From Nitrospinales bacterium (GTDB lineage: Bacteria > Nitrospinota > Nitrospinia > Nitrospinales > JAJDAT01): a stretch of DNA of 64,000 nt. Below are positions 1 to 64,000 of this stretch, piece after piece (position 1 is the stretch's first letter; each line of letters starts with the position of its first letter). The notes beneath the pieces are model-generated. The model searched no databases and was not told where the DNA came from. It saw only the letters and a program-made list of their open reading frames with translations. The DNA lies in contig JBHHYO010000001.1 in the NCBI GenBank assembly GCA_046757665.1, positions 26,822-90,821 of the forward strand. The letters run 5' to 3'. Made by a program: the position numbers and the translations under genes.

Positions 1-582
1 GCCAGTCTTCTTGAAGCTATATTCTCTTATACGGTAGCCGTGCTTGTCGTTTTAATCCTGGCGGTCTATCTGGGAAAACTGAATGTTTATTTAGGCCCGC
101 TGGCACTGATCTTTTTTCTTGGCTGTCTTTTCCTGTCTCCCAGGCTTTTCTCAAAAGCTCTGAACCTGGGTTTATCCTTGATTAAAAAAGGGGATATCCA
201 AATCACCCTGGACATTGTGTCCCGGCTAAAAATTGCTTTTGTCTATTTGGGAGCTTTTATCTTCTGGGGCCTGGCTTTCTCCTTTTTCGTCAAATCGCTT
301 TTCCCGGTGGCGCCCAGCGAATTCGCTTATTTCACCTTGTCCTTTGTTTTCTCCAGTCTGGCCGGCATGTTGGCATTTTTTGTTCCCAAGGGAGTGGGGG
401 TCAGGGAAAGCATGTTGGTTCTCATGTTGTCACCAGTCATCGGCGAGCCGGCCGCCTTGGTGGCGGCCATCTCCTCCCGCTTATGGATTGTTTTGACGGA
501 AGCTTTCCTGATGTTTCTCAGTTATCTGGCATTTAAGCCTAAAGCGGGCAAAGCTCCAGCTTTAGAAAAAGAAACAGCGTGA
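1..582 (+). CDS. Flippase-like / LPG-synthase-TM (UPF0104) family membrane protein, 5'-truncated by window edge
   Basis: Frame 1 has no stop from nt 1, so the gene starts upstream of the window. The product is multi-TM, and the C-terminal GMLAFFVPKGVGVRESMLVLML region resembles the conserved GxGxRE segment of this family. Confidence 0.55.
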   Translation, partial: ASLLEAIFSYTVAVLVVLILAVYLGKLNVYLGPLALIFFLGCLFLSPRLFSKALNLGLSLIKKGDIQITLDIVSRLKIAFVYLGAFIFWGLAFSFFVKSLFPVAPSEFAYFTLSFVFSSLAGMLAFFVPKGVGVRESMLVLMLSPVIGEPAALVAAISSRLWIVLTEAFLMFLSYLAFKPKAGKAPALEKETA

Positions 583-606
583 GCCAAGAAATCAGGCCGT
601 ACTCTC

Positions 607-635
607 TTATGATCGGCAGGCTCCTGTGTTATATT
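607..635 (+). promoter_or_regulatory. Candidate sigma70-type promoter (weak -35 ttatga, extended -10 TGtTATATT)
   Basis: TG-n-TATATT lies at 627-635, with ttatga 17 nt upstream. It is about 50 nt before the radical SAM gene start. Sequence pattern only. Confidence 0.3.
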
Positions 636-683
636 GTGAAATTAGCGGGTAATCCTGAAACCATGAAATTTTAAGACGCTTTT

Positions 684-2243
684 TTGAATGTCATGAATAT
701 ACAAGTACTCGATCGCGAAAAAAACAGCCTGACTTTTGCGGAAACCAACACGAACAAGCCTCTGGATATTCTTCTGATTTATCCGGGAACGAAAACCGAC
801 TTCCCGCGAACCCCTTTCAGTATCATGACTCTGGCCTCATGGATTAGAAAACATGGGTACAGTGTCAAGCTTATGGACGAAAGGGTGGAGGAGATCGACT
901 GGGATTTGATTGGCGCCGCGAAGTTGATAGGAATCAGCTCAATGACGGGCCCGCAGTTGGCGGCGGCAGTTCCTTTGGCCAGGACAATAAAGGCCCGAGA
1001 GCCGGATACACCTCTTATCTGGGGCGGGCCCCATGTCTCTTTTTTTCCCGAGCAATCATGTCAATCCGATGTCGTTGACTACGTTGTTGAAGCGGAGGGA
1101 GAACCGGTTATTATTGAGCTGATGAAAAAACTTCTTGCGGGAGAGGAACCCAAAAATGTTGCGGGAGTTACCTATAAAAATCAGCAAGGGGAAATTATTT
1201 CATACCCGAAACCGCCGCAAATAGACCTGGATCTTTTGGATTTGCCTGCCTATGACATGATCGACATGAAAAAATATAATGATCTCTCGAACGGCTTGAG
1301 CTATGAGTCCAGCAGAGGATGCCCCTACCCATGCAGGTTTTGCTATGTATATACGTTTCATGACCGCAAATTTCGCGGAAAATCTCCGCAAAAAGTGCTC
1401 GATGAAGTCAAATACTTGAAAAATAAATATGGAATAAAGAAGATTTATTTTACGGAAGATTATTTGTGGACTCAAAAGAAAAGAGCGCTGGAGCAGTTTC
1501 AATTATTTATCGACAATGATTTGAATATTACCTGGGAAGGGTTTTGCCGAGCCGATTTTCTTTCAAAGGTATCGGATGAAGAAATGGAAATTATCGCAAA
1601 GAGCGGCGCGGAAATTCTAACCCTTGGTTTGGAATCCGGGTCGGAAAGAATGCTAAAACATATTCAGAAGCATATCACCCTGGATCAGGCCAAGGCGGCC
1701 ATCAAAAAATGCGTCAAACACAACATCATGACCACAAGCTCCTTCATTATTGGAATGCCCACGGAAACCGACGAGGATCTCGAAGATACTATTCGAATGT
1801 ACAATACCCTTACCAGTTACTCTGACAATATAGAAATTAACGGGTTTTTCCTTTATGCGCCTTATCCCGGCGTTCCGTTATATGACGAAGCCCTGGGAAA
1901 TGGCTACAAGAAAATGAACTCTCTGGAGGAATGGTGCCAATGGAATTACAGTGATGCTTCCAACAACGTCTGGATAGAAAAAAAACGTCTGCACCGCTTG
2001 CAAACCCTGAGCATTTTGGTGCGCTTCAAGTATTTACTGCATCGGTTCAAATATTATTCCCAAAAATCGCCTCGGTATAAAGAAAAGAAACTGAACCGCC
2101 TGTCTTTGAGAATAGCTTTTAACCTTCTTGTTCCCTTCATAAGCCGGATTGCCGATTTTCGCTGGAAGCACCGGCTGTTTTCATGGGGGTATGAATGGAG
2201 GCTCTGGAGATGGTTTGTTGCCAAACGGTTTAATATCAACTAA
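684..2243 (+). CDS. B12-binding-domain radical SAM protein (class B type)
   Basis: 519 aa. The N-terminal Rossmann-like domain (LLIYPG...LIGISSMTGP...IWGGPH) is followed by SSRGCPYPCRFC (CX3CX2C). The start is TTG 684 or ATG 693. Confidence 0.85.
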   Translation: MNVMNIQVLDREKNSLTFAETNTNKPLDILLIYPGTKTDFPRTPFSIMTLASWIRKHGYSVKLMDERVEEIDWDLIGAAKLIGISSMTGPQLAAAVPLARTIKAREPDTPLIWGGPHVSFFPEQSCQSDVVDYVVEAEGEPVIIELMKKLLAGEEPKNVAGVTYKNQQGEIISYPKPPQIDLDLLDLPAYDMIDMKKYNDLSNGLSYESSRGCPYPCRFCYVYTFHDRKFRGKSPQKVLDEVKYLKNKYGIKKIYFTEDYLWTQKKRALEQFQLFIDNDLNITWEGFCRADFLSKVSDEEMEIIAKSGAEILTLGLESGSERMLKHIQKHITLDQAKAAIKKCVKHNIMTTSSFIIGMPTETDEDLEDTIRMYNTLTSYSDNIEINGFFLYAPYPGVPLYDEALGNGYKKMNSLEEWCQWNYSDASNNVWIEKKRLHRLQTLSILVRFKYLLHRFKYYSQKSPRYKEKKLNRLSLRIAFNLLVPFISRIADFRWKHRLFSWGYEWRLWRWFVAKRFNIN

Positions 2244-3249
2244 AGTTATTTCTCAAACTCGTCAATCCAAAAAAGTTTCAAGCCTAGTGAACCTTCCGTT
2301 CGAGCCCATTCAAAAACCCTGCATTTTTATTACCTCGGGAGGCCGGACAGGCACTTTTTTCCTTTCAAAATTACTGGCGGTCGCCGTTCATGACTGCCAT
2401 TCCGTTCAAGAACCCGATGTCCTTCGCGTGGATCAACCACTAATCAGTTTCAACGATAGGGAAAACTGGTATCAAAAAGCCCGGGATTTTGGTTTTTTCA
2501 GTATGGTTTTTGGAAAGTTTACTACCCTGGGCAGTGCCAGAGGGTTGTCTCTGGCCCGGCAAACAAATAAAATCGATGCCGTCTCTGCCGCCGCCAGGCT
2601 CCACCATCTTCGAAACCGTTACATTTGCCGGCTGGAAAAGTCCGTCTTTGCCGAATGTAATTTACAACTGGCAGGTTTGATTGATATTATTCCACTGGTT
2701 TTTCCAAACTCAAAAACGGTCTTCATGATTCGTGATGGGCGTAACTGGGTTCGTTCCTGGCTCAACCTGTCCAACACCCCTTATGGCAAAAAGGATCCCC
2801 TTTATTACCTTCTTTCCGGCCGCCCCAAGGCTCAAATGATTCCCGATGATCCTTTTCGCAACCAATGGGAAAGATTTTCGCAATTTCAGCGGACCTGTTG
2901 GGCGTGGCGTTTCCACATCGAGTACGCGATAAAGTCGATCAAAGCAAATCCTCATGCAAAACTCGTAAAATATGAGGACCTGTTCGAGGGCGCTCACCAA
3001 AAGGAATCCATAAACAATTTGTTAAAATATGTAACGGTTTTCCCAGATGGCTATCAAGCGGAATATCGATACAATGGAGAACTGTCAGGAAAAAAATTCC
3101 ACGAATCCAGGCTCAACCAGCTTCCAAAGTGGGAAAACTGGTCCCCGGACCAGGTTAGGGAATTCCAGGAAGTTTGTGGCGATTTTTTGATTCAGCAAGG
3201 CTATGGGAAAGAACCTCAATGGCAGGAAATGACGGCCAAGGCTACATAG
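2191..3249 (+). CDS. Sulfotransferase-like protein
   Basis: This is ORF 2149..3249. Its 5' end overlaps the preceding gene, so I placed the start at ATG 2191; GTG 2290 is also possible. IFITSGGRTGTFFL resembles the PAPS 5'-phosphosulfate-binding loop, and VFMIRDGRNWVRS resembles the 3'-phosphate-binding R-x7-S motif. It sits in an operon context with PAPS-synthesis genes. Confidence 0.55.
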   Translation: MNGGSGDGLLPNGLISTKVISQTRQSKKVSSLVNLPFEPIQKPCIFITSGGRTGTFFLSKLLAVAVHDCHSVQEPDVLRVDQPLISFNDRENWYQKARDFGFFSMVFGKFTTLGSARGLSLARQTNKIDAVSAAARLHHLRNRYICRLEKSVFAECNLQLAGLIDIIPLVFPNSKTVFMIRDGRNWVRSWLNLSNTPYGKKDPLYYLLSGRPKAQMIPDDPFRNQWERFSQFQRTCWAWRFHIEYAIKSIKANPHAKLVKYEDLFEGAHQKESINNLLKYVTVFPDGYQAEYRYNGELSGKKFHESRLNQLPKWENWSPDQVREFQEVCGDFLIQQGYGKEPQWQEMTAKAT

Positions 3250-3282
3250 GAGCTTGCAACCGGTCTCGTTGCGCGAAAAAGA

Positions 3283-3861
3283 GTGAGCAATTATCTTTCC
3301 ATGAAATTCCGGTATAATGAATGGCTCAGGGAATTTTTTTATCTGTTCAAGCCGTTCTTTGACGATAACATCAATGCCTCTTACACGCTTTTCAATCTTT
3401 TTCTTTTGATCCCTTTTTTGAGAATTTGGATTTTTCGCCTTAAAGTCAGCCGCACGGGGAAAAACTTGAAATTGAAATATCCCGTTTATGTGCAAAACGG
3501 CAGAAATATTTCATTAGGAGACAACGCCACCTTCGGTAGCGGTTGCCATATCCAGGCGGGTAGGAAAAGCGTCATCAAAATAGGAAACAACCTGACTTGC
3601 GGACCGGGGGCTATGATTTTTGCGGCAAGCCATGGCTCCAGGAAAGGCGAATTGATCAAGTACCAGGATTTGGTGGAAAAAGATATTGTCATGGGAGACG
3701 ATGTGTTTTTGGGGGCGGGTTCGGTGGTTTTGGAAGGCACCACCCTGGCCGACGGCACCCTTGTGGGAGCGAACTCCGTTGTGGGCCCCAATTTCAAAAA
3801 CGAGCCTTTTGAAATTCTTCAGGGCGTTCCCGCAAAACTTAAGAGAAAGAGAAAGGCCTGA
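3283..3861 (+). CDS. Hexapeptide-repeat (left-handed beta-helix) O-acetyltransferase
   Basis: It shows hexapeptide periodicity (GDDVFLGAGSVVLEGTTLADGTLVGANSVV). The architecture is WcaF/maltose-acetyltransferase-like, with a hydrophobic N-terminal segment. Confidence 0.8.
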   Translation: MSNYLSMKFRYNEWLREFFYLFKPFFDDNINASYTLFNLFLLIPFLRIWIFRLKVSRTGKNLKLKYPVYVQNGRNISLGDNATFGSGCHIQAGRKSVIKIGNNLTCGPGAMIFAASHGSRKGELIKYQDLVEKDIVMGDDVFLGAGSVVLEGTTLADGTLVGANSVVGPNFKNEPFEILQGVPAKLKRKRKA

Positions 3862-3963
3862 TTCCCTGGTTTTCCTGCGGGCACCCTATTCCACTGGGGA
3901 CAACAAGCCACCGCGAAATCGAATGACCTCGGTCAACCTCTACAGAAATAGTCTGTTTCCGTA

Positions 3964-4509
3964 ATGCAAAAAAAAGCGATTGTATTGTGGTTCACGGGGA
4001 TGTCGGGGGCGGGCAAATCGACCATTGCCGAACTGGCGGCTGAACGATTAAAATCCGAAGGGTTTAAAGCATCCGTCATAGACGGCGATCAGGTTCGCAA
4101 AAATCTTCATAAGCACCTTTCGTTTTCCAGGGAAGATATTCTGGAAAATAATCGGTTGATCGCCCAATTATGCGCGCAACATCTTTCAGGTTTTGATGTT
4201 ATTCTGGTCCCCATCATATCTCCCTACGCTCTGGGCAGGCGACGGGCGCGGGAAATCATCGGCGATACCTTTTTCGAAGTTTACATCAAAGCCTCGTTGG
4301 AGGAGCTTATCAAGAGAGATACAAAAGGTCTGTATCAAAAAAGTATGGAAGGAAAAATGGACGACTTAATCGGGTTTTCTCCGAAAAGCCCCTATGAAGA
4401 ACCCCAGTCCCCCGACCTCTCAATCAATACCGATCGGGAAAATCCTCAAAACAATGTCGAAAAATTGATGGAATCCGTGCGCCGGTGGATGAAGCGCCCC
4501 ACACACTGA
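3964..4509 (+). CDS. cysC: Adenylyl-sulfate (APS) kinase
   Basis: It has the Walker A motif WFTGMSGAGKSTIA, is 181 aa long, and the remainder is collinear with CysC (LDGDxVR-like VIDGDQVRKNL). Confidence 0.92.
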   Translation: MQKKAIVLWFTGMSGAGKSTIAELAAERLKSEGFKASVIDGDQVRKNLHKHLSFSREDILENNRLIAQLCAQHLSGFDVILVPIISPYALGRRRAREIIGDTFFEVYIKASLEELIKRDTKGLYQKSMEGKMDDLIGFSPKSPYEEPQSPDLSINTDRENPQNNVEKLMESVRRWMKRPTH

Positions 4510-4577
4510 CGATACCGTCGAAATGAACGGAAAATCTTTCCCCAAAGGCTTCTCACTCAATTCCTGGAACTAATTTC

Positions 4578-6761
4578 ATGAGCAAAGAAATTCTGTGCAC
4601 CCTGGGGCCGGCCTCATTGAAGAAAACCGTATTGCAACGGATGAACGATCTGCCGGTCACCTTGTTTCGAATTAACCTTTCCCACACCTCGCTCGACGAC
4701 CTCAGCGAAAATATCCGGCTGATTCAAAGCATAAGCGACAAGCCCCTCTGTATCGACACCGAGGGGCCTCAGATAAGGACGGGGAAGGTGGCCGAGGGGC
4801 GGGTCTTGCTCCAGGAGGGGAGCTTTTTAACGATTCATCGAGAAAGCGTCCCGGGGAATGCCCAGGAAGTAGCTTTCTATCCCGCGGTAGCCATCGACCA
4901 GATTCAACGGTTCGATTTCATTTCCATAGACACGCACGGTGTCATGGTCCAGGTTGTAGAAAAGAAAGACGGTCGGTTGCGCGCAAAAGTAATCACGGAG
5001 GGTTTTATAGGGAGCAACAAAGCCGTTACGGTGGCGAACCGTTCGGTGATTTTGAATTCGCTGACGCAAAAAGATGAAAAAGCCATCCAAATCGCCGGTC
5101 ATTTCGGTATCAGGCATTTCGCCCTCTCATTTGCGAGTCGCCGGGAAGATGTCCTTGAATTGCGGCGGTTGACGGGGAAAAACAGCACGCTCATTGCAAA
5201 AATAGAGAACCGCTCCGGCGTCGATCATGTCGAATCCATCGCCAGGGAATCCGACGCCATTCTCATCGACAGGGGGGACCTCTCCCGCGAGGAACCCATC
5301 GAGGCCATTCCGCTTCTTCAAAAACACATCATCCAGGCGGCAAAAAAAGTGGGGACAAAGGTTTACGTGGCGACCAACCTTCTGGAATCCATGGTAACCC
5401 AGGCAAAACCCACCCGCGCCGAGGTAAACGATGTCTTCAACACTTTAATTGACGGTGCGGATGGCCTTGTCCTGGCGGCGGAGACCGCTATTGGAAGTAA
5501 TCCCGTGGGATGCGTGAACATGATTTCCAAGCTGATTCACCAGTATGACAATTACTCCAAATTCGGCATTCAAACGATCAAATATGACAAACGGTCTCTG
5601 TTGATTGAACCTCACGGAGGTTCCCTGATTAACCGGTTTTTAGAAAATCCCGATATCGATGAAATCGGCAGGCTTCCCTGTTTGACGGTGGACGAAAAAA
5701 TCGTTTTGGATTGTGAACAGATCGCCTTTGGCGTGTATTCTCCTTTACAGGGTTTTATGAACCGGGAGGAGGTTGAAAATGTTTTGGATCATTATCATCT
5801 GCCCAGCGGCGATGTCTGGACTTTACCCATCGTTTTTCAAATTCCAAAAGAACGGGCGGCAAAACTTAAGCCGGGCGACACGGTGGCCCTGTTTAACGAA
5901 ACTTTGAACGAGCGGTTTGCCCTTCTGCACCTGGAAGAAATATTTTCGCTGGATTTGGATTCCCTCGCCAAGCGGATGTTCGGCACGGATTCATCCGACC
6001 ATCCGGGAGTGGATCAGGTAAAAAATGCGGGGAATACGTTTCTCGGCGGCAAAATCGACTTGATCAAGGTCCCGGAAAAACCGTCTCAAACGACGCCTTA
6101 CATTTTAAGGCCGGCGGATACACGCATGATTTTTGAACAAAAAAACTGGTTTCGGATCGTTGGTTTCCACACCCGGAACGTCATCCACCGGGGGCATGAA
6201 TTTATTCAAATGAAAGCCCTCAACGATCACTATTGCGACGGTTTGTTTATCAGCCCCGTTATCGGCCCCAAGAAGAAAAACGACTTCCAAAGCGAAGTCG
6301 TGCTCCACGCTTATCAGACCATGGTGGATTGCAATCTGTATCCCAAAAACAAAGTTCTGATAGGCGCCTTCCTGACTTATCCGCGCTATGCCGGCCCTCG
6401 GGAAGCGGTGTTTACGGCCCTTTGTCGAAAAAATTTCGGATGTTCTCATTTTATCATTGGGCGTGACCATGCCGGCGTCAAAGACTTTTATCATGCTACG
6501 GCATCCGCTCGTTTCTTCGATGATCTGGGAGATATCGGCATCGAACCGGTTTTTTTCGATGAGGTTGTCTATTGCCGCCAATGCAAGACGCATCGGTTGT
6601 CTTGCAACCATTCGGAGACGGATGTCCAGCGCATCAGTGGTTCCCAGGTCAGGCAAACCTTTTGTGAAGGCAAGAGCTTTCCCTCCTGGTTGTTGCGTGA
6701 GGAAATATCGGAGATTTTGAGCAAGGCAAGGAAGACCGGCAAACAAATCTTTGTAACGTAA
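4578..6761 (+). CDS. sat: Fusion protein: pyruvate-kinase-like barrel domain (aa 1 to about 330) + ATP sulfurylase (sulfate adenylyltransferase, aa about 340-727)
   Basis: PK motifs are all present: ILCTLGPAS, FRINLSHTS, DTEGPQIRTG, IAKIENRSG, DRGDLSRE, KPTRAEVNDV and AAETAIGSNP. The sulfurylase part has LIEPHGGSL, SPLQGFM, HTRNVIHRGHE (a variant of QTRNPxHRxH) and IGRDHAG. Confidence 0.85.
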   Translation: MSKEILCTLGPASLKKTVLQRMNDLPVTLFRINLSHTSLDDLSENIRLIQSISDKPLCIDTEGPQIRTGKVAEGRVLLQEGSFLTIHRESVPGNAQEVAFYPAVAIDQIQRFDFISIDTHGVMVQVVEKKDGRLRAKVITEGFIGSNKAVTVANRSVILNSLTQKDEKAIQIAGHFGIRHFALSFASRREDVLELRRLTGKNSTLIAKIENRSGVDHVESIARESDAILIDRGDLSREEPIEAIPLLQKHIIQAAKKVGTKVYVATNLLESMVTQAKPTRAEVNDVFNTLIDGADGLVLAAETAIGSNPVGCVNMISKLIHQYDNYSKFGIQTIKYDKRSLLIEPHGGSLINRFLENPDIDEIGRLPCLTVDEKIVLDCEQIAFGVYSPLQGFMNREEVENVLDHYHLPSGDVWTLPIVFQIPKERAAKLKPGDTVALFNETLNERFALLHLEEIFSLDLDSLAKRMFGTDSSDHPGVDQVKNAGNTFLGGKIDLIKVPEKPSQTTPYILRPADTRMIFEQKNWFRIVGFHTRNVIHRGHEFIQMKALNDHYCDGLFISPVIGPKKKNDFQSEVVLHAYQTMVDCNLYPKNKVLIGAFLTYPRYAGPREAVFTALCRKNFGCSHFIIGRDHAGVKDFYHATASARFFDDLGDIGIEPVFFDEVVYCRQCKTHRLSCNHSETDVQRISGSQVRQTFCEGKSFPSWLLREEISEILSKARKTGKQIFVT

Positions 6762-6762
6762 T

Positions 6763-8772
6763 ATGATCGTCCCCGGCTTGTTTCTCACGGTTGTCATTGG
6801 TTATTTGCTGGTGGTTTCGTTAAATCCCTCCTCAGGCGCCGGTGAGCGTCTCAGCCTGTCGGCGCCTTTCGGCCTGGGGTGTACCACCCTGGTTATTTGG
6901 GTTCTGCTTGCGCTTCACCTTCCCCTTTCGCCAACCTCGCTGATGACTGCCCAGATGTCCCTTGCCGCCGGCCTGCTGTACCTCGCCTGCCGAACGAAAA
7001 CCATAGCTCTGTCATCGAGCCGTCCGGTCTTTCCCAAGGTTAATGCGGGTTTGATTCTCATTCTCTTGCTGGTGGGAGCCGGACTGGTGTTCAATATTTT
7101 TTTTCCTATAACCGTGTCCGACGGCATTGGCTATAAAATCCATGGGATCGTTGCGGTGGACAAAAAAAATCTCATGGCTTTTGAGGACGTCTTGCATATT
7201 GGCGACCAAAACAGAACGCTGGGGTTTCAATTAATCTCGGGATTTTTTTATTTGTTTGATTTTGATTACCCCAAGCTGGTCCAGTCCGTATTCTACGCAA
7301 GTATGTTGGGATTCTTTTATGTCTCGATTCGCAAATTCATGGACTCCGGCCCGGCGAGGGGTATGACCCTGCTATTGGCGACCGCTCCCATGGTTTGGTG
7401 GCAATCCTTTTTGTATCTGAACAATCTTTCGTCGGGGGTTTATTTTTTGTGCGGAACTTTATACTGGTTTTTCGCCATTCATTACAAACAACCGCGCTAC
7501 ATGTTGATTGCATCGTTTGCATTCATGCTTGCCGCCTGGACGAGGTATGAACTCATCGTAATGTATATGATCCCGCTGGCGTTCACCTTTTTCCTGTCCG
7601 CAAAAAACAGGCAGGCCAGGCCTGCTTTATTGCTTTTGATTTTTCCCCTGATTTTTTCGGGCGCATGGGCCGCCCATAGTTTCGCTTACTACCCTGAAAT
7701 GAAGCGCTCCGCCCACTATTTTTATATTTTTTTATTTCTGCTTTCGAGCGGCATTATTTTCGGCGTTATTCATGCGTTGCAGATCAGGCTTCGGCTCGTT
7801 ATGGGAGCCATAGTTGCCGTTATCGCGTCAGCCGCCGTCTTCGTGATTTTTAATGAGCTTTTTCAGGATAAAATTGTGCTGTTGCAACGTGTGCTACTGG
7901 CCAAACTTCTCAACAATACGATGGTTCAGTGCGTTTGGGGGTTGGGGATTTTGCTGGTATTGCTTGTTCCCGTCTATTACAGAGGGTTTCAGCCGGCCCA
8001 AAAATACCTGTTGTTCAATTTAATTTCTTTATTCATGGGCTTCACCCTTCTCTTTTCGTTAGTTACCATGGGACACCCCATGCTGGACGAACCCGTCGTT
8101 GAAAGAATAAAGTTCTTCCTCGAGTTTCCGGGCAGGATTGCGGTGAGAACGTCCAGCCGGGAGTTTTTTATATTATTTCCTTCCCTGCTGTTCATGTTGG
8201 GGACGACGATTTATCAGAGCAATCTGACCTCAAAAGTTGCCCTGTCTTTTAAAAAGTCCTTGTTCAAAAACAGTTTGTTTAGCGGTCTCAATTGTTTGGT
8301 CGTGGGGAATTTGCTTCTGATCTCCGTAGTTTTTCTGATTCCAAGGGCCGTTTTTATGAAAAACCATTTTGGAGAATCTCATTCCGAGTTGGAGAGAACC
8401 GGCGGCCCAAGAGATATTCCCAACCTTTATCAGCCAACATACATTATTGCTCATGCCGTTTCCCGGCATACTCCAGAGGACTCCGTTGTTCTTTTCCCCT
8501 TTCCCTATGGAGCGCTGACCTTTAAAAAAGAGCCCTATAATTCTCTTGGTTTGTTTGCCGGCGCTGACGCCCTGTATCCCCGGGTCCTGTTTTGGGGAAA
8601 AGCGGAGCTTGACAAAATCAGGAAATCATTTCCAAATAAGCGAATTTACCGAGTGACCTATCCGGGCTGGTTGGACAATCAATGCAAAAACCATCCCGAT
8701 GGAAAATCCCTGGAGTACCATGAATGGTATCTTTGCCCCATTGACGGGCGCAATCTACGCCCTGAGGGATAA
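6763..8772 (+). CDS. Large polytopic membrane protein of unknown family (possible GT-C-type transferase/polymerase) with a C-terminal soluble domain
   Basis: 669 aa with more than 12 hydrophobic segments. The ATG lies 1 nt after the sat stop (TAAT ATG), which indicates operon membership. I recognised no diagnostic motif. Confidence 0.65.
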   Translation: MIVPGLFLTVVIGYLLVVSLNPSSGAGERLSLSAPFGLGCTTLVIWVLLALHLPLSPTSLMTAQMSLAAGLLYLACRTKTIALSSSRPVFPKVNAGLILILLLVGAGLVFNIFFPITVSDGIGYKIHGIVAVDKKNLMAFEDVLHIGDQNRTLGFQLISGFFYLFDFDYPKLVQSVFYASMLGFFYVSIRKFMDSGPARGMTLLLATAPMVWWQSFLYLNNLSSGVYFLCGTLYWFFAIHYKQPRYMLIASFAFMLAAWTRYELIVMYMIPLAFTFFLSAKNRQARPALLLLIFPLIFSGAWAAHSFAYYPEMKRSAHYFYIFLFLLSSGIIFGVIHALQIRLRLVMGAIVAVIASAAVFVIFNELFQDKIVLLQRVLLAKLLNNTMVQCVWGLGILLVLLVPVYYRGFQPAQKYLLFNLISLFMGFTLLFSLVTMGHPMLDEPVVERIKFFLEFPGRIAVRTSSREFFILFPSLLFMLGTTIYQSNLTSKVALSFKKSLFKNSLFSGLNCLVVGNLLLISVVFLIPRAVFMKNHFGESHSELERTGGPRDIPNLYQPTYIIAHAVSRHTPEDSVVLFPFPYGALTFKKEPYNSLGLFAGADALYPRVLFWGKAELDKIRKSFPNKRIYRVTYPGWLDNQCKNHPDGKSLEYHEWYLCPIDGRNLRPEG

Positions 8773-8822
8773 CTCAAACCCCTCCTCAAGCTTTCGCATT
8801 TCGACAGGGTATAAAAAGATTT

Positions 8823-9845
8823 TTAGACGGAAGGATGGGCGGGAGCTTTAAATGCTTCTTTTGCCTCGCGGTAAAGCTGTTCCCGGCGGTGCGTGTGTTT
8901 CGCCGAAAAATGGAAGACCGTCAGGTTTTTTACCGCGGCCATTTTCGCCAGCGTGCCGGCTTGTTTCGAGGTTAAATGGCACCGCTCCCGGCCACGCTCC
9001 TCTTCCTCGGCGAGGAAGGGCGACTCGCAAAAAAACCGGTCCGCGCCGCGAACCAGCTCCACGATTCTTGCGCTGTTCTCTTTATTGAATACCGTGTCCG
9101 TGACATAACCGATCTTTTGCCCGGGAGAAATGAGGACCAAATCCTCCCGCAACTCTCCCAGGGCATATTGCCGGTTCACCACTTTCCCGTTGGCGCTTAC
9201 CGGCACGGACACCAATTCTTCATCCGGCCGCTTTTGGTGGATCATTTGTTTCAGCTCGTTCAACCAGGAGCCGGGAACGAAGTCCCGGGCATCCAGACGT
9301 TCTTTCCGGACATTGACGTGGAACTTCTCGGTCAACGTAAAACCCAGACAAGGCACGCGGTGTTCCAGAATAGCCGCATGAACGGCAAACGAAGGCTCGT
9401 CCCATAACAGACCCTTCACAAAAGGCTCCCGGCACTCACCGGTTTTTTCAAACCGGTCGACAGCCCGAAACGTTGCCCGCAACAACTCCTCCTGCCTCAC
9501 CTCCACCACCTGTAGCGTGATCGACTCCGCATAGCGGTCTACCAGGTTCCAGGTGAATCCCGCCAGTTTCCCCTGCACGTTGGCGATGAAATTCTCAGGG
9601 CCGTATAAACAGATCGTTTTGTTTCGGCCAAAACACACCCGAAGCAACTGGTCGAATCCGATGAAATGGTCGATATGAGTATGACTGACAAAAACGTGCG
9701 TCACATTCAGCAGGGTTTTGTTGGTGATGCGCGACAAATTTCCCAGGTCGAACAACAGGACGCGGCTCTCGTACAAAAACTGCACCAGAAGCCCCGGGTC
9801 GCCGAACGGATCGTTAACCAGTTTTGGATGAAAAATCGGTTTCAT
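8823..9845 (-). CDS. MBL-fold metallo-hydrolase (RNase Z / ElaC-like)
   Basis: It carries the HxHxDH motif VFVSHTHIDHFIGF. I moved the start to the internal ATG 9845 (MKPIFHPK) because the upstream 16 codons lie inside the prfB 3' end and hairpin. Confidence 0.8.
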   Translation of the reverse strand: MKPIFHPKLVNDPFGDPGLLVQFLYESRVLLFDLGNLSRITNKTLLNVTHVFVSHTHIDHFIGFDQLLRVCFGRNKTICLYGPENFIANVQGKLAGFTWNLVDRYAESITLQVVEVRQEELLRATFRAVDRFEKTGECREPFVKGLLWDEPSFAVHAAILEHRVPCLGFTLTEKFHVNVRKERLDARDFVPGSWLNELKQMIHQKRPDEELVSVPVSANGKVVNRQYALGELREDLVLISPGQKIGYVTDTVFNKENSARIVELVRGADRFFCESPFLAEEEERGRERCHLTSKQAGTLAKMAAVKNLTVFHFSAKHTHRREQLYREAKEAFKAPAHPSV

Positions 9846-9855
9846 AGTCAGTTGA

Positions 9856-9896
9856 CAGTTGGCGGTTGCCAGTTGACGGTTGTCAACCGCCAACTG
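9856..9896. repeat. Perfect 13-bp inverted repeat (CAGTTGGCGGTTG / CAACCGCCAACTG) with a 15-nt loop, overlapping the prfB stop
   Basis: Read directly: 9856-9868 is the reverse complement of 9884-9896. It is flanked by reiterated CAGTTGAC units (9849-9856, 9870-9877). Confidence 0.7.
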
Positions 9897-10984
9897 CCTT
9901 CAACAAATACGCTTCTATAAATTGGTCCAGGTCGCCGTCCAGGACGGCATCGACGTTGCCGGTTTCCACCTGGGTTCGCAAATCCTTCACCATGCGGTAG
10001 GGATGCAGGACATAAGAACGAATCTGGCTTCCCCATTCGATCTTTTTTTTGTCCTTTTCGAGGCCCTTTATCTCCTCCCTTTGCTTTTCCTGTTCCAGCT
10101 CATACAGCCGGGCTTTCAGGACTTTCAAACAAGACGCCTTGTTTTTGTGTTGCGAGCGCTCGTTCTGGCACTGAACCACGATACCGGAGGGGACGTGCGT
10201 CATGCGGACGGCGGAGTCGGTCGTATTGACTCCCTGGCCTCCCGGCCCGGACGCCCGGAACACATCGATTTTGAGATCGGCCTCGAGGATGTCCACCTCG
10301 ACGTCCTCATCAATTTCCGGATAAACAAACACCGACGCAAAGGAAGTGTGGCGGCGCTTGTTGGCGTCGAAGGGGGAAATCCGCACCAGCCGGTGAACGC
10401 CGATCTCCGCTTTCAAATAACCGTAGGCATAGTCGCCGGTAAACAGAAGCGTGGCGCTTTTGATCCCGGCTTCCTCGCCGTATTGCCTGTCCAGAATTTC
10501 GGATTTGAACCCGTGCCGCTCGCCCCAGCGGAAATACATGCGCATCAGCATCAAGGCCCAGTCTTGCGACTCGGTGCCGCCGGCGCCGGAGTTGATCGCC
10601 AGAATGGCATTGTTGAAATCGTTGTCGCCGGAGAGCATGGCCTTGAATTCCGCCTCCGCCAGGTTATGCTCGAGAGCGGTCAGCGAAGATTGTATTTCGG
10701 AAATCAGGGACTCCTCGTTTTCCTCCTCGCAGAGGGAGATCATCGCTCCGGCATCCTCGCATTCCTGATGCAGGGACTTCCAAAGGTTGACGGGGCGTTG
10801 GCAGACGGATCGTTGTTGAAGGGTCTTTTTTGCCGCGATGTTATCGTTCCAGAAATCCGGCCGGGAAACCTCCCGGTCCAAAATCTCCAGCTCTTTCAGC
10901 TTGTCGGCAACGTCAAAGATAGCCTCGCAGCCGCTCCACCCGCCGGCTCACATCCTGATATTTTTTCTTCAATTCTTCCAGCAT
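9883..10984 (-). CDS. prfB: Peptide chain release factor 2, requires programmed +1 frameshift
   Basis: Frame 0 runs 10984..10916 (MLEELKKKYQDVSRRVERLRGYL) and ends at the in-frame TGA. After skipping nt 10915 the frame continues from GAC (10914) to 9883, giving 366 aa in total. The SPF (RISPFD) and GGQ (SGPGGQGVNTTDSAVR) motifs are present. Confidence 0.93.
10913..10918 (-). other. prfB: Programmed +1 ribosomal frameshift site CTT TGA C of prfB
   Basis: The minus-strand sequence is ggc tat CTT TGA Cgt. This is identical to the canonical RF2 autoregulatory shift site, and GAGG lies a few nt upstream. Confidence 0.9.
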
Positions 10985-11111
10985 AACGCTCCTTATCGGA
11001 TAATGGGGAATAGATTCATCGACTCATTGTCTTTAATCCGGGCGCGAATTGCAAGCGGTCAAATCAGGACTTTCGGGCAGATGGCCATTCCCCGGCTGGG
11101 TTAAAATTTAT

Positions 11112-11139
11112 TTGGATTCATCCGAAAATCGTTTAGAAT
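11112..11139 (+). promoter_or_regulatory. Candidate sigma70-type promoter (TTGGAT - 16 nt - TAGAAT)
   Basis: The hexamers are read at 11112-11117 and 11134-11139, about 57 nt upstream of the radical SAM/SPASM gene in a 210-nt divergent spacer. Confidence 0.35.
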
Positions 11140-11195
11140 GAACTGTTGAATATAGCAACGGCCGCAATAGACCTGCCGCATCGCCCTGGAGCCAG

Positions 11196-12365
11196 ATGAA
11201 TTTAGCCGCACCCACAAAACCCAAGAAAGAAGCCTCCCCCACCGCAACCCTGTCCAAGAACGGCGGTCAAGGCCCGGTCAGGGAGATGATCAAGGGTTGG
11301 ATCAAAAAACTGCCGTTTTTTCTGGAAGCGGATTATTATCGGCGCAAAATTTATGATTCCCCTCTGTTCGATTTTTCCGTGAAACCCTTGGCCGACACCC
11401 TCGCCGAGTGGCCGCGGGCGTTGGTTCTTGACATCACCAACCGATGTAATGCCAAGTGCTCGTGGTGCCCGCAACCGCAACTGGAGGATGTCGGCGCCAT
11501 GAAAATGCCTTTGTACCGAAAAATCATCGACGACTACGCCGTCCGCGGCGGGGTGGTTCATTTCGGTACCTTTGGCGAACCGCTGATGGACAAAACGTTC
11601 GCGGAAAAAGTCCGCTATTTGAAAAACTATCCTTCCATACAAAAGGTCGAGATGGTCACCAACGCCTTTTTCCTGAATGAAAAAATCGTTCCGACGCTGA
11701 TCGAAAACAAAGTGAATGTCGAGATCAGTCTGGACGAGCTGGAAAAGGAGACTTTCGAAGAAATCAAGAAAATGAGTTACGATGTTGTGCGCGCCAACAT
11801 TCTTGAATTTTTGAAGCTCAACGACCGGTCCGCGGAACCGGTCAACGTCAACTTCCGCGTCAAATCATCCCTTTCCAGGCAACACACGATGGCCCATGAA
11901 CTGTTCCGCGAACTTGCTTCACATCGTTGCACCATCGAACTCACCCCCATTGACGAGGACAGCATCACCACCTGGGCGGGCCGGTTCGACAAAATGGCGT
12001 TTTATGAAGATCACATGAAAAACACCGCCATCGTAAAAGATCACAACCCCAAGGAGTTCAACAAAACCAACACCGCGCCCTGCAACCAATTGTGGAAATG
12101 GATGGTGGTATACTGGGACGGGAGCGTGGTGCTTTGTTGCGTCGATATGTTTTCCTCCACCATTCTGGGAAACCTGAACGACAACACGATCGAGGAAATA
12201 TGGACGGGGCCCGTGCTCACGCAACTGCGACAAAAAATGATCCAAAGGAAACGCTTTGAAATCCCCATTTGCCAGGACTGCGACCTCCACCTGAGTTGGC
12301 GCTATTTAAAGACCTGCTACAAGCCCGACGGCAGTTTGTCCCATCACTTAAACTTCATCAGTTAA
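11196..12365 (+). CDS. Radical SAM protein with C-terminal SPASM/twitch-like Cys-rich domain
   Basis: It has LDITNRCNAKCSWCPQ (CX3CX2C). The C-terminal region reads CNQLWKWMVVYWDGSVVLCCVD...PICQDCD. Confidence 0.85.
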   Translation: MNLAAPTKPKKEASPTATLSKNGGQGPVREMIKGWIKKLPFFLEADYYRRKIYDSPLFDFSVKPLADTLAEWPRALVLDITNRCNAKCSWCPQPQLEDVGAMKMPLYRKIIDDYAVRGGVVHFGTFGEPLMDKTFAEKVRYLKNYPSIQKVEMVTNAFFLNEKIVPTLIENKVNVEISLDELEKETFEEIKKMSYDVVRANILEFLKLNDRSAEPVNVNFRVKSSLSRQHTMAHELFRELASHRCTIELTPIDEDSITTWAGRFDKMAFYEDHMKNTAIVKDHNPKEFNKTNTAPCNQLWKWMVVYWDGSVVLCCVDMFSSTILGNLNDNTIEEIWTGPVLTQLRQKMIQRKRFEIPICQDCDLHLSWRYLKTCYKPDGSLSHHLNFIS

Positions 12366-12368
12366 ACA

Positions 12369-13136
12369 TTGCTGAAAAATTTTCTTAAAGGATTGCTGGC
12401 TGGGAAACAAAATCGAGTCGTTGGCCGGTACTATGATTTTGTAAACTCTTTTTCCTCGCTGTCGCCCGAACTTGTATCCGGTCTTCCGCCGGGAAACAAT
12501 ATCCTGGTGTTCGCCCCGCATTGCGACGACGAGTCGCTGGGTTGCGGCGGGACTCTGCATAAACATCACCTTGAAGGACACAACCTTACTGTGGTATTCA
12601 TGACCGACGGATCCCAATGCGATTCCGGCGGCCTGGCTAAAGATGAAATCGTTCAGACCAGGATTCAGGAAGCGCGGCGGGCCGGCGAAATCCTTGGCGT
12701 CAATCGTTGTGTTTTTCTCGGCTATCCCGACCGGCGATTGCGGGGGACGGAGGAGATCGCTTCTCGAATCGATGACACCCTGCAAAAGGTCAAGCCGGAC
12801 CTGGTCTATCTGCCGTTTTATCTGGACAACCACCCCGACCATATGGAAACGGCGGTCATTTGCCTGGATGCGCTTCGCAGACGTCCGGTCAAAACCATCT
12901 TGTTTTATGAAATTTGGACCACCATGATCCCCAACCAGCTTGTAGACATCACATCGACAATGGAAAAAAAGATGGAGGCCGTGCGGACTTACCGCTCTCA
13001 AAAAGGCATTGATGAGTTCGCGGAAAAAATCAAATCGCTAAACCGCTTTCGATCCCTTCATTCCGGCAATCGGTACCAGTATAGCGAAGCTTTTTTTAAG
13101 TTGAATCTCCAAGACCTGGGTAAAATCCTTTCCTGA
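12369..13136 (+). CDS. PIG-L / LmbE family N-deacetylase
   Basis: Motifs VFAPHCDDESLGCGGTL and DNHPDHMET are present. The start is TTG, 4 nt after the previous stop. Confidence 0.8.
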   Translation: MLKNFLKGLLAGKQNRVVGRYYDFVNSFSSLSPELVSGLPPGNNILVFAPHCDDESLGCGGTLHKHHLEGHNLTVVFMTDGSQCDSGGLAKDEIVQTRIQEARRAGEILGVNRCVFLGYPDRRLRGTEEIASRIDDTLQKVKPDLVYLPFYLDNHPDHMETAVICLDALRRRPVKTILFYEIWTTMIPNQLVDITSTMEKKMEAVRTYRSQKGIDEFAEKIKSLNRFRSLHSGNRYQYSEAFFKLNLQDLGKILS

Positions 13137-13140
13137 TCCC

Positions 13141-13662
13141 ATGTTCGAAAAAGTAAAAACCTTGTTGCGTGTCCTTCTTAAAGGCGGTTTTTACCGCGAA
13201 CTTTTCAGCAATGGGATCCATTATCTTTATGAGCACATTCTCCCCATGGAGACCCTGGAGATGGGGGGTAATCCGGAAATTCACCCTACGGTTTCCTTCC
13301 GGTTTGAAAACAACATTGTGCTTGGCGACAATATTGTTTTGGACGCCCACTGTTGTCTGTGGGCCTCGGAAAACTCGAAAATTACCTTGGGCGATAATAC
13401 CGGCATCGGCCCCGGCACCGTGGTGGTGTCCTCCAACCACTCTTTCCCAAAAGGCAAAGTTTATGTGGAAGAACCCATGAGTGAGAAAGATATCGTCGTC
13501 GGCAAAAATGTTTGGATCGGGGCGAATTCCACCTTGCTGGCCGGAGCAGAGGTCGGCGACGGATGCGTTATCGGAGCCGGTTGCGTAATTTCCGGGAAAA
13601 TCCCCGAAAACTCGGTGGTCGTCAGCGGAAGCCGAAAACTTTCCATCGTCAAGCGGAGGTAA
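13141..13662 (+). CDS. Hexapeptide-repeat (LbH) acyl/acetyltransferase
   Basis: It contains hexapeptide repeats (VGKNVWIGANSTLLAGAEVGDGCVIGAGCVISG). Confidence 0.8.
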   Translation: MFEKVKTLLRVLLKGGFYRELFSNGIHYLYEHILPMETLEMGGNPEIHPTVSFRFENNIVLGDNIVLDAHCCLWASENSKITLGDNTGIGPGTVVVSSNHSFPKGKVYVEEPMSEKDIVVGKNVWIGANSTLLAGAEVGDGCVIGAGCVISGKIPENSVVVSGSRKLSIVKRR

Positions 13663-13671
13663 CCCGGACTG

Positions 13672-14082
13672 ATGCCCGATTTCGATTCCATTCAAGTAGG
13701 CGACGAGGCGACTCTCACGCGCACAATCACGGAAAAAGACATACAAGCGTATGCCGCTCTTACCGGCGATGACAACTCAGTTCATACAAACAAACAATTC
13801 GCGGAGCGGACACGGTTCAAGCAACCCATCGCTCATGGCATGTTGACGGCGTCTCTCTTCTCCGCCATTATCGGCACTCGTCTGCCGGGCCATGGGTCGT
13901 TGTATGTCAGCCAGGACTTGAACTTTAAAAATCCCGTCATGGTCGATGATATAATCCAGGCCAAGGTGAAAGTGGTTCAAAAAGTTGAGAGTACCAAAAT
14001 GATCGTATTGAAAACCACCGCGTCCAATCAGCGTTCCCAGGTGGTCCTGAGCGGAACCGCCAAGGTTACGTGGGCTTTTTAA
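13672..14082 (+). CDS. MaoC-like (R)-specific enoyl-CoA/ACP hydratase, hot-dog fold
   Basis: 136 aa, containing YAALTGDDNSVHTNKQFAERTRFKQPIAHGML, the MaoC dehydratase signature. Confidence 0.85.
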   Translation: MPDFDSIQVGDEATLTRTITEKDIQAYAALTGDDNSVHTNKQFAERTRFKQPIAHGMLTASLFSAIIGTRLPGHGSLYVSQDLNFKNPVMVDDIIQAKVKVVQKVESTKMIVLKTTASNQRSQVVLSGTAKVTWAF

Positions 14083-14095
14083 CGGAAGAGAAACG

Positions 14096-14848
14096 ATGTT
14101 TAATCTGGAAAACGAAATCGCGATTGTCACTGGGGCCAGCCGGGGAATCGGCGCGGATATCGCCGGAACGCTTGCCGGTCACGGTTGCAAGGTGATCGTC
14201 AATTACAATCAGAGCCGGGAAAAAGCCGAGGCGGTTGTTGATGGAATCCGGCAAGCCGGCGGGAAAGCCATACCGTTCAAGGCAAACGTAACCGAACCGG
14301 AGCCGGTTCGGCAAATGGTCGAGGCCGCCGTCCGCGAATTCGGCAACCCTACCATTTTAATCAATAACGCTTCTTCACCCATGATCCACAAAAAAATTTC
14401 CCGGACCGACTGGGATGAGTTCCTTTCCTGTTTTGAAATGGCGGTCAAATCGTCCCACCTGTGTTGCGCCGCGGTTACCCCCATGATGAAAAAAAGCCGA
14501 AAAGGCAAAATCGTCAACGTGGTCACCCAATACTCACGGGGGGTTCCGCCGTTGGCGCTGGCAACCTATGTGACCGCCAAATACGCCCTGGTTGGGTTTT
14601 CAAAAAGCCTGGCGGTGGAACTGGCGCCTTTTGGAATACAAGTCAACATGGTCTCCCCCGGTTTGACGGAAACCGATCTGGTAAGCGGTTTGCCGGACAG
14701 CTTCAAGCAAGCCATTGCTCAACAAACGCCCATGAAAAAAAATGCGACATGCGGCGACGTATCCAAAGCCATTATGTTCCTGGTGTCCGATCTTTCCGAT
14801 TTCATTACCGGCGTGAACCTCCCCGTTTGCGGCGGTAACATAATGTGA
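14096..14848 (+). CDS. SDR-family 3-oxoacyl-ACP reductase (FabG-like)
   Basis: It has the cofactor motif AIVTGASRGIGADIA, plus NNAS and YVTAKYAL (YxxxK). Confidence 0.9.
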   Translation: MFNLENEIAIVTGASRGIGADIAGTLAGHGCKVIVNYNQSREKAEAVVDGIRQAGGKAIPFKANVTEPEPVRQMVEAAVREFGNPTILINNASSPMIHKKISRTDWDEFLSCFEMAVKSSHLCCAAVTPMMKKSRKGKIVNVVTQYSRGVPPLALATYVTAKYALVGFSKSLAVELAPFGIQVNMVSPGLTETDLVSGLPDSFKQAIAQQTPMKKNATCGDVSKAIMFLVSDLSDFITGVNLPVCGGNIM

Positions 14849-14849
14849 T

Positions 14850-16607
14850 ATGACCCCATCCGAGCCGAAAGGCCCTTGCGCCGGCAAGCAACTGAAAGAA
14901 ACGCGAGTCGCCTTCATCGGCAATATCACCCTTCAACCCGTCCAGTCCCATCTCAGGACACTCTGCCTCGAATTGGGCTTGAAGCTTGAAATCTTTTTCG
15001 GCGGGTACGACTTGTATGTCCAGGAAATAGTTGACCCCCAATCCGGCCTGTACAAATTCAACCCCCATTTCACTTTTCTCATTCTTGACAATCAAACGCT
15101 GTTGCCCGAATTGTATAAAGATTTTTTCAGCATTGAACCCGGACGGAGACTGGAGATGGTCGAAAACAAAATGGGCCAACTGCTGGCTCTCGCGGATCAA
15201 TTTCTTGAACATTCAAATTCCGGCCTGGCGCTCGGCAATTTTCCGTTTCCGCGAAATTACCTGATGGGAATATATGATTCCAAAACGCCCGCCGGTGAAC
15301 GGGAAATCCTGCAAAAGATGAATCAAACCCTGATCGATCATGTTCGATCGGTTTCCGGCAGACTCCATGTACTCGATATCGAAAAACTGCTTGCCAATTG
15401 CGGCAAGACTGCCGCCGCCGATGAGAAGATGCGCTACCTCGCCAAAATGATGATTCCGGCAAAGGTCATGCCGTCTCTGGCGCGGGAACTCATGCGCTAC
15501 ATCCGTCCGGTGATGGGCATGACTCGAAAATGCCTGGTACTGGACCTGGACAACACATTATGGGGAGGGGTTCTTGGAGAAGACGGAATAGAAGGCATCA
15601 AGCTGGGATTGGAGCCGCCCGGCAATGCCTTTTACGAATTTCAGAAAACGGTGAAATCTCTGCAACACCGCGGCGTACTTCTCGCCATCAACAGCAAGAA
15701 CGATCTGGAGTTGGTGCGCGAGGTTTTCCAAAAACATCCCGACATGCAACTCAAACTTGACGATTTTGCCTGTGTCCGGGCCAATTGGCAGGATAAGGCG
15801 CAGAACATGCGGGAAATTGCCGCGGAACTGAACATCGGCCTGGACAGCCTGGTTTTTATGGACGACCATCCCGCGGAGCGCTTGCTGATCCAGCAAGCGC
15901 TACCGGAAATTTTGACGGTGGACATGCCGGAGGATTGCGCGGAGTTTGCCCAAACGCTTCTGGCTCTGGATGCCTTCGAGGTCCTGCACCTTACCGAGGA
16001 GGACAGAAAAAGGAAGCGCCTTTACCGGGCGGAAGCCAAAAGAAAAGAATTGAAACGCCAGGTCACCGACCTCACCCAGTATCTGCAATCCTTGCGGATC
16101 GCCGTGCAGGTTTGCCCGGCGGATCCGTTTTCCATTCCCCGCATTGCCCAGCTAACGCAACGCACCAACCAGTTCAACTTGACGACCCGAAGATACAATG
16201 AAGCCGATATAAAAAAATTCGCCGCATCCCAGGCTCATCGCGTATACTTTCTCAAATCTTCCGACCGCTTCGGCGAACACGGCATCGTTGGAGCCTGCAT
16301 CACCCAAAAGAACGGGAGCGCCGTGGAAATCGACACGCTTCTGTTGAGTTGCCGGGTGATCGGCCGGGGAATCGAACAGGCTTTTTTGCATTTTGTTTGT
16401 AACGAAGCCCGGACGCAGGCCGCGGACAAGCTGGTTGGCCACTACCTGCCGACTCGCAAGAACCGGCTCGCGGAAAATTTTTATGCCGACGAGAAATTTG
16501 ATGTCATCCTGCGCTCCGAACAGGAGACGATTTTTGAACTCGATCTCAGGCGAAAGACCGTACCGTTGCCGGCCCATATCCGGTTGAATGCCAATTATGG
16601 ACGATAA
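14850..16607 (+). CDS. FkbH-like / HAD-IIIC family protein (putative glyceryl- or acyl-ACP loading enzyme)
   Basis: It carries the HAD-IIIC core LVLDLDNTLWGGVLGEDGIEGIKL, followed by INSKN and FMDDHPAER. There is a C-terminal GNAT-like region. The ATG lies 1 nt after the SDR stop. Confidence 0.82.
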   Translation: MTPSEPKGPCAGKQLKETRVAFIGNITLQPVQSHLRTLCLELGLKLEIFFGGYDLYVQEIVDPQSGLYKFNPHFTFLILDNQTLLPELYKDFFSIEPGRRLEMVENKMGQLLALADQFLEHSNSGLALGNFPFPRNYLMGIYDSKTPAGEREILQKMNQTLIDHVRSVSGRLHVLDIEKLLANCGKTAAADEKMRYLAKMMIPAKVMPSLARELMRYIRPVMGMTRKCLVLDLDNTLWGGVLGEDGIEGIKLGLEPPGNAFYEFQKTVKSLQHRGVLLAINSKNDLELVREVFQKHPDMQLKLDDFACVRANWQDKAQNMREIAAELNIGLDSLVFMDDHPAERLLIQQALPEILTVDMPEDCAEFAQTLLALDAFEVLHLTEEDRKRKRLYRAEAKRKELKRQVTDLTQYLQSLRIAVQVCPADPFSIPRIAQLTQRTNQFNLTTRRYNEADIKKFAASQAHRVYFLKSSDRFGEHGIVGACITQKNGSAVEIDTLLLSCRVIGRGIEQAFLHFVCNEARTQAADKLVGHYLPTRKNRLAENFYADEKFDVILRSEQETIFELDLRRKTVPLPAHIRLNANYGR

Positions 16608-16821
16608 ATTACGCACCATCCTGGCTCAAGCTATCGATGTGGATGCCGAGGAACTAACCGATGAATCCTCGCCCGACACCATGCCGGAATGGGATTCGTT
16701 TGCCCACTTGAATATGGTGGCAAGCATCGAACAAGAGTATGGGATCAGTCTCACCCTTGAAGAAGTCATCGAAATGCAGTCCCTCCCGAAAATCAAGGAA
16801 GTCATCGCCCGCAAACTTTAA
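16588..16821 (+). CDS. Acyl carrier protein
   Basis: 77 aa (or a start at ATG 16597). The phosphopantetheine-site context is PEWDSFAHLNMVASIEQEYGISL. It overlaps the FkbH 3' end by 20 nt. Confidence 0.8.
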   Translation: MPIMDDKLRTILAQAIDVDAEELTDESSPDTMPEWDSFAHLNMVASIEQEYGISLTLEEVIEMQSLPKIKEVIARKL

Positions 16822-16862
16822 ACCTTGCCACCCGGCGGCGCAACGGCCCGGAGGATACTCAA

Positions 16863-17822
16863 ATGGTAATGGACCAACCCGTTCCGCTTTCCCAGCCGGC
16901 GTCTCTCGACTTGTCCATTATCATCGTCAGTTTCAATACGCGGCAGATTCTGCTCGCCTGCCTGGAGTCCGTTTATGCCCGCACGCGGGACCTGGCGTTT
17001 GAGGTTCTGGTGATCGACAACAATTCCGCCGACGGTAGCGCCGACGCGGTAAAAGAGCGTTTCCCATCCGTTGGTCTCATCAGAAACCCGGAAAACCGCG
17101 GCCTGTCCTCCGCATACAATCAGGGCATAAAGGCGTCCCGCGGCCGGTATCTGGTTTTTCTCAACAGCGATACCATTTTGACCGAAAACAGTTTTTTGAA
17201 AATCGTCCGCTACTTGGACGAACACTCCGAGTTCGGCATCGGCACCCCGCGCATCGTTGACGAAAGTAATGTCGTCAGCTCCATGCGCTTCCGGCAGGAT
17301 ACTCCCTGGGACGCTCTCCGCAAAATCCTGGGGAAGTATGATGGGGACAAGGAAGCCCGGGAAATGGGCAAGGAAGAAGCCAAGGAGGTCGAAGCGATCG
17401 GCGGCCCCAGTTTTTTTGTGCGCCGGACGCTCCTTGAAACCATCGGCCTGTTCGACGAAAATTATTTTTTGTACAACGAGGAGGACGACTTTTGCCGCCG
17501 CGCCCGTCGCCGCGGCCACAAAGTTCTTTATTATCCGGAAACAACCCTTGTGCATCTCCGCGGCAAAAGCACCCACCTGCCGCAAATCCGCGAAAAGGTC
17601 ATCATCGAAACCTACAAGAGCAACTTGTATTTTTACGCCAAGTATTATTCCCCCGCCTGGAACCTGGTTTTAAGGCTTGCGTACCGGGGCGCCTTCATTC
17701 TGGGAATGCTGAAATCCGCGTGGCGTTGCCTCACCGGGCGGCCGCCGCGAACCGCCGACGACTCCATTGCCTTGAAATGGAAACTTCTCTTTCTGAAAAC
17801 CCCGAGCGCCAGGCGGAAATAA
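16863..17822 (+). CDS. Family 2 glycosyltransferase
   Basis: Motifs: LSIIIVSFNTRQIL...VLVIDNNSADGS...NRGLSSAYNQG...FLNSDT (DxD-type). Confidence 0.88.
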   Translation: MVMDQPVPLSQPASLDLSIIIVSFNTRQILLACLESVYARTRDLAFEVLVIDNNSADGSADAVKERFPSVGLIRNPENRGLSSAYNQGIKASRGRYLVFLNSDTILTENSFLKIVRYLDEHSEFGIGTPRIVDESNVVSSMRFRQDTPWDALRKILGKYDGDKEAREMGKEEAKEVEAIGGPSFFVRRTLLETIGLFDENYFLYNEEDDFCRRARRRGHKVLYYPETTLVHLRGKSTHLPQIREKVIIETYKSNLYFYAKYYSPAWNLVLRLAYRGAFILGMLKSAWRCLTGRPPRTADDSIALKWKLLFLKTPSARRK

Positions 17823-17841
17823 CGCGCCGGCCCAGAGCCTG

Positions 17842-17870
17842 TTGACCCTCTCCGCCGGGCGTATTATACT
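17842..17870 (+). promoter_or_regulatory. Candidate sigma70-type promoter (TTGACC - 17 nt - TATACT)
   Basis: The hexamers are at 17842-17847 and 17865-17870, in the 207-nt spacer upstream of the gene starting at 18030. Confidence 0.35.
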
Positions 17871-18029
17871 TTTCACCGTTCGATGGAATCGACATTGCAC
17901 CCGCTCGTCCGGACCTAAAGAAATAGCGCCTCGCAACCGATGATTACGATGTGGGAGGTCGATGATTCTTCCCGTCCTTGCCTGGAACAGCATTAACCGT
18001 CCGTCCAAAACTTAACCAGCGAGCCAAGC

Positions 18030-20213
18030 ATGTCCCTCATGGATTTTCAGTCACTCCCATGCCTTGCGATCGTCATCCTGATTGCCGTTTTATCTCGTCT
18101 GCCGTTCCTGCGCTTTCCCATGGACGAGGACATGGCCACCTTCACCTACCGCGCCCGGTTTGCCGCCAGGGGGTTTGAATGGAAACGGGACCTGTTCGTT
18201 TTTTATCCGACTTGCCGGATGCGCCTGTTCGACGCATTGTACGGTCGCCCCGGGGGGGGCGTCTTGCGGATCCGCCTTTTTTTCATGGCGGCTCATATCG
18301 TCACTTCCCTGGCGGTTTATTCGGCCATATTCTTTCTGACGGGAAACCCTTTCGCGGCACTGTTTGGTGGAGCGAGCTATGCGTTTTTCGCCACGGCGCC
18401 CGCGCTGTGCGCGGTTTCGTTCAATTTTGAGCCGTTGTATTTGCCGCTTCTCTTGATCGGCTTGCAACTGCTTTGGCGGGACATGATTCCCCTGGCCGGA
18501 ATCTGTTTCGGACTGGCCGTCGTGCTCAAGGTTTCCACGGGGATTTATGTTCCGGTGATGATGCTGTTTGTCGCCCGTCAATACGGGTACGGAGACTCTC
18601 TGCTTTTCATGGTCGCGGCGGCGGCTCCCGGCCTGATCTCGCACGCGCTGGACTGGAGCATGGGCTATCTGGACCAGGAAGCGAAAAAACAATTCAACCT
18701 GCGCCTGGCCGCCACCCTGCGGTGCGCCAAATTGAAACGGATGTATGGAAGCATTTCACAAGACATCCGGTTGACCGTTAAACAGACCCTGCCCCTGTGG
18801 CTTGCCGGCATCCCCGGCCTGGTGATCGCTTCGACGGAAGCGCCTGGCCTTTCCATTTCCCTGTTCGCCGTGCCGACGATAGTCATGATCCTTTGCCAGC
18901 GCGGGTTTTCCCGGTATCATTACATTCCTTTTATTGGTCTCCTGGCTCTCGGAGCGGGTCCGGCGGTCGATCGGCTTTGGCGGATGCCGGAACCCGTTGC
19001 TTTTGCCGCCGCGGCCTTGCTTGTGGCGGCGACTGTCTGGACGCTCTATCGTCTGGCTCCTTTTTATCTTCGTCCCCTGGAGGCCGAAACCCTGGCGCGA
19101 TACGACAAGTTCGACCAGTTCATTTACCTGCCGTACCTGGGGAAAATCCTCAAACGCCTTGTCCGCATCCGCAAGGAAACGGATCGCCGGCTTTTTGTTT
19201 GGGGAAACTTTATTCAGCTTTATCATGAAACCGGACTCCCCGCCGCCGACCGCTTCGCGCATTACTGCATCGGCCCCTGGGACAGCCCGGTTCTTGAAGA
19301 ATATTTCGATACCGTCATCGGCGGACTGATGCGCCACCAGCCGGTTTACCTGGTCAAGGCCTTTCCCGACCTGGACATGGAGTTGCTGGAGCGAGTCACG
19401 GGTCTGCGGTACCGGCTGATCAAGGTGGCATTGGCGCGGTTTCCGATTTATCGGCTGGCGGGTTTCACGCCGCCCGCCGGCGATCCTCTTGATCTGCCGT
19501 GGCGCGAGAAAATGCGCCTGTTCGATGCGCTGACGCAGGGCGAACACGTTCCCGGTATCGACAAGACGGCGGCCGCCGGATTGAGCAAGACCCTGAACGA
19601 ATGCCGAAAGCTGTGCCGGTTGAATCCGCATGACACACAAGGCATGTGGTTTCTCGCGGAATTGCAGGACCGGCTTGGGCAAGCGGACGCGGCCGCATCC
19701 ACTTGCGAAAAACTGTTGCACGAAAACCCGTCGGACCCACGGCTTCTGCTACTGCTGGCAAAACAAAAGGTAAAGCAAAACCGGCCGGACGAAACGCGGC
19801 GCGCCCGGGAAATCTATAACGATATATGGAAACGGCCGATGCGCCCGCATGAGGACGGGCTTCGCACCCAGGCCGCGGTGGCCGTCGCCGAACTCGACTC
19901 CGGGCGGCGTCCCGAAGCGGAGACGCTGGAACGGTTTCTCGCCCGCGACCCGCGCAACGAATCGTTGGCTTACGCGCGCGCCTCGGCCCTGGAGCGCCGG
20001 GGCAATCGCGAGCAGGCGCGCCGTCTGTTCGAACAATTTACCGCCACCTTTACCAAACCCCCGCTTCAGGCGGCGGCGTGGTTCCGCCTGGCCCGCCTGT
20101 CGCCGCCGGAGCAACGCGAACAAATACTCAAGCAATGCCTGAAGCTCGATCCCGCGCATTCCGGCGCGCAAAAACTCCTGCAAGCTCTGGAGACTTGCCG
20201 TGTCGAAGCGTAA
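18030..20213 (+). CDS. GT-C-like (ArnT/PMT-type) polytopic membrane protein with C-terminal TPR-like domain
   Basis: The N-terminal roughly 330 aa is multi-TM, with an acidic first-loop motif FPMDEDMATF. The C-terminal roughly 250 aa is helical and TPR-like (WFLAELQDRLGQADAAASTCEKLLHENPSDPR...). Confidence 0.72.
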   Translation: MSLMDFQSLPCLAIVILIAVLSRLPFLRFPMDEDMATFTYRARFAARGFEWKRDLFVFYPTCRMRLFDALYGRPGGGVLRIRLFFMAAHIVTSLAVYSAIFFLTGNPFAALFGGASYAFFATAPALCAVSFNFEPLYLPLLLIGLQLLWRDMIPLAGICFGLAVVLKVSTGIYVPVMMLFVARQYGYGDSLLFMVAAAAPGLISHALDWSMGYLDQEAKKQFNLRLAATLRCAKLKRMYGSISQDIRLTVKQTLPLWLAGIPGLVIASTEAPGLSISLFAVPTIVMILCQRGFSRYHYIPFIGLLALGAGPAVDRLWRMPEPVAFAAAALLVAATVWTLYRLAPFYLRPLEAETLARYDKFDQFIYLPYLGKILKRLVRIRKETDRRLFVWGNFIQLYHETGLPAADRFAHYCIGPWDSPVLEEYFDTVIGGLMRHQPVYLVKAFPDLDMELLERVTGLRYRLIKVALARFPIYRLAGFTPPAGDPLDLPWREKMRLFDALTQGEHVPGIDKTAAAGLSKTLNECRKLCRLNPHDTQGMWFLAELQDRLGQADAAASTCEKLLHENPSDPRLLLLLAKQKVKQNRPDETRRAREIYNDIWKRPMRPHEDGLRTQAAVAVAELDSGRRPEAETLERFLARDPRNESLAYARASALERRGNREQARRLFEQFTATFTKPPLQAAAWFRLARLSPPEQREQILKQCLKLDPAHSGAQKLLQALETCRVEA

Positions 20214-22359
20214 GAAAGTCGCCGTCTTCGCCACCGAACCGGTGACCGGAAGACTGGGTGGACTCGGTATTCGCCAGCTCCAGGTGGCTCGCACCCTTGC
20301 AAAATTTTTTGAGGTCCGTCTGTTCACTGAGTACCGGGTGGAACGGCATCGCGAACCTTTTCAAATTCTGCAAATCGATTATGAACAATCCCATACCCTG
20401 GAAGAACCCGTCCGCTGGGCCGACGTCGTGTATTCCAGCCAGCCGGCGGTTGCCCCGTTCACCAAAAAATTCGGCAAGCCCGTCGCCGTGGATTTGCTGG
20501 TCCATGAGTATTTCGAGGACCTGGAGTTCCTGCCGCTCGAAACAATGGAGCCGCTGGAACAATCCGTTTATTTTTCGGACTGCATTTTGCGGCTTTCGCG
20601 CCAGTTGGATATGGGCGATTTTTTTCTATGCTCCAACGAGCGGGAGCGGGATTTCTATCTCGGTGTCCTCACTCTTTTGGGAAAACTGATTCCCGGCACC
20701 TATCAAACGGACCCGCAGTTTCGTTTCCTGATCGACGTGGCTCCATTTGGTCTCCCAAAAAGGGAGCCGAAAAAAGGCAAGAATATTTTACGCGGCGAAA
20801 TCCCCGGTATCGGCCCCAGGGATTTTCTCATCGTCTGGGGCGGGTCGCTTGCCAACTGGTTCGACAGCCTCACTCCCGTGCGGGCCATGGCCCGGCTCAA
20901 AAAAACATGCCCCAGGGCAAAGCTGGTGTTCGTCGGCAACAAGCATCCCGTCCCGGCGGAACAGCCCTCGGCTTTTCAGAAAACCGTCAACCTCGCAAAA
21001 CGCCGCGGCCTTTACGGCAAAAACGTTTTTTTTTACACCGACTGGGTTCCCTACGACCGGCACGATTATTACCTGACCGAGGCGGACGCCGGAATGGTTG
21101 CCTTTCACGATCATCTTGAAAACCACTTTTCGTTTCGCATCCGGGTGGTGGATTACTTTTGGGCGGACCTCCCCGTTTTAACCAACCCCGGAAATGTGCT
21201 GAGCCGTCTTATTGAAAGCAAAAACATGGGGAAGGTTTTTCCGTTTGGGGACGACAAAAGCCTGGCGGAGGCCATCGAATGGATGGCGGCCCATCGGGCG
21301 GGCTGTCGAAAAATGCGCCAGGACATCGCCCGCGAGAAAAAACAGTTTCACTGGGACCGGGTCCTGGCGCCTCTCATCGACTTTTGCCGGTCGCCCCGGA
21401 AGGCCGCCACCCTGTTCGACGGCGGCAGACTGCCCGAACTGGAGCAACTGAAAAAACAGCGCCGCTTCACGCCGGAGCAACTGTTGCGCCTTGTGCCGTC
21501 GCATCCTTACATGCGGCTGATGCTGGCCCGGAAAAGCATCCTGGAAAACAAACCGCAAAAAGCCGCCAGCCTGATAAACGACCATTTGCGATTATTTGGC
21601 TACGGACTGGAAACCGAATTGTTTCGCCTGCCACTGCTGGACGTGCCGGGCGATTTCACCTACGAGGAAATACTTCGCCTGGTCCCCTCGCACCCCTACT
21701 CGCGGTTGATGAGGGCCAGGCTGAAAATGAACGAAAGCAAGTTTCCGCAGGCCGGAAAACTGATTGAAGAGGAAATCGAACTGTTCGGCGAAACCGCCGA
21801 GGCCCTGTTCTGCCGCGGACTGCTTCGCCAACGGCTTGGAGAGCATCGAAAGGCAGTGGCGGATTTCGAGAGGGTTCGCCGGGAAATGCCGGAGCGGATC
21901 GACTGCTGGCTTCCCCTGGCCGGCTCGCTGGCGGAATTGGGAGACACCAAGCAGGCCAAAAAACTCTACGCCCAGGCATGGAACAAGGCTCAGGGCAGGG
22001 GGGGAGAGGGAATCCGCGCCCGCGTCGCGGCGGCCATGGCGAAGCTGGAGGCCCCCCGCAGGCCGGAACATGAAACCTGGGCGCTCTACGAACAACGCGA
22101 CCCCTGCAACGAAGCGCTGGCGTATGCACACGCCTCGGCGCTGGAACGCGCCGGAAAAACCGGTGAGGCCCGCTCCCGTTTCGCATCCTTCACCAAAATT
22201 TTCCGGAATGAAAAAATCCGGGCGGGAGCCTGGTTCCGTCTGGCGCGGCTGTCTCCACAAAACCAGCGGGGGAAAATGCTTCGGGCCGCTTTAAAACTGG
22301 ACCCCTCGCATTCCGCGGCGCGGGAAATGCTACGGCAATTGCGGAACAACGCGGATTAA
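20200..22359 (+). CDS. GT-B-fold (GT4-like) glycosyltransferase with C-terminal TPR-like domain
   Basis: The GTG start overlaps the previous gene by 14 nt. The central region IVWGGSLANWFD...LVFVGNKHP...FFYTDWVPYDRHDYYLTEADAGMVAF is typical of a GT-B C-domain. The C-terminal tail is homologous to that of the 18030 protein. Confidence 0.72.
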   Translation: MSKRKKVAVFATEPVTGRLGGLGIRQLQVARTLAKFFEVRLFTEYRVERHREPFQILQIDYEQSHTLEEPVRWADVVYSSQPAVAPFTKKFGKPVAVDLLVHEYFEDLEFLPLETMEPLEQSVYFSDCILRLSRQLDMGDFFLCSNERERDFYLGVLTLLGKLIPGTYQTDPQFRFLIDVAPFGLPKREPKKGKNILRGEIPGIGPRDFLIVWGGSLANWFDSLTPVRAMARLKKTCPRAKLVFVGNKHPVPAEQPSAFQKTVNLAKRRGLYGKNVFFYTDWVPYDRHDYYLTEADAGMVAFHDHLENHFSFRIRVVDYFWADLPVLTNPGNVLSRLIESKNMGKVFPFGDDKSLAEAIEWMAAHRAGCRKMRQDIAREKKQFHWDRVLAPLIDFCRSPRKAATLFDGGRLPELEQLKKQRRFTPEQLLRLVPSHPYMRLMLARKSILENKPQKAASLINDHLRLFGYGLETELFRLPLLDVPGDFTYEEILRLVPSHPYSRLMRARLKMNESKFPQAGKLIEEEIELFGETAEALFCRGLLRQRLGEHRKAVADFERVRREMPERIDCWLPLAGSLAELGDTKQAKKLYAQAWNKAQGRGGEGIRARVAAAMAKLEAPRRPEHETWALYEQRDPCNEALAYAHASALERAGKTGEARSRFASFTKIFRNEKIRAGAWFRLARLSPQNQRGKMLRAALKLDPSHSAAREMLRQLRNNAD

Positions 22360-22472
22360 CCTCGCGCGAACGAAGCGTTGTCTCTTCAAGATTCTGTTTT
22401 ATCCGCCGAAAAGGTTATAATGGCCCGTTCGCCCCTTTTGGGGTCCTCAAGCAATCGACAGAGGAATCGACG

Positions 22473-25367
22473 GTGAAAATTCTTGTCTGCAATCCGCCCG
22501 GCCGATTTCCCGGAAACCGGTACGTCTGCCCCTTTCCCAGCCGATGGACCAGCATGTTCAAGGGGTATCCGGTTTTCATTTATTACCCTTACGAGTTGGC
22601 CTACCTGTCCGCCCTCCTGAAAAGAGAGTTGCCCGGCGACCAGGTGAAGATGGTGGACGGCGCCTGGCTACGGTTTACCGCCGACGATTACATTCGCTTC
22701 CTGAAACACGAAAAACCCGACTGGGTGGTGTTTGAGGTGGATACCGTCACCTACGGCGAAACGCGCAAAATAGCCGACCGCATCAAATCGGACCTGGGAA
22801 CCCGGGTTATCATGACCGGCCAATACCCGACGGCGTTTCCCGAAAAAGTGGCGGCGGACGGTTATCGCTATGTCTGCATCGGCGAGTTCGAAGCCACCGT
22901 CCTGGACGTGTTGAGGGGGAATGACCCGAAATCCATCGAGGGGCTCCACCCGAACTCCTATCGCAAGGTTCTCGATCTTGACTGGCTTCCGGACCCCGAG
23001 GACGAGGATATCCGCCGCATCGACTACAGTTATTCCGGCGGGCACCGCTGGACGCGCTACCGGGAAATCGAGGTTCACCCGTCGCGCGGGTGCCCTTACA
23101 CGTGCGATTTTTGCGTAGCCGGCACCGTTTACTACGAAAACATCAACTGGCGTTTTCGCAAGCCGGAACGGATCGTCAATGAGATCGAAACCCTGCGCCG
23201 CAAATATCCGCAAATGGAAGGCTGTTTCTTCAACGAAGAAACCCACATCATCAGGAAAAAAAACATTCTGGAATTTTGCGATGCCCTCATCGCCTCCGGC
23301 AACAACGACCTGCATTTCGAGGCCATGGCCAACCACCAGCGGCTGGACGAGGAAATTCTCGAAGCCTTGAAGCGGGCCGGTTACTATAAACTGCGCATCG
23401 GCATCGAAAGCGTGGACGAAGCCACCGGGCAAAGCATCGGCCTGGTCAAGACCCGTCCCGACCGCCTGGAAAAGGTTTTGAAAATCGCCGCCAAGCTGGG
23501 GATCGAAATGTACGGCACCTTTCTCTTCGGGGCATCCGGTTCCACCCGGGAGGGCGACCGCAAAACCATCGAGTTCGGACGCAGAGTTATCTCAAAGGGG
23601 TTGTTGACCAGTTGGCAGGCATCCATTGCCGTCCCCCACCCGGCAACGCCGTTTTACCGAAAAGCCGTCGAAAACGACTGGCTGGTGACCGACAGCCTGG
23701 ACCGCTTCAACGGCATCAGCGACACCGTGGTCAGCTATCCCGATTACCCGCGAGAGCAAATCCTGGAAACGGTGAAGGAGATGGGACGGGAGTTTGAAGC
23801 CGCGCGGTCTTTCGATACCGTTCGCAGGCATAAATCCGTCGCCCAGGAAAAAACCGCTATCCTCAAAAAAGACGAGGCCGTCGTTAATCGAAAACTGGAC
23901 GCCCTGGCTCCGTTGTTCCAAAGCGGCGAAAACGAAAAAACCCTGGAAGCCGCAAGAGCCATCCTCAAGACTTTTCCGCAAGCCCTGACGGCCCGCCACG
24001 CGATCGGCTCCGTTTACAAGCGAATGGGGGATTTGGCCGCGGCCCGGCGGGAGTTCGAGTTCATTGTCGCCACCGCCTTCGATTATGAGGATGCGTTGCA
24101 GTATGCCGCCGGCGCGCATTTTCATCTCGGCGTTATCGGCCTGGCGGAAAATAAAATCGAGGAGGCTCGCCGGCATCTTAAAAACTGTATGCACCTGAAC
24201 CCGGACCACGAGGAAGCCCGGCGGCACTATTGGATGTTGACGGAAACCGGCGGCCGGTGGCTGAGCCTCGAGCGCGCACTGCTCGCCTGGAAGCCGGAAG
24301 AGAAATGCCATTCCGCCATGATGGCGCTGTTCTCCCTTTGCGCGCCGTTGTTTCGGCTTTGGCTTAGACCCCCGCCAGCGGTAGCGCCCGCTCGCAAGAG
24401 GACACCGCTGGAGTTTAAAGTCCTGCACGAGCCCGCCTCCCGCGGCACGCCCGATGTCTCTGTCGTTATCCGCGCCTGCAACGAGGCCGAGTTGCTTGCC
24501 CAAACCCTGGATGCCGTTACGGAGCAGAAGGGAATCGAAAAAGAAATCATTGTGATCGACTCGCAATCCACGGACGCCACGGTGGACATTGCGCGTTCCT
24601 TTTCGGCGCGGGTTGTTGAAATCGAAAAAAGCGGCTTCAACTATGCGGCGGCGCTGAACCTGGGTGTCCGCCTGGCGCGTGGGAAATATGTCGTCAACCT
24701 GAGCGCCCATGCCGTGCCGGTGGACACGCGATGGCTGGCGAACCTGATTCAACCCCTGGCCGAGGACCCCGAAACGGCGGGAGTGCATGGCCGCGAGTTG
24801 CCCATGAGGAACCGGTGCGGCGTATTTGAATGGAAAATCCTTGCCGATTCGTTTCCGGACCGCCGGCTCGAGAAAAAGAACGATTTCTTTTTTTCCAATG
24901 CCAACTCCGCCATGCGCCGGGAGACGCTTGTGGCTTATCCCTTTGACGAATCCGTCGGCTGGGCGGAGGACCAGTTGTGGGCGGACCGGGTGCAGAAAGC
25001 CGGATACAAAACCGTTTACCAACCGGGCGCGGCGGTCTTTCATTCCCACAACCTGACGGCCAAACAGAACTTCGAGCGGTGCTTGAAATATTATCAAACA
25101 CTGTTCGCCACCGTTTACCGCGACCGGGCTGTCGAGGTGCGCGGCGCGTTTCGCGCCTCGCTCGCGGCGCGCGCGGTGTCACTGCGCCGGTTTCTGGTCG
25201 AGCGGCGGTTGATGCGGCCGCTTCCGGCGTTCTTTTACGCGCCGTTTTGCGAATACGTCAATTACCTGGGTTGCGAGATTTCCTGCGCCGCCCGAACCGC
25301 CCCGGAAAAAATTTCCGGTATCCGGGAAAACCGTGTCCGGCAACCTCAAAATCAGGCTGTATCGTGA
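22473..25367 (+). CDS. Tri-domain fusion: B12-type radical SAM + TPR-like linker + family 2 glycosyltransferase
   Basis: 964 aa in one uninterrupted frame. It contains HPSRGCPYTCDFC (CX3CX2C), then TPR-like KRMGDLAAARREFEFIV...AENKIEEARRHLKNCMHLNPDHEEA, then the GT2 segment VSVVIRACNE...IIVIDSQSTDATV from about nt 24453. Confidence 0.85.
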   Translation: MKILVCNPPGRFPGNRYVCPFPSRWTSMFKGYPVFIYYPYELAYLSALLKRELPGDQVKMVDGAWLRFTADDYIRFLKHEKPDWVVFEVDTVTYGETRKIADRIKSDLGTRVIMTGQYPTAFPEKVAADGYRYVCIGEFEATVLDVLRGNDPKSIEGLHPNSYRKVLDLDWLPDPEDEDIRRIDYSYSGGHRWTRYREIEVHPSRGCPYTCDFCVAGTVYYENINWRFRKPERIVNEIETLRRKYPQMEGCFFNEETHIIRKKNILEFCDALIASGNNDLHFEAMANHQRLDEEILEALKRAGYYKLRIGIESVDEATGQSIGLVKTRPDRLEKVLKIAAKLGIEMYGTFLFGASGSTREGDRKTIEFGRRVISKGLLTSWQASIAVPHPATPFYRKAVENDWLVTDSLDRFNGISDTVVSYPDYPREQILETVKEMGREFEAARSFDTVRRHKSVAQEKTAILKKDEAVVNRKLDALAPLFQSGENEKTLEAARAILKTFPQALTARHAIGSVYKRMGDLAAARREFEFIVATAFDYEDALQYAAGAHFHLGVIGLAENKIEEARRHLKNCMHLNPDHEEARRHYWMLTETGGRWLSLERALLAWKPEEKCHSAMMALFSLCAPLFRLWLRPPPAVAPARKRTPLEFKVLHEPASRGTPDVSVVIRACNEAELLAQTLDAVTEQKGIEKEIIVIDSQSTDATVDIARSFSARVVEIEKSGFNYAAALNLGVRLARGKYVVNLSAHAVPVDTRWLANLIQPLAEDPETAGVHGRELPMRNRCGVFEWKILADSFPDRRLEKKNDFFFSNANSAMRRETLVAYPFDESVGWAEDQLWADRVQKAGYKTVYQPGAAVFHSHNLTAKQNFERCLKYYQTLFATVYRDRAVEVRGAFRASLAARAVSLRRFLVERRLMRPLPAFFYAPFCEYVNYLGCEISCAARTAPEKISGIRENRVRQPQNQAVS

Positions 25368-26329
25368 AAATCAGCGTCATCGTTCCCAATTGGAACGGCA
25401 TCCGGTTCGTCGGCATGTGCCTGGACTCCCTGGCAAAATCGCAGTTCGATGATTGCGAGGTGATCGTCGTGGACAACGGCTCCACCGACGGGTCGAGGGA
25501 AATGATCCAGGAAAAATACCCCTGGGTGAGGCTGATCGCGCTTCCGCAAAATCTCGGTTTTGCCCGCGCCTGCAATGAGGGAATCAAGGCCTCGCGGGCC
25601 GAATATGTCGTCCTTCTCAACAACGACATCGAAGTAACTCCCCACTGGCTCCGCGAACTTTACGACGGCATGGAACGGCATCCGGAATGCGGGATGGGAA
25701 CCAGCAAGATGATGTTTCTGCACGACCGCGAAACGTTTTACAATGCGGGAGACTTGTTCTACGCCTGGTCGTCGGGCGGAGGCCGGGGCCAGGGCGAAAA
25801 GGATGTTGGACAATATGAACGGGAAGAACACGTTTTCGGCGCCTGCGCCGGAGCCGGGATTTACCGCCGCGGTTTGTTTCAAACCATCGGCTTGTTTGAC
25901 GAGGATTTTTTTATCTTCGCCGAGGATGTCGATCTCAATCTGCGCAGTCAACTGCGGGGATTCAAGTCGGTTTACCTGCCCCGCGCCAAGGTGTACCACA
26001 TCGGCACGGCCACCGTCGGCCTTTACAGTGACCGGCACATTTATCTTTGCAAGAGGAACGATATTTTAGTCATGGTCAAAAATTATTCCCTCGCCATGTA
26101 CTTCAGGCATTTGTTGTCGATCATCAGGCATCAGTTGGCGGACATCGGCTATTTCTCCAGCCGGGGGCAGGGCGGGGCGCTTTTCAAGAGCAAGTGGCAC
26201 GCCCTCGCCATGATGCCGAAAATGCTGGCCCGGCGCCGTTCCATTCAGCGTTCCAGAACGGCGCCGGACTCGGAAGTGGAACAAATGATAATCACCGACC
26301 GATGCCATGCCCCGCCGGGCTCAAGTTAA
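25364..26329 (+). CDS. Family 2 glycosyltransferase
   Basis: I set the start at GTG 25364 (GTGA overlap with the upstream stop). The listed ORF 24977.. is an out-of-context 5' extension. Motifs: KISVIVPNWNG...VIVVDNGSTDGS...NLGFARACNEG...LLNNDIEV. Confidence 0.85.
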   Translation: MKISVIVPNWNGIRFVGMCLDSLAKSQFDDCEVIVVDNGSTDGSREMIQEKYPWVRLIALPQNLGFARACNEGIKASRAEYVVLLNNDIEVTPHWLRELYDGMERHPECGMGTSKMMFLHDRETFYNAGDLFYAWSSGGGRGQGEKDVGQYEREEHVFGACAGAGIYRRGLFQTIGLFDEDFFIFAEDVDLNLRSQLRGFKSVYLPRAKVYHIGTATVGLYSDRHIYLCKRNDILVMVKNYSLAMYFRHLLSIIRHQLADIGYFSSRGQGGALFKSKWHALAMMPKMLARRRSIQRSRTAPDSEVEQMIITDRCHAPPGSS

Positions 26330-26391
26330 AGGGCTCGGATTCCGTTCAGGAAGAGAAAACCCTTGCGTTTCCTGGTAGCCGAAATAATATC

Positions 26392-28476
26392 ATGAAGATT
26401 CTTTTGCTCTATCCTCCCGACCGGGCGTTCCCGGCGGTTCCCTACGCCAGCCTGCCGGCCCTGGCGCCCTGTCTGCAACAGGCGGGCCACGAGGTCGTTC
26501 TCCGCGACGCTTCCCTGGATGTTTTTCATCGGTTGATGAAGGAGGAAACGCTTTTCCGCTATCTCAAGACGTATCGGGAGCGGTTGCGCGTTCTGGAAGC
26601 GAAAGTTTCCCTGAATCCCGATGAAGCGGAAGAATACAAGGCTCTCGTTCAAACTCTCGCGGTTCCCGAGGAAGCATTGCGCCGGGTGACCGCTTCCATC
26701 CGGATCATGCAAAGCGAGGAGTTTTACAAGCCCGAATCGTTCACGCGGGCCTGGGATGATTTGCGGAGCGCCATGCGGTTTTATTACGGACCGAACCCCA
26801 TCGACTCGCCGAATTACCCCGACTTTGCCGACCGGCTCCGCAAAGCGTTAAGCGCCCGGTGGATCGACCCCGTTGCCGACGTTTACGGTCAAGGTTACAT
26901 CGAGAGCCTGTTGCGGGAAACACCCGACCTGATCGGAATCAGCATTCCGTTTATCGTGTCTTATTACGAAGCCATGAAGCTGGCGAAACATATCCGTGCC
27001 CGAGCCCCACGCATCCCACTGGTGATCGGCGGCTCCCTGATCGACACTTACAAGGACGTTATGGCCGCCGATCCCGGATTATACGATCTTTTCGATTATG
27101 CCATGGTGGGCGAGGGAGAGGAAGCCGTCTGCCGGCTAGCCGCGGCGCTGGAAAACGGCGCCGGCCTGGATGCGGTGCCCAACCTGTATTACCGGGACGC
27201 CGCCGGCGCGGTGAAACATACCGCGAAAAAGTCCGTGGAGGATTTGAACGTGCTTCCGGCTCCGGATTTCACGGGACTGCCGCTGGAAAAATATCTTTCG
27301 CCCGAACCGATCGCCAGTTTCCAGACTTCGCGTGGGTGTTACTACGGCAAGTGCACGTTTTGCTCCCTGTCTTTCCGCGATAACTTCCGCCTTCGGGACC
27401 CGCGGCGGGTTGTTCAGGATATGATCGACATCCACGCGAGCACGGGCATCAAGACATTTCTTTTGTGGGATTCCCTGTCGCCACCCAAGACAGTGCGCGC
27501 CGTCGCCGGTCAGGTCAGGGACGAGAACCTGGGGTTTCACTGGTTCGCCGAGACCAAGTTTGAAAAAACGTATCTGAATAAAAAGTTCCTGCAAGACCTT
27601 GGAGAGGGCGGATGCCGGTTCCTGCAATTCGGAATGGAGTCGGCCAGCGAGCGCATCCTCGACCTGATCGACAAAGGCAACAAGAATGCGGAGATCGACG
27701 TCATGCTGGACAACATGGCGGCGGCGGGAATCGGCGCCAGCTTGACCTGGTTCATCGGTTTTCCCACGGAAACCGAGGCGGAAGCCGACGCCAGTTACGA
27801 TTTCATCGAGGCCCGCCGGCACAAGGTGACTCTTTCCGCCTATACCGGAACATATAACCTGTTGCCCGACCAGCCGTTGTTTTACGACCGGGACAGTTAT
27901 GGGATCGACATCCATCGCAACGCCGATGGCGGCTATTATTTCACTTACCGGGACGGTTCCGAGCCTTACGACCGGAGCGAGCGCAACCACGCTTTTCTGG
28001 CGCGCGGCGATGCGGAGCTTCTCAAGCATGGCGCATACATTCTTTATTCGACCTATTGCCCGGACCGTATTCATAAACTGTCGGGCGCGTATCGGGTGGG
28101 TCCCCTGGTCCGCGACGTCGAGAACCTTGAGGAAGCGGTGGTGCAACGCACGCCGGAGACGCACATCACCGCTTTTGCCAGGGACCCGATCAAGGATTTT
28201 AACGCGCCGCCTTCTCCCGTAAAACTGGTTTACCAGTCCATGACCGGGGAGGTTTTTCGGCTTCGGGGAAGGGAGATGGCCGTCCTTGATGCCGGCGCGG
28301 AGCCTGTGTCGCTCGCCGCGATTGGAAAAAGAATCGGCATGGACTGGCGGGAACTGGAGTCCATTGTTCATACCCTGACGAATCGCGGGTTGCTGAAATT
28401 CATTGTGAATGGGAACAGCCCGGACGCGCAAAACCGGGTTCTTGAGAAAATTGAAGCCTGCGTGGAGTCGCCATGA
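26392..28476 (+). CDS. B12-type-domain radical SAM protein, paralogue 1 (CX4CX2C; C-terminal wHTH/RRE-like domain)
   Basis: I set the start at ATG 26392 (MKILLLYPPD). The cluster motif SRGCYYGKCTFC lies at 27337-27363. The protein is collinear with the next gene along its whole length. Confidence 0.85.
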   Translation: MKILLLYPPDRAFPAVPYASLPALAPCLQQAGHEVVLRDASLDVFHRLMKEETLFRYLKTYRERLRVLEAKVSLNPDEAEEYKALVQTLAVPEEALRRVTASIRIMQSEEFYKPESFTRAWDDLRSAMRFYYGPNPIDSPNYPDFADRLRKALSARWIDPVADVYGQGYIESLLRETPDLIGISIPFIVSYYEAMKLAKHIRARAPRIPLVIGGSLIDTYKDVMAADPGLYDLFDYAMVGEGEEAVCRLAAALENGAGLDAVPNLYYRDAAGAVKHTAKKSVEDLNVLPAPDFTGLPLEKYLSPEPIASFQTSRGCYYGKCTFCSLSFRDNFRLRDPRRVVQDMIDIHASTGIKTFLLWDSLSPPKTVRAVAGQVRDENLGFHWFAETKFEKTYLNKKFLQDLGEGGCRFLQFGMESASERILDLIDKGNKNAEIDVMLDNMAAAGIGASLTWFIGFPTETEAEADASYDFIEARRHKVTLSAYTGTYNLLPDQPLFYDRDSYGIDIHRNADGGYYFTYRDGSEPYDRSERNHAFLARGDAELLKHGAYILYSTYCPDRIHKLSGAYRVGPLVRDVENLEEAVVQRTPETHITAFARDPIKDFNAPPSPVKLVYQSMTGEVFRLRGREMAVLDAGAEPVSLAAIGKRIGMDWRELESIVHTLTNRGLLKFIVNGNSPDAQNRVLEKIEACVESP

Positions 28477-30560
28477 AGGTTCTATTGATATACCCGCCGG
28501 ACAGGGGACTGCCGTCGGCTCCCTACGCCAGCTTGCCCGTCCTGGGCGCCGCCCTGAAACAGGGAGGCCACGAGGTGGTCCTGCGCGATATCAATCTTGA
28601 AGTCTTCCATGCGTTGGTGCGGGAGGAAACAGCGCTCCATTATCGCGAAGCTTTTGCCGGGCGGTTGCGGGACCTGGAAACCAGGCTGTCGTTGAATCCG
28701 CGCGAAGCCGAAGAATACAGCGCTCTCACGCAAATACTCTCCATTCCCGAACAGGCGCTGGGAAACACGTCTTCCGCCATCCGCGTTATGCAAAGTCCCG
28801 GCGATTTCTACAACCCCGAAAAATTTAACCGGGCGCACGACGATCTGGCGGACGCCATTCGATTTTATTATGGACTGAACCCCCTGGAGTCGGCTGAACT
28901 GCCCAATCTGGTTGACCGGCTTTTCGCCGCGTTGGACGACCGGCCGGTCGATCCTGTAGCGGACATATACCGGCAAAAGATTGTTGCGGATATTTTGCGT
29001 GAGCAACCCGGCCTGATCGGACTCAGCATCCCGTTCATGATTTCTTACTATGAAACCATGAAGCTTATAAAACATATCCGGGAGCAAGCCCCCGCCATTC
29101 CCATAGTGATCGGAGGGGTCATGCTGGAAAACCGCATCGACCCCCTGGCAACCGATCCGCGGCTTTATCAACTGTTTGATTATGTCATCGTTGGGGAAGG
29201 CGATTTGGCTCTATGCGAGCTGGCCGCGGCTTTGGAAACGGGAGGCGATCTGGATTCGGTGTCCAACTTGTGTTACCGGTCGTCCGACGGCACGGTGAAG
29301 CACACGGAAAAAAAGTCGGTGGAGAATTTAAACGATCTTCCGTCACCGGACTTCACCGAACTGCCGCTGGAGAAATACCTTTCGCCTGAACCCGTTGCCA
29401 GTTTCCAGACTTCGCGGGGATGTTACTATGGCAAGTGCACCTTTTGTTCCCTGTCCTTTCGCGACAACTTCCGCCTTAGAGACCCGCGGCTGGTTGTCGA
29501 GGACATGATCCATGTTCACGAGGTTACAGGCATCAAAATGTTCCTGTTGTGGGACTCGCTGTCTCCGCCCAGGACGCTCAAGTATATCGCCCGGGAAATC
29601 CGGGAGAAAAATCTGGGGTTCCACTGGTTTGCCGAGACCAAGTTTGAAAAGGTTTTTCTAAAACCCGAATTTGCGAAAAAACTTTACGAAGGCGGATGCC
29701 GCGTTCTCCAGTTGGGGCTGGAGTCCTCCACCCAGCGCATCCTCGACCTGACCGAAAAAGGCAACCGGATCGAGGACGTGGACATAATGCTGGACAATAT
29801 AGCGGCGGCGGGAATATTGAGCAGTGTGTTCTGGTTCATCGGATTTCCCGGCGAAACCGGGGAAGAGGCCCGGCGGACTTATGATTTTATCCAAAGCCGG
29901 CGCGCCAAAATCACGCTTTCGCCCTATACCGGGACCTATACCCTACTGCCCGATCAGCCGTTGTTTCATCAACCCGGCCGCTATGGCATACAAATCCACC
30001 GCGATGCAGACAGCGGCAAATACCGGTACACTTACGCGGACGGTTCCCCGCCTTGCGACCTGACGGAACTGGATTATGCGTTTCAATCCCGCAGTGACGC
30101 AAAACTGCTCACCCACGGCGTTTATCTGCCATACGCCGTGAACAATGCGCCGGGACTGAAAAAACTGACCGGCAACAACCGGCTGGGATTCCTGGCCCTC
30201 GAAATCGAAAGTCTGGACGAAGCGGTGGCGCAACGAACACCGGAAACTTATATTTATTCCTTCGCCAGGGACCCCATCAAGGATTTTGCCGCTCCGCCCC
30301 AGCCGGTAAAGCTGGTCTACCAAGCTGTTACGGGAAAAGTTTTTCGTCCGCGAGGCAGGGAGATGGCGGTTTTGGAAGCGATGCGTCAACCCACGCCGCT
30401 GTATTTGTTGACGGAAATCCTCGACATGGACTGGGAGGAGATCAAGCAAATTGTCGAAAAACTTTCCAACCGGGGGCTGATCAAATTCCTGGTCGGTTTA
30501 TCCGCTTACCAGGACTGCGGCAGACCGGATGAGGCTTTTTCCGAAATGGTTCAGCCGTGA
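28473..30560 (+). CDS. B12-type-domain radical SAM protein, paralogue 2 (CX4CX2C; C-terminal wHTH/RRE-like domain)
   Basis: It has an ATGA overlap with paralogue 1 and starts MKVLLIYPPD. SRGCYYGKCTFC lies at 29421-29447. 695 aa. Confidence 0.85.
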   Translation: MKVLLIYPPDRGLPSAPYASLPVLGAALKQGGHEVVLRDINLEVFHALVREETALHYREAFAGRLRDLETRLSLNPREAEEYSALTQILSIPEQALGNTSSAIRVMQSPGDFYNPEKFNRAHDDLADAIRFYYGLNPLESAELPNLVDRLFAALDDRPVDPVADIYRQKIVADILREQPGLIGLSIPFMISYYETMKLIKHIREQAPAIPIVIGGVMLENRIDPLATDPRLYQLFDYVIVGEGDLALCELAAALETGGDLDSVSNLCYRSSDGTVKHTEKKSVENLNDLPSPDFTELPLEKYLSPEPVASFQTSRGCYYGKCTFCSLSFRDNFRLRDPRLVVEDMIHVHEVTGIKMFLLWDSLSPPRTLKYIAREIREKNLGFHWFAETKFEKVFLKPEFAKKLYEGGCRVLQLGLESSTQRILDLTEKGNRIEDVDIMLDNIAAAGILSSVFWFIGFPGETGEEARRTYDFIQSRRAKITLSPYTGTYTLLPDQPLFHQPGRYGIQIHRDADSGKYRYTYADGSPPCDLTELDYAFQSRSDAKLLTHGVYLPYAVNNAPGLKKLTGNNRLGFLALEIESLDEAVAQRTPETYIYSFARDPIKDFAAPPQPVKLVYQAVTGKVFRPRGREMAVLEAMRQPTPLYLLTEILDMDWEEIKQIVEKLSNRGLIKFLVGLSAYQDCGRPDEAFSEMVQP

Positions 30561-30730
30561 TTCAATCGGCAATGACGGGTACGCTCGTGCCATGATTTCC
30601 TGGTTCTTCTCCGCCGCGTGGTTCTTATGAAATTACTTTGAATTATTTTCCGGTTTATGTTTAGATGCAAGGCAGAAGCTGACCGGAAAAAAAGTTTGAT
30701 TCCTCCAGAAACCTCCTAACCGCTTCAAAA

Positions 30731-33700
30731 ATGCCGTACCCCGCCACTGGCCTCAAAAATTTTTCTCTGGACTTTAAAAACTCGTTTCGCCGTCCGCGGG
30801 ACGGGGAAAAAATCGAATTGTCGCCGCCATCGGGGTTTGCCTTGATGCCCGAAGGCGGCCTGGTTGTCGCCGACGACTTCAACCACCGCATCCAGCTTTA
30901 CGACCGGGAACACAACCTGCAAACCTGTTTCGGGGAAAAGGGAAAAGACAACGGACAGTTCATGTATCCCCGGGGGATTGCCGTCGATTCCGAGGGACAT
31001 ATTTATGTCGCTGACAGCTGGAATCACCGTGTGCAAAAGTTCGACGCATCGGGAAACCATTTGTTGACTTTTGGCGATCATGGGGAAGGGTGGGGACAGT
31101 TGAACGAGCCTTACGATGTTCTGGCGCTTCCCTCGGGCGAAATCGTCGTCGTGGAGCGATACAACCATCGAATCCAGTTTTTCGACGCCGGGGGACATTC
31201 CCTCGGTTGGGTTGGAGCCCGCGGGACCGTGCTGGAAGACCGGCTGGCGCAGATTTATGAAACGCCTCCCCATCTTTTTCCCCGGCCGGTATTTGAATTT
31301 CCAACCTCCATCGCGCAGGACAGCCTGGGAAACTTTTTCGTCGCCGACAGCGGCAACCATAGAATCGTCAAGTTCGATCCGCGGTGGAACCTCGTTGGAG
31401 TCATTGGCGAAAAGGGCGGCGAAGCCGGGCAATTTCAATACCCTCTCTGCGTCGCAACCGGTCCAAACGATTTGTTATACGTTGCCGACCTGAATAACAA
31501 TCGGGTTCAGGTGTTTACCTCGCAAGGGCAGTTCCTGACGGCGATTGATGAAGGCGGCGAAAAAATCCAAACGCCCTGCCTGACTCTTGTGGATGCCGAG
31601 GGACGACTGTACGTTGGGTTGACTTTCAACCCCGCCGTTCTGGTTTTTCAAACCTCATCCCGCTCTCCGGATTCTATTTATAAAAGCTTCGCCGAAGAGC
31701 AAGCGAAGGATTTCCGGGTGTTCTTTTCCCGGGGAAACTTTCACGAAGAAACCGGGTCGGCGGACCTCGCGCTGGAAGCCTACGGCAAGGCCGTTTCCAT
31801 TTTAGCGGCTCAAGGCGGTCAGGATTCTTTTGACCCGTCTTTCGGTTTCGAGCAAGCCGCCTGTCTCCCCTTGCGTTTTTGCCGGGCGGCGGCTCAGGGT
31901 CCGCACGACCGGGAAATTGAGTCCTCGCTTCTGCAATGTCTGGATATTTATGATGCGCTTACCCGGAGCCTCTACCAAAAAATTCTGGATCGCAAGAAAG
32001 AATGGGACGACGCGGCGACAATTTATTTTCGGGAATTGATCCGCGAGGAAAACCTGATCCTGAACCAAAAAGAGGACCCCCTTGCGTTCAACAAAAAACT
32101 TTATTCGGCGGAAAAGGCGGACAAAACATTTTTCCGCGAAATCCGGATTTTGTTTTACTACTACAGGAAGGTTTGTGAGCAAAAGGCGGAATTCGTTCTT
32201 GCCTTGTTACATTCCGAATTGTCCGCCCAGGGCGTGGAAAAACTCGTGGCCTCCCTTGAATCCAGGTACCACGCCATCTGCGGCGAAATCAACGTGATTC
32301 TGGATGACAAGGAAAACCATGAGGTCGCCATGGTCGGCGCTTTGTCTGGCGCGGAAAATAACGAGGAGAAATGGGAGAGCTTTCGCATCAAATCCATGCT
32401 CAACGCCAGGCTCATGGACAGCCTCAAGCATTTTTTGTTTGAGTTGCGTTCTATTTTGAAAAGTATCAAGGCGACGGCCTTGAAGTTTCAAAACGCTTCG
32501 GTAAGAAACTGCTTGACGGAACTGTTCATCAAAGTGCCCGTCGCTTCCCTGATTCCCTCCATTTTGTTACGGATTCAGGAAGATTGGGACACGCTCCCCT
32601 CCCTGGAAACGGAACACAAGGAAATTCTGGATATCTGGCTTGCGGGGCATCGGGGGCAAGGAGAAGTGCGGCGTGTCGACAACGATTTTTTCGCTCCGGT
32701 TCCTTACGATGTTGAGGATGTGGATACCGGGGACATTGTGCGTGCCCTGTTGATGGAGGGGGCGCCGCCGGCAAAAACCGAACAGGGGCTGGCTTGCGGT
32801 AATGAAATTTATCCGCCGGAATCCCTCGGAGACGATGCCGAAAACATCTGCGCACAGTTGCGGGCCGTGCTGGACAATTCCGCGACATATGAGAAAAAAA
32901 CCGCAGAGACCTTCAAGGAGCTGGAATCTTTTTCCCTGCAAAAGGCCGACCTGGAAACCAAACTGAAGAACGTCAATCCTCGCGACAAAAAAGAGCCTAT
33001 CCCTTTGCGCAACAACCTTCAGGTCGTGGAATTCCAGATCAACCTGTTGAAACGGATGATCAAGACGTTGGAAATCAATGAAATGAACAACCTGCTCAAG
33101 CTGGTTCTCGGCGCCGCGTTGGCGGCTGTTGCTCCCGTCTGCCGCGACCGCAAGCCGACCCGGGATTTGTTCGATGCGCTACGATCTTACCGGGACGATT
33201 TGCAGGCAAGGACCGCAAGCGCCACCCTGCAAATGAAATCCGTGGTCCTGAAAAAGGGCGCCCTGGAAAAGCAACTGAAAGAAGAACTTTTCAAACACGA
33301 TATCAGTCATATCGATCAATCCGTTAAAATCAAGGACGGCCTTTTAAAGGCGCAAATAGAATTGAACCGCTTGACGGCGGATTTGGCCCGCCGTTTCAGG
33401 CCTAAAAACCTCCTGGACAAATTATTCGATTTCGTTTCGCAAGCCGGGGAAGCCGCATCCGCGCAGGACGGTTTTCGCATGAAGTTCAAGTTTGTGTCCG
33501 GAGGGCTGGGTTTGGACGCCGGACACTTTCTTTATCCTCTCGGCATTACGCACACTCCGGAAGGCGATTTGCTGATAGCCGACTATGACCGTCATTTGAT
33601 CCGCAAATTTTCCCGGGAAGGGGTCTACCGCTTCTCTTTTGGGGGGATGGGCAATGCCCGGGGGGCTTTTAACTCGCCCGCCGGGGTGCAGGTCGATCCG

Positions 33701-34336
33701 CGGGGAAACATCTATGTGGCGGACCAACTGAACCACCGCATCCAGAAACTCGCGCCGGACGGGAAATTCCTTTTGGCTTTTGGCGACCGGGGAAAACAGG
33801 AAGAGCGGCTGGGGGAAATCTATTCTCTTTCCATGGATACGGAAAACAATATCTGGGTGGCCGATCCGCAACATCACCGCGTGGCTATTTTCTCCCCGCT
33901 GGGGGAATACCTGCGCGCCATCGGCAAGCAGGGAAAGCGCCCCGAGGAACTTTGCGAGCCCGTCAGCGTCTGTTGCCTGGAAAACGGCGATTACCTGGTG
34001 GGAGACCGGTCGGAGTATGTTTTAAAACGTTTCAACCCGAAAGGCGAGCTGTTACACGTCCTCAAAAAAGACATTCCCACCATCGACGTGGTATTTTTCC
34101 TGACCTCGGATCCCCGCTACGGAATCTTCGCCGCGGAGTCGCTGAACAAACGGCTTCTCCGGCTGAATTCCAAACTGGAGCCGGTCTTTATCTATCATTG
34201 TCCCGGCGACCGTGCCGGCGGATTTGGAATTATCGGCGGATTATCCATTCACGGCGACACCCTGATGGTGACGGATTCGGGAAACCACCGGATCCAGGCT
34301 TTTGAGTTGCAACTGAAGGATCACGTCTCCACTTAG
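30731..34336 (+). CDS. 1201-aa protein with N- and C-terminal NHL-repeat beta-propellers flanking a roughly 600-aa helical/coiled-coil region
   Basis: NHL units are present at both ends, for example GQFMYPRGIAVDSEGHIYVADSWNHRVQKFD and GAFNSPAGVQVDPRGNIYVADQLNHRIQKL. The middle is rich in heptad-like E/K/L sequence. I see no obvious signal peptide. Confidence 0.85.
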   Translation: MPYPATGLKNFSLDFKNSFRRPRDGEKIELSPPSGFALMPEGGLVVADDFNHRIQLYDREHNLQTCFGEKGKDNGQFMYPRGIAVDSEGHIYVADSWNHRVQKFDASGNHLLTFGDHGEGWGQLNEPYDVLALPSGEIVVVERYNHRIQFFDAGGHSLGWVGARGTVLEDRLAQIYETPPHLFPRPVFEFPTSIAQDSLGNFFVADSGNHRIVKFDPRWNLVGVIGEKGGEAGQFQYPLCVATGPNDLLYVADLNNNRVQVFTSQGQFLTAIDEGGEKIQTPCLTLVDAEGRLYVGLTFNPAVLVFQTSSRSPDSIYKSFAEEQAKDFRVFFSRGNFHEETGSADLALEAYGKAVSILAAQGGQDSFDPSFGFEQAACLPLRFCRAAAQGPHDREIESSLLQCLDIYDALTRSLYQKILDRKKEWDDAATIYFRELIREENLILNQKEDPLAFNKKLYSAEKADKTFFREIRILFYYYRKVCEQKAEFVLALLHSELSAQGVEKLVASLESRYHAICGEINVILDDKENHEVAMVGALSGAENNEEKWESFRIKSMLNARLMDSLKHFLFELRSILKSIKATALKFQNASVRNCLTELFIKVPVASLIPSILLRIQEDWDTLPSLETEHKEILDIWLAGHRGQGEVRRVDNDFFAPVPYDVEDVDTGDIVRALLMEGAPPAKTEQGLACGNEIYPPESLGDDAENICAQLRAVLDNSATYEKKTAETFKELESFSLQKADLETKLKNVNPRDKKEPIPLRNNLQVVEFQINLLKRMIKTLEINEMNNLLKLVLGAALAAVAPVCRDRKPTRDLFDALRSYRDDLQARTASATLQMKSVVLKKGALEKQLKEELFKHDISHIDQSVKIKDGLLKAQIELNRLTADLARRFRPKNLLDKLFDFVSQAGEAASAQDGFRMKFKFVSGGLGLDAGHFLYPLGITHTPEGDLLIADYDRHLIRKFSREGVYRFSFGGMGNARGAFNSPAGVQVDPRGNIYVADQLNHRIQKLAPDGKFLLAFGDRGKQEERLGEIYSLSMDTENNIWVADPQHHRVAIFSPLGEYLRAIGKQGKRPEELCEPVSVCCLENGDYLVGDRSEYVLKRFNPKGELLHVLKKDIPTIDVVFFLTSDPRYGIFAAESLNKRLLRLNSKLEPVFIYHCPGDRAGGFGIIGGLSIHGDTLMVTDSGNHRIQAFELQLKDHVST

Positions 34337-34986
34337 CCCTTTTGGGTGACTCCCACTCTTTTGCAGAACTCGGCGATGCGGCATGAATCGCAAAGCGGCG
34401 ATAAGGGTTTGCAGACGTTTTGCCCAAAAGCCACCAGCAAGCCGTTGAGTTCCTTCCAGAATTTTTTAGGCAATTTTTTCCTCAAAGCCTGTTCCGTGCT
34501 GTCCGGCGACCGGGTGGCGACGTAGCCCCACCGGTTGACGATCCTGTGAACATGGGTATCGACGCAGATTCCCGGTTTGTCGTAGCCCAGGATCACGGTC
34601 AGGTTGGCGGTTTTTCTGCCGACACCCTTGAGCTTCAGAAGTTCGTCTATGGAATCGGGAACCCGCCCGCCGTAGTTATCCAGCAGTCGCCGGCAGATAT
34701 TGTGCAGGGTTTTGGTTTTCACCCGGTAGAAAGCCGCCGGGTAAATGGCGTTTTCAATGGATCGGGGGTCGAGACCGAGCATTGCGCCCGGCGTGTCGGC
34801 AAGGGCGAACAGGCGGCGAGTGGCGGCGTCCGTCACGGCGTCCCGCGTACGCAGGCTGAGGATGCAACTCACGAGAACCCGGAACGGTTGTTTCTCCCGG
34901 CCGGCACGGACAACTGCTGGAGTTTCCCATTGCCGGGCGGCTTGTTTGACGAGATGGATTGCCTGTTCAATTTGTGATTGGGTCAC
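34333..34986 (-). CDS. nth: Endonuclease III (DNA glycosylase/AP lyase)
   Basis: It has the HhH-GPD motif LLKLKGVGRKTANLTV and the C-terminal 4Fe-4S motif CKPLSPLCDSCRIAEFC. Confidence 0.92.
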   Translation of the reverse strand: MTQSQIEQAIHLVKQAARQWETPAVVRAGREKQPFRVLVSCILSLRTRDAVTDAATRRLFALADTPGAMLGLDPRSIENAIYPAAFYRVKTKTLHNICRRLLDNYGGRVPDSIDELLKLKGVGRKTANLTVILGYDKPGICVDTHVHRIVNRWGYVATRSPDSTEQALRKKLPKKFWKELNGLLVAFGQNVCKPLSPLCDSCRIAEFCKRVGVTQKG

Positions 34987-35126
34987 GGTTGTTTCCCGGC
35001 GGCGGACAAAGTCGCGGGCTCTATGGAAAATGCGGAACGTTTTTGTTATTATAACCTCTTTGACCGCTCAAACTGAAAGCCCGTGGTTTGCGCTACTCAT
35101 TAACTATTTAAACAACCTTTGACCCG

Positions 35127-35615
35127 ATGCAACATACGATTGCCGTTTTAGTCACCAACCGTTTTGGCGTGTTGTCGCGCATTTCCGGCTTGTTCAGTGG
35201 TCGCGGTTTCAATATCGAGAGTCTTAACGTAGCGGAAACCAACGACCCCAACGTCTCCCGAATGACGATCGTCACCCGCGGCGACGACAAAAAAATCGAG
35301 CAAATTACCAAGCAGTTGAACAAGCTGATTGACATCATCAAGGTCGTCGACTTGACGGCGGAGAGCTTCATCGACCGTGAAATGATTCTGGTTAAAATGA
35401 ACGCCGAACCCGCCGCGCGGGAGGAAATTCTTCGCATTGTCGGCATTTTCCGGGCCAAGGTTGTGGATGTCAGCTCCTCCACCTACACGATCGAAATCAC
35501 CGGCGACGAAGGCAAACTCAAGGGCATTTTGGAATTGTTGCGGCCCTTGGGGATCAAGGAAGTGGTGCGCTCCGGCAGAATCGCCCTGGCCCGGGGCATG
35601 AAGTCGATAAACTAA
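35127..35615 (+). CDS. ilvN: Acetolactate synthase small (regulatory) subunit
   Basis: The ACT domain [35 protein letters not shown] is present. 162 aa. Confidence 0.92.
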
Positions 35616-35677
35616 TCGGCAGGGAACAAGTACGTCTGTTTCTTGCTTCTCGAAGCACATGGAATAAGGAGAAAAAC

Positions 35678-36685
35678 GTGGGAAACATCTATTATGACCG
35701 AGACGCCGATTTAAAATACCTGGAAGGCAAAACCGTCGCCGTCATCGGTTACGGTAGCCAGGGTCATGCTCATGCCCGGAATTTATATGACAGCGGCGTC
35801 AAGTCCCTGGTCGGCTTGCGAAGGGAGAGCGCCTTTTGGGACTGCGTCGTTAAGGACGGCCTGGAGGTCTTGACCGTCGCCGAGGCTTCCAAAAAAGCCG
35901 ATATCATCATGATTCTGGTCCCGGACGACAAGCAACGCGACGTTTATTTAAAAGACATCCGGCCGCACCTCGAAAAGGGAAACGCCCTGGCTTTTGGACA
36001 TGGATTCAACATCCATTTCGGCCAGGTGGTTCCCCCGGACAATGTCGACGTTTTCATGGTTGCGCCCAAGGGTCCCGGACACTTGGTGCGCCGCACCTAT
36101 GAGTCGGGCGCCGGCGTGCCCTGCCTGCTGGCCGTCGAGCAGGACGTATCGGGGACTTGCCAGCAAGTCGCTCTCGCTTACGCGAAAGCCATCGGCGGAA
36201 CCCGCGCCGGTGTCCTGGAAACCAGCTTCCGGGAAGAAACGGAAACCGATCTCTTCGGTGAACAAGCTGTGCTGTGCGGAGGGCTGACCGAGTTGATCCG
36301 CGCGGCTTTCGACACGTTGGTCGAGGCCGGATACAATCCCGACCTGGCTTACTTTGAATGCCTCCACGAGGTTAAACTCATCGTGGACCTGATTTACGAG
36401 GGCGGCATCGACAATATGCGTTACTCCATCAGCACCACCGCGGCTTACGGAGATGTTACCCGCGGGCCGAGAATTATCACCCAGGAAACCCGCAAGGCGA
36501 TGAAGGGGATCCTGCGGGAAATCCAGAACGGCAGTTTTGCCCGGGAATTCATTCTCGAAAACCAGGCCAACCGGCCGGTTTTCAATGCCCGGTTGAAAGA
36601 AGATTCTCAGCACATGATCGAAGATGTCGGCGAACGGTTGCGCAAAATGATGCCTTTTGTCGGTTCGAAAATTAACAAACCGTGA
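35678..36685 (+). CDS. ilvC: Ketol-acid reductoisomerase
   Basis: The start is GTG, preceded by the AGGAG RBS. Motif: [20 protein letters not shown]. 335 aa (class I). Confidence 0.95.
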
Positions 36686-37338
36686 TGGTGGAAAAAACAC
36701 GGATACCGATAGCAAGGGAAGGACTTGTCTTCATCATTCCCTTGGGTTTGTTGAGCAGTTTTCTGTGGCTGGCGGAATGGACGATCACCGCCTCGGTCAT
36801 TACCGGTTTATTTTTGTTTGTGCTTTATTTTTTTCGCGATCCGGAGCGGGCAATCCCGCCGGGTGAAGACATCATCGTTTCTCCGGCGGACGGGAAGATC
36901 ATGGAAATTACCTCTGACGTGGATCCTTTCCTGGGCGAAGCGTTTACCCGCGTTACTATTTTTTTGTCTGTGTTCAACGTTCACATTAACCGGGCGCCCA
37001 TTGGCGGGGAAGTCGAAAAAAAACGTTACGACCCCGGCAAAATGCTGGCCGCATTCAACCCCAGGGCTTCAAAGGAAAATGAGCAGAATATTCTTCTGTT
37101 CGGCAATGGCCGAGCCCATATTCTGGTCAAACAAATTACCGGACTGATCGCGCGCCGCATTGTTTGCTGGGCCAACGTGGGCGACAGCTATGCCCTGGGC
37201 CAGCGGTTTGGCCTGATCCGCTTCGGCTCGCGGGTGGACATTTTCGTCCCGGCGGGAACCCGGCTGGCAGTGAAACCGGGCGACCACGTCAAGGGTGCGA
37301 GCAGTCTCATCGGCTATTTGCCGAAGGATGCGCCATGA
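36682..37338 (+). CDS. psd: Phosphatidylserine decarboxylase proenzyme (short form)
   Basis: The start overlaps the ilvC stop (GTGATG). The self-cleavage region is [13 protein letters not shown], and PADGKI is present. Confidence 0.88.
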
Positions 37339-38087
37339 AAATAAGAAAAGGTATTTACATTCTGCCCAGTCTGTTCACGACGGGAAATATCTTCTGCGGC
37401 TTCTACACGTTTGTCGCCGTGTTGAATGAAGAGTTTTACCTGGCCGCCTGGGCCATCGTTCTGGCCATTGTCTTTGACGGCCTGGACGGCAGAGTGGCCC
37501 GTTTGACCAAAACCACCAGTAAATTCGGCGTTCAATTCGATTCGCTGGCGGATATCATCTCATTCGGCATGGCGCCCGCGTTCATGGTTTTTTCCTGGAA
37601 GCTCAAGCCGTTCGGGCGCATAGGCTGGATGGCCGCCTTCCTGTTTTTGATCTGCGGAGCCTTGCGGCTGGCCCGATTCAATACCATGAAGTCCGACGAA
37701 GACGAAGATGGTTACTTTAACGGCCTTCCCATACCCGGCGCCGCCGCGGTGATTGCCTCGATTGTCATTTTGTCCGAGGACCGGATTTTCACCCAGTTCC
37801 CGCCGGTATTTCTGGTCGTCATCGTTTACGTCTTGGCTTTTCTCATGGTCAGCAATATCAAATACCCCGCGTTCAAGAAGGTGGGGCTTAAAGCGCGGGT
37901 GCCTTTCGCCCGGTTTCTTTTTGTCGTTCTGGTGTTTTACCTGTTTGCGACGATTCCCCGCCTGGCTCTGGCATTTGTCAGTTTTTCTTACGCGCTCTTC
38001 GGCCCTTTGAGATTTTTGGTTTTGGTTGTCAGGAAAAAAACCGCTCCGAATACGTCGGCGACCCGGAACCGTCCGGAAAAATTTTGA
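37335..38087 (+). CDS. pssA: CDP-diacylglycerol--serine O-phosphatidyltransferase
   Basis: I set the start at ATG 37335 (ATGA overlap with the psd stop). It has the CDP-alcohol phosphatidyltransferase motif DGLDGRVARLTKTTSKFGVQFDSLADIISFG. Confidence 0.9.
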   Translation: MKIRKGIYILPSLFTTGNIFCGFYTFVAVLNEEFYLAAWAIVLAIVFDGLDGRVARLTKTTSKFGVQFDSLADIISFGMAPAFMVFSWKLKPFGRIGWMAAFLFLICGALRLARFNTMKSDEDEDGYFNGLPIPGAAAVIASIVILSEDRIFTQFPPVFLVVIVYVLAFLMVSNIKYPAFKKVGLKARVPFARFLFVVLVFYLFATIPRLALAFVSFSYALFGPLRFLVLVVRKKTAPNTSATRNRPEKF

Positions 38088-38208
38088 TCGCAAGGCATTT
38101 GGGGAATCAATACGCCTGGAGCGGATCCGGGAAGAATTTCCCTTTCACCAAGCGGTCCCCCCTCTCGCCGGGGAGATCCCCGTCTAAAGCTGTCGGCAAA
38201 AGGCCCTC

Positions 38209-39048
38209 ATGTCCTGGTTAGATAAATTCAAGGCCGGAATCGGCAAAAAAATTTCCAAACCCGAGGAAATCTGGGTTGAATGTCCGAAATGCCGGAAAAA
38301 CAACCTCGCCGCCGAGCTGGAAACAATTCTCTTCGTCTGTCCCAAATGCGACAACCATCTTCGCATGGGCGCCTTGGAGCGGATTCATATGATCCTCGAA
38401 CCGGACGGTTTGACCCAGTACGATCAAGGCCTGGTGTCCGTCGATCCGTTGAAGTTCAAGGACAAAAAAAAATACAAGGATCGTATTAAATCAGCGCTCA
38501 AAAAAACATCCGGTAGCGATGCGGTCATTACCGCTTCCGGAATGCTGGGCGAGCACCGCGTCGAGGTGTGCGCGTTTGAGTTCAGCTTCATGGGAGGAAG
38601 CATGGGGTCGGTCGTCGGAGAAAAGATCACCCGTAGCATTGATCGGGCCATCCAGAACGACACGCCGTTGATTATTTTCAGCAGTTCGGGCGGCGCCCGT
38701 ATGCAGGAGGGAATTCTTTCCCTGATGCAAATGGCCAAAACCTCCTCCGCCCTGCAACAGCTTGCGGAACGGAAGATTCCCTATATCTCCGTTTTAACCG
38801 ATCCCACCACGGGAGGAGTCTCGGCCAGCCTGGCCATGCTGGGCGACATCATTCTGGCGGAACCGGGCGCCCTGATTGGTTTTGCCGGTCGCCGGGTGAT
38901 CGAGCAGACCATTCAGGAAAAAATTCCCGACGGCTTTCAAACCGCCGAATTCCTGCTACAAAACGGATTGATCGACAACGTAGTTCACAGGCGGGACATG
39001 AAAAAAACGCTGGCCAAGTTGCTGACCTTGCTCAAAAACCGGAATTGA
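38209..39048 (+). CDS. accD: Acetyl-CoA carboxylase carboxyltransferase beta subunit
   Basis: It begins MSWLDKF, carries the zinc ribbon CPKCRKN...CPKCDNHLRM, and has the carboxyltransferase core GGSMGSVVGEK. Confidence 0.93.
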   Translation: MSWLDKFKAGIGKKISKPEEIWVECPKCRKNNLAAELETILFVCPKCDNHLRMGALERIHMILEPDGLTQYDQGLVSVDPLKFKDKKKYKDRIKSALKKTSGSDAVITASGMLGEHRVEVCAFEFSFMGGSMGSVVGEKITRSIDRAIQNDTPLIIFSSSGGARMQEGILSLMQMAKTSSALQQLAERKIPYISVLTDPTTGGVSASLAMLGDIILAEPGALIGFAGRRVIEQTIQEKIPDGFQTAEFLLQNGLIDNVVHRRDMKKTLAKLLTLLKNRN

Positions 39049-39051
39049 CCG

Positions 39052-40014
39052 TTAAACCCCAAGACTGCTCACGGCGTCCTGTAGCGACATGGCGATACAG
39101 GTAAAAATCGGAATGTCGTTTTCCGTGTAGCGGCTACCCTCCGTTTCCCTGAGGTCCATGACCAGGTCCAGAAAGTCCTGCGGATAGTCCGTCTCGAAGG
39201 CAACGACAAACTCGTTGTCGTCCAGACCGAACGAGTAGCTGGTGTTCAGTTTTACCGACGGGTACTTGTTGCCGATATAAATGTGCTCATCCATGATCCC
39301 CTGGCGGGTATGCTTGGTGAGCAGGTACCATTCCCGCTTCTTGGTGAAGGGGTAGATGAACAGATACTTTGCCTTGCCCGGAATGATATGGGTCCGGTCT
39401 TCCTCATGTTCCGGGTTGAAGATATCGAGGTAGGTGGACTGTTTGGTCATGGAAAGATAAGAGTAAGTCTGGTTCAGGTATTTGCCTAACCCGGTGCTGT
39501 GCATCTTGGTGGTCATTTTCTGGAAATTTTCGATCTCATAGCTAATGCGCCAGAACATGATATCCGCGTCGCAACGAATACCCACCGTCGAATAACTCAG
39601 GACAATGATGTCGTCGTTGCTGTCGTAATCTTCGAGGACGTCGAGGTATTCCTTTTTCGCCTTGGCCTGCTCTTCCTGGGAAAGGCGCCTGAAAGCCGGG
39701 TCGAGCTTGTAAAACGCAAAATTGATGAACTGCCGCTTCACCTCTTTCTTGCCTTCAACAGCCTGGGTTTTTGCTTTTTCCTGTTCGGCTTGTCTTTTCT
39801 GCATCGCCGCGCCTTCACGCTCCTGCCGCGCGCGCGACACGACATCGTCATCTATGACCGAAACGCCGATGTCCTTGGCAAACTGCTCAATGCCGCGCAC
39901 GACGCCCTTGCGCACGAAGAAAGGCACGTTTTTCATGCGGGCGCTGGCGCTTTCCGTCCATTGCAACTCCGTTGTGGGCATCGACTCTTCCAGTTCCTTG
40001 TCATCAATACTCAT
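39052..40014 (-). CDS. Fusion of a PCP_red-like domain (protochlorophyllide-reductase 57-kDa-subunit C-terminal type) with a chlorite dismutase/HemQ (ChdC)-family domain
   Basis: I set the start at ATG 40014 (MSIDDKEL). The N-terminal region reads WTESASARMKNVPFFVRKGVVRGIEQFAKDIG. The C-terminal region reads YLFIYPFTKKREWYLLTKHTRQGIMDEHI...YSFGLDDNEFVVAFETDYPQDFLDLVMDLRETE. Confidence 0.78.
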   Translation of the reverse strand: MSIDDKELEESMPTTELQWTESASARMKNVPFFVRKGVVRGIEQFAKDIGVSVIDDDVVSRARQEREGAAMQKRQAEQEKAKTQAVEGKKEVKRQFINFAFYKLDPAFRRLSQEEQAKAKKEYLDVLEDYDSNDDIIVLSYSTVGIRCDADIMFWRISYEIENFQKMTTKMHSTGLGKYLNQTYSYLSMTKQSTYLDIFNPEHEEDRTHIIPGKAKYLFIYPFTKKREWYLLTKHTRQGIMDEHIYIGNKYPSVKLNTSYSFGLDDNEFVVAFETDYPQDFLDLVMDLRETEGSRYTENDIPIFTCIAMSLQDAVSSLGV

Positions 40015-40098
40015 GGTTTGTTCTCTGCTTTGTTGGGTTTTTAAAAAAAATCTTTTCCGGTTCAGGGAGGATTCGACGGCCTTCCCGCGGAAGTTCAC

Positions 40099-40128
40099 TT
40101 TAAAATGAATTGAATTAAAATCTATAAT
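40099..40128 (+). promoter_or_regulatory. Candidate sigma70-type promoter (TTTAAA/TTAAAA - 17-18 nt - TATAAT)
   Basis: A perfect TATAAT lies at 40123-40128 in the AT-rich divergent spacer, 99 nt upstream of the rocD ATG. Confidence 0.35.
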
Positions 40129-40226
40129 AGACTGGGCGAAATGGAATTTCAACCATTATGCCCCTCGATTTTTAGGCGGCGCGGTTTTCGATCTCCGGGG
40201 CGCCCGGTTCACAAGGAAGCGGAACG

Positions 40227-41429
40227 ATGAACACACAGGATTACATCCGATTGGAAAACGAATACGGCGCGCATAATTATCAGCCGCTCGATGTGGTATT
40301 GTGCCGGGGCGAAGGCATTTGGGTCTGGGATGTCGAAGGCAAAAAGTACCTGGATTGCCTGTCGTCCTACTCCGCCGTGAACCAGGGCCATTGCCACCCC
40401 AAAATCTTGCGTACCCTGGTCGAGCAGGCCGGCAAACTGACGCTCGTCTCGCGCGCGTTCCGCAACGACCAACTGGGCTTGTTTTACCGGGAAATCTGCG
40501 AGCTGACCCGGTCGCACAGCGTACTGCCCATGAACAGCGGCGCCGAGGCCGTCGAGTCCGCCATCAAGGCGGTGCGCAAGTGGGGCTACCAGATCAAGAA
40601 AGTCCCGCCGGGCCGGGCGGAAATCATCACCTGCGCCAACAATTTTCACGGCCGCACCCTGACCATTGTCGGATTCAGCACCGAGTCCCAGTACCGCGAC
40701 GGTTACGCCCCCTTCACCCCCGGATTCAAAACCATCCCCTTCGGCGACGCGGCAAGCCTGGAGAAAACCATCACCGACAATACCGTTGCGTTCCTGGTCG
40801 AGCCCATCCAGGGAGAGGGCGGGGTGGTCCTGCCGCCGCCGGGCTATTTGAAATCCGTCCGCAAAATCTGCGACGACCGCAACGTCATTCTGGTGCTCGA
40901 CGAAATACAAACCGGGCTGGGCCGCACCGGCAAACTGTTCGCCGAGGAGTACGATTCCATTCAGTCGGACCTGACCCTAGTGGGCAAGGCATTGTCCGGT
41001 GGCTTCTATCCCGTCTCCGCCGTACTCTCCAACAAGGAGGTGCTCGGCGTTTTCCGGCCGGGCGACCACGGGAGCACCTTCGGCGGCAATCCCCTGGCCT
41101 GCGCCGTGGCGCGGACGGCGCTGAAAACGCTGGTGGAGGAACGTATGATCGAAAACGCCGCCGCCATGGGAGAATATTTTTTAGCCAAACTTCATGAAAT
41201 CGATTCCCCGCATATCAAGGAAATCCGCGGCCGGGGACTGCTGATCGGCGTCGAGCTGTTTCCGCAGGCCGGCGGGGCGCGCCGGTTTTGCGAGGCGCTC
41301 ATGCAAACGGGCATCCTTTGCAAGGAAACCCATCAACACGTCATCCGCTTCGCGCCGCCCCTCATCATCCGGAAAGAAAACATCGACTGGGCCATGGAGC
41401 GGATTCACACCGCGCTGACGCGGAAGTGA
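40227..41429 (+). CDS. rocD: Ornithine--oxo-acid aminotransferase
   Basis: The N-terminus [48 protein letters not shown] is highly typical of OAT. The [15 protein letters not shown] and STFGGNPLA motifs are also present. Confidence 0.9.
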
Positions 41430-41449
41430 TCGCGGCCCGCCTTTGACGC

Positions 41450-42199
41450 CTACAACCCGGTGGGATAGTCGAGAAACTCGGTCTCGATGCCGAACTGGTC
41501 CCGCAAGTGACGGCCCACCGCCAAAACGCCGCCCGTTTCCGTGGCGTAATGGCCCGCCAGAATGAGCACGCATCCACCCTCGATGGCGTCGTGAAAGTGG
41601 TTGTTGGCGCCTTCCCCGGTGATATAGCAATCGAGATTTTCATTGACCGCCTGCTGAATGATATCGCCGGCGCCGCCGGTGACCAGGCCCAGCGTTTCGA
41701 CGTCGCCACTGCCGATCACTTTCGCGGGCGCGCCCAGTTTTTCCTCAAGTTCCCGGCCCAGCGTCGCGGCGGAGCGGCGCGCGATTTTTCCCTTCAAACC
41801 GATTTTTATGCCGCCGTACTCGCCGAACGGTTCCCGATTCCGCAAATCCACCTTGTCGGCCAGGGCCTTGTTGTTTCCCAGGACGGGATGAACATCCAGA
41901 GGAATGTGGGCGGAGTACAAGCCGATGTTGGCCCGGATCATGAGCGCCAGCTTTTCGTATAACTTGCCGCGCACCGGCCGCGCTCCGCCCCAGAACATCC
42001 CGTGGTGGACGAAAAGCATGTCGCACTTTTTATCGACCGCCATCCGCAGAGTGGCCAGACAAAGATCGACCGCCAACCCGATCCTCCTGACCTCGCCGGT
42101 GTTCTCCACTTGTAGCCCGTTGAAGGCGTTCGGCGAATCCTCGATGGAACCGATGTTCAGCAAGCCGTCCAGATAATGCGAAAGCCGTACGATGTCCAT
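41450..42199 (-). CDS. Nif3-like dinuclear metal centre protein (GTP cyclohydrolase 1 type 2 family)
   Basis: I set the start at ATG 42199 (MDIVRLSHYLD). The DSPNAFNGLQVEN and MLFVHHGMFWGG motifs are present. The upstream 37 codons of the listed ORF read through a palindromic repeat. Confidence 0.85.
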   Translation of the reverse strand: MDIVRLSHYLDGLLNIGSIEDSPNAFNGLQVENTGEVRRIGLAVDLCLATLRMAVDKKCDMLFVHHGMFWGGARPVRGKLYEKLALMIRANIGLYSAHIPLDVHPVLGNNKALADKVDLRNREPFGEYGGIKIGLKGKIARRSAATLGRELEEKLGAPAKVIGSGDVETLGLVTGGAGDIIQQAVNENLDCYITGEGANNHFHDAIEGGCVLILAGHYATETGGVLAVGRHLRDQFGIETEFLDYPTGL

Positions 42200-42230
42200 G
42201 GCAAAAAGTATAACCGAAACCCGCCCCGGT

Positions 42231-42308
42231 GTCATCGCGAGTCGCCCTGGGCGGCGTGGCGATCCAGCCTTCTGGATTGCTTCGTCGGCTGAGCCGCCTC
42301 GCAATGAC
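42231..42308. repeat. 78-bp imperfect palindromic element (nested inverted repeats GTCATCGCGAG/CTCGCAATGAC and GCGATCCAG/CTGGATTGC)
   Basis: Read directly: the outer arms are 42231-42241 and 42298-42308, with one mismatch. The inner arms are 42259-42267 and 42272-42280, also with one mismatch. It is intergenic, just upstream of the Nif3-like start. Confidence 0.65.
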
Positions 42309-42408
42309 AATCAACCAAGGATACTTGTGCAAAGGTCTCTCAAGGAAGAAGGTTTAGGAAATTTTTTCTTCGCGTCCTCCGCGCCTTTGCGGTTCCAGAT
42401 TTTTCCCG

Positions 42409-42427
42409 CCAACCGCCAACGGTCAAC
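42409..42427. repeat. Second copy of the CAACCGCCAAC-N-GTCAAC motif seen in the prfB hairpin
   Basis: CCAACCGCCAACGGTCAAC at 42409-42427 matches the reverse complement of 9851-9870 (GTTGACAGTTGGCGGTTGCC) at all but about 2 positions. Confidence 0.45.
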
Positions 42428-42640
42428 AGACCCTCTATAAATAGCGTACGGTGCAGGGTCCTCCGGGCGCAACGCCTTTGAATCCGGCAAGTTGAAAAGA
42501 CAATGGGGGTAGGTGTTCGCCCGCGGAAAACAGGTCACGGAAAAATTATAACCAAATCCGTTACGGACAAAAGTTATTCGCCAATATCTGTGTCTGGTAT
42601 CATATTGCGTGTTAGAATTACTGACGATTTGTGGGGGAGA

Positions 42641-43843
42641 ATGGCGAGCGAGGATGGAATGATAAGTCCGGATAAAATTGAGACGTTAATAAAAAAACCC
42701 GAATCCGACCGAATCGAAAAGAAAGAATCGCTGTCGGATAAAGATAAAATCCGCCAAACCATTTGTGCCTTTGCCAACGATTTGCCCAATCATGACAAAC
42801 CCGGTTATTTGTTGGTCGGCATTTGCGATGACGAGACATTTAGCGGTGTTGAAGTTACGGATAAAATTCTGCGGGATTTGTCTGATTTAAGGTCAGACGG
42901 CAATATTCTTCCTCCGCCCGTAATTACGGTGGAAAAAGCCAACGCTCAAGGATATGATGTTGCCGTTGTGGCAGTGCAACCTTCAAGATCACCCCCTGTC
43001 CGATGTCGGGGGCGAACCTATGTTCGCGTGGGGCCTACGACTCGTGTTGCCAACGGGGAGGAGGAGAGGCGTCTCTCGGAAAAAAGGAGGCATAAAAATA
43101 CTCCCTTTGATCAGCAACCTCAAGAAGAAGCCACATTAGATGATCTGGATTTGGAGTTTTTTAATAGAACCTATCTTCCTGGCGTTGTGGATCGAGAAGC
43201 TTTAAGAGCGAATGAACGTTTAGTTGGAGATAGGTTGATTTCTTGCCGCCTGCTGGCTCCCGATGGAAGGACTCCGACTATTGCCGGTATACTTATTTTG
43301 GGCATTGATCCCAAACGATGGATTCCCGGCGCGTATATCCAGTTTTTGCGTGTGGATGGTTCGGAACTTTCCGATCCGATCATTGATTCCAAGGAATTAA
43401 GTAGCAACCTGAACTCCCAGGCTTCCCTGGTTGCTGATCTTTTGAAATTAAATATTCACTCCGCCTCGAACGTGGGGAAGGATTTTCGCAGGCAGGAAAC
43501 TCTGGATTACCCCGATGAAGCATTGAGAGAGCTTGTTTTTAATGCCCTGATTCATCGAACTTATGAAGGAACCAACGCGCCAGTCAGAATAAGCTGGTTC
43601 GACGATAGGATAGAGATAACAAGTCCAGGTGGATTGTTCGGGAACGTCACTCCGGAAAATTTCGGGCAATTCACCGATTATCGAAACCCCACTATTGCGG
43701 AAGCCATGAGAGCCTTGGGATATGTTGAAAAATTTGGTGTTGGAGTCCAAAGGGCGAGAAAGCTTCTGGAAAAAAACGGCAATCCTCCGCCGGATTTTAA
43801 CTTTGACGAGCAGGCATTTGTCCTGGTTACCGTAAAAAAGTGA
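42641..43843 (+). CDS. AlbA_2 (Schlafen-type divergent AAA) + HATPase_c_4/wHTH domain protein, usually annotated as putative transcriptional regulator / RecG-like
   Basis: I set the start at ATG 42641, behind a GGGGGAGA RBS. The N-terminal region reads ESDRIEKKESL...ICAFANDLPNHDKPGYLLVGICDD. The C-terminal region reads LRELVFNALIHRTYEGTNAPVRISWFDDRIEITSPGGL. Confidence 0.78.
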   Translation: MASEDGMISPDKIETLIKKPESDRIEKKESLSDKDKIRQTICAFANDLPNHDKPGYLLVGICDDETFSGVEVTDKILRDLSDLRSDGNILPPPVITVEKANAQGYDVAVVAVQPSRSPPVRCRGRTYVRVGPTTRVANGEEERRLSEKRRHKNTPFDQQPQEEATLDDLDLEFFNRTYLPGVVDREALRANERLVGDRLISCRLLAPDGRTPTIAGILILGIDPKRWIPGAYIQFLRVDGSELSDPIIDSKELSSNLNSQASLVADLLKLNIHSASNVGKDFRRQETLDYPDEALRELVFNALIHRTYEGTNAPVRISWFDDRIEITSPGGLFGNVTPENFGQFTDYRNPTIAEAMRALGYVEKFGVGVQRARKLLEKNGNPPPDFNFDEQAFVLVTVKK

Positions 43844-44844
43844 TCATGAAAACACTGGTTTTGTTCAACAATAAGGGAGGGGTGGGAAAAACCACGCTGG
43901 TCTATCATCTGGCGCATATGTTTTCCCGGATGGATTTCAGAACCTTGGCTGTCGATTTGGATCCCCAAGCCAATCTTACCAGTGCTTTTCTGGATGAGGA
44001 CCGCGTGGAAGAGTTATGGGATCCCGACGATGGCGGGGATACCATCTTGGGTTGCCTTAACCCGATCCTCGTCGGAGAGGGTGGGGTTGCGGAGCCGTCC
44101 TTGGAAGAAATTCGCGATAGGCTTTGGATACTTCCTGGTCATTTGGGGTTAAGCCGGTTTGAAGATAAGCTTTCGGAAAGTTGGCCTAAAGTTTATAACG
44201 AAGATATTGCGGCTCTTAAAACGACGACGGCTTTTTATCGAATTATCCTTAAAGCAAGTAAGCAGGTCAATGCGGATGTGACTCTGATTGATGTCGGGCC
44301 AAACCTTGGCGCCATTAATCGGTCCGCAATCTTGGCCGCCGATTATCTTCTTGTGCCCTTGGCCGCCGACCTTTTTTCGCTTCAGGGTCTTAGGAACTTA
44401 GGACCCACCGTTCGAAAATGGAGAAGTCAGTGGCAAGACATGAAAGAAAAAGTTCCCGATGAAATTGAAATACCATCAGGGACAATGAAACCCATCGGTT
44501 ATCTTGTGGTCCAGCATGAGGTTCGCAAGGATCGTCCGGTAAAAGCTTTTCTCCGCTGGGCGGATCGAATCCCTGGCGTTTACTCAAAGGATGTTTTGAG
44601 TGAGAAAGATTCACGATCAAGTATTGCTGAAGATCCCAATTGTCTCATTCAACTAAAAAACTTCAAAAGTTTGATGCCAATGGCTCAAGATGCCCGCAAA
44701 CCCATGTTTGAACTTAAAAGCGCCGATGGAGCCATTGGCGGTCATGTCCGATTTGTTGCCGACTGTTATGATGAATTTGAAAAATTGGCCAGGAAAGTGT
44801 TGCAAAAAATCGGCTTGGAAATTTGTCAGCCGAAAGAGCCTTAG
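43840..44844 (+). CDS. ParA/Soj/MinD-superfamily ATPase
   Basis: It has the deviant Walker A LVLFNNKGGVGKTTLVYHLA, followed by AVDLDPQANLT. It overlaps the upstream gene by 4 nt. 334 aa, with an extended C-terminal half. Confidence 0.85.
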   Translation: MIMKTLVLFNNKGGVGKTTLVYHLAHMFSRMDFRTLAVDLDPQANLTSAFLDEDRVEELWDPDDGGDTILGCLNPILVGEGGVAEPSLEEIRDRLWILPGHLGLSRFEDKLSESWPKVYNEDIAALKTTTAFYRIILKASKQVNADVTLIDVGPNLGAINRSAILAADYLLVPLAADLFSLQGLRNLGPTVRKWRSQWQDMKEKVPDEIEIPSGTMKPIGYLVVQHEVRKDRPVKAFLRWADRIPGVYSKDVLSEKDSRSSIAEDPNCLIQLKNFKSLMPMAQDARKPMFELKSADGAIGGHVRFVADCYDEFEKLARKVLQKIGLEICQPKEP

Positions 44845-44892
44845 TCCCGATTTCAAGGAAGATGAGATTTTGGCACATGCTTTTTGGTTACG

Positions 44893-47271
44893 TCAGAACT
44901 CGACGAGGGTGACGCCGTCGCCGCCTTCGCCGGGCGGGCCGGGGGTGACGCTTTTGCCGATGCCGCCGCTTTCCAGATAGTCGCGGACGAATTTCTTGAT
45001 GGCTCCCGTGCCGTGGCCGTGGATGATTTTGACTTGCCCCATGTTGTTGAGCATGGCCTGATCGATAAAGGATTCCAGGGCGCGTTTTGCCTCGTCCATC
45101 CTCATGCCGCGCAAATCGCAGGTATGTGATTGCGGCGGCGTGGATTCCACGGTCAGGTTGATCGTCGGTTTTGCCGGTTTGGGCGCGGGAGGGGTTTTGC
45201 CGTCGCCGGCGCGGCCGCGCAGGCGTTGGGTCTCGACGCGGGTTTCCAGGTTGCCGAGTTTGACGAGAACCTTCTTTTTGCCCTGCGGGTTTTCCAGAAG
45301 TTTGCCGCGCGCGCCGTAGGTATCGACGACGACGTCCTCGCCCTCCCGGAGTTTGTCGGCGGGAACGTTCCATTCGGAAAGGTCGGGCCGGACGGCGGCC
45401 GGCGGGACGCGGCCCAGCGAACGAACCTGCCGGTCCGCCGCGCGGATTTTTTCCGGATCGCGGGCTCCCTTGATGTCGCGCAGTATTTTGTGGATCGTGT
45501 TCCGAGCGTCACGGACGGTTCCCTGAAGCCGCTTGGCTTTGTTCTTTTGAAACTCCAGTTCCCGGTCGCGCAGGTTTTGCGTCAGGGTTTGCTGTTCTTC
45601 CTTGAGTCGTTGCGTTTCTGCGAGCCGTTCGGCAAGCGATGCCTTTTCTTTCTCCAGGCGCAGTTTTTGATGGCGCAGGGATTGCAGAAGCGCGTCGGCG
45701 CGGGTGTCCTTCTCATCGTAAATGTTGCGGGCTCTGGCGATGATCTCGTGGCTCAGGCCCAGCCGTTCGGCGGTTTCCAGGGCGGCGCTACCGCCGGGCA
45801 CGCCGAAGATCAGCTTGTAAGTGGGTTGCAGGGAGTCCCGGTCAAACTCGGTGCAGGCGTTGAGAAACCCTTCCTGGGTTTGCGCCAGGGTTTTGAGCGC
45901 CAGAAAATGCGTGGACACCAGCGTCATCATGCCCTTGCGTTTCAATTCCAGGAGAATGGCCTCGGCCAGCGCCGCGCCCTGCAAGGGGTCCGTGGCGATT
46001 CCCAACTCGTCGAGCAGGACGAGTGAGCCGGGCGGGGCGTGGGTGAGGATGCTGACGATTTTGCCGAGATGCGCGGAAAAGGTCGAAAGGCTTTGCTGGA
46101 TGTTTTGTTCGTCGCCGATGTCCGCGTAGACCCGCGGGAAGAATCCGATTTCGGAATCCTCGTCCAGCGGCAGGAGGAGACCGGCGCGCGCCATGAGCGC
46201 CATCAATCCCACGGTTTTCAGGGTGACCGTTTTGCCGCCGGTGTTGGGTCCGGAAATGATGATGACGCGGCAGGCGTCGTCCCAGCAAATATCGTTGGCC
46301 ACCACGTCTTGTCCGTTGAGAAGCAGTTCCGGGTTTCTTGCCCCTTTCAAGCGGACCCGGCACTCGCGGCTGAACGTGAACCGCCGGGCTTGCAGGGTTT
46401 TTGCCAGCCGGCGTTTGGCGTGAATGAGGTCGAGGTTGACGAGGACGGCGAAATCGGCGAGCAACGGCCGGCTGTGTTCCACCGCCGTCCGCGCCAGATG
46501 GCGCAGGATTCTCAGTTTTTCCTGCTCGACCTTGATGCGGTTGATTTTCAATTGGTTGTTCAGGGGGATCACTTTCGTGGGTTCCATGTAAAAGGTGGCG
46601 CCGCTTCCGGAACTGTCGTGGACGATGCCGTCAATCCGGCCCTTGTATTCCGAGCGGACGGGAAAGACCAGCCGTCCCTCCCGCTCGGTGGTGTAGGAAT
46701 CCTGGATGGCGTCCTTGAATTCGGGGCTTCCCAGCAGTTTGTTGACGGACTTGTCCCGTTTGTCCTTGGCCTCGCGGACGGCGCGCACCGCTTGTTTCAG
46801 TTCCGGGGAAGCGGTGTCTTTTATTTCGCTTTCGTCGCTGATGCAACGTTCCAGTTCCTTGAGAAAATCGGGCAGGAGGGTCAGGCGGGCGGCGTAGTCG
46901 CCGAGCAGGCCGGAGCGTTTGGCGAAAAAACTTTTTATCGATTTCGCCAGGCGCAGGAATTTCAGGATGTGTAGCGCTTGCTCCGGCTCGAGGATTCCCC
47001 GGGCGGCGGCGTCATCGAGAAGCGGGCGGATGTCCTCGAAGGCGCAGAGCGGCGGGGTTTCCGCCGCTTCATCCAGCGCGGTCATCTCTTCGGTCTCGCG
47101 CAGGGCTTTTTGGGCGCCGTCGAAATCGGGTTCGGGGCGGAGGTCAAGGCATCGGTCCCGGGTGGCCGGCGAATAGGCCAGACCGGCAAGCGCATTGCGG
47201 ATGATGTCCCAGCCGAGCAGGGCCGTGGATTTCTCCAGCAATTGGCCGTGGTCCGGCGGGGATGGCATCAT
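44893..47271 (-). CDS. mutS2: Endonuclease MutS2 (MutS-II ATPase + C-terminal Smr domain)
   Basis: It has the Walker A ISGPNTGGKTVTLKTVGL, then DELGIATDP, then the Smr domain CDLRGMRMDEA...VKIIHGHGTGAIK. Confidence 0.93.
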   Translation of the reverse strand: MMPSPPDHGQLLEKSTALLGWDIIRNALAGLAYSPATRDRCLDLRPEPDFDGAQKALRETEEMTALDEAAETPPLCAFEDIRPLLDDAAARGILEPEQALHILKFLRLAKSIKSFFAKRSGLLGDYAARLTLLPDFLKELERCISDESEIKDTASPELKQAVRAVREAKDKRDKSVNKLLGSPEFKDAIQDSYTTEREGRLVFPVRSEYKGRIDGIVHDSSGSGATFYMEPTKVIPLNNQLKINRIKVEQEKLRILRHLARTAVEHSRPLLADFAVLVNLDLIHAKRRLAKTLQARRFTFSRECRVRLKGARNPELLLNGQDVVANDICWDDACRVIIISGPNTGGKTVTLKTVGLMALMARAGLLLPLDEDSEIGFFPRVYADIGDEQNIQQSLSTFSAHLGKIVSILTHAPPGSLVLLDELGIATDPLQGAALAEAILLELKRKGMMTLVSTHFLALKTLAQTQEGFLNACTEFDRDSLQPTYKLIFGVPGGSAALETAERLGLSHEIIARARNIYDEKDTRADALLQSLRHQKLRLEKEKASLAERLAETQRLKEEQQTLTQNLRDRELEFQKNKAKRLQGTVRDARNTIHKILRDIKGARDPEKIRAADRQVRSLGRVPPAAVRPDLSEWNVPADKLREGEDVVVDTYGARGKLLENPQGKKKVLVKLGNLETRVETQRLRGRAGDGKTPPAPKPAKPTINLTVESTPPQSHTCDLRGMRMDEAKRALESFIDQAMLNNMGQVKIIHGHGTGAIKKFVRDYLESGGIGKSVTPGPPGEGGDGVTLVEF

Positions 47272-48605
47272 GGCATCCGCAGGCCGGCGACAGGTTCCTC
47301 CAGGGAAACCTCCACCATGGCGTCGAAGAGCAGGCCGGGGTCGCGGCGGGTTTTAAATCCCCTCAGCAATACTCCCATGTCCCGATCCACTTTTTGGTCG
47401 AAGCTGATTTGCGTTTCACCAGGCACCAACCGGTTGCCCCGGTCGATAATCCGTCGGGTGGTGATGCGCACCGGAAGGTCGAAATCCACCATGCCGGAAT
47501 TGAGATAGACTTGATAGCGGGTGACGTTTTTTCCCAGGATTTCGATGCGGTTGCCGCCTTTTTGCAACGCAAACAGAGTGGCGATTTTGCCGTCGCGGAC
47601 GTTCAGGGGCTCATTTTCCGGCCCGGGAAGTTGCAGGGCGGCGAGATTCACTCCCGCCGTGATGCGAGCCCATTGAATGGCGTCCAGGTGGTTGCCCTCG
47701 CGGGTCATGCGGACGATTTTGGGATTGTGCCGGCGTTTTTGCTGATTCAGCCATTGTAGCAAGCGGGGCACCTCCGGCGCGGGCAGAAAATGGCCTCCAT
47801 GCGCCGTTCCCGTTTCTTGGTGCTCCCGGTAAACTACGGAATATTTCAGGTCGGATAAAATTTTGTGCACGCGGCGTTGATAGGTGACCGGGAAGACGGG
47901 GTCCCTTGCCCCATGGATAATGTAGACGGGGGTGTTGTTCAGGTTGACCAGGAAGGGCATCAGTCTTTCGGTGATGGTTCCGGCGATGGGAACAATGCCC
48001 GCGAAGCGGTCGGGATAAAACATGCCGATCATGAACGTGCCGATGGCGCCGTTGGACAGTCCGGCGAGGAAGACGCGGTCGCCGTCCACGGGGTAATCCG
48101 ATTTTGTTTTTTGGATCAATTGTAGTACGATTTCTTCAGCCGGCCGCGCCCACCATGCGCCCATCGGGTAGGAAGGGCACAGGATGATGAATTTGTTTTG
48201 CAACCGCTCGACCCATTTCCCGATTGTGGAATCCCCCGTGCCGCCCATGCCGTGCAGAATCACGATCATGGGGAAATTCTCATCCGCGCCGCCCGAAGGC
48301 GGGGAAAACAGGGCGTAAGGATAGTTCTTGCCGTTGTGTTCGATGGTGAGGCCGGCTTGCAGTCCGGACGGAGCGCCGGCGCCATGAGGGCGCTTCCGCA
48401 ACAGTTCTTTTACGTCTTCATTTCTAATACCATGTTGTTCCAACCTGCTTAACACCCGCGATTCCACTTCCGGGTTCTCCGCCGATAAAAAAAGGTCGAT
48501 CTCGGCCTTCAGGGAGTACGGCGCGGGCGTCGGTATTTCCGGCGCTTTCCCCGAATGGCACGCACCGATCAGGAAGAAAAAAATCAATGAAACAAGCAGT
48601 CTCAT
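47268..48605 (-). CDS. Secreted/lipoprotein alpha/beta-hydrolase (esterase family) with extra C-terminal domain
   Basis: The signal peptide carries a lipobox (MRLLVSLIFFFLIGAC). Also present are MIVILHGMGGTGDS, the nucleophile elbow FLAGLSNGAIG, and IIHGARDPVFP. The stop overlaps the mutS2 start. Confidence 0.75.
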   Translation of the reverse strand: MRLLVSLIFFFLIGACHSGKAPEIPTPAPYSLKAEIDLFLSAENPEVESRVLSRLEQHGIRNEDVKELLRKRPHGAGAPSGLQAGLTIEHNGKNYPYALFSPPSGGADENFPMIVILHGMGGTGDSTIGKWVERLQNKFIILCPSYPMGAWWARPAEEIVLQLIQKTKSDYPVDGDRVFLAGLSNGAIGTFMIGMFYPDRFAGIVPIAGTITERLMPFLVNLNNTPVYIIHGARDPVFPVTYQRRVHKILSDLKYSVVYREHQETGTAHGGHFLPAPEVPRLLQWLNQQKRRHNPKIVRMTREGNHLDAIQWARITAGVNLAALQLPGPENEPLNVRDGKIATLFALQKGGNRIEILGKNVTRYQVYLNSGMVDFDLPVRITTRRIIDRGNRLVPGETQISFDQKVDRDMGVLLRGFKTRRDPGLLFDAMVEVSLEEPVAGLRMP

Positions 48606-48649
48606 ATCTCCAACATAGTGGAATAACCCCTTAATGTAAAGGAGACGGA

Positions 48650-50890
48650 TTGAAAATGCCCGCCAAGTTCAGAGAGCATTCGACCGCCTTCGCCGTTTAT
48701 ATTTTTCTCGGCCTCCTGTTCTTCAGGGAAGTGGTTTTTCGCACCCAATGGTTCACGGAAGATTTTTTCATGCAGAATTTTCCCAGCCGGCATTTTGCGG
48801 CGGTGGAAATCAGCCGGGGTTCGGTGCCCTTGTGGAATCCGTACGTCTTCAGCGGCATGCCTTTTTTTGCCGACATACAAACCGCCGTCCTTTATCCGTT
48901 CAATCTTTTGATGTCGCTGGGGGTCGGGGAGGGAGGGCTTTCTTACGCCCTGTTTGAATATCAGGTGATCTTTCATTTCAGCCTCTGCGGTTATTTCATG
49001 TACCTGTTTTTGCGGAGTCTGGACCTGGACGCATGTAGTGCGTTGCTGGGCGGGATGGCGTTTGCGTTCAGCGGATTTTTCATCAATCATGCGCATCATT
49101 CCAACCTGATTCATTCGGCGGTTTGGTTGCCCGCGGTTTTCTATTGTTGCCGGCGGACGTTCACGGGTGCGCCGGGCTGGATATGGGGTTGCCCGGTTCT
49201 GTGGACGGTTTCTTTTTTCGGCGGCCATCCGCAGATGACGCTTTTTATTATCTATGCGTCCTCCGCCTATTATTTTTACCTGGCCGCCTGTCGGCGCGAA
49301 CAAAGGGAACTGAAGCTGTCGCTGTGCCGCTTTGCGCTCGTTGCCGGTTTATTTGTTTTGCTGTCGCTTGTCCAGACACTGCCGACGATGGAATTTTTAC
49401 AGCAGACCGGCCGGAAGACATTGGACTTTGCCGGAGCGACCAAGGACTCGCTTCCCTTGAAAGCGTTGTGGACGTTGTTTATGCCCGATCTCTTCTTGCC
49501 GTCTTACCAGTCCTGGCAGTACTGGGAGTTTCGGTGTTACGCCGGTGTCGGTGTGTTGATGGCGGCGGCGCTGGGAGTGTCGGTTCGGCCTCTCAAGAAA
49601 ACAGTGTTCTTTCAAGGGCTGGCGGCGCTTGCCCTGGTTCTTGCCTTGGGAGAAAACACGGCGGCGTACAAGGCGTTTTTTACGCTGGTGCCCGGATTCG
49701 AGTTTTTCCGGGTGCCGGCGCGGTTTGTCTTTTTGTTCCTGTTTGCCGTGTCCGTTCTGGCGGCTTACGGATTTTCCGCGTTGTTCGGCGCGCAGTCGGG
49801 CGATGCCGCTTTCGGGAAAACAAGTATTGCAAAGCGGCTTGCCTGCATCGCGGGCCTGTTCCTGTTGGCGGCGCCCGCGGCGGTTTTCGTTGCCGGCGAC
49901 GCCGCCGCGTGGCGGCCGCATTTCTTGACCTATCTTGGCGTTGCCGCCGCCATGCTTGCGGCATTTTCGCTGGCGCTTCAATACCGCGCGGGACGCGCCA
50001 TAAAATTTGTCGTTATGGCGTTGATTGTCGCCGACCTCTTTGCTTTTCGCGGCCCGTTCAACCAAACCCGGCTGACGGAAAATCAAATGCACGCCATGAT
50101 TTACGAAAACCCCGTCGCCGGGATATTGAGGGGCCAGGAGAAAGGCACCCGGTTCCTCGTCAAAAACGGGTTTCCTGTATTTGCCAACATGGGCCAGGTA
50201 TACAGGATGTCCAACACGTCGGGTTACAACCCTTTTCGGTTGAAGGGGTACGCGACGCTGAATCTGGACAAACCGCAAATCGCCAACTTGTTGAGTACGA
50301 AATTTCTCGACTTCAAATCCCTGGAACCCCCTCTGGAAAGCAAAAACCATGGCGAAGCGCGCCAGGTGCGGCTGGGGTTCAGGATCAACAAGGACGCACT
50401 GCCGCGCGGTTTTTTCGTCCGCCGCTCCGCCTTCGCCCCTGATTTTAATCTGCAACGGGCGGTCGACAAGGGGGAATTTGATCCGCTGGATACCGTTTAT
50501 CTGGAAAAAAAATTTCCAAACGCCAGGGATGAAACTTCCCCTGCGAAGGGTGTGGAATCCTCTCTCCTGCGATACGAAAATTCCGGAGACGAAATTTTGA
50601 TCGATATGAAAAACAATTTGCCGGGTTTTATTTTTGTGTCCGAGGTTTATTATCCGGGTTGGCGGGTTTATGTGAATGGTCAAGAGAAGGAGGTCCTGCG
50701 GGCCAACGGGCTTTTCCGGGCGGTGCGTATTGAGGCGTCCCCCGGCGGAGCGTTGCCGAACCGGATCAAATTCGTTTTTCAACCCCGGTCGGTTGTTCTG
50801 GGCGCGTGGGTTTCCGCGGCGGCCTTTGCCCTGACGCTCCTGGTTTTTGCGATCTCCTTTTTTAGGAAACGGTCAGCCCGTGAACCCTGA
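48650..50890 (+). CDS. YfhO-family membrane protein (putative GT-C-type glycosyltransferase)
   Basis: The N-terminal signature FFMQNFPSRHF...GSVPLWNPYVFSGMPFFADIQTAVLYPFNLL is present. The protein is polytopic with a C-terminal extracytoplasmic domain. The start is TTG 48650 or ATG 48656, behind an AAGGAG RBS. Confidence 0.72.
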   Translation: MKMPAKFREHSTAFAVYIFLGLLFFREVVFRTQWFTEDFFMQNFPSRHFAAVEISRGSVPLWNPYVFSGMPFFADIQTAVLYPFNLLMSLGVGEGGLSYALFEYQVIFHFSLCGYFMYLFLRSLDLDACSALLGGMAFAFSGFFINHAHHSNLIHSAVWLPAVFYCCRRTFTGAPGWIWGCPVLWTVSFFGGHPQMTLFIIYASSAYYFYLAACRREQRELKLSLCRFALVAGLFVLLSLVQTLPTMEFLQQTGRKTLDFAGATKDSLPLKALWTLFMPDLFLPSYQSWQYWEFRCYAGVGVLMAAALGVSVRPLKKTVFFQGLAALALVLALGENTAAYKAFFTLVPGFEFFRVPARFVFLFLFAVSVLAAYGFSALFGAQSGDAAFGKTSIAKRLACIAGLFLLAAPAAVFVAGDAAAWRPHFLTYLGVAAAMLAAFSLALQYRAGRAIKFVVMALIVADLFAFRGPFNQTRLTENQMHAMIYENPVAGILRGQEKGTRFLVKNGFPVFANMGQVYRMSNTSGYNPFRLKGYATLNLDKPQIANLLSTKFLDFKSLEPPLESKNHGEARQVRLGFRINKDALPRGFFVRRSAFAPDFNLQRAVDKGEFDPLDTVYLEKKFPNARDETSPAKGVESSLLRYENSGDEILIDMKNNLPGFIFVSEVYYPGWRVYVNGQEKEVLRANGLFRAVRIEASPGGALPNRIKFVFQPRSVVLGAWVSAAAFALTLLVFAISFFRKRSAREP

Positions 50891-50900
50891 AACCCGTCCG

Positions 50901-52538
50901 ATGGAAAACCCGTCTTCATTTGTCCGGAAACATTATCCGGTTGGCGTCTTGCTGGCGCTCTATCTGGTCACTCGGATGATCCATTTGACCGCGCTCCCCA
51001 TTTTCGGCGACGAGGCGGTTTATCTTTATTGGGCCGAACTGATCCGGGAGGATGCCGGGAATCTTTGGATTTCCCTTGAAGCCGACAACAAAAAACCTCT
51101 GTTGTTTTGGTTGCTGACGGCCGGTTTGCAAATTTTTCAGGACCCGTTATGGGCGGGCCGCATGGTCTCCGTTGCCGCGGGCGCATTCTCGCTGGTGGGA
51201 ATTTATTTTGTCGGGCGCCGATTGTATTCCGTCCGGGCGGCACAAGTGACGGCTTTCCTTTACGTCGCCAGTCCGTATCACTTGTTTTTCGACCGCATGA
51301 TTTATGAGTCCAGCCTGCTCAACTGCATTTTCATCTGGACGATTTGGCTGACTCTGGCGCTCTTGCGGAAGGAAAAGCAGAAGCGCTTTTTCCATCACGG
51401 GTTGCTGGCGTTGCTGGTGGGGTTGGGGTTGCTGACTCATTCCTTCGCGGTTCTGTTTGTTCTCCTGCCTTTGTTATTCAAGGTTGTTTTTTGGCGGGAG
51501 AAGGATTTTCTGCCGTGGCGCAGTGTATTGCCCGCCTGCCTGGCGGGGATAACGATAGGCGGCGCGCCCTACGGGATTTTGTACCTCACGTCGGAAAAAT
51601 TTCCCATCACCAATTATTTCATACCCACCAGGCACAGCCTGGGCCAAACGGGAGTGAGCGCGCTTTTATCCGAAATGCCCGCGAAGGTCCTTGCCGGCCT
51701 GGATGGCGTTTTAAGTTACTTCACGGGTTATTTGACCTGGCCGATTTTTTTGCCGGCGGTGGTTTTTCTGGTTTGGCGGTTCAGGACATTGGACCGTGGG
51801 CAGGCGGTTTTGGCGGCATACTTTCTTTTGCCCGTTCTTGTTGTGCTCGGCACGGCCGGCAAGGGGTTTTCAAGGTACTATCTGTTTTGCGCGACGCCCT
51901 TGTTGTTGTGGGCCGGACAGGCCATGACGTTGTTCCGGGATTTTCTGCGGAAAAATTTCTCCGGAAAACCGGCCGGCGTTCTCCCGGCGGTCCTGGCTTG
52001 CGCGTTAATTTTCCCGGCGGCGCGATTCGATTATTATCTGCTCACGCGGCCGGAAAAAGCGCTGCTCCCCGATATCGACCGGTACCAGTACATCCGTAGC
52101 CGGTTCTCCGGATACGGGATACCCGAGGCGGTGCGCTTTTTCCGCGACGCGGCCCGGAACAAAAAAATCGTTATTTTCACTTCCGTGGCCTGGGGCAACC
52201 CCGCGGACGCAATGCGTGTTTACTTGCGCGGCCATCCCAATATAGAAATTTACATGGCGTACTGGATGTACGAGAAGCCCATGTTGCCGCGGCGGGTCGA
52301 GACGATTTTTCCGCGGCAACCGTATACCGCAAAACCGTTGCGGAAAATCCAGACCGCCGATTTGCGCGAGGTGTATTTTGTCTGGCGAACCTCGCCGAAA
52401 TTTTCCCGCAAGGAGTTTCTGGCGGTAAACCCGGATTTCCGCATGATCCGGGCGTTCCGGAAACCCGGCAGTACGGTCTTCGTGGAAATCTACAAGTGGC
52501 GGTCACCCCGGACGCCGCGAAAAAACGGCAAGCCGTAA
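50901..52538 (+). CDS. ArnT/PMT-like (GT39/GT83-type) membrane glycosyltransferase
   Basis: I set the start at ATG 50901 (MENPSSF). The first-loop motif is ALPIFGDEAVYLYWA. There are more than 10 TM segments. Confidence 0.78.
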   Translation: MENPSSFVRKHYPVGVLLALYLVTRMIHLTALPIFGDEAVYLYWAELIREDAGNLWISLEADNKKPLLFWLLTAGLQIFQDPLWAGRMVSVAAGAFSLVGIYFVGRRLYSVRAAQVTAFLYVASPYHLFFDRMIYESSLLNCIFIWTIWLTLALLRKEKQKRFFHHGLLALLVGLGLLTHSFAVLFVLLPLLFKVVFWREKDFLPWRSVLPACLAGITIGGAPYGILYLTSEKFPITNYFIPTRHSLGQTGVSALLSEMPAKVLAGLDGVLSYFTGYLTWPIFLPAVVFLVWRFRTLDRGQAVLAAYFLLPVLVVLGTAGKGFSRYYLFCATPLLLWAGQAMTLFRDFLRKNFSGKPAGVLPAVLACALIFPAARFDYYLLTRPEKALLPDIDRYQYIRSRFSGYGIPEAVRFFRDAARNKKIVIFTSVAWGNPADAMRVYLRGHPNIEIYMAYWMYEKPMLPRRVETIFPRQPYTAKPLRKIQTADLREVYFVWRTSPKFSRKEFLAVNPDFRMIRAFRKPGSTVFVEIYKWRSPRTPRKNGKP

Positions 52539-52568
52539 GTCCCACCCGCGATTCCCCGCCGCCGGCAG

Positions 52569-53261
52569 TCAGACGATTTCAAGCGAGACGCGGTTTTTAT
52601 TTTTAAATTTGTTGTAGATCGTCGGGATCAGGGCGAAGAGGCCGAGCAGGGCGAAAGCCCCGAGAACGCCGGGCGAGGCAATGTCCTTCAACGATTCGAT
52701 GGAAGCCAGGTTGCTACCCGCGTTGGCGTAAACGAAGGTGCCGGGCAGGGTGCCGAACATCGTCCCGAAAAAATATACGCCCAGGCGCACCCGGGTCAGG
52801 CCGGAAACCAGGTTGATCAGGAAAAAGGGGAAGAGGGGGACCAGGCGCAGGAACAGAATATAGTTGAGGGCGTTTTTGGAAAACCCCTCGTTGAACGGCT
52901 GAAGCTTGTCGCCGAATTTTTTTTCCACCCAGTCGCGTAGCAGGAACCGCGCCACCAGAAAGGCCAGCGTTGCGCCCGCCGTTGCGCCTACGTTGACGAT
53001 CAGCGTTCCCTGGAACGCGCCGAAAACCGCGCCGCCGGAAAGCGTGAGAATCGTCGCCCCCGGCAGGGAGAAAGCGACCGTCAGGATGTAAACGCCGATG
53101 AATCCAAAAATCATCGGCCACCGGTGGCTCTGGTAGTATTCGTCCAGCCGGTTCTTGTTTTCCTTGAGGCTTTCCAGGGAAAGGTACTGCCCCAGGTCGT
53201 AATAAAAAAACAGTACGACCACCACCGCGACCAGGGCCAGCAACGACAATTTTTTGGTCAC
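52569..53261 (-). CDS. TVP38/TMEM64 (DedA-related) family membrane protein
   Basis: 230 aa. Motifs: FSLPGATILTLSGGAVFG and FLRLVPLFPFFLINLVSGLT. Confidence 0.85.
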   Translation of the reverse strand: MTKKLSLLALVAVVVVLFFYYDLGQYLSLESLKENKNRLDEYYQSHRWPMIFGFIGVYILTVAFSLPGATILTLSGGAVFGAFQGTLIVNVGATAGATLAFLVARFLLRDWVEKKFGDKLQPFNEGFSKNALNYILFLRLVPLFPFFLINLVSGLTRVRLGVYFFGTMFGTLPGTFVYANAGSNLASIESLKDIASPGVLGAFALLGLFALIPTIYNKFKNKNRVSLEIV

Positions 53262-54181
53262 GACCGTCCTCCCTTGAAAACCTCCGTATCGGGATGAAAG
53301 GAGTACCAGGCGAACCAGAAACCCACCACGGACGGCAGTTCCTTGCCCGCGCGATCCCGGATCACGGCGGTTTGCGACGAGTTGTCGTAAAAAATGTTCA
53401 CGGGCACCCCGCCGACGGTGTCCTTCACCATCGGTTTGCTCTTGGCCAATTCCGAAAACGGGTAGGCCTTGGTTTTGCCGCCGATTTCGATTCCGACCAC
53501 TCTTTCCTTGGGGTGGTAAAGGTTACTGCGGTTATTGACGGAAAACATGATGTCGGGGCTGGTGTAGTAGCCTTCGTAGGGGTCGCGGTAATAGTTGCGC
53601 CGGTAACCGGTGTCGGTTGACAGGATCAGGGAGTCGGGGTGTTTTTTTCTCCATGCTCCCCAGGTCGTGTAGGAGGAGGGCAGGAGCACCAGCCGGGTGT
53701 CGGTCATCTTCCCGGTCACCGCCTGCGATTTGATCTGCGACCAAAGGCTTTCGGTTTGATGGTCATAGAGCAGAACGTCGCTCTGGTAGAGCAGTCCGGA
53801 CACGCCGAACGTCATTTGGCGGCCCTTGATCGTCGCGTCAAAAACCATTCCGGTTCCGCACAGGGGGCAGAAGGAGATGACCACGGCTTGCCCGCCGACC
53901 CGGTCGTTGACGATTTCGTGCCAGTTGAGGATTTTGATGGGGTAGGCCTTGGCCTGTCCGTTCAAAAACAGTCCCAGAACGCGGTCGCTGTCTTTCAGGT
54001 GTTCCGTTTCAGCTTCCGCCGCGGCGATGAATTTGGGTTTCAGCAATGCGGGAATGCCGTCCTTGGGCGGTCCGCCGCTGTGTATCTCGTCCAGGGGAAT
54101 GTTATGCCTGGACTTGTCGAATCCCGTGGAAAAAATCATCATGGAAACGGCCAGCAAGAGCGCAAGCAATTTGGTATTCAT
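53258..54181 (-). CDS. DUF3179-domain secreted protein
   Basis: I set the start at ATG 54181 ([18 protein letters not shown], a signal peptide). Motifs: [27 protein letters not shown] and [14 protein letters not shown]. It overlaps the TVP38 start by 4 nt. Confidence 0.78.
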
Positions 54182-54323
54182 GGTGTTCCGACTCCTTTTT
54201 GTTGGGGCTCCTGCTTGGTCGGGGTCCGCCGTCCATTCCTTACAGACATGCGGTTCTCCTTCGCGTTGGCGGAGAATGTCCAAACAACTTTATGTTTTTC
54301 CTGGATTATTATATAATTTTTCC

Positions 54324-56510
54324 ATGCGAAACATGTCAGGGAAATCCCGGTTAGTTATAATCTGGGGCGCGGTTCTTCTTCTGTTGTTGGCGCCGCCCCT
54401 GGTTCTTCCGTTGAAGCCGGGCCTTGCGCCCTGGGCAGACACCGCCACGGAAGCGAACACCGCTCCGCCACCGGTACGCAAGCATTATAACAGGCTGGCC
54501 GCGGAAAAAAGCCCCTATCTGTTGCAACATGCCGACAACCCCATCTTCTGGTATCCCTGGGGCGAGGCGGCTTTTAAGGCCGCGCGCGAAGAGGACAAGC
54601 CCATCTTTCTCAGCATCGGTTATTCCACCTGCCACTGGTGCCACGTCCTGGAAAAAGAGTCGTTTGAAGACCGGCAAGTGGCGGATGTGCTGAACGAGGG
54701 TTTCATCTGCATCAAAGTGGACCGGGAAGAACATCCGGATGTGGACAAAATTTACATGGATGCCGTTCAGGCAATGACCGGAAGCGGCGGCTGGCCGTTG
54801 ACGGTGGTGATGGGTCCCGACCTGATGCCGTTTTTCGGCGGCACATATTTCCCCAAGGAGGACCTGATTCAAATCCTGCAAACCTTGAACGTTGCCTGGC
54901 AGAAGGACAGGGTAAAGATCGCGGCTATCGGCAAAAAAGTTCAGAGCTATTTGAATTCGCGGAATGTTTTATCCGCCGGATCGATAACGCTGGACGAGGG
55001 TGTGTTGAAACAAGCCTATCGGCGGATGCTCGCCCGATTCGATCCCGAGTACGGCGGATTCGGGCACAGGCCCAAATTCCCTCCCACCATGAAACTGGGC
55101 CTGCTTGGCCGTATCGCCCGCCGCTCCGGCGAACCCAAAGCCTTGAAGATGGTGGCCGAGACGTTGGAATACATGGCGCGCGGCGGCATGTACGATCATC
55201 TCGGCGGCGGGTTCCACCGCTATTCCACCGACCGGGAATGGCTGACGCCGCATTTCGAAAAAATGCTTTACGATCAGGCGGCGCTGGCCAGAGTATATCT
55301 GGAGGGTTTTCAATTGACCGGAAACCCGATGTTCGAGCAAGTGGCGCGTGGCGTTCTGGATTATGTGCTCAGGGATATGACCGGGCCGCAGGGCCAGTTC
55401 TATTCGGCGGAGGACGCGGACAGCGAAGGCGTGGAAGGCAAGTTTTACGTTTGGTCCCTTCAGGAGTTGAAGAAGCATTTGAGCGAATCGGAATACCGGC
55501 GGTTCGCGGCCGTTTATGACGTTTCCGGCGAAGGAAATTTCGATCTCCCCGGACAGTCCGCGGCCAACATTTTGGCCCTGAAGCAAGACGCGGACTGGCA
55601 GGCCAGGCAGGCGCTGGCATCCATCCGGCGCAAGCTGTTGCAAATCAGAAACCGCCGCGTTCATCCCTTCAAGGACGATAAAACCATAACCGCCTGGAAT
55701 GGGTTGATGCTGGGGTCCCTGGCCAAGGCCTACCAGGTTCTGGGCGACGAGAAATACCTGAAAGCCGCGCGCCGCGCCGCGCGGTTCCTGCAAACCCACC
55801 TGTACCGTAGCGGCAAGTTACTGCGCCGCTACCGCCAGGGCGACGCCGAATACCCGGGAACCCTGGACGACTACGCTTATCTCGTTCAAGGTCTGCTCAC
55901 TCTTTACGAAGCGGATTTCGACGCCGCCTGGTTCCGCTGGGCGCGCGAACTGCAAGCCAAACAGGATGAGTTACTTTGGGACGGCGACGGGTGGGGATAC
56001 TTTTTTTCCGAGGCCGATTCCAATTTCCTGCCCCTGCGAAAAAAAGAGTTTCACGATAACGCCCGCCCCAGCGGCAACGGCGTAGCGGTTTTGAATCTCC
56101 TGCGCCTTTACAACTTCACCCTGGACGGGAGTTATAAAACCAAGGCGCAAAATGTCTTGAAAGGGATTGGCGAACGCCTGACGCGGTTTCCCAACGGCTA
56201 TTCGCAAATGTTGATCGCGCTGGATTTTTATCTGGACCGCGCCAAGCAGGTCGCCGTGGTCGGCGACGCGCGCTCTCCGGCCAACAAGACCATTCTGCGG
56301 GCGTTTCAGACCCGGTTCCTGCCGAACAAAATTCTTGCCTTCAAATCCTCCTCCGACTCCGCGGCGGCACTGCCTGTCCTGAAAGACAAGGTCACCGCCC
56401 AGGGCAAAACCACCGTGTACGTCTGCGAGGAAAACGTCTGCAAATACCCGACCAGCGACCTGGACAAGGCCATCGCCCTTGCCGACGACCCCAGACATTA
56501 TAAGCTTTAG
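54324..56510 (+). CDS. Thioredoxin-domain protein of the DUF255 / YyaL (SSP411-like) family with (alpha/alpha)6 barrel
   Basis: I set the start at ATG 54324. It has an N-terminal signal/TM segment. Motifs: [29 protein letters not shown]...[17 protein letters not shown]. Confidence 0.88.
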
Positions 56511-56536
56511 CTAAAAACGGACAAACTTGTTATAAT
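56507..56536 (+). promoter_or_regulatory. Candidate sigma70-type promoter (TTAGCT - 18 nt - TATAAT)
   Basis: A perfect TATAAT lies at 56531-56536. An AAGGAG RBS precedes GTG 56563. Confidence 0.3.
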
Positions 56537-56562
56537 AAATTTTTCCTTGCAAGGAGTATGTT

Positions 56563-57402
56563 GTGGAAACAGCCAAACTGGGTGAACATTCGACCGCTTT
56601 TGAGGAAAACGTTTCCTCACTCGAGCCATTCCTCAAAATCATTCGTCCCCGTCATGACGCATTGATGGAGCATCCCGTCTATTCTCAAGTTGCGGATGTT
56701 GCCTCACTGCGGCTGTTCATGGAGTCGCATGTGTTTGCGGTGTGGGATTTCATGGCGCTTCTCAAGACGTTGCAGAAGCGGTTGACGTGTGTCGATGCGC
56801 TTTGGCTACCGCCCAAGGATACGGATTCGGCGCGATTGGTGAACGAGATTGTTTTGGCCGAGGAGACGGACGAAGTTCAGGCCGGGAGTTATTTCAGCCA
56901 TTTCGGGCTTTATCTGTCGGCAATGCGGGAAGTCGGCGCCAACACCCGGCCCGCCTTGAGTTTTATTGATGCCTTGACGGGGGGGATCATTCCCGAGGTG
57001 GCCATGATGCCCCTTGCGGTTTCCCAATCGACACGGGACTTTGTCAATTCCACCCTGGAGATCGCCGGCAGGTCGAGCCATGAAGTGGCCGCGGCTTTTC
57101 TGTTTGGCCGGGAGGAAATTACGGGTCCGATGTTCCGGCAGATTTTGCGGAAACTGGAAGAGTTCCGTGGCCAGCCCTGTCCCGCGTTTCGCCTGTATCT
57201 GCGCCGCCATATCCACCTCGATGAAACACAGCACGTGCCGATGGGGAGAAAGTTACTGGAAAACCTCTGCAAACACGATCCGATGAAGTGGCGGGAATCC
57301 CTGGCCGCCGCCCTAGCCGCCCTGGAAGCGCGCCGCCGTTTGTGGGACGGCGTGGTCCGCTCCATAGCCGAACGGGAGCGCGGCGGGGGTGATAACGATT
57401 GA
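56563..57402 (+). CDS. DUF3050-family (heme-oxygenase-like fold) protein
   Basis: The region HPVYSQV...LRLFMESHVFAVWDFMALLKTLQ matches my recollection of the DUF3050 N-terminal signature. The start is GTG. Confidence 0.6.
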   Translation: METAKLGEHSTAFEENVSSLEPFLKIIRPRHDALMEHPVYSQVADVASLRLFMESHVFAVWDFMALLKTLQKRLTCVDALWLPPKDTDSARLVNEIVLAEETDEVQAGSYFSHFGLYLSAMREVGANTRPALSFIDALTGGIIPEVAMMPLAVSQSTRDFVNSTLEIAGRSSHEVAAAFLFGREEITGPMFRQILRKLEEFRGQPCPAFRLYLRRHIHLDETQHVPMGRKLLENLCKHDPMKWRESLAAALAALEARRRLWDGVVRSIAERERGGGDND

Positions 57403-57460
57403 GCGGCTTTCCCTTGCCTTTTAGGGAGCACACCCCCCCACCCGGCCAAAGAGAACCGAC

Positions 57461-59371
57461 ATGCCGTTTAAACTGATAGGCGCTCTTTACTTTTTTTGCT
57501 TGCTGGAAAATTTTCTCATCCGCACCGTCCTGACCGTCAAGGAGTTCGGCCTCCTGGACAAGCCCATCGCGGACATCCCCAGAATTTATCTTGTCGGTTT
57601 CTATTACGATTCCCTGTGTTTCAGCTACATTCTGATCCCCATCGTTTTATACCTGGCGCTTCTTCCAAAAGCCGTTTTGAATTCGAGAATTCATAAACGG
57701 GCGGTGCAGGTTTTTTTCTTTTTGTTGATCGCCTTGTTTTCTTTTCAAGCCCACGCGGAATGGTTTTTCTGGAATGAATTTACCAACCGATTCAATTTCA
57801 TTGCCGTCGATTACCTGGTTTATACGACGGAAGTGGTCGGCAATATTGTGGAATCCTATCCCATGCACTGGGTGTGGACCTCGGTGTTGCTGTCCTCCGC
57901 GCTGATTTATTTTTTGGGAAGAAAAACCATCGCCGCGGCGGCGGATGTTTCCATCCGGGCCGGCTTGGCGCGCCGCTCTGCGGCGGGGTGTTCGCTCTTG
58001 TTGCTCCCGGCGCTTGCCTGGTTTGTTTTGGGCGGTTTTTTGCGGGACGTTTCCCCGAACCGCGTGGTTGACCAGTTGGCCAAAAACGGATTGTATGAAG
58101 GGTTTTCCGCGTTTCGCAATAATGAGCTGGACTACTACACGTTTTACAAGACCTTCGACGACCGGGTCGTCATGGATGTCATGAAAAAAGAATTGAGCGC
58201 CGAAAACAGCCGGTTCATCGCCGATGCGCCCGTCCCCCTTGCCCGGCTCATTTCCAATCCGGGGCCGGAGCACAGATATAACGTCGTGATGATTGTTGTC
58301 GAAAGCCTGAGCGCCAGGTTTCTGGGTGTTTTCGGCGGCCCGTTTCATATAACGCCCTACCTGGACCGTATCGCGGGGCAGTCGTTGTTGTTCACCAACT
58401 TCTATGCAACCGGCAACAGGACGGTGCGTGGACTGGAAGCCCTTATGTTGTCGGTTCCGCCCACTCCCGGCCACTCGATTTTGAAGCGCCCCGACAGCGA
58501 ACACCTGTTCACCATGGGGCCGCTGTTTGCGCGCCGGGGATACGACAACAAATTCCTCTACGGCGGGTACGGCTATTTTGACAACATGAATTATTTTTTC
58601 GAACACAACGGGTTTCAAAAAATAGACCGAACGGATTTGAAGCGGAGCGAAATCGATTTCGCCAACGTCTGGGGCGTGGCCGATGAAAATATATTGCAAA
58701 AGTCGCTGAAGGAGGCGGACAAGTCTTACGCCCAGGGACGGCCGTTTTTCCATTTTGTCTTGACCACGTCCAACCATCTTCCCTTCACGTTTCCGGAGGG
58801 GCGGATCGACGTGCCCTCCAAATCCGGAGCAGTCGGGGGAATAAAGTATACGGATTATGCAATCGGCACATTCCTGGAGCGGGCCGCCGAAAAACCGTGG
58901 TTCGACAATACTATTTTCGTTGTCGTCGCCGATCATTGCATGGGTGGCAAGGGAAAGACCCATATTCCCATCCCCAATTACCATATCCCGCTGATCATCT
59001 ACGCCCCAAAAATCGTCAAACCCGGAATCATCGACAAACTGGCCAGCCAGATGGATGTCGCCCCGACCCTGCTGGGCCTGCTCCATTTCACCTATAAAAG
59101 CAAGTTTCTCGGCAAGGATATTCTGAAAATGAAAAAGAGCGAGGAACGGGCCCTGCTTGGCACCCACGAAAACCTTGGTTTTCTTAGAGACGGAACGCTG
59201 GTTACCCTGTCGCCGAAAAATAAGGTGGAGTACTTCGCGTTCAATCCAAAAGACCGAACGATGCAGGCCGCCGCGCCGGACACGCGGAAGTTGAAGAAAG
59301 CCGTCGGTTATTACCAGTACGCCAGTTACCTGCTGACCCGTAACCTTTACAAGCGTTATGACCGTTCCTGA
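57461..59371 (+). CDS. LtaS/MdoB-type sulfatase-family phosphoglycerol (or phosphoethanolamine) transferase
   Basis: Five N-terminal TM segments are followed by an alkaline-phosphatase-superfamily domain (NVVMIVVESLSARFLG...TGNRTVRG...VVADH). Confidence 0.83.
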   Translation: MPFKLIGALYFFCLLENFLIRTVLTVKEFGLLDKPIADIPRIYLVGFYYDSLCFSYILIPIVLYLALLPKAVLNSRIHKRAVQVFFFLLIALFSFQAHAEWFFWNEFTNRFNFIAVDYLVYTTEVVGNIVESYPMHWVWTSVLLSSALIYFLGRKTIAAAADVSIRAGLARRSAAGCSLLLLPALAWFVLGGFLRDVSPNRVVDQLAKNGLYEGFSAFRNNELDYYTFYKTFDDRVVMDVMKKELSAENSRFIADAPVPLARLISNPGPEHRYNVVMIVVESLSARFLGVFGGPFHITPYLDRIAGQSLLFTNFYATGNRTVRGLEALMLSVPPTPGHSILKRPDSEHLFTMGPLFARRGYDNKFLYGGYGYFDNMNYFFEHNGFQKIDRTDLKRSEIDFANVWGVADENILQKSLKEADKSYAQGRPFFHFVLTTSNHLPFTFPEGRIDVPSKSGAVGGIKYTDYAIGTFLERAAEKPWFDNTIFVVVADHCMGGKGKTHIPIPNYHIPLIIYAPKIVKPGIIDKLASQMDVAPTLLGLLHFTYKSKFLGKDILKMKKSEERALLGTHENLGFLRDGTLVTLSPKNKVEYFAFNPKDRTMQAAAPDTRKLKKAVGYYQYASYLLTRNLYKRYDRS

Positions 59372-60243
59372 GGCATGATAAGTTGAATCCGGTGAGGCGA
59401 AACGGTGACGGTCGCCGGCAGGGAGCCGGCACTGTCGCCGTCGGCTTGAACGGGTTCGGACCGCCCGCTGGTTATCGCAATGCGTTGTGCCCCGGAAATT
59501 TGCTTTCCGGGGCTTTGCCGGCCCAGGCCGAGAGCTACGAGGCCGCGGATGACGCCAGCCCGGCTCTCACCGCCGAACAGGGAAACGACAAAGCCCGGCT
59601 GTTGCAGATCGGCTGACGGAGCCTGTAAAAATTTTCCGCCGTAATACCGGCCGTTTGAGATGACGGCCCACGCCGCCCGGTATTCGGAACCGTCGATTGT
59701 TACCGTGAGGCTCGGCGGCGGTCGTTCCAGCAGATGCTTCAGCGCCAGGATCAAATATGCGCCCTTGCCGAAACGTTTCTTGAGCCGGGGCGGAACGCCG
59801 GCGACGGCGCGGGCGTCAAATCCGGCGCTGGCCATCAAGAGGAAAACACGGCCATTGAGGTCTCCCAAATGAATGGGCTGTGCGGCGCCGAAAGCAATGG
59901 CGTGGGCGGCGCATTCGGGCGTTGGCTCAAGGCCGATTTCGGCGGCCAGGACGTTTGCCGTGCCGACAGGAATGATGCCCAGTGGCACGGACTCGCCGAG
60001 GAGGCCGTTGGCCGCTTCACGAATGGTCCCGTCGCCGCCCGCCGCGATGACGGCCTCGCAGGCGCCGCTTCTTGCGGCGTCCCGGGCCAGACTTTCCCCG
60101 TCGCCGGGCCGCCCGGTCTCCCGCACCTCAAGGCGCATTCCGAAGTCTTCCAGTTTACGGATCGTCGATTGAAGAACCCCCCCCTTTTGCCCCGCGGCGG
60201 GATTATGAATGATGCAGACCCGCTGTCGAAGCATAACCGTCAT
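59356..60243 (-). CDS. Diacylglycerol-kinase-family lipid kinase (YegS/BmrU-like)
   Basis: I set the start at ATG 60243 (MTVMLRQRVCIIHNPAAG). The AAGGDGTIREAANGL motif is present. The start has an ATGA overlap with the upstream TPR gene stop. The remaining 378 N-terminal codons of the listed 673-aa ORF are rejected. Confidence 0.88.
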   Translation of the reverse strand: MTVMLRQRVCIIHNPAAGQKGGVLQSTIRKLEDFGMRLEVRETGRPGDGESLARDAARSGACEAVIAAGGDGTIREAANGLLGESVPLGIIPVGTANVLAAEIGLEPTPECAAHAIAFGAAQPIHLGDLNGRVFLLMASAGFDARAVAGVPPRLKKRFGKGAYLILALKHLLERPPPSLTVTIDGSEYRAAWAVISNGRYYGGKFLQAPSADLQQPGFVVSLFGGESRAGVIRGLVALGLGRQSPGKQISGAQRIAITSGRSEPVQADGDSAGSLPATVTVSPHRIQLIMPQERS

Positions 60244-61823
60244 GCCGGCGGGTCGGCAAGGATTTGCCGGACGCGCGCGGCGCGTTGGTGGTCCTTGAGT
60301 TTCAAGTAAAGCTTTTCGGCTTTCTTGAGGTGGAATGCAGACTTTTCCGGGTCGGGGATTTTGCCGTGGTATAAAATGCCCAGCATGTAATGGGCGTCGG
60401 CGAAGTCGGGCTTGATGCGTATGGCCTCTTCCAGGGTCCGGCAGGCCTCCGGATACCTCAACATGTCGAAATAAGCCATAGCCAGCGAGTAATTGGCTTG
60501 CAACGAATCGGGTTTCAGGGCGACGGCTTGCTTTAAAACTTCGGCGGCTTTCTCCAGTTGCGAGGACGCGCGGTAGGCAAGGCCGAGGTAATAAAAAACG
60601 ACGTGGTTCCTCGGATCCACCTCCATGGCTTCGCGCAGAGTGGTTATGGCGTCGCCGATTTCGTTTTGTTTCAGGTAGGACGCTCCCAGCGCGGTGTAGG
60701 CGTGGATGAAATCCGGTTTGATCCGGATAGCTTCCCGCAAGGCCCCGATAGCTTTGTCGATCCGGGGAACGCCCATGTCCTCCAGACTGCCGTAGGCGAT
60801 GCCCATGTTGTACAAGGCGTCCGGGAAACGGGGCTTGTGATGAACGGCTTCGCGGTAGGCGTCGACGGCGCCCTGGTAGCGCCCGAGGCGTTGCAGGCGC
60901 AGTCCCTCCTTCAGCCAGGTTTCGGCGATTTTTTCCTTGTCGGCAGACTCGTTGGCGGGTCGCAGGATTTGGTGGGCGAGACTGGCGCGGGGCAGATTGT
61001 TTTGCGTGACGAAAAATTTTTCGGCGCGCGCCAGGTACTTGGCGGCCCGTTTCGGGTTGCGCAGTTTTTTGATGTGCAGGGCGCCCAACTGGTAATACGC
61101 GCCGGCAAAGTCGGGTTTGGCGCTCACCGCTTCCTTGAAAGCCTGGCGCGCCGCGGCATGTAGGCCGAACTCGTTGTAGGCGTTGCCCAGCATGTAACAG
61201 GCATGGGCCAGGCAACGGTTTTTCCGGGTCTCCTCGTCGTGGCTGGGGATGGCGGGGTAGCGCCCCAGACGGTCGAGAACCAGTGTCAGCCAATGGTGCG
61301 CCAGGGCAAAGTCGGGGCTGATCGACACGGCTTGCTTGAAGGCGGCAAAAGCTTTCTTGTTTTTTCCGCTTCGCCAATAAGCGATACCCAGGTTGCAGTA
61401 AATCCGCGGGCAGTTGGGGTTGAGTCCGGCGGCCTTTTTATAATGCTCGATCTCTTCCTTGTGATTGCCCAGCGAGCCGCGGACAAAGCCTAAAAGATGC
61501 TGGGCGGGGTACGCCCGCGGGTCTTCCCGCAGGGCTTTTTCAAAAACCGCGGCGGCCTCCCGATTCCGGTTCTGAATGCAAAGCAGTATGCCTTCCTTGA
61601 ACGTTTTCGGGTCGCGCCAGGGAAAGGGGAACATGTTTTTGAGGGTGTCCGCCAGCCGGAGGTCCGCTGTGTCCAATTCCGGGGTGCCGCCGGTTTTCGG
61701 ACTTGCCGCTGGCCGGGTCTCTTGCAGTTCGGCGATCTTCCTCGCCATGGCCGGGTTTTTGTGCTTCAAGTCCTCGCCCAGCGTGGACAACGGGCCGCCG
61801 TCTCTGGCTTTCTTGCTTCGCAT
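60240..61823 (-). CDS. Tetratricopeptide-repeat protein (about 12 TPR units)
   Basis: I set the start at ATG 61823 (MRSKKARDG), which overlaps the pstB stop by 1 nt (TGATG). It has reiterated 34-aa units such as AHYMLGILYHGKIPDPEKSAFHLKKAEKLY and ANYSLAMAYFDMLRYPEACRTLEEAIRIKPD. Confidence 0.85.
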   Translation of the reverse strand: MRSKKARDGGPLSTLGEDLKHKNPAMARKIAELQETRPAASPKTGGTPELDTADLRLADTLKNMFPFPWRDPKTFKEGILLCIQNRNREAAAVFEKALREDPRAYPAQHLLGFVRGSLGNHKEEIEHYKKAAGLNPNCPRIYCNLGIAYWRSGKNKKAFAAFKQAVSISPDFALAHHWLTLVLDRLGRYPAIPSHDEETRKNRCLAHACYMLGNAYNEFGLHAAARQAFKEAVSAKPDFAGAYYQLGALHIKKLRNPKRAAKYLARAEKFFVTQNNLPRASLAHQILRPANESADKEKIAETWLKEGLRLQRLGRYQGAVDAYREAVHHKPRFPDALYNMGIAYGSLEDMGVPRIDKAIGALREAIRIKPDFIHAYTALGASYLKQNEIGDAITTLREAMEVDPRNHVVFYYLGLAYRASSQLEKAAEVLKQAVALKPDSLQANYSLAMAYFDMLRYPEACRTLEEAIRIKPDFADAHYMLGILYHGKIPDPEKSAFHLKKAEKLYLKLKDHQRAARVRQILADPPA

Positions 61824-62599
61824 CAGTTGCCTTGCTCGATATAGTCCTGCGTTTCCCGGCAACTGGGGTTGGCGAACAGGTCCGGTGTGCGGCCGGATTC
61901 GCAGACCCGCCCCTCGCACACAAAAACCGTTTCGTCGGAAACCCGCCGGGCCTGCTCCAGATTGTGAGTGACCAGGAGAATCGTATGTTTCTTCTTCAAT
62001 GATACGATCAATTCTTCAATAACCCGTGACGATTTTGGGTCGAGGGCAGAGGTGGGCTCGTCCATCAACAGGGTCCGGGGCCTGACGATCAGGGCGCGGG
62101 CGATGGCGAGCCTTTGTTGCTGGCCCTGCGACAACGTATGGCCCGGCCGGCGAAGCCGGTCCTTGACTTCGTCCCACAAAAACACTTCCCGCAGATACCG
62201 CTCGGCCAGGTCGGGAAACTCCTTGCGACGTTCCGGATGCAAGTATTTCAACCCGAAGACAACGTTGTCAAGGATGCTTTTCGGAAAGATGCAGGGTTTC
62301 TGGAACACCATTCCCACCTTGCGGCGTAGCCGGTTGACGTCTATACCGTTAGAGTAAATTTCGTTTCCATGGACGAAAACCCGGCCCTGGACGCGAAAGC
62401 CGTCGATCTTGTCGTTCATGCGGTTGAAAGTGCGGAGCAGTGTGGTCTTGCCGGACCCCGACGGGCCGATGATGCCGGTGACGGCGTGCGGACGGAACCG
62501 GCAGTGGATGTCTTGAAAAACGGCCTTGTCGTTAAAATGGATACTCACCCCGCGCATTTCCAGGGCGTTGGCTTGTTCGTTTTTGGGTTGCCCGTTCAT
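61823..62599 (-). CDS. pstB: Phosphate ABC transporter ATP-binding protein
   Basis: It has the Walker A GPSGSGKTT, the signature LSQGQQQRLAIARAL, and MDEPTSALDP. 258 aa. Confidence 0.95.
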   Translation of the reverse strand: MNGQPKNEQANALEMRGVSIHFNDKAVFQDIHCRFRPHAVTGIIGPSGSGKTTLLRTFNRMNDKIDGFRVQGRVFVHGNEIYSNGIDVNRLRRKVGMVFQKPCIFPKSILDNVVFGLKYLHPERRKEFPDLAERYLREVFLWDEVKDRLRRPGHTLSQGQQQRLAIARALIVRPRTLLMDEPTSALDPKSSRVIEELIVSLKKKHTILLVTHNLEQARRVSDETVFVCEGRVCESGRTPDLFANPSCRETQDYIEQGN

Positions 62600-63444
62600 T
62601 GTTCCGCCTCCATGGGCGCCCGCGCGCGCAGGGCCAGCGAGCCGAGGATCAACACAAAGACCAGGGCCAGGAGCACCAGGCCCGCTCCCCAGGCATTTGT
62701 CAGGGCCTTGGGGTTCACGGCTTCCTGCGCCAGGACAAGGATATGGGTTTGCAACGTGGTCACGGGGTCGGTCCAGGAGTGAGGCAGTCGGACGCCTGAA
62801 AAGACCGTTGCCGTAAACATGATGGCGGCGGTTTCTCCACCGGCACGCGCCAATCCCAGAAGCGTCCCCGTTACGATGCCGAAAAAACTTTGCGGGACAA
62901 TGATCGATTTGATTCCCTGCCAGGCCGACAGCCCCATCGCTATCCCGGCTTCCCGGTACCGGAGCGGCAGTGATTCGATGGCTTCCAGAATACTCATCTG
63001 CATGGTGGGCAGGATCATGACCGCGAGAATCAAAGTTCCCGTCAACCAGGAAACGCCTGTCTCCAGGAACACGCCGAAGAATATGTAACCGATCAGGCCG
63101 AAGATGATCGTGGGCACGCTGTTGAGCGAATACATCAGGAGCCGCAAAATTCGTTTAATGGGTTTTGAATCCAGGTACTCGGTTTGGAACAGCGCCGCGC
63201 CGAGGGCGATGGGCAGGCTGACCGCCGCCGCGCCCATCATCAGGATCAAGGTGCCGAGGGTCTGATAAAAGATTCCGCCGCCGGCGCCGAAGTCGCGGGA
63301 TTCCCGGGTCAGAAATGCCCAGTCGATGGCCGGGAGCCCCTTGGCGAAAACCGTTCCCAGAATAACGACCGGCAGGGAGCAGGCGGCCAGCGTCAGTAAA
63401 AACAGGCCGCCAAGAGCGGCGCGTTCGCTCGTCCGGTTGCTCAT
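62596..63444 (-). CDS. pstA: Phosphate ABC transporter permease PstA
   Basis: 282 aa with 6 TM segments. It has an EAA-like loop (REAGIAMGLSAWQGIKSIIVP). Its position between pstC and pstB supports the call, and it has 4-nt overlaps on both sides. Confidence 0.9.
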   Translation of the reverse strand: MSNRTSERAALGGLFLLTLAACSLPVVILGTVFAKGLPAIDWAFLTRESRDFGAGGGIFYQTLGTLILMMGAAAVSLPIALGAALFQTEYLDSKPIKRILRLLMYSLNSVPTIIFGLIGYIFFGVFLETGVSWLTGTLILAVMILPTMQMSILEAIESLPLRYREAGIAMGLSAWQGIKSIIVPQSFFGIVTGTLLGLARAGGETAAIMFTATVFSGVRLPHSWTDPVTTLQTHILVLAQEAVNPKALTNAWGAGLVLLALVFVLILGSLALRARAPMEAEQ

Positions 63445-64000
63445 AACCGCGCCCGCCGCAAAAACAGGTTACCGGCAAGGGTCAGGCCCATCACCATGAG
63501 AAACAGGATCAGGCTCAACCCGACAAGGGCGCTCCAGTGCAGGTCCGAGCTCATGGCCTCGGCGGCCTCGCGTCCCAGTTTGGTCGGGATGCTTTGGGCG
63601 GGCGCAACGAGGTTGTACCAGGGTTGCGGAATGCGGTCAAGGCCGCCGATCACCAGCATCACCGCGATGGTTTCGCCCATGGCGCGGCCCAGTCCCAGAA
63701 ACACCGCGCCGACGATCCCCGGTAGCGCCCGCGGAGCCACCACGCGAAAAACCGTCGTTACGGGCGTCAAGCCCAGGCCCCAGGCGGTTTCCCGATATTC
63801 GCGGGGCACGGCCCGCAAGGCATCTTCCGAAAGGGTCATGATAGTCGGCAAAATCATGATGGCCAGCAATATCCCGGCGGTGAGAAGGGTGTTGCCGTCG
63901 ATAAGGCCCAGGCTGTCGCGCACCAGGACGGTGAGAATGGAAACGCCGAGAAGACCGTAAATAATGCCCGGCACCCCGGCGAGTAGCTCCATCAGTGATT
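63441..64000 (-). CDS. pstC: Phosphate ABC transporter permease PstC, 5' end beyond window
   Basis: The frame is open to nt 64000. Motifs: LSEDALRAVPREYRETAWGLGLT and GRAMGETIAV. Confidence 0.88.
   Translation of the reverse strand, partial: SLMELLAGVPGIIYGLLGVSILTVLVRDSLGLIDGNTLLTAGILLAIMILPTIMTLSEDALRAVPREYRETAWGLGLTPVTTVFRVVAPRALPGIVGAVFLGLGRAMGETIAVMLVIGGLDRIPQPWYNLVAPAQSIPTKLGREAAEAMSSDLHWSALVGLSLILFLMVMGLTLAGNLFLRRARL

Follow-up and report, generated by a model that had tools for sequence, protein, structure and literature searches.

A pyruvate kinase barrel fused to ATP sulfurylase in a Nitrospinales surface-sugar gene cluster, and its possible role in PEP-powered PAPS supply

A single gene of a Nitrospinales bacterium was found to encode both a pyruvate kinase (PK) barrel and a complete ATP sulfurylase (ATPS), and it is set in a surface-sugar (sugar-coat) gene cluster directly after the APS kinase gene cysC. 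From sequence comparison with its relatives, we consider it fairly likely that this two-enzyme protein and the adjacent CysC form a PEP-powered PAPS factory for glycan sulfation, in which the PK domain would convert the ADP that CysC produces to ATP again. The PK-ATP sulfurylase fusion is apparently unstudied, and relatives of it are found in more than ten phyla.

Domain architecture and gene neighbourhood

The fusion gene, its domains and its neighbours are placed as follows in the window, i.e., the whole stretch of 64,000 nucleotides that was analysed.

684..2243, + strand: B12-binding radical-SAM enzyme belonging to this gene string (PF04055 and PF02310)
2149..3249, + strand: sulfotransferase gene upstream of the fusion (Sulfotransfer_3, 28.2 bits, cut-off 27; weak Sulfotransfer_1 match)
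3283..3861, + strand: hexapeptide-repeat acyltransferase, also of this gene string (PF00132)
3964..4509, + strand: cysC, APS kinase, 181 aa (PF01583, 147 bits)
4578..6761, + strand: fusion gene of PK without its C domain and ATP sulfurylase, ATG start, 727 aa (PF00224, PF14306 and PF01747)
4578..5567, + strand: pyruvate kinase A (TIM barrel) and B (lid) domains, aa 1-330 (PF00224, TIGR01064, Foldseek)
4785..5072, + strand: PK lid (B domain), about aa 70-165
5568..5600, + strand: variable, disordered interdomain linker of about 11 residues, aa 331-341 (low pLDDT, 22% identity)
5604..6068, + strand: PUA-like N-terminal domain of the ATP sulfurylase, aa 343-497 (PF14306, 138 bits)
6099..6725, + strand: catalytic domain of the ATP sulfurylase, aa 508-716 (PF01747, 236 bits), bearing FHTRNVIHRGHE, GPREA and GRDHAG
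6763..8772, + strand: 669-aa protein beginning 1 nt past the fusion stop, weakly PMT_2-like (E = 0.0076, below the Pfam cut-off)

The architecture of a PK A and B barrel without a C domain, followed by a linker and a complete Sat-type ATP sulfurylase, was confirmed by profile searches and by a structural model. The Pfam PK barrel profile matched aa 4-312 with 212 bits and was covered from position 5 to 327 of 328. Against TIGR01064, the NCBIfam PK equivalog, the PK part scored 260.6 bits over aa 4-328, which is below the cut-off of 306.4, as would be expected because the PK C domain is missing. Indeed, Pfam gave no match to PK_C (PF02887) in the fusion protein, the PK match stopping at about aa 330 and the PUA_2 match beginning at aa 343, so the absence of the allosteric C-terminal domain reported in the original prediction stands. 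The sulfurylase part reached 388.7 bits against NF003166 (cut-off 387) and fell just short of the TIGR00339 equivalog-domain cut-off (313 bits, cut-off 322.95). A PDB sequence search matched aa 342-714 to the ATP sulfurylase 8a8d (E = 8e-88) and aa 4-332 to the pyruvate kinase 7oo1 (E = 2e-52), and the sulfurylase catalytic domain was aligned to 8a8d and 1v47.

The AlphaFold model of the fusion has a mean pLDDT of 88 and falls below 50 only at residues 330-340, for which reason the linker was marked there. When compared to the PDB using Foldseek, the C-terminal half matched 8a8d with a target-relative TM of 0.92 and an rmsd of 2.2 Å, and the N-terminal half matched the A and B domains of PykF, PKM1 and PKM2 over about 337 columns with an rmsd of 2.4-2.7 Å. 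Together with the PUA_2 and ATP-sulfurylase profile matches, this bears out the earlier claim of a complete ATP sulfurylase from about aa 340. All of the motifs quoted in the original prediction were located in the chain, namely FRINLSHTS (aa 30-38), DTEGPQIR (aa 60-67), IAKIENRSG (aa 206-214), RGDL (aa 232-235), PTRAE (aa 278-282) and ETAIG (aa 302-306) in the PK part, and HTRNVIHRGHE (aa 531-541) and GRDHAG (aa 628-633) in the sulfurylase. The latter retains RN, H537, H540, GPREA and GRDHAG, with the first motif residue being His rather than Gln (FHTRN). This form, FH(T/S)RN in place of FQTRN, is a clade-wide feature: of the 120 listed fusions, 113 carry it and 7 went unmatched in the motif search, and the sulfate-site His is also found in the nearest stand-alone Sat proteins. 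An identical protein is deposited at NCBI as "MAG: sulfate adenylyltransferase [Nitrospinales bacterium]".

As originally described, the fusion starts 68 nt after the end of cysC, whose product scored 166 bits against TIGR00455 (cut-off 138.7). The APS kinase domain (PF01583) is absent from the window fusion chain per Pfam and is supplied by this separate upstream gene. The sulfotransferase encoded at 2149..3249 is the likely consumer of PAPS. A radical-SAM neighbour of the B12-binding type also lies beside a triple fusion, at locus L094. The PMT_2-like protein that follows the fusion, i.e., one resembling a membrane glycosyltransferase, belongs to a neighbour cluster (cluster 37) seen at 5 loci including the window. 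No CysD (PAPS_reduct-like) or CysN (GTP_EFTU) domains were detected in the fusion or in the window ORFs scanned, and a scan of the rest of the window found no canonical pyk, ppa (pyrophosphatase), cysQ or sulfate permease. A second ORF of 727 aa in the window (18030..20213) was considered as a duplicate of the fusion and rejected, as it encodes an unrelated TPR protein.

Spread, loci and alternative domain arrangements

Relatives of the fusion occur in 575 or more species-level genomes and, when clustered at 50% identity, give about 65 full-length clusters. Finished chromosomes and cultured strains also have this continuous ORF, with Mesorhizobium, Sinorhizobium/Ensifer and Methyloversatilis among the cultured carriers. 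Additionally, a plasmid collection yielded the fusion on megaplasmids of Ensifer adhaerens and Sinorhizobium chiapasense, where no features are annotated. Automated annotations of these proteins conflict, some reading "pyruvate kinase" and others "sulfate adenylyltransferase". Our literature search, which included a Nitrospinota comparative-genomics paper, found no characterisation of a PK-ATP sulfurylase fusion; matches pairing "pyruvate kinase" with "sulfurylase" were PK/LDH coupled assays. The original prediction, which likewise knew of no characterised example, had allowed that the architecture might turn out to be that of a common, already characterised family. Common it is, but a characterisation was not found.

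The typical setting of the fusion genes is a surface-glycan or nonulosonic-acid locus. Neighbourhoods were counted at the 58 loci with adequate flanks. An adjacent cysC was present at 26 of these and absent at 32, a sulfotransferase-like gene was present at 24, and one or the other at 41. The sulfotransferase count lends comparative support to the earlier suggestion that the fusion may help supply PAPS to a neighbouring sulfotransferase. Recurrent neighbours were NeuB, CMP-cytidylyltransferase, DegT aminotransferase, NDP-sugar dehydratase, GT4 glycosyltransferase and Wzy. We considered a link to the use of PEP by NeuB, which occurs at 14 of the 58 loci, and set it aside because it leaves the fusions to ATPS and to APS kinase unexplained.

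Several further arrangements of the same domains were found. PK, PUA_2, ATPS and APS kinase occur in one chain in P0142, P0155 and P0156, and the same PK subfamily is joined directly to APS kinase, with no ATPS, in P0235 and P0270 (the latter being NCBI MBI3252145.1). In P0172, a PK that includes PK_C is fused to ATPS and is followed by an APS kinase gene, while P0191 has the reversed order, ATPS-PK. CysD- and CysN-like genes lie alongside the reversed fusion (locus L093). Through such recurrent and apparently independent fusions with ATPS and with APS kinase, this PK subfamily is linked to the making of PAPS.

Active-site residues and readings of the PK domain

PK residues were surveyed in 119 fusion relatives from many phyla with about 48% overall identity (PKM2 numbering is used below). 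R73, N75, S77, H78, D113, R120, K270, E272, R294, G295, D296, T328 and E364 are invariant in 119/119, K207 is Lys in 116 and Arg in 3, and T114 is Thr in 101 and Ser in 17. In the window protein, the equivalents of the PK catalytic residues are R31, N33, S35, D60, T61, R67, K148, K208, E210, D234 and T266. Among these, R31, K208, E210, D234 and T266 correspond to the catalytic and metal residues R73, K270, E272, D296 and T328; N33, S35, D60 and T61 to the monovalent-cation ligands N75, S77, D113 and T114; and R67 and K148 to the nucleotide-phosphate binders R120 and K207, which we take to contact the ADP phosphates in canonical PK. The original prediction had named loss of the PK catalytic residues as grounds for regarding the domain as a pseudo-enzyme; the alignment instead shows the core retained across the relatives, save for the few substitutions at K207 and T114. 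Mean pairwise identity is 59-62% for the PK A domain, 58% for the ATPS catalytic domain and 22% for the linker (aa 321-342); by this measure the PK A domain is conserved as well as the sulfurylase catalytic domain.

The statement that essentially every PK active-site motif is kept was nevertheless slightly overstated, since several canonical residues are replaced family-wide even though the quoted motifs are present. These departures are K115E, E118Q, N210T/S, A293D, G298S, Q329N, S362A, G363A and K367I/V, and the canonical LSGETAKG reads LAAETAIG in the window protein. Both A362 and Ile or Val at 367 are found in 119/119 relatives, and D293 with I/V367 is also present in PK+C-ATPS and ATPS-PK, although these forms are built separately. 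The monovalent-cation signature (T113/E114/Q117/T120 in rabbit numbering) departs from the patterns of both K+-dependent and K+-independent PKs. S362 and K367 are presumably located at the ribose/adenosine site in PK-nucleotide structures, and their replacement would mean that ADP is perhaps not the acceptor, or is bound differently. The literature yielded no usable account of what S361 and K366 do in the PK structure.

In the mechanism that we favour, the C-terminal Sat-type ATP sulfurylase would convert ATP and sulfate to APS and PPi, CysC would convert APS to PAPS with release of ADP, and the N-terminal PK barrel, which is probably unregulated since it lacks the allosteric C domain, would move the phosphate of PEP onto this ADP to yield ATP. 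The net reaction would be ATP + sulfate + PEP -> PAPS + PPi + pyruvate. In this way, ADP would be removed and ADP/APS inhibition relieved, the local ATP/ADP ratio would be kept high, and the large free energy of PEP would add pull on the very unfavourable sulfurylase step, a role comparable to that of GTP hydrolysis by CysN or of a fused pyrophosphatase. We infer that ADP is the acceptor of the predicted PK activity, that the fused enzymes are coupled kinetically or by proximity, and that the end product is a sulfated glycan. ATP regeneration from the ADP of CysC had been put forward in the original prediction, and the residues, operon context and fusions described above argue for it. Known enzymology is in line with such a role: APS kinase enters a dead-end complex with ADP and APS, and ATPS binds ADP almost like APS (PMC3734648), while PAPSS1 yields almost no PAPS without ATP regeneration by PK and PEP and much more with it, PK and PEP serving in vitro to remove ADP and being required for good PAPS yield from PAPS synthase (PMC9885120). 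Counting against the ATP-regeneration model are the fixed S362A, G363A and K367I/V at canonically conserved PK positions, the low PK activity that K367M leaves in recombinant PKM2, the odd cation signature, the loci with no adjacent cysC, and the lack of a pyrophosphatase or cysQ in the window scan; strictly, a diffusible ADP also needs no fusion.

The same replacements raise the question of whether an active PK domain might serve another phosphoryl acceptor, for example another NDP or a compound related to the sulfonucleotides, such as APS or PAP, and might even replace APS kinase where cysC is absent. The family-fixed N210T/S, S362A, G363A, K367I/V and A293D would surround the presumed nucleotide/ribose pocket, two of them (D293 and I/V367) are common even to the PK+C-ATPS and ATPS-PK forms, more than half of the loci have no adjacent cysC, and the recombinant K367M mutant of PKM2 shows little of the canonical PK activity (PMC6586363). 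We nevertheless consider this reading unlikely, given the invariance of R120 and near-invariance of K207, the good fit of NDP acceptors to PK chemistry, and the fusion of a bona fide APS kinase domain to PK. This last arrangement and the adjacent cysC at 26 loci make the PK domain an unlikely substitute for APS kinase, and we rejected its replacing CysC as the main explanation, since many loci, the window included, have cysC next to the PK gene or joined to it. It seems very doubtful that the C-domain-less PK subfamily marked by E115/Q118/D293/N329/A362/I367 is no ADP kinase at all and instead acts as a PEP-dependent phosphotransferase on a compound of the sulfonucleotide pathway; such an enzyme could make or recycle a 3'-phosphorylated adenine nucleotide or, in cysC-less loci, phosphorylate APS directly.

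Loss of the canonical S362 and K367 could also be read as a sign that the barrel has no catalytic activity and serves for regulation or as a scaffold, sensing PEP, ADP or energy state or driving oligomerisation. There is precedent for this in the fungal ATP sulfurylase of Penicillium, which carries a degenerate, APS-kinase-like allosteric domain, and the PK C domain, the usual seat of allosteric regulation, is absent here. Pseudo-enzymes normally lose their catalytic and metal residues, however, whereas K270, E272, D296, T328, R73 and R120 are invariant across phyla despite an overall identity of about 48%; the mobile lid domain is kept as well, and PK-APS kinase fusions without ATPS do not fit a role as ATPS regulator. 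A non-catalytic barrel is thus highly unlikely in our estimation. As for a housekeeping PK joined by chance with no functional coupling, or an artefact of assembly or gene calling, the disagreement between automated names might be taken to hint at it, but this reading retains almost no probability and is effectively refuted by the spread of the continuous ORF, the number of clusters and the several fused arrangements of PK with sulfate-activation domains. The consistent setting in glycan and sulfation loci and the PK's own sequence signature also speak against it.

Known systems and significance

Canonical pyruvate kinase (EC 2.7.1.40; E. coli PykF, human PKM2) likewise has a TIM-barrel A domain into which a B lid is inserted, and shares the metal-, PEP- and phosphate-binding catalytic residues, at about 30% identity. 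It differs from the fusion PK in possessing a C-terminal allosteric/tetramerisation domain, in lacking the fixed replacements listed above, and in its glycolytic context, the fusion being tied to ATP sulfurylase in glycan loci. Sat-type ATP sulfurylases (Thermus thermophilus 1V47 and Methanothermococcus thermolithotrophicus 8A8D) share the PUA-like and catalytic domains and the RNxxHxxH, GPREA and GRDHAG motifs at 36-41% identity and a TM of 0.92-0.93, but have no N-terminal PK barrel and carry Gln rather than His at the sulfate site.

The logic of fusing a sulfurylase to an enzyme that pulls the pathway is that of the bifunctional PAPS synthases (metazoan PAPSS1/2, Aquifex SAT/APSK 2GKS), in which ATPS and APS kinase form one chain, as they do in P0142, P0155 and P0156, whereas the window APS kinase is a separate gene. 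The module added in the fusion is a predicted PEP-dependent ATP regenerator and, unlike that of PAPS synthases, not itself a pathway step. APS kinase-ATPS-pyrophosphatase fusions, which Patron et al. reportedly described in 2008 in some eukaryotes, would follow the same logic as the PK-ATPS fusion. The GTP-coupled CysDN sulfurylase may play a similar role, in that sulfate activation is coupled to the hydrolysis of a further high-energy compound, but it is not homologous to the fusion, whose coupling would be by mass action on ADP/ATP rather than conformational. The activities predicted from sequence for the fusion and CysC are those of the in vitro PAPS cascade of ATPS, APS kinase and PK/PEP, in which ATP regeneration is needed against ADP build-up and the dead-end complex (PMC9885120). 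Such cascades are man-made mixes of unrelated enzymes, while here the combination is natural and lies in one gene or operon.

APS formation, and with it sulfate activation, is among the most unfavourable steps of core metabolism, and to our knowledge the ways of pulling it are few: GTP hydrolysis by CysN, and removal of a product by pyrophosphatase or by a (fused) APS kinase. If our reading holds, a sulfurylase to which a PEP-driven regenerator of ATP is fused would be a further one, and in a milder wording PEP spent through the fused PK would be a third natural way to pay for sulfate activation; a PEP-dependent sulfonucleotide phosphotransferase, if that were true instead, would mean that sulfate can be activated by a new route driven by PEP. 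When heparin and chondroitin are sulfated with enzymes, PAPS supply and ADP/APS inhibition are limiting, and a single natural chain of ATPS, APS kinase and PK (e.g., P0142 or P0155) would be an attractive biocatalyst. We would like to note that the conflicting automated names can mislead when glycolysis or dissimilatory sulfur metabolism is reconstructed from MAGs. If the reading is true, the fusion would also mark a large, unexplored set of bacterial loci, probably making sulfated surface glycans, in nitrite oxidisers, Omnitrophota, planctomycetes, rhizobia and others.

Architecture and distribution of the fusion

The original prediction of a pyruvate kinase (PK) barrel fused to an ATP sulfurylase (ATPS) was confirmed by the ORF itself, Pfam, NCBIfam, PDB sequences, AlphaFold and Foldseek. 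The gene and its domains are as follows.

Window features of the PK-ATPS fusion
4578..6761, +, fusion ORF, ATG start, 727 aa
aa 4-312, PK barrel PF00224 (Pfam, 212 bits, profile positions 5-327 of 328)
aa 343-497, PUA_2 domain (Pfam)
aa 508-716, ATP-sulfurylase domain (Pfam)

As predicted, Pfam found no PK_C (allosteric C-terminal) domain in the 727 aa. With NCBIfam, the fusion scored 388.7 bits to NF003166 (sulfate adenylyltransferase; cut-off 387), while with TIGR01064 (PK equivalog) aa 4-328 reached 260.6 bits, short of the 306.4 that the model requires for a whole protein. Among PDB sequences, the C-terminal half retrieved the ATP sulfurylases 8A8D (E = 8e-88) and 1V47 (E = 5e-81), and the N-terminal half many pyruvate kinases (best E = 2e-52, the rest weaker). 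The AlphaFold model has a mean pLDDT of 88 with disorder confined to residues 330-340; by Foldseek, its C-terminal half superposes on ATP sulfurylase with a TM of 0.92 relative to the target (rmsd 2.2 A) and its N-terminal half on the PK A and B domains over about 337 columns (rmsd 2.4 A), and no solved chain was found spanning both halves. An identical protein is present at NCBI, from a Nitrospinales MAG.

The top 120 homologues all share the three-domain architecture (48-70% identity, 685-752 aa) and are variously named "pyruvate kinase", "sulfate adenylyltransferase" or "ATP sulfurylase" by their sources. With each species represented by a single genome, at least 575 genomes encode a relative, the best 80 of these matches all being full length, and an exhaustive HMMER search, with representatives clustered at 50% identity, yielded about 65 full-length fusion clusters. 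Relatives occur in, among others, Nitrospinota, Omnitrophota, Planctomycetota, Deltaproteobacteria/Syntrophales, Bdellovibrio-like predators, Elusimicrobia, Chloroflexota, Actinomycetota, Gemmatimonadota, Verrucomicrobia, Calditrichaceae, and Alpha-, Beta- and Gammaproteobacteria. The gene is also found in cultured bacteria, among them Mesorhizobium album, M. atlanticum, M. amorphae, Sinorhizobium saheli and Methyloversatilis universalis, and the fusion is megaplasmid-borne in Ensifer adhaerens and S. chiapasense. The original prediction had allowed that this might be a common, already characterised family: common it is, but known only by machine annotation, and no description was found in the freely accessible full-text literature. 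The fusion is real, widespread and apparently uncharacterised.

Conservation in the two halves

The PK half was compared across 119 fusions by alignment to E. coli PykF and human PKM2, and the PKM2 numbers of the key residues were confirmed to be correct. Invariant in all 119 are the PEP/phosphate binders R73 and R120, the monovalent-cation ligands N75, S77 and D113, H78, the catalytic K270, the Mg2+ ligands E272 and D296, and R294, G295, T328 and E364; K207 is kept in 116. Mean pairwise identity is 59-62% in the PK A domain, 58% in the sulfurylase catalytic domain and 22% in the linker. With the A domain and the sulfurylase catalytic domain about equally conserved and the linker far less so, the pattern fits a constrained catalyst rather than a decaying domain, and PK activity is predicted.

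Every motif cited originally was found in place, and the catalytic residues are retained; the claim of "essentially every" PK motif was mostly right but overstated, as the 119 fusions carry fixed departures from canonical PK (K115E, P117A, E118Q, G208A, N210T/S, A293D, G298S, Q329N, S362A, G363A and K367I/V). In PK, residues 114-118 (rabbit numbering) make up the hinge between the A and B domains and set K+ dependence, with E117 plus T113/K114/T120 marking K+-dependent enzymes and K117 plus L113/Q114/(L,I,V)120 marking K+-independent ones (PMC8835810). The fusion has T/E/Q/T at 113/114/117/120, matching neither pattern. Since rabbit K114Q has near wild-type kinetics (PMC8835810), the change at position 114 alone is not alarming. 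PKM2 K367M has little PK activity (PMC6586363), which makes the invariant Ile/Val at 367 a real caveat for the acceptor site. Because it lacks the C domain, S362, K367 and a score above the equivalog cut-off, the PK half is better filed as a distinct, C-domain-less PK subfamily than as "a pyruvate kinase".

On the sulfurylase side, RNxxHxxH, GPREA and GRDHAG are all preserved, and the sulfate-site Gln of FQTRN is replaced by His (FHTRN, aa 530-534, window 6165..6179). FH(T/S)RN was matched in 113 of 120 listed fusions (a motif search left the other 7 unmatched) and also occurs in the nearest stand-alone Sat proteins (~380 aa), whereas more distant relatives keep FQTRN; the substitution is a clade feature.

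Other domain arrangements and the proposed role of the PK half

The PK subfamily with the fusion's sequence signature recurs in several other arrangements; two further forms, P0172 and P0191, carry a different PK signature.

Domain arrangements other than the fusion's own (P, proteins; L, their loci)
PK-PUA_2-ATPS-APS kinase in one chain, 904-930 aa: P0142, P0155, P0156 (L094 8001-10757)
PK-APS kinase without sulfurylase, both in polysaccharide loci: P0235; P0270 = MBI3252145.1, Omnitrophota MAG (L088, L092)
PK-CBS, same subfamily signature
Stand-alone PK barrels, 326-376 aa, same subfamily signature
Type I phosphodiesterase-PK-ATPS: P0178
PK with PK C domain-ATPS, then an APS kinase gene: P0172, L091 1046-3625; K+-independent-type signature
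ATPS-PK, reversed order: P0191, L093 1916-4093; K+-independent-type signature

The reversed order implies that such a fusion arose independently at least once more, or that the parts were rearranged. Beside that gene, L093 5704-12093 encodes an ABC transporter (periplasmic binding protein, two permeases, ATPase), and the locus also has CysD-like (PAPS_reduct) and CysN-like (GTP_EFTU) genes; it may hold two different sulfate-activation systems.

ATP sulfurylase is strongly inhibited by its product APS, and ADP binds in the sulfurylase site in almost the same way as APS (PMC3734648). In a PAPSS1 cascade without PK/PEP regeneration, ADP accumulates and PAPS is "practically missing"; with it, ADP is removed and PAPS raised (PMC9885120). 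By analogy, we infer that the fused PK would do the same in vivo, returning ADP to ATP for PAPS synthesis, with the net reaction ATP + sulfate + PEP -> PAPS + PPi + pyruvate, so that the free energy of PEP would join the pull on the sulfurylase equilibrium. Lacking the allosteric C domain, the PK would be unregulated and dedicated to PAPS supply, and the canonical tetramer is probably impossible. Since APS kinase is the ADP producer, its direct fusion to PK is the strongest single argument for an ADP-to-ATP link.

The fixed changes at 210, 293, 362, 363 and 367 would also suit a PK half that phosphorylates something other than ADP, a reading we consider unlikely though worth keeping in mind. 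A non-catalytic, regulatory barrel is more improbable still, given the invariant catalytic residues and the existence of PK-APS kinase fusions, and an accidental or artefactual fusion is excluded for practical purposes by the wide distribution. Conceptually, the closest systems are PAPS synthases, ATPS-APS kinase-pyrophosphatase fusions and CysN coupling; unlike these, the present fusion of a Sat-type ATP sulfurylase with a PK-family barrel brings in a predicted ATP regenerator that is foreign to the pathway.

Gene neighbourhoods

Window genes preceding the fusion
2149..3249, sulfotransferase
3964..4509, cysC (APS kinase), ending 68 nt upstream of the fusion, as originally noted

Hexapeptide acyltransferase and B12-radical-SAM genes also precede the fusion, and the next gene starts 1 nt past its stop codon. 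The window holds a large glycan-modification cluster (GT2, GT1-TPR, PIG-L, FkbH-like and several radical-SAM genes). Radical-SAM genes are unusually dense there (684..2243, 11196..12365, 22473..25367, 26047..28476 and 28473..30560: three B12-binding, one SPASM and one 964-aa radical-SAM + TPR + GT2 fusion), resembling the B12-radical-SAM and GT2-radical-SAM genes flanking the triple fusion in L094. The triple fusion P0155 adjoins sulfotransferase, B12-radical-SAM and GT2-radical-SAM genes, much like the window. Directly after the fusion/cysC pair, the window (6763..8772, weak PMT_2 match) and Omnitrophota locus L001 (10714-14831) encode large proteins (~660-720 aa) for which Pfam gives a faint match or none, and which may be membrane glycosyl- or sulfo-transferases. 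The cluster ends near a ketol-acid reductoisomerase gene (Pfam; 35678..36685) and one for a chlorite-dismutase-like protein with an N-terminal PCP_red domain (39052..40152, -). The ORF at 18030..20213 (+) equals the fusion in length (727 aa) but encodes a TPR protein unrelated to it, and is not a paralogue. A 636-aa Sulfatase-family protein is encoded at 57461..59371 (+), in the same 64 kb as the fusion, and a sulfatase gene abuts the fusion in alphaproteobacterial loci L003 and L004. Brocadiaceae locus L005 (1-117) has, ~8 kb upstream of its PK-ATPS gene, a 752-aa fusion of AMP-binding and Inositol_P (CysQ-like PAP phosphatase family) domains, which may be another sulfonucleotide-handling fusion.

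To compare neighbourhoods, we clustered the ORFs of 86 loci, of which 85 were retrieved and one was the window's initial 20 kb, and named the cluster representatives by Pfam.

Neighbour clusters, loci of 86
APS kinase, 36
NDP-sugar dehydratase/epimerase, 27
DegT aminotransferase, 17
Short-chain dehydrogenase (SDR), 17
NeuB, 16
Sulfotransferases, two clusters, 15 and 7
CMP-type cytidylyltransferases, two clusters, 13 and 9

GT4 glycosyltransferases, ABC exporters, methyltransferases, UDP-GlcNAc 2-epimerase and Wzy-like proteins also recur. In 58 loci the fusion has 5 kb or more of sequence on each side; of these, 26 contain cysC, nearly always immediately next to the fusion, whether before or after it, a sulfotransferase can be recognised in 24, and 41 contain at least one of the two. 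From this gene context, the fusion genes are predicted to be dedicated to supplying PAPS for the sulfation of glycans rather than to serve sulfur assimilation.

Follow-up and report, generated by a model that had tools for sequence, protein, structure and literature searches.

The question that this locus raises is whether a large protein with two NHL propellers, encoded directly behind a run of glycosyltransferase and radical SAM (rSAM) genes, works with those enzymes or simply lies next to them. Nitrospinota are the ocean's main nitrite oxidizers, and we know of almost nothing established about the cell biology specific to this phylum; fast-evolving enzyme cassettes of this kind usually mark a surface or interaction determinant. 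The gene, found in a 64-kb stretch of DNA (the window), combines a large, confidently foldable product, about 600 residues of which appear to lack a structural relative, with a tie to such a cassette.

The open reading frame (positions 30731 to 34336, plus strand, ATG start) encodes 1,201 aa, exactly as an earlier sequence-only reading had described, and its start codon is shared by the syntenic homologue P0001 (MPYPATGL/MPHPPTGL). That reading had placed two NHL propellers around a middle of about 600 aa, and both Pfam and AlphaFold2 bore it out. Pfam NHL (PF01436) matched in five independent stretches (E = 1.7e-63, 208 bits), and the sequence search of the PDB returned TRIM-NHL domains down to E = 4e-65. 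The AlphaFold2 model (input alignment of 29 sequences, mean pLDDT 89.4, pTM 0.88, with 0.87 to 0.88 over runs) contained two six-bladed propellers, at about aa 13 to 306 and 914 to 1195, with about 600 aa of all-helical structure between them; together with Foldseek TM scores of 0.86 to 0.91 to solved NHL domains, these results identify the propellers as six-bladed NHL propellers. Hydropathy and the model also agreed with the sequence-only reading that there is no signal peptide or transmembrane segment: a single 19-residue window (aa 595 to 613) reached a Kyte-Doolittle value of 1.7, and it sits within the confidently modeled helical core (helices 588 to 599 and 603 to 613), while the N terminus is not hydrophobic and residues 13 to 18 form a beta-strand directly ahead of the first blade. 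By its sequence, the protein is of a soluble, cytoplasmic type. Its gene is the last of its cluster, again as first described, and beyond it lies the convergent endonuclease III gene nth (34333 to 34986, minus strand), which overlaps it by 4 nt.

The N-terminal propeller (aa 13 to 306; 30767 to 31648, plus strand; Pfam, AlphaFold2, and Foldseek) is the best-conserved part of the family, with a mean pairwise identity of 57% compared with 28 to 37% elsewhere in the protein. A helical insert of about 17 aa (aa 166 to 174 plus a loop) separates its blades 3 and 4, and invariant aromatic and acidic residues stand directly before the NHR turns of blades 1 to 3 (DDF, DSW, and ERY). Judged by whole-domain charge, this propeller is acidic in 20 of 20 members examined (pI 4.6 to 5.7, net charge −5 to −17), with a pI of 4.9 in the window protein. 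The C-terminal propeller (aa 914 to 1195; 33470 to 34315, plus strand; Pfam and AlphaFold2) is less conserved (37%); its NHL motifs are partly degenerate, and its charge is mostly neutral or acidic.

The region between the propellers opens with TPR-like helical hairpins and a linker (aa 312 to 392; 31664 to 31906, plus strand), located by AlphaFold2 and by a search with the middle part of the family as a profile, which matched consensus TPR proteins at profile positions 7 to 52 (E = 2.8e-12). The helices of this part span aa 312 to 322, 327 to 339, 343 to 359, and 372 to 387, and the TPR-like unit itself spans aa 312 to 359. The parts that follow, all on the plus strand, were delimited by AlphaFold2 and the family alignment. 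A first group of long helices (31907 to 32650; helices 393 to 443, 454 to 492, 498 to 537, and 544 to 584) also holds three short helices and the invariant motifs EDPxxFN, KEKNEExMV, and IQEDW. A small strand-containing insert (aa 641 to 700; 32651 to 32830; beta insert 643 to 693) carries an invariant PxPxDxE motif and leads to a second group (32831 to 33445; helices 702 to 745, 755 to 799, 807 to 853, and 859 to 904) with the invariant motif DKKxPIxxxNN...FQxxLxRRMIxTLEINExxN. The eight long helices, of 39 to 51 residues each, thus fall into two fours (393 to 584 and 702 to 904). In the single-chain model, which is confident, all eight lie in one compact core, and their lengths and short connecting loops suggest two four-helix bundles. 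We also considered the second group as a duplicate of the first and rejected this (hhalign probability, 0.1%). The middle region had been read as a coiled-coil or helical core; its helical character was upheld, but the coiled-coil wording was so only in part, given a compact single-chain core with weak to moderate heptad periodicity (a/d hydrophobic occupancy, 47 to 75%). Searches of Pfam, NCBIfam, and PDB sequences found no homology of the core beyond the one TPR-like unit, and Foldseek searches against the PDB and BFVD gave no significant match, coiled-coil structures included. As modeled, the helical core appears to be an orphan among the structures in these two collections.

When the core profile was searched against 1.84 billion representative clusters, the family amounted to about 46 clusters at 50% identity, with 27 at E < 1e-30. 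Most members are 1,100 to 1,266 aa long with the core in the same position; all named members belong to the Nitrospinota and are annotated solely as hypothetical or NHL-repeat proteins, and a literature search found no paper mentioning such a double-propeller protein. The family was present in 72 of 72 Nitrospinota loci recovered via homology. Splits of the gene in L001, L006, and a JGI contig had raised the option of a two-gene version, which we rejected: the split sites differ, and that in L001 is a frameshift at a T-run.

We then counted neighbors over the 49 loci having at least 4 kb of upstream DNA, using crude gene calls (longest ORFs, labeled by BLAST to seed proteins). A tailoring enzyme (GT2, GT-C-like/TPR, rSAM, or methyltransferase) was found in 48 of the 49. 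The two commonest neighbors were GT2 (39/49) and the GT-C-like/TPR membrane protein (32/49); any rSAM was present in 34 loci, and the window's tandem 691- to 695-aa B12-rSAM type was present in 9. The link to the upstream enzymes that had been proposed was therefore recovered, but in a wider and looser form than the tandem-rSAM link, which is confined to those nine loci. The same-strand gene directly upstream encoded an rSAM (25 loci), a GT2 (20), or a methyltransferase (MT; 12). The NHL gene was always the last of the cassette and was the sole constant nonenzyme gene beside the tailoring enzymes.

At least five distinct gene contexts place these relatives beside tailoring enzymes. In the window, L002, and L013, genes for GT-C-like/TPR, GT1-TPR, rSAM-TPR-GT2, GT2, and two B12-rSAM proteins precede the NHL gene, which is followed by nth. 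In L008 to L012 and most metagenome loci, a GT-C-like/TPR gene, with or without a GT2, rSAM, or MT gene, precedes it, and a convergent spermine-synthase-like gene and PEPCK follow. In L003 to L006 and L016, the upstream genes are glnA and PhzF, with or without rSAM-SPASM and MT24, and a B12-rSAM gene lies 3 to 8 kb downstream. Sulfatase and rSAM genes precede the NHL gene in L048, and in L068 (27% identity) it has rpe, hom, and thrC upstream and MT24-TPR and two B12-rSAM genes downstream. Some loci (L003, L006, and L076) lack a tailoring enzyme in the position directly upstream. Since many of the loci belong to related marine lineages, the conserved order may partly reflect inherited synteny rather than selection.

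The cassette of the window lies on the plus strand. Its GT-C-like multipass membrane protein with C-terminal TPRs (18030 to 20213; profiles and hydropathy) has about 10 hydrophobic segments, with FPMDED after the first; its matches to GT-C Pfam families are weak (GT87, E = 0.002; PMT_2, E = 0.004), and its topology is ambiguous by hydropathy alone. The membrane protein of L009 and L039 runs on as TPR-GT2 without an intervening hydrophobic segment, which suggests that the TPRs are cytoplasmic. Profile matches identified a 719-aa GT1 plus TPR protein (20200 to 22359) and a 964-aa fusion of HpnJ-like rSAM, TPR, and GT2 (22473 to 25367). Two paralogous B12-binding rSAM proteins follow, one at 26392 to 28476 (the listed ORF starts at 26047, with homology from about 26392) and one of 695 aa that contains a Cx4Cx2C cluster motif (28473 to 30560; profile and homology), the latter sharing about 60% identity with the rSAM encoded close to the NHL gene in L003 to L006. 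TPRs occur on six cassette enzyme classes: GT-C-like, GT1, rSAM-GT2, B12-rSAM, a 481-aa rSAM, and Methyltransf_24, the match being weak for the 481-aa rSAM (TPR_2, E = 0.006) and weak and under the cutoff for Methyltransf_24 (TPR_6, E = 2.5e-4).

An upstream alignment of 10 loci revealed a promoter-like motif, TTGAAT-N17-TTAGAT (30638 to 30666, plus strand; TG precedes the second hexamer), ending 64 nt before the ATG of the NHL gene. Its family consensus is TTGnnT-N12-TrTGnTTwrAT. At no more than one mismatch, the motif occurs once in the 64-kb window; in each of 8 of 12 loci, it was found exactly once, just upstream of the homologous NHL gene or, in L011, overlapping the annotated start of that gene. 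It is kept across lineages with 35 to 47% protein identity. A generic sigma-70 promoter and terminator scan was uninformative and missed the conserved motif, whose second hexamer has T instead of A at position 2, which explains the miss. The 170-nt upstream gap held no precursor-peptide candidate, only ORFs of 7 to 12 codons that are not conserved between loci, and Rfam found no RNA family across the whole window. The sequence-only reading had held that an independent promoter would speak against a link to the upstream genes. Such a motif is indeed present, but gene order is nonetheless strongly conserved, and the two together argue for separate dosage rather than for the absence of a functional link.

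This motif of its own and the constant place of the gene at the end of a strain-variable enzyme set point to the double-propeller protein as a common partner of the TPR-tagged tailoring enzymes, either their acceptor or their docking hub, a reading that we favor tentatively and place somewhat short of an even chance. The turnover of cassette content beside a nearly unchanged NHL gene (L024 and L082, described below) also speaks for it. The TPRs of the cassette enzymes would dock on the protein, which, with its own promoter, might be made in larger amounts than the enzymes. In the version that we prefer, the protein itself would be the acceptor, glycosylated, methylated, or sulfated in a strain-variable manner; in a weaker version, it would serve as an unmodified docking hub. 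The fullest form, in which the cytoplasmic protein is decorated by interchangeable TPR-guided glycosyl-, O-methyl-, and sulfotransferases and B12-/SPASM-rSAM enzymes as a dedicated strain-variable protein-modification system, with the core a new fold presenting sites or docking TPRs, is speculative and rather unlikely. GT-C enzymes normally work at the outer membrane face, so that a cytoplasmic acceptor fits the soluble enzymes only. The high conservation of the N-propeller likewise counts against an acceptor, since an invariant ligand or activity would explain it better than would a surface decorated in varying ways, and the cassettes resemble a complete lipid-linked sugar pathway of the ArnC/ArnT kind, one with no need of the NHL protein, which counts against a partner role. 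As a target or hub of TPR-guided rSAM and glycosyl-transfer enzymes, the protein would represent a new type of bacterial protein-modification system and would supply substrates for several orphan B12-rSAM enzymes; should it be neither, the family would still offer a new domain and a clean marker of the phylum.

The same resemblance to ArnC/ArnT or Ppm1/Pmt logic, with a minimal cassette of the GT-C-like membrane protein and a 312-aa GT2, could be read as a pathway for a lipid-linked sugar bound for an envelope acceptor, with the NHL protein an unmodified scaffold that assembles the cytoplasmic enzymes and the membrane protein. The TPRs on the enzymes and the many docking surfaces that the model offers in two propellers and a helical core suit such a scaffold, and a constant N-propeller could bind a constant partner while the variable parts bind variable enzymes. 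We nevertheless regard this reading as doubtful: one would expect a scaffold to be made in stoichiometry with its enzymes, yet a conserved promoter-like motif precedes the NHL gene alone; within 10 kb, L003-type loci carry neither a GT-C-like nor a GT2 gene; and the short cassettes show no evident flippase. That separate motif would also suit a housekeeping or structural protein that is conserved in Nitrospinota and simply lies beside a hypervariable glycan island, with no functional link to it. In most loci the NHL gene is syntenic with downstream spermine-synthase-like, PEPCK, PdxA, and RsmA genes, its GC content (0.53 to 0.54) resembles that of the downstream housekeeping genes and not that of the cassette (0.57 to 0.59), and cassette content differs between NHL proteins that are 99.3% identical (L024 has an inserted APS kinase and sulfotransferase directly upstream, as compared with L082). 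However, adjacency to rSAM, MT, and GT genes survives a change of both flanks (nth/ilvN in the window, glnA/PhzF in the L003 type, L048, and L068), and the NHL gene and a B12-rSAM gene are the only genes common to the window cluster and the L003 to L006 neighborhoods. We regard a bystander as equally doubtful.

The conservation of the N-propeller and its invariant residues before the NHR turns could instead belong to a catalytic domain resembling those of lyases, lactonases, or hydrolases, with the cassette product as its substrate, and weak whole-protein Pfam matches (SGL, Phytase-like, Arylesterase, and Vgb_lyase) lean the same way. We consider this improbable. The SGL-type matches contain no stretch that passes by itself: for SGL (SMP-30/gluconolactonase-like, PF08450), the whole protein scores 53.8 bits, and the best stretch covers profile positions 151 to 216 of 246. 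Peptidyl-alpha-hydroxyglycine alpha-amidating lyase (PAL; PDB 3FVZ, against which the PAL sequence was verified) has an NHL-type six-bladed propeller in common with the window protein (Foldseek rank 24, E = 2.4e-11, 21% identity), and its Zn site is formed by Pro-His opening the inner strand of blades 2, 4, and 6. No His follows the conserved Pro in any blade, and the window N-propeller has S, R, Y, T, L, and C there. At the columns of the Zn ligands His585, His690, and His786, the N-propeller has K/R, L/V/M, and C/S/G, respectively, and the C-propeller has mostly L/F/Y/T; in an imperfect blade register, the positions of the catalytic Tyr654 and the substrate-binding Arg706 fall on a gap and Leu in the former and are variable in the latter. 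The earlier suggestion of a PAL-type lyase thus finds no support in either propeller. Moreover, the nearest sequences and structures are nonenzymatic TRIM-NHL domains (Drosophila Thin/TRIM32, TRIM71/LIN-41, TRIM2/3, and Brat), which share the six-bladed propeller and rank first among the sequence matches (E = 4e-65 to 1e-56); the N-propeller is 31 to 33% identical to the NHL domains of Thin and TRIM71 (Foldseek E = 1e-19, TM 0.86 to 0.91), and a helical region adjoins the propeller in both systems. A bacterial TRIM-NHL analogue, regulating RNA posttranscriptionally through a coiled-coil dimer and an RNA-binding propeller, is nonetheless very improbable. Of the TRIM analogy in the sequence-only reading, the propeller fold is the part that is upheld: no RING, B-box, or filamin domain was found by Pfam (E ≤ 0.01), the N terminus leading straight into the propeller, and where TRIM-NHL proteins have an antiparallel dimeric coiled coil, the helical part here, modeled as a single chain only, is compact and gave no match to a coiled-coil structure. 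In TRIM71 and Brat, the propeller face that binds RNA is electropositive, whereas the N-propeller, judged by whole-propeller charge, is acidic, which makes TRIM-like RNA binding unlikely. The window protein further differs in having two propellers and in belonging to a bacterial family of a single phylum.

Among other NHL proteins, the best NCBIfam match, via the NHL repeats, was ScyF (NF035926), likewise an NHL protein of a biosynthetic cluster, that for scytonemin; its score of 280.1 bits in four separate stretches lies below the curated cutoff of 350, the 376-position model matching piecewise in both propellers and leaving the helical core uncovered. ScyF is a secreted PEP-CTERM protein and the PknD sensor domain type stands for secreted or surface NHL proteins, whereas the window protein has neither signal peptide nor membrane anchor. 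The neighboring enzymes, rather than the NHL protein, resemble the TPR-guided protein glycosyltransferases OGT/SPINDLY and TMTC1-4 in joining a catalytic domain to TPRs. TMTC1-4 are GT-C plus TPR O-mannosyltransferases (PMC7801869); like the neighboring GT-C-like protein, they are multipass, have an acidic motif following TM1, and carry C-terminal TPRs, which are luminal in TMTC and probably cytoplasmic in the neighbor. Compared with flagellin and S-layer glycosylation islands, the locus lacks a secretion signal and a flagellin or known S-layer fold and is prominent in rSAM enzymes, but it shares with them a constant large gene, with its own promoter, beside fast-changing glycosyl-, methyl-, and sulfotransferases.

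The open reading frame at 30731-34336 on the forward strand encodes, from an ATG start, the 1,201-aa protein that the sequence-only reading had described (here the NHL protein), and this start agrees with that of a syntenic homologue from a Nitrospinota genome (P0001). Pfam detected NHL repeats (E = 1.7e-63), and the AlphaFold2 model, built from a 29-sequence family alignment, was confident (mean pLDDT 89.4, pTM 0.88). Both supported the proposed pair of NHL propellers around a helical core. In the model, residues 13-18 form a beta-strand immediately ahead of blade 1 of a six-bladed N-terminal propeller (aa 13-306), which is followed by a TPR-like unit also found by profile search (aa 312-359), four helices of 39-51 residues each (aa 393-584), three short helices (aa 588-638), a small strand-containing insert (aa 643-693), four helices of 44-47 residues each (aa 702-904) and a second six-bladed NHL propeller at the C terminus (aa 914-1194). 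The region first read as a coiled coil is a set of long helices, packed by the single-chain model into one compact core, and heptad periodicity was weak to moderate. From the helix lengths and short loops, we read the long helices as two putative four-helix bundles; a comparison of residues 393-584 with 702-904 rejected the idea that the two groups are duplicates of one another. Modelled by itself, the core reached a confidence equal to that of the whole-protein model (pLDDT 88.3, pTM 0.87), and Foldseek searches with it returned nothing significant from the PDB (best E = 0.01, TM <= 0.22) or from viral models. The core counts as an orphan domain. The earlier reading, which saw neither a signal peptide nor a membrane segment, held: the single hydrophobic window (595-613) lies within the confidently modelled core, and the protein is firmly predicted to be of the cytoplasmic type.

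A word-indexed search with the helical core alone found just three relatives; a HMMER profile search found 46 clusters among 1.84 billion representatives, 27 of them at E < 1e-30. Since most members are 1,100 to 1,266 aa long with the core at a constant position, the propeller-core-propeller architecture is conserved. All members with a taxonomic name were Nitrospinota (Nitrospina sp., Nitrospinaceae, Nitrospinales), and the family is specific to this one phylum. Members are annotated as no more than a "hypothetical protein" or an "NHL repeat-containing protein," or carry machine-assigned names (YncE and K11997, for example), and a literature search found no paper on the protein. Conservation was very uneven, with mean pairwise identities across the family of 57% for the N-propeller, 37% for the C-propeller and 28% for the core, whose invariant polar motifs are few (EDPxxFN, KEKNEExMV, IQEDW, PxPxDxE and DKKxPIxxxNN...FQxxLxRRMIxTLEINE). 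Core positions that do not vary include R472, E531, E617, P656, E662, D752, F768, Q769, R775 and N783. In one related locus (L007), a second NHL gene is represented directly upstream of the full copy by a frameshifted piece of its N-terminal part (4927-5618; aa ~11-216). This piece resembles the window type more closely, at 55 to 60% identity, than the full copy does at 40%, suggesting two paralogous subtypes and the decay of one. Another homologue is broken into two ORFs, at differing places in two assemblies (L001/L006, at ~9940-9960 in L001 coordinates, and the JGI contig of the homologous protein P0002); the break in L001 comes from a one-base frameshift at a T-run, and so reflects a sequencing error or else a pseudogene.

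In the window, the NHL gene is, as first read, the last of a co-directional series, listed from FkbH and a GT2 through a membrane protein with TPRs (18030-20213), a GT1-TPR (20200-22359), an rSAM-TPR-GT2 (22473-25367; rSAM, radical SAM), a second GT2 and two paralogous B12-rSAMs of 692 to 695 aa (26392-28476 and 28473-30560) directly before it; the convergent nth follows, with an overlap of 4 nt. The 727-aa product of 18030-20213 matches only TPRs in Pfam and is a multi-pass membrane protein, with about 10 hydrophobic segments in its N-terminal ~350 aa. Because FPMDED follows the first of these and its relatives show weak GT87/PMT_2 similarity, we consider it GT-C-like. In two loci (L009 and L039), the GT-C-like protein runs on into a C-terminal GT2 domain and has no hydrophobic segment beyond its TPRs, from which we infer that its TPRs are cytoplasmic, a placement unlike that in TMTC. 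The NHL-linked 691- to 695-aa B12-rSAMs (the window's two; L003, 15620-17695; L008, 100-2184) all carry CYYGKC[TS]FC, a Cx4Cx2C cluster motif as opposed to the canonical Cx3Cx2C found in the remaining rSAM enzymes of the cassettes. Among named families, those of peptide or protein C-methyltransferases and of P-methyltransferases come nearest to them, all with scores below cut-off. Elsewhere in the window, a single ORF (4578-6761) joins a pyruvate-kinase barrel to a PUA_2 domain and an ATP-sulfurylase, in keeping with the genes for sulfation (APS kinase, sulfotransferase and sulfatases) that cassettes of other loci contain. A further radical SAM-SPASM protein (11196-12365) lies upstream, beside PIG-L deacetylase, hexapeptide acyltransferase, MaoC, SDR and FkbH genes and is weakly similar (23.5% identity) to an rSAM of L004 that precedes a Methyltransf_24 enzyme (MT24) and the NHL gene. 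GC content is uneven: the first 8 kb has 0.45-0.50, the GT/rSAM cassette (18000-28000) has 0.57-0.59, and the NHL gene and downstream ilv genes have 0.53-0.54.

We compared neighborhoods across 11 distinct loci from exact-protein and genome scans and 80 from metagenomes, with crude ORF calling and labels assigned by BLAST to Pfam-checked seeds. The gene with the helical core was present in 72 loci, in 49 of which the upstream DNA extends for 4 kb or more. Among these 49, a GT2 occurred within the locus in 39, a GT-C-like/TPR protein in 32, any radical SAM in 34 (31 by motif plus 3 Cx4Cx2C cases) and a methyltransferase in 8; at least one of the four was found in 48. The proposed linkage to upstream enzymes held in a broader and looser form, for tailoring enzymes as a group; the window's 69x-type B12-rSAM was found in only 9 of the 49. 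The NHL gene is always the final gene of the cassette, and the same-strand gene directly upstream of it encodes an rSAM (25), a GT2 (20) or a methyltransferase (12). TPR modules occur in six classes of cassette enzyme, though the matches are weak in the MT24 enzyme and in a 481-aa rSAM. The window cluster and the neighborhoods of L003 to L006 have only the NHL gene and a B12-rSAM in common, and the most distant member (L068, 27% identity) has rpe-hom-thrC upstream and an MT24-TPR and two B12-rSAMs downstream. Two loci (L024 and L082) encode NHL proteins that are 99.3% identical, yet only the former carries genes for an APS kinase and a sulfotransferase (8259-9702) between its GT2 and NHL genes, an insertion relative to L082; cassette turnover is quick, and very recent here. 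The NHL gene is the one constant non-enzyme gene beside variable tailoring enzymes. In five loci (L003, 12661-15562; also L004, L005, L006 and L016), the NHL gene is separated from a downstream B12-rSAM by genes for two apparently secreted proteins with hydrophobic N termini: a minus-strand ankyrin-repeat protein of 540 aa and an Lcl_C-domain protein of 189 aa.

An independent promoter with uncorrelated expression had been named as one possible refutation of the link, and on the sequence a conserved promoter-like motif precedes the NHL gene. The gap before the gene (85 to 275 nt) contains TTGnnT-N12-TrTGnTTwrAT, which aligns over ten loci with intergenic regions that are unrelated outside it; alignment of the upstream regions places it in the window as TTGAAT-N17-TTAGAT (30638-30666, forward strand), where it is unique within the 64 kb. 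Of 12 loci, 8 had exactly one copy each, lying a short way ahead of the NHL gene in every case except L011, where it overlaps the annotated start. It looks like a -35/extended -10 promoter, and a generic promoter scan missed it because position 2 of its second hexamer is not the usual A. We infer that the NHL gene is transcribed separately from the upstream enzymes, possibly with a higher dosage than theirs. The presumed 5' leader (30667-30730) has two CCTCC motifs and no GGAGG-like ribosome-binding site; its last 15 nt (AACCGCTTCAAA) are conserved in L002.

On the most economical reading, the TPRs of the cassette enzymes would bind the NHL protein. That it is the protein partner of these TPR-tagged enzymes, as their acceptor or docking hub, is a tentative proposal to which we give somewhat less than an even chance. 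The favored version is that it would be the acceptor of the cassette's modifications; we rate a docking hub that stays unmodified almost as likely. We lean toward the acceptor because of the gene's separate promoter, typical of substrate or structural genes beside their modifying enzymes, and because of the named families nearest the B12-rSAMs. Against partnership of either kind, GT-C enzymes work outside the cytoplasm, a minimal cassette of GT-C-like protein and GT2 could function without the NHL protein, inherited synteny may explain much of the gene order, and the N-propeller is so highly conserved as to suggest an invariant ligand. One unlikely alternative is that the protein is a scaffold for a lipid-linked glycan pathway. 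We regard as similarly doubtful a housekeeping protein merely bordering a variable island; adjacency to tailoring enzymes is kept in at least five differing flanking contexts. If the NHL protein is the target, the cassette would be a variable protein-modification system. The sources searched held no description of the double-propeller architecture, the orphan core, the phylum restriction or the conserved promoter, nor of linkage of the protein to TPR-tagged radical-SAM, glycosyl-, methyl- and sulfo-transferases.

Comparison with known propeller proteins made the remaining readings less probable still. The suggested lyase of the PAL type (peptidyl-alpha-hydroxyglycine alpha-amidating lyase) found no support when rat PAL, its sequence verified against 3FVZ, was aligned with the two propellers from each of 20 family members. 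At the positions of the zinc ligands His585, His690 and His786, the N-propeller has K/R, L and C/S, and the C-propeller has hydrophobic residues; Tyr654 and Arg706 are likewise absent, and no blade has a His following the conserved Pro. The catalytic signatures tested are, as far as sequence can tell, firmly missing. Matches to ScyF or SGL-type enzymes were piecewise over repeats, below cut-off or with no stretch passing alone, and a propeller enzyme of any kind is improbable. The protein matches solved TRIM-NHL domains far better (E = 4e-65 for Thin and 1e-56 for TRIM71) than PAL (only 7e-7); Pfam found no RING or B-box of TRIM proteins in it, and its N-propeller is acidic in every member examined (pI 4.6-5.7, n = 20), both of which argue against a TRIM-like RNA binder, a reading to which we give very little credence. 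The propellers themselves are ordinary NHL domains.
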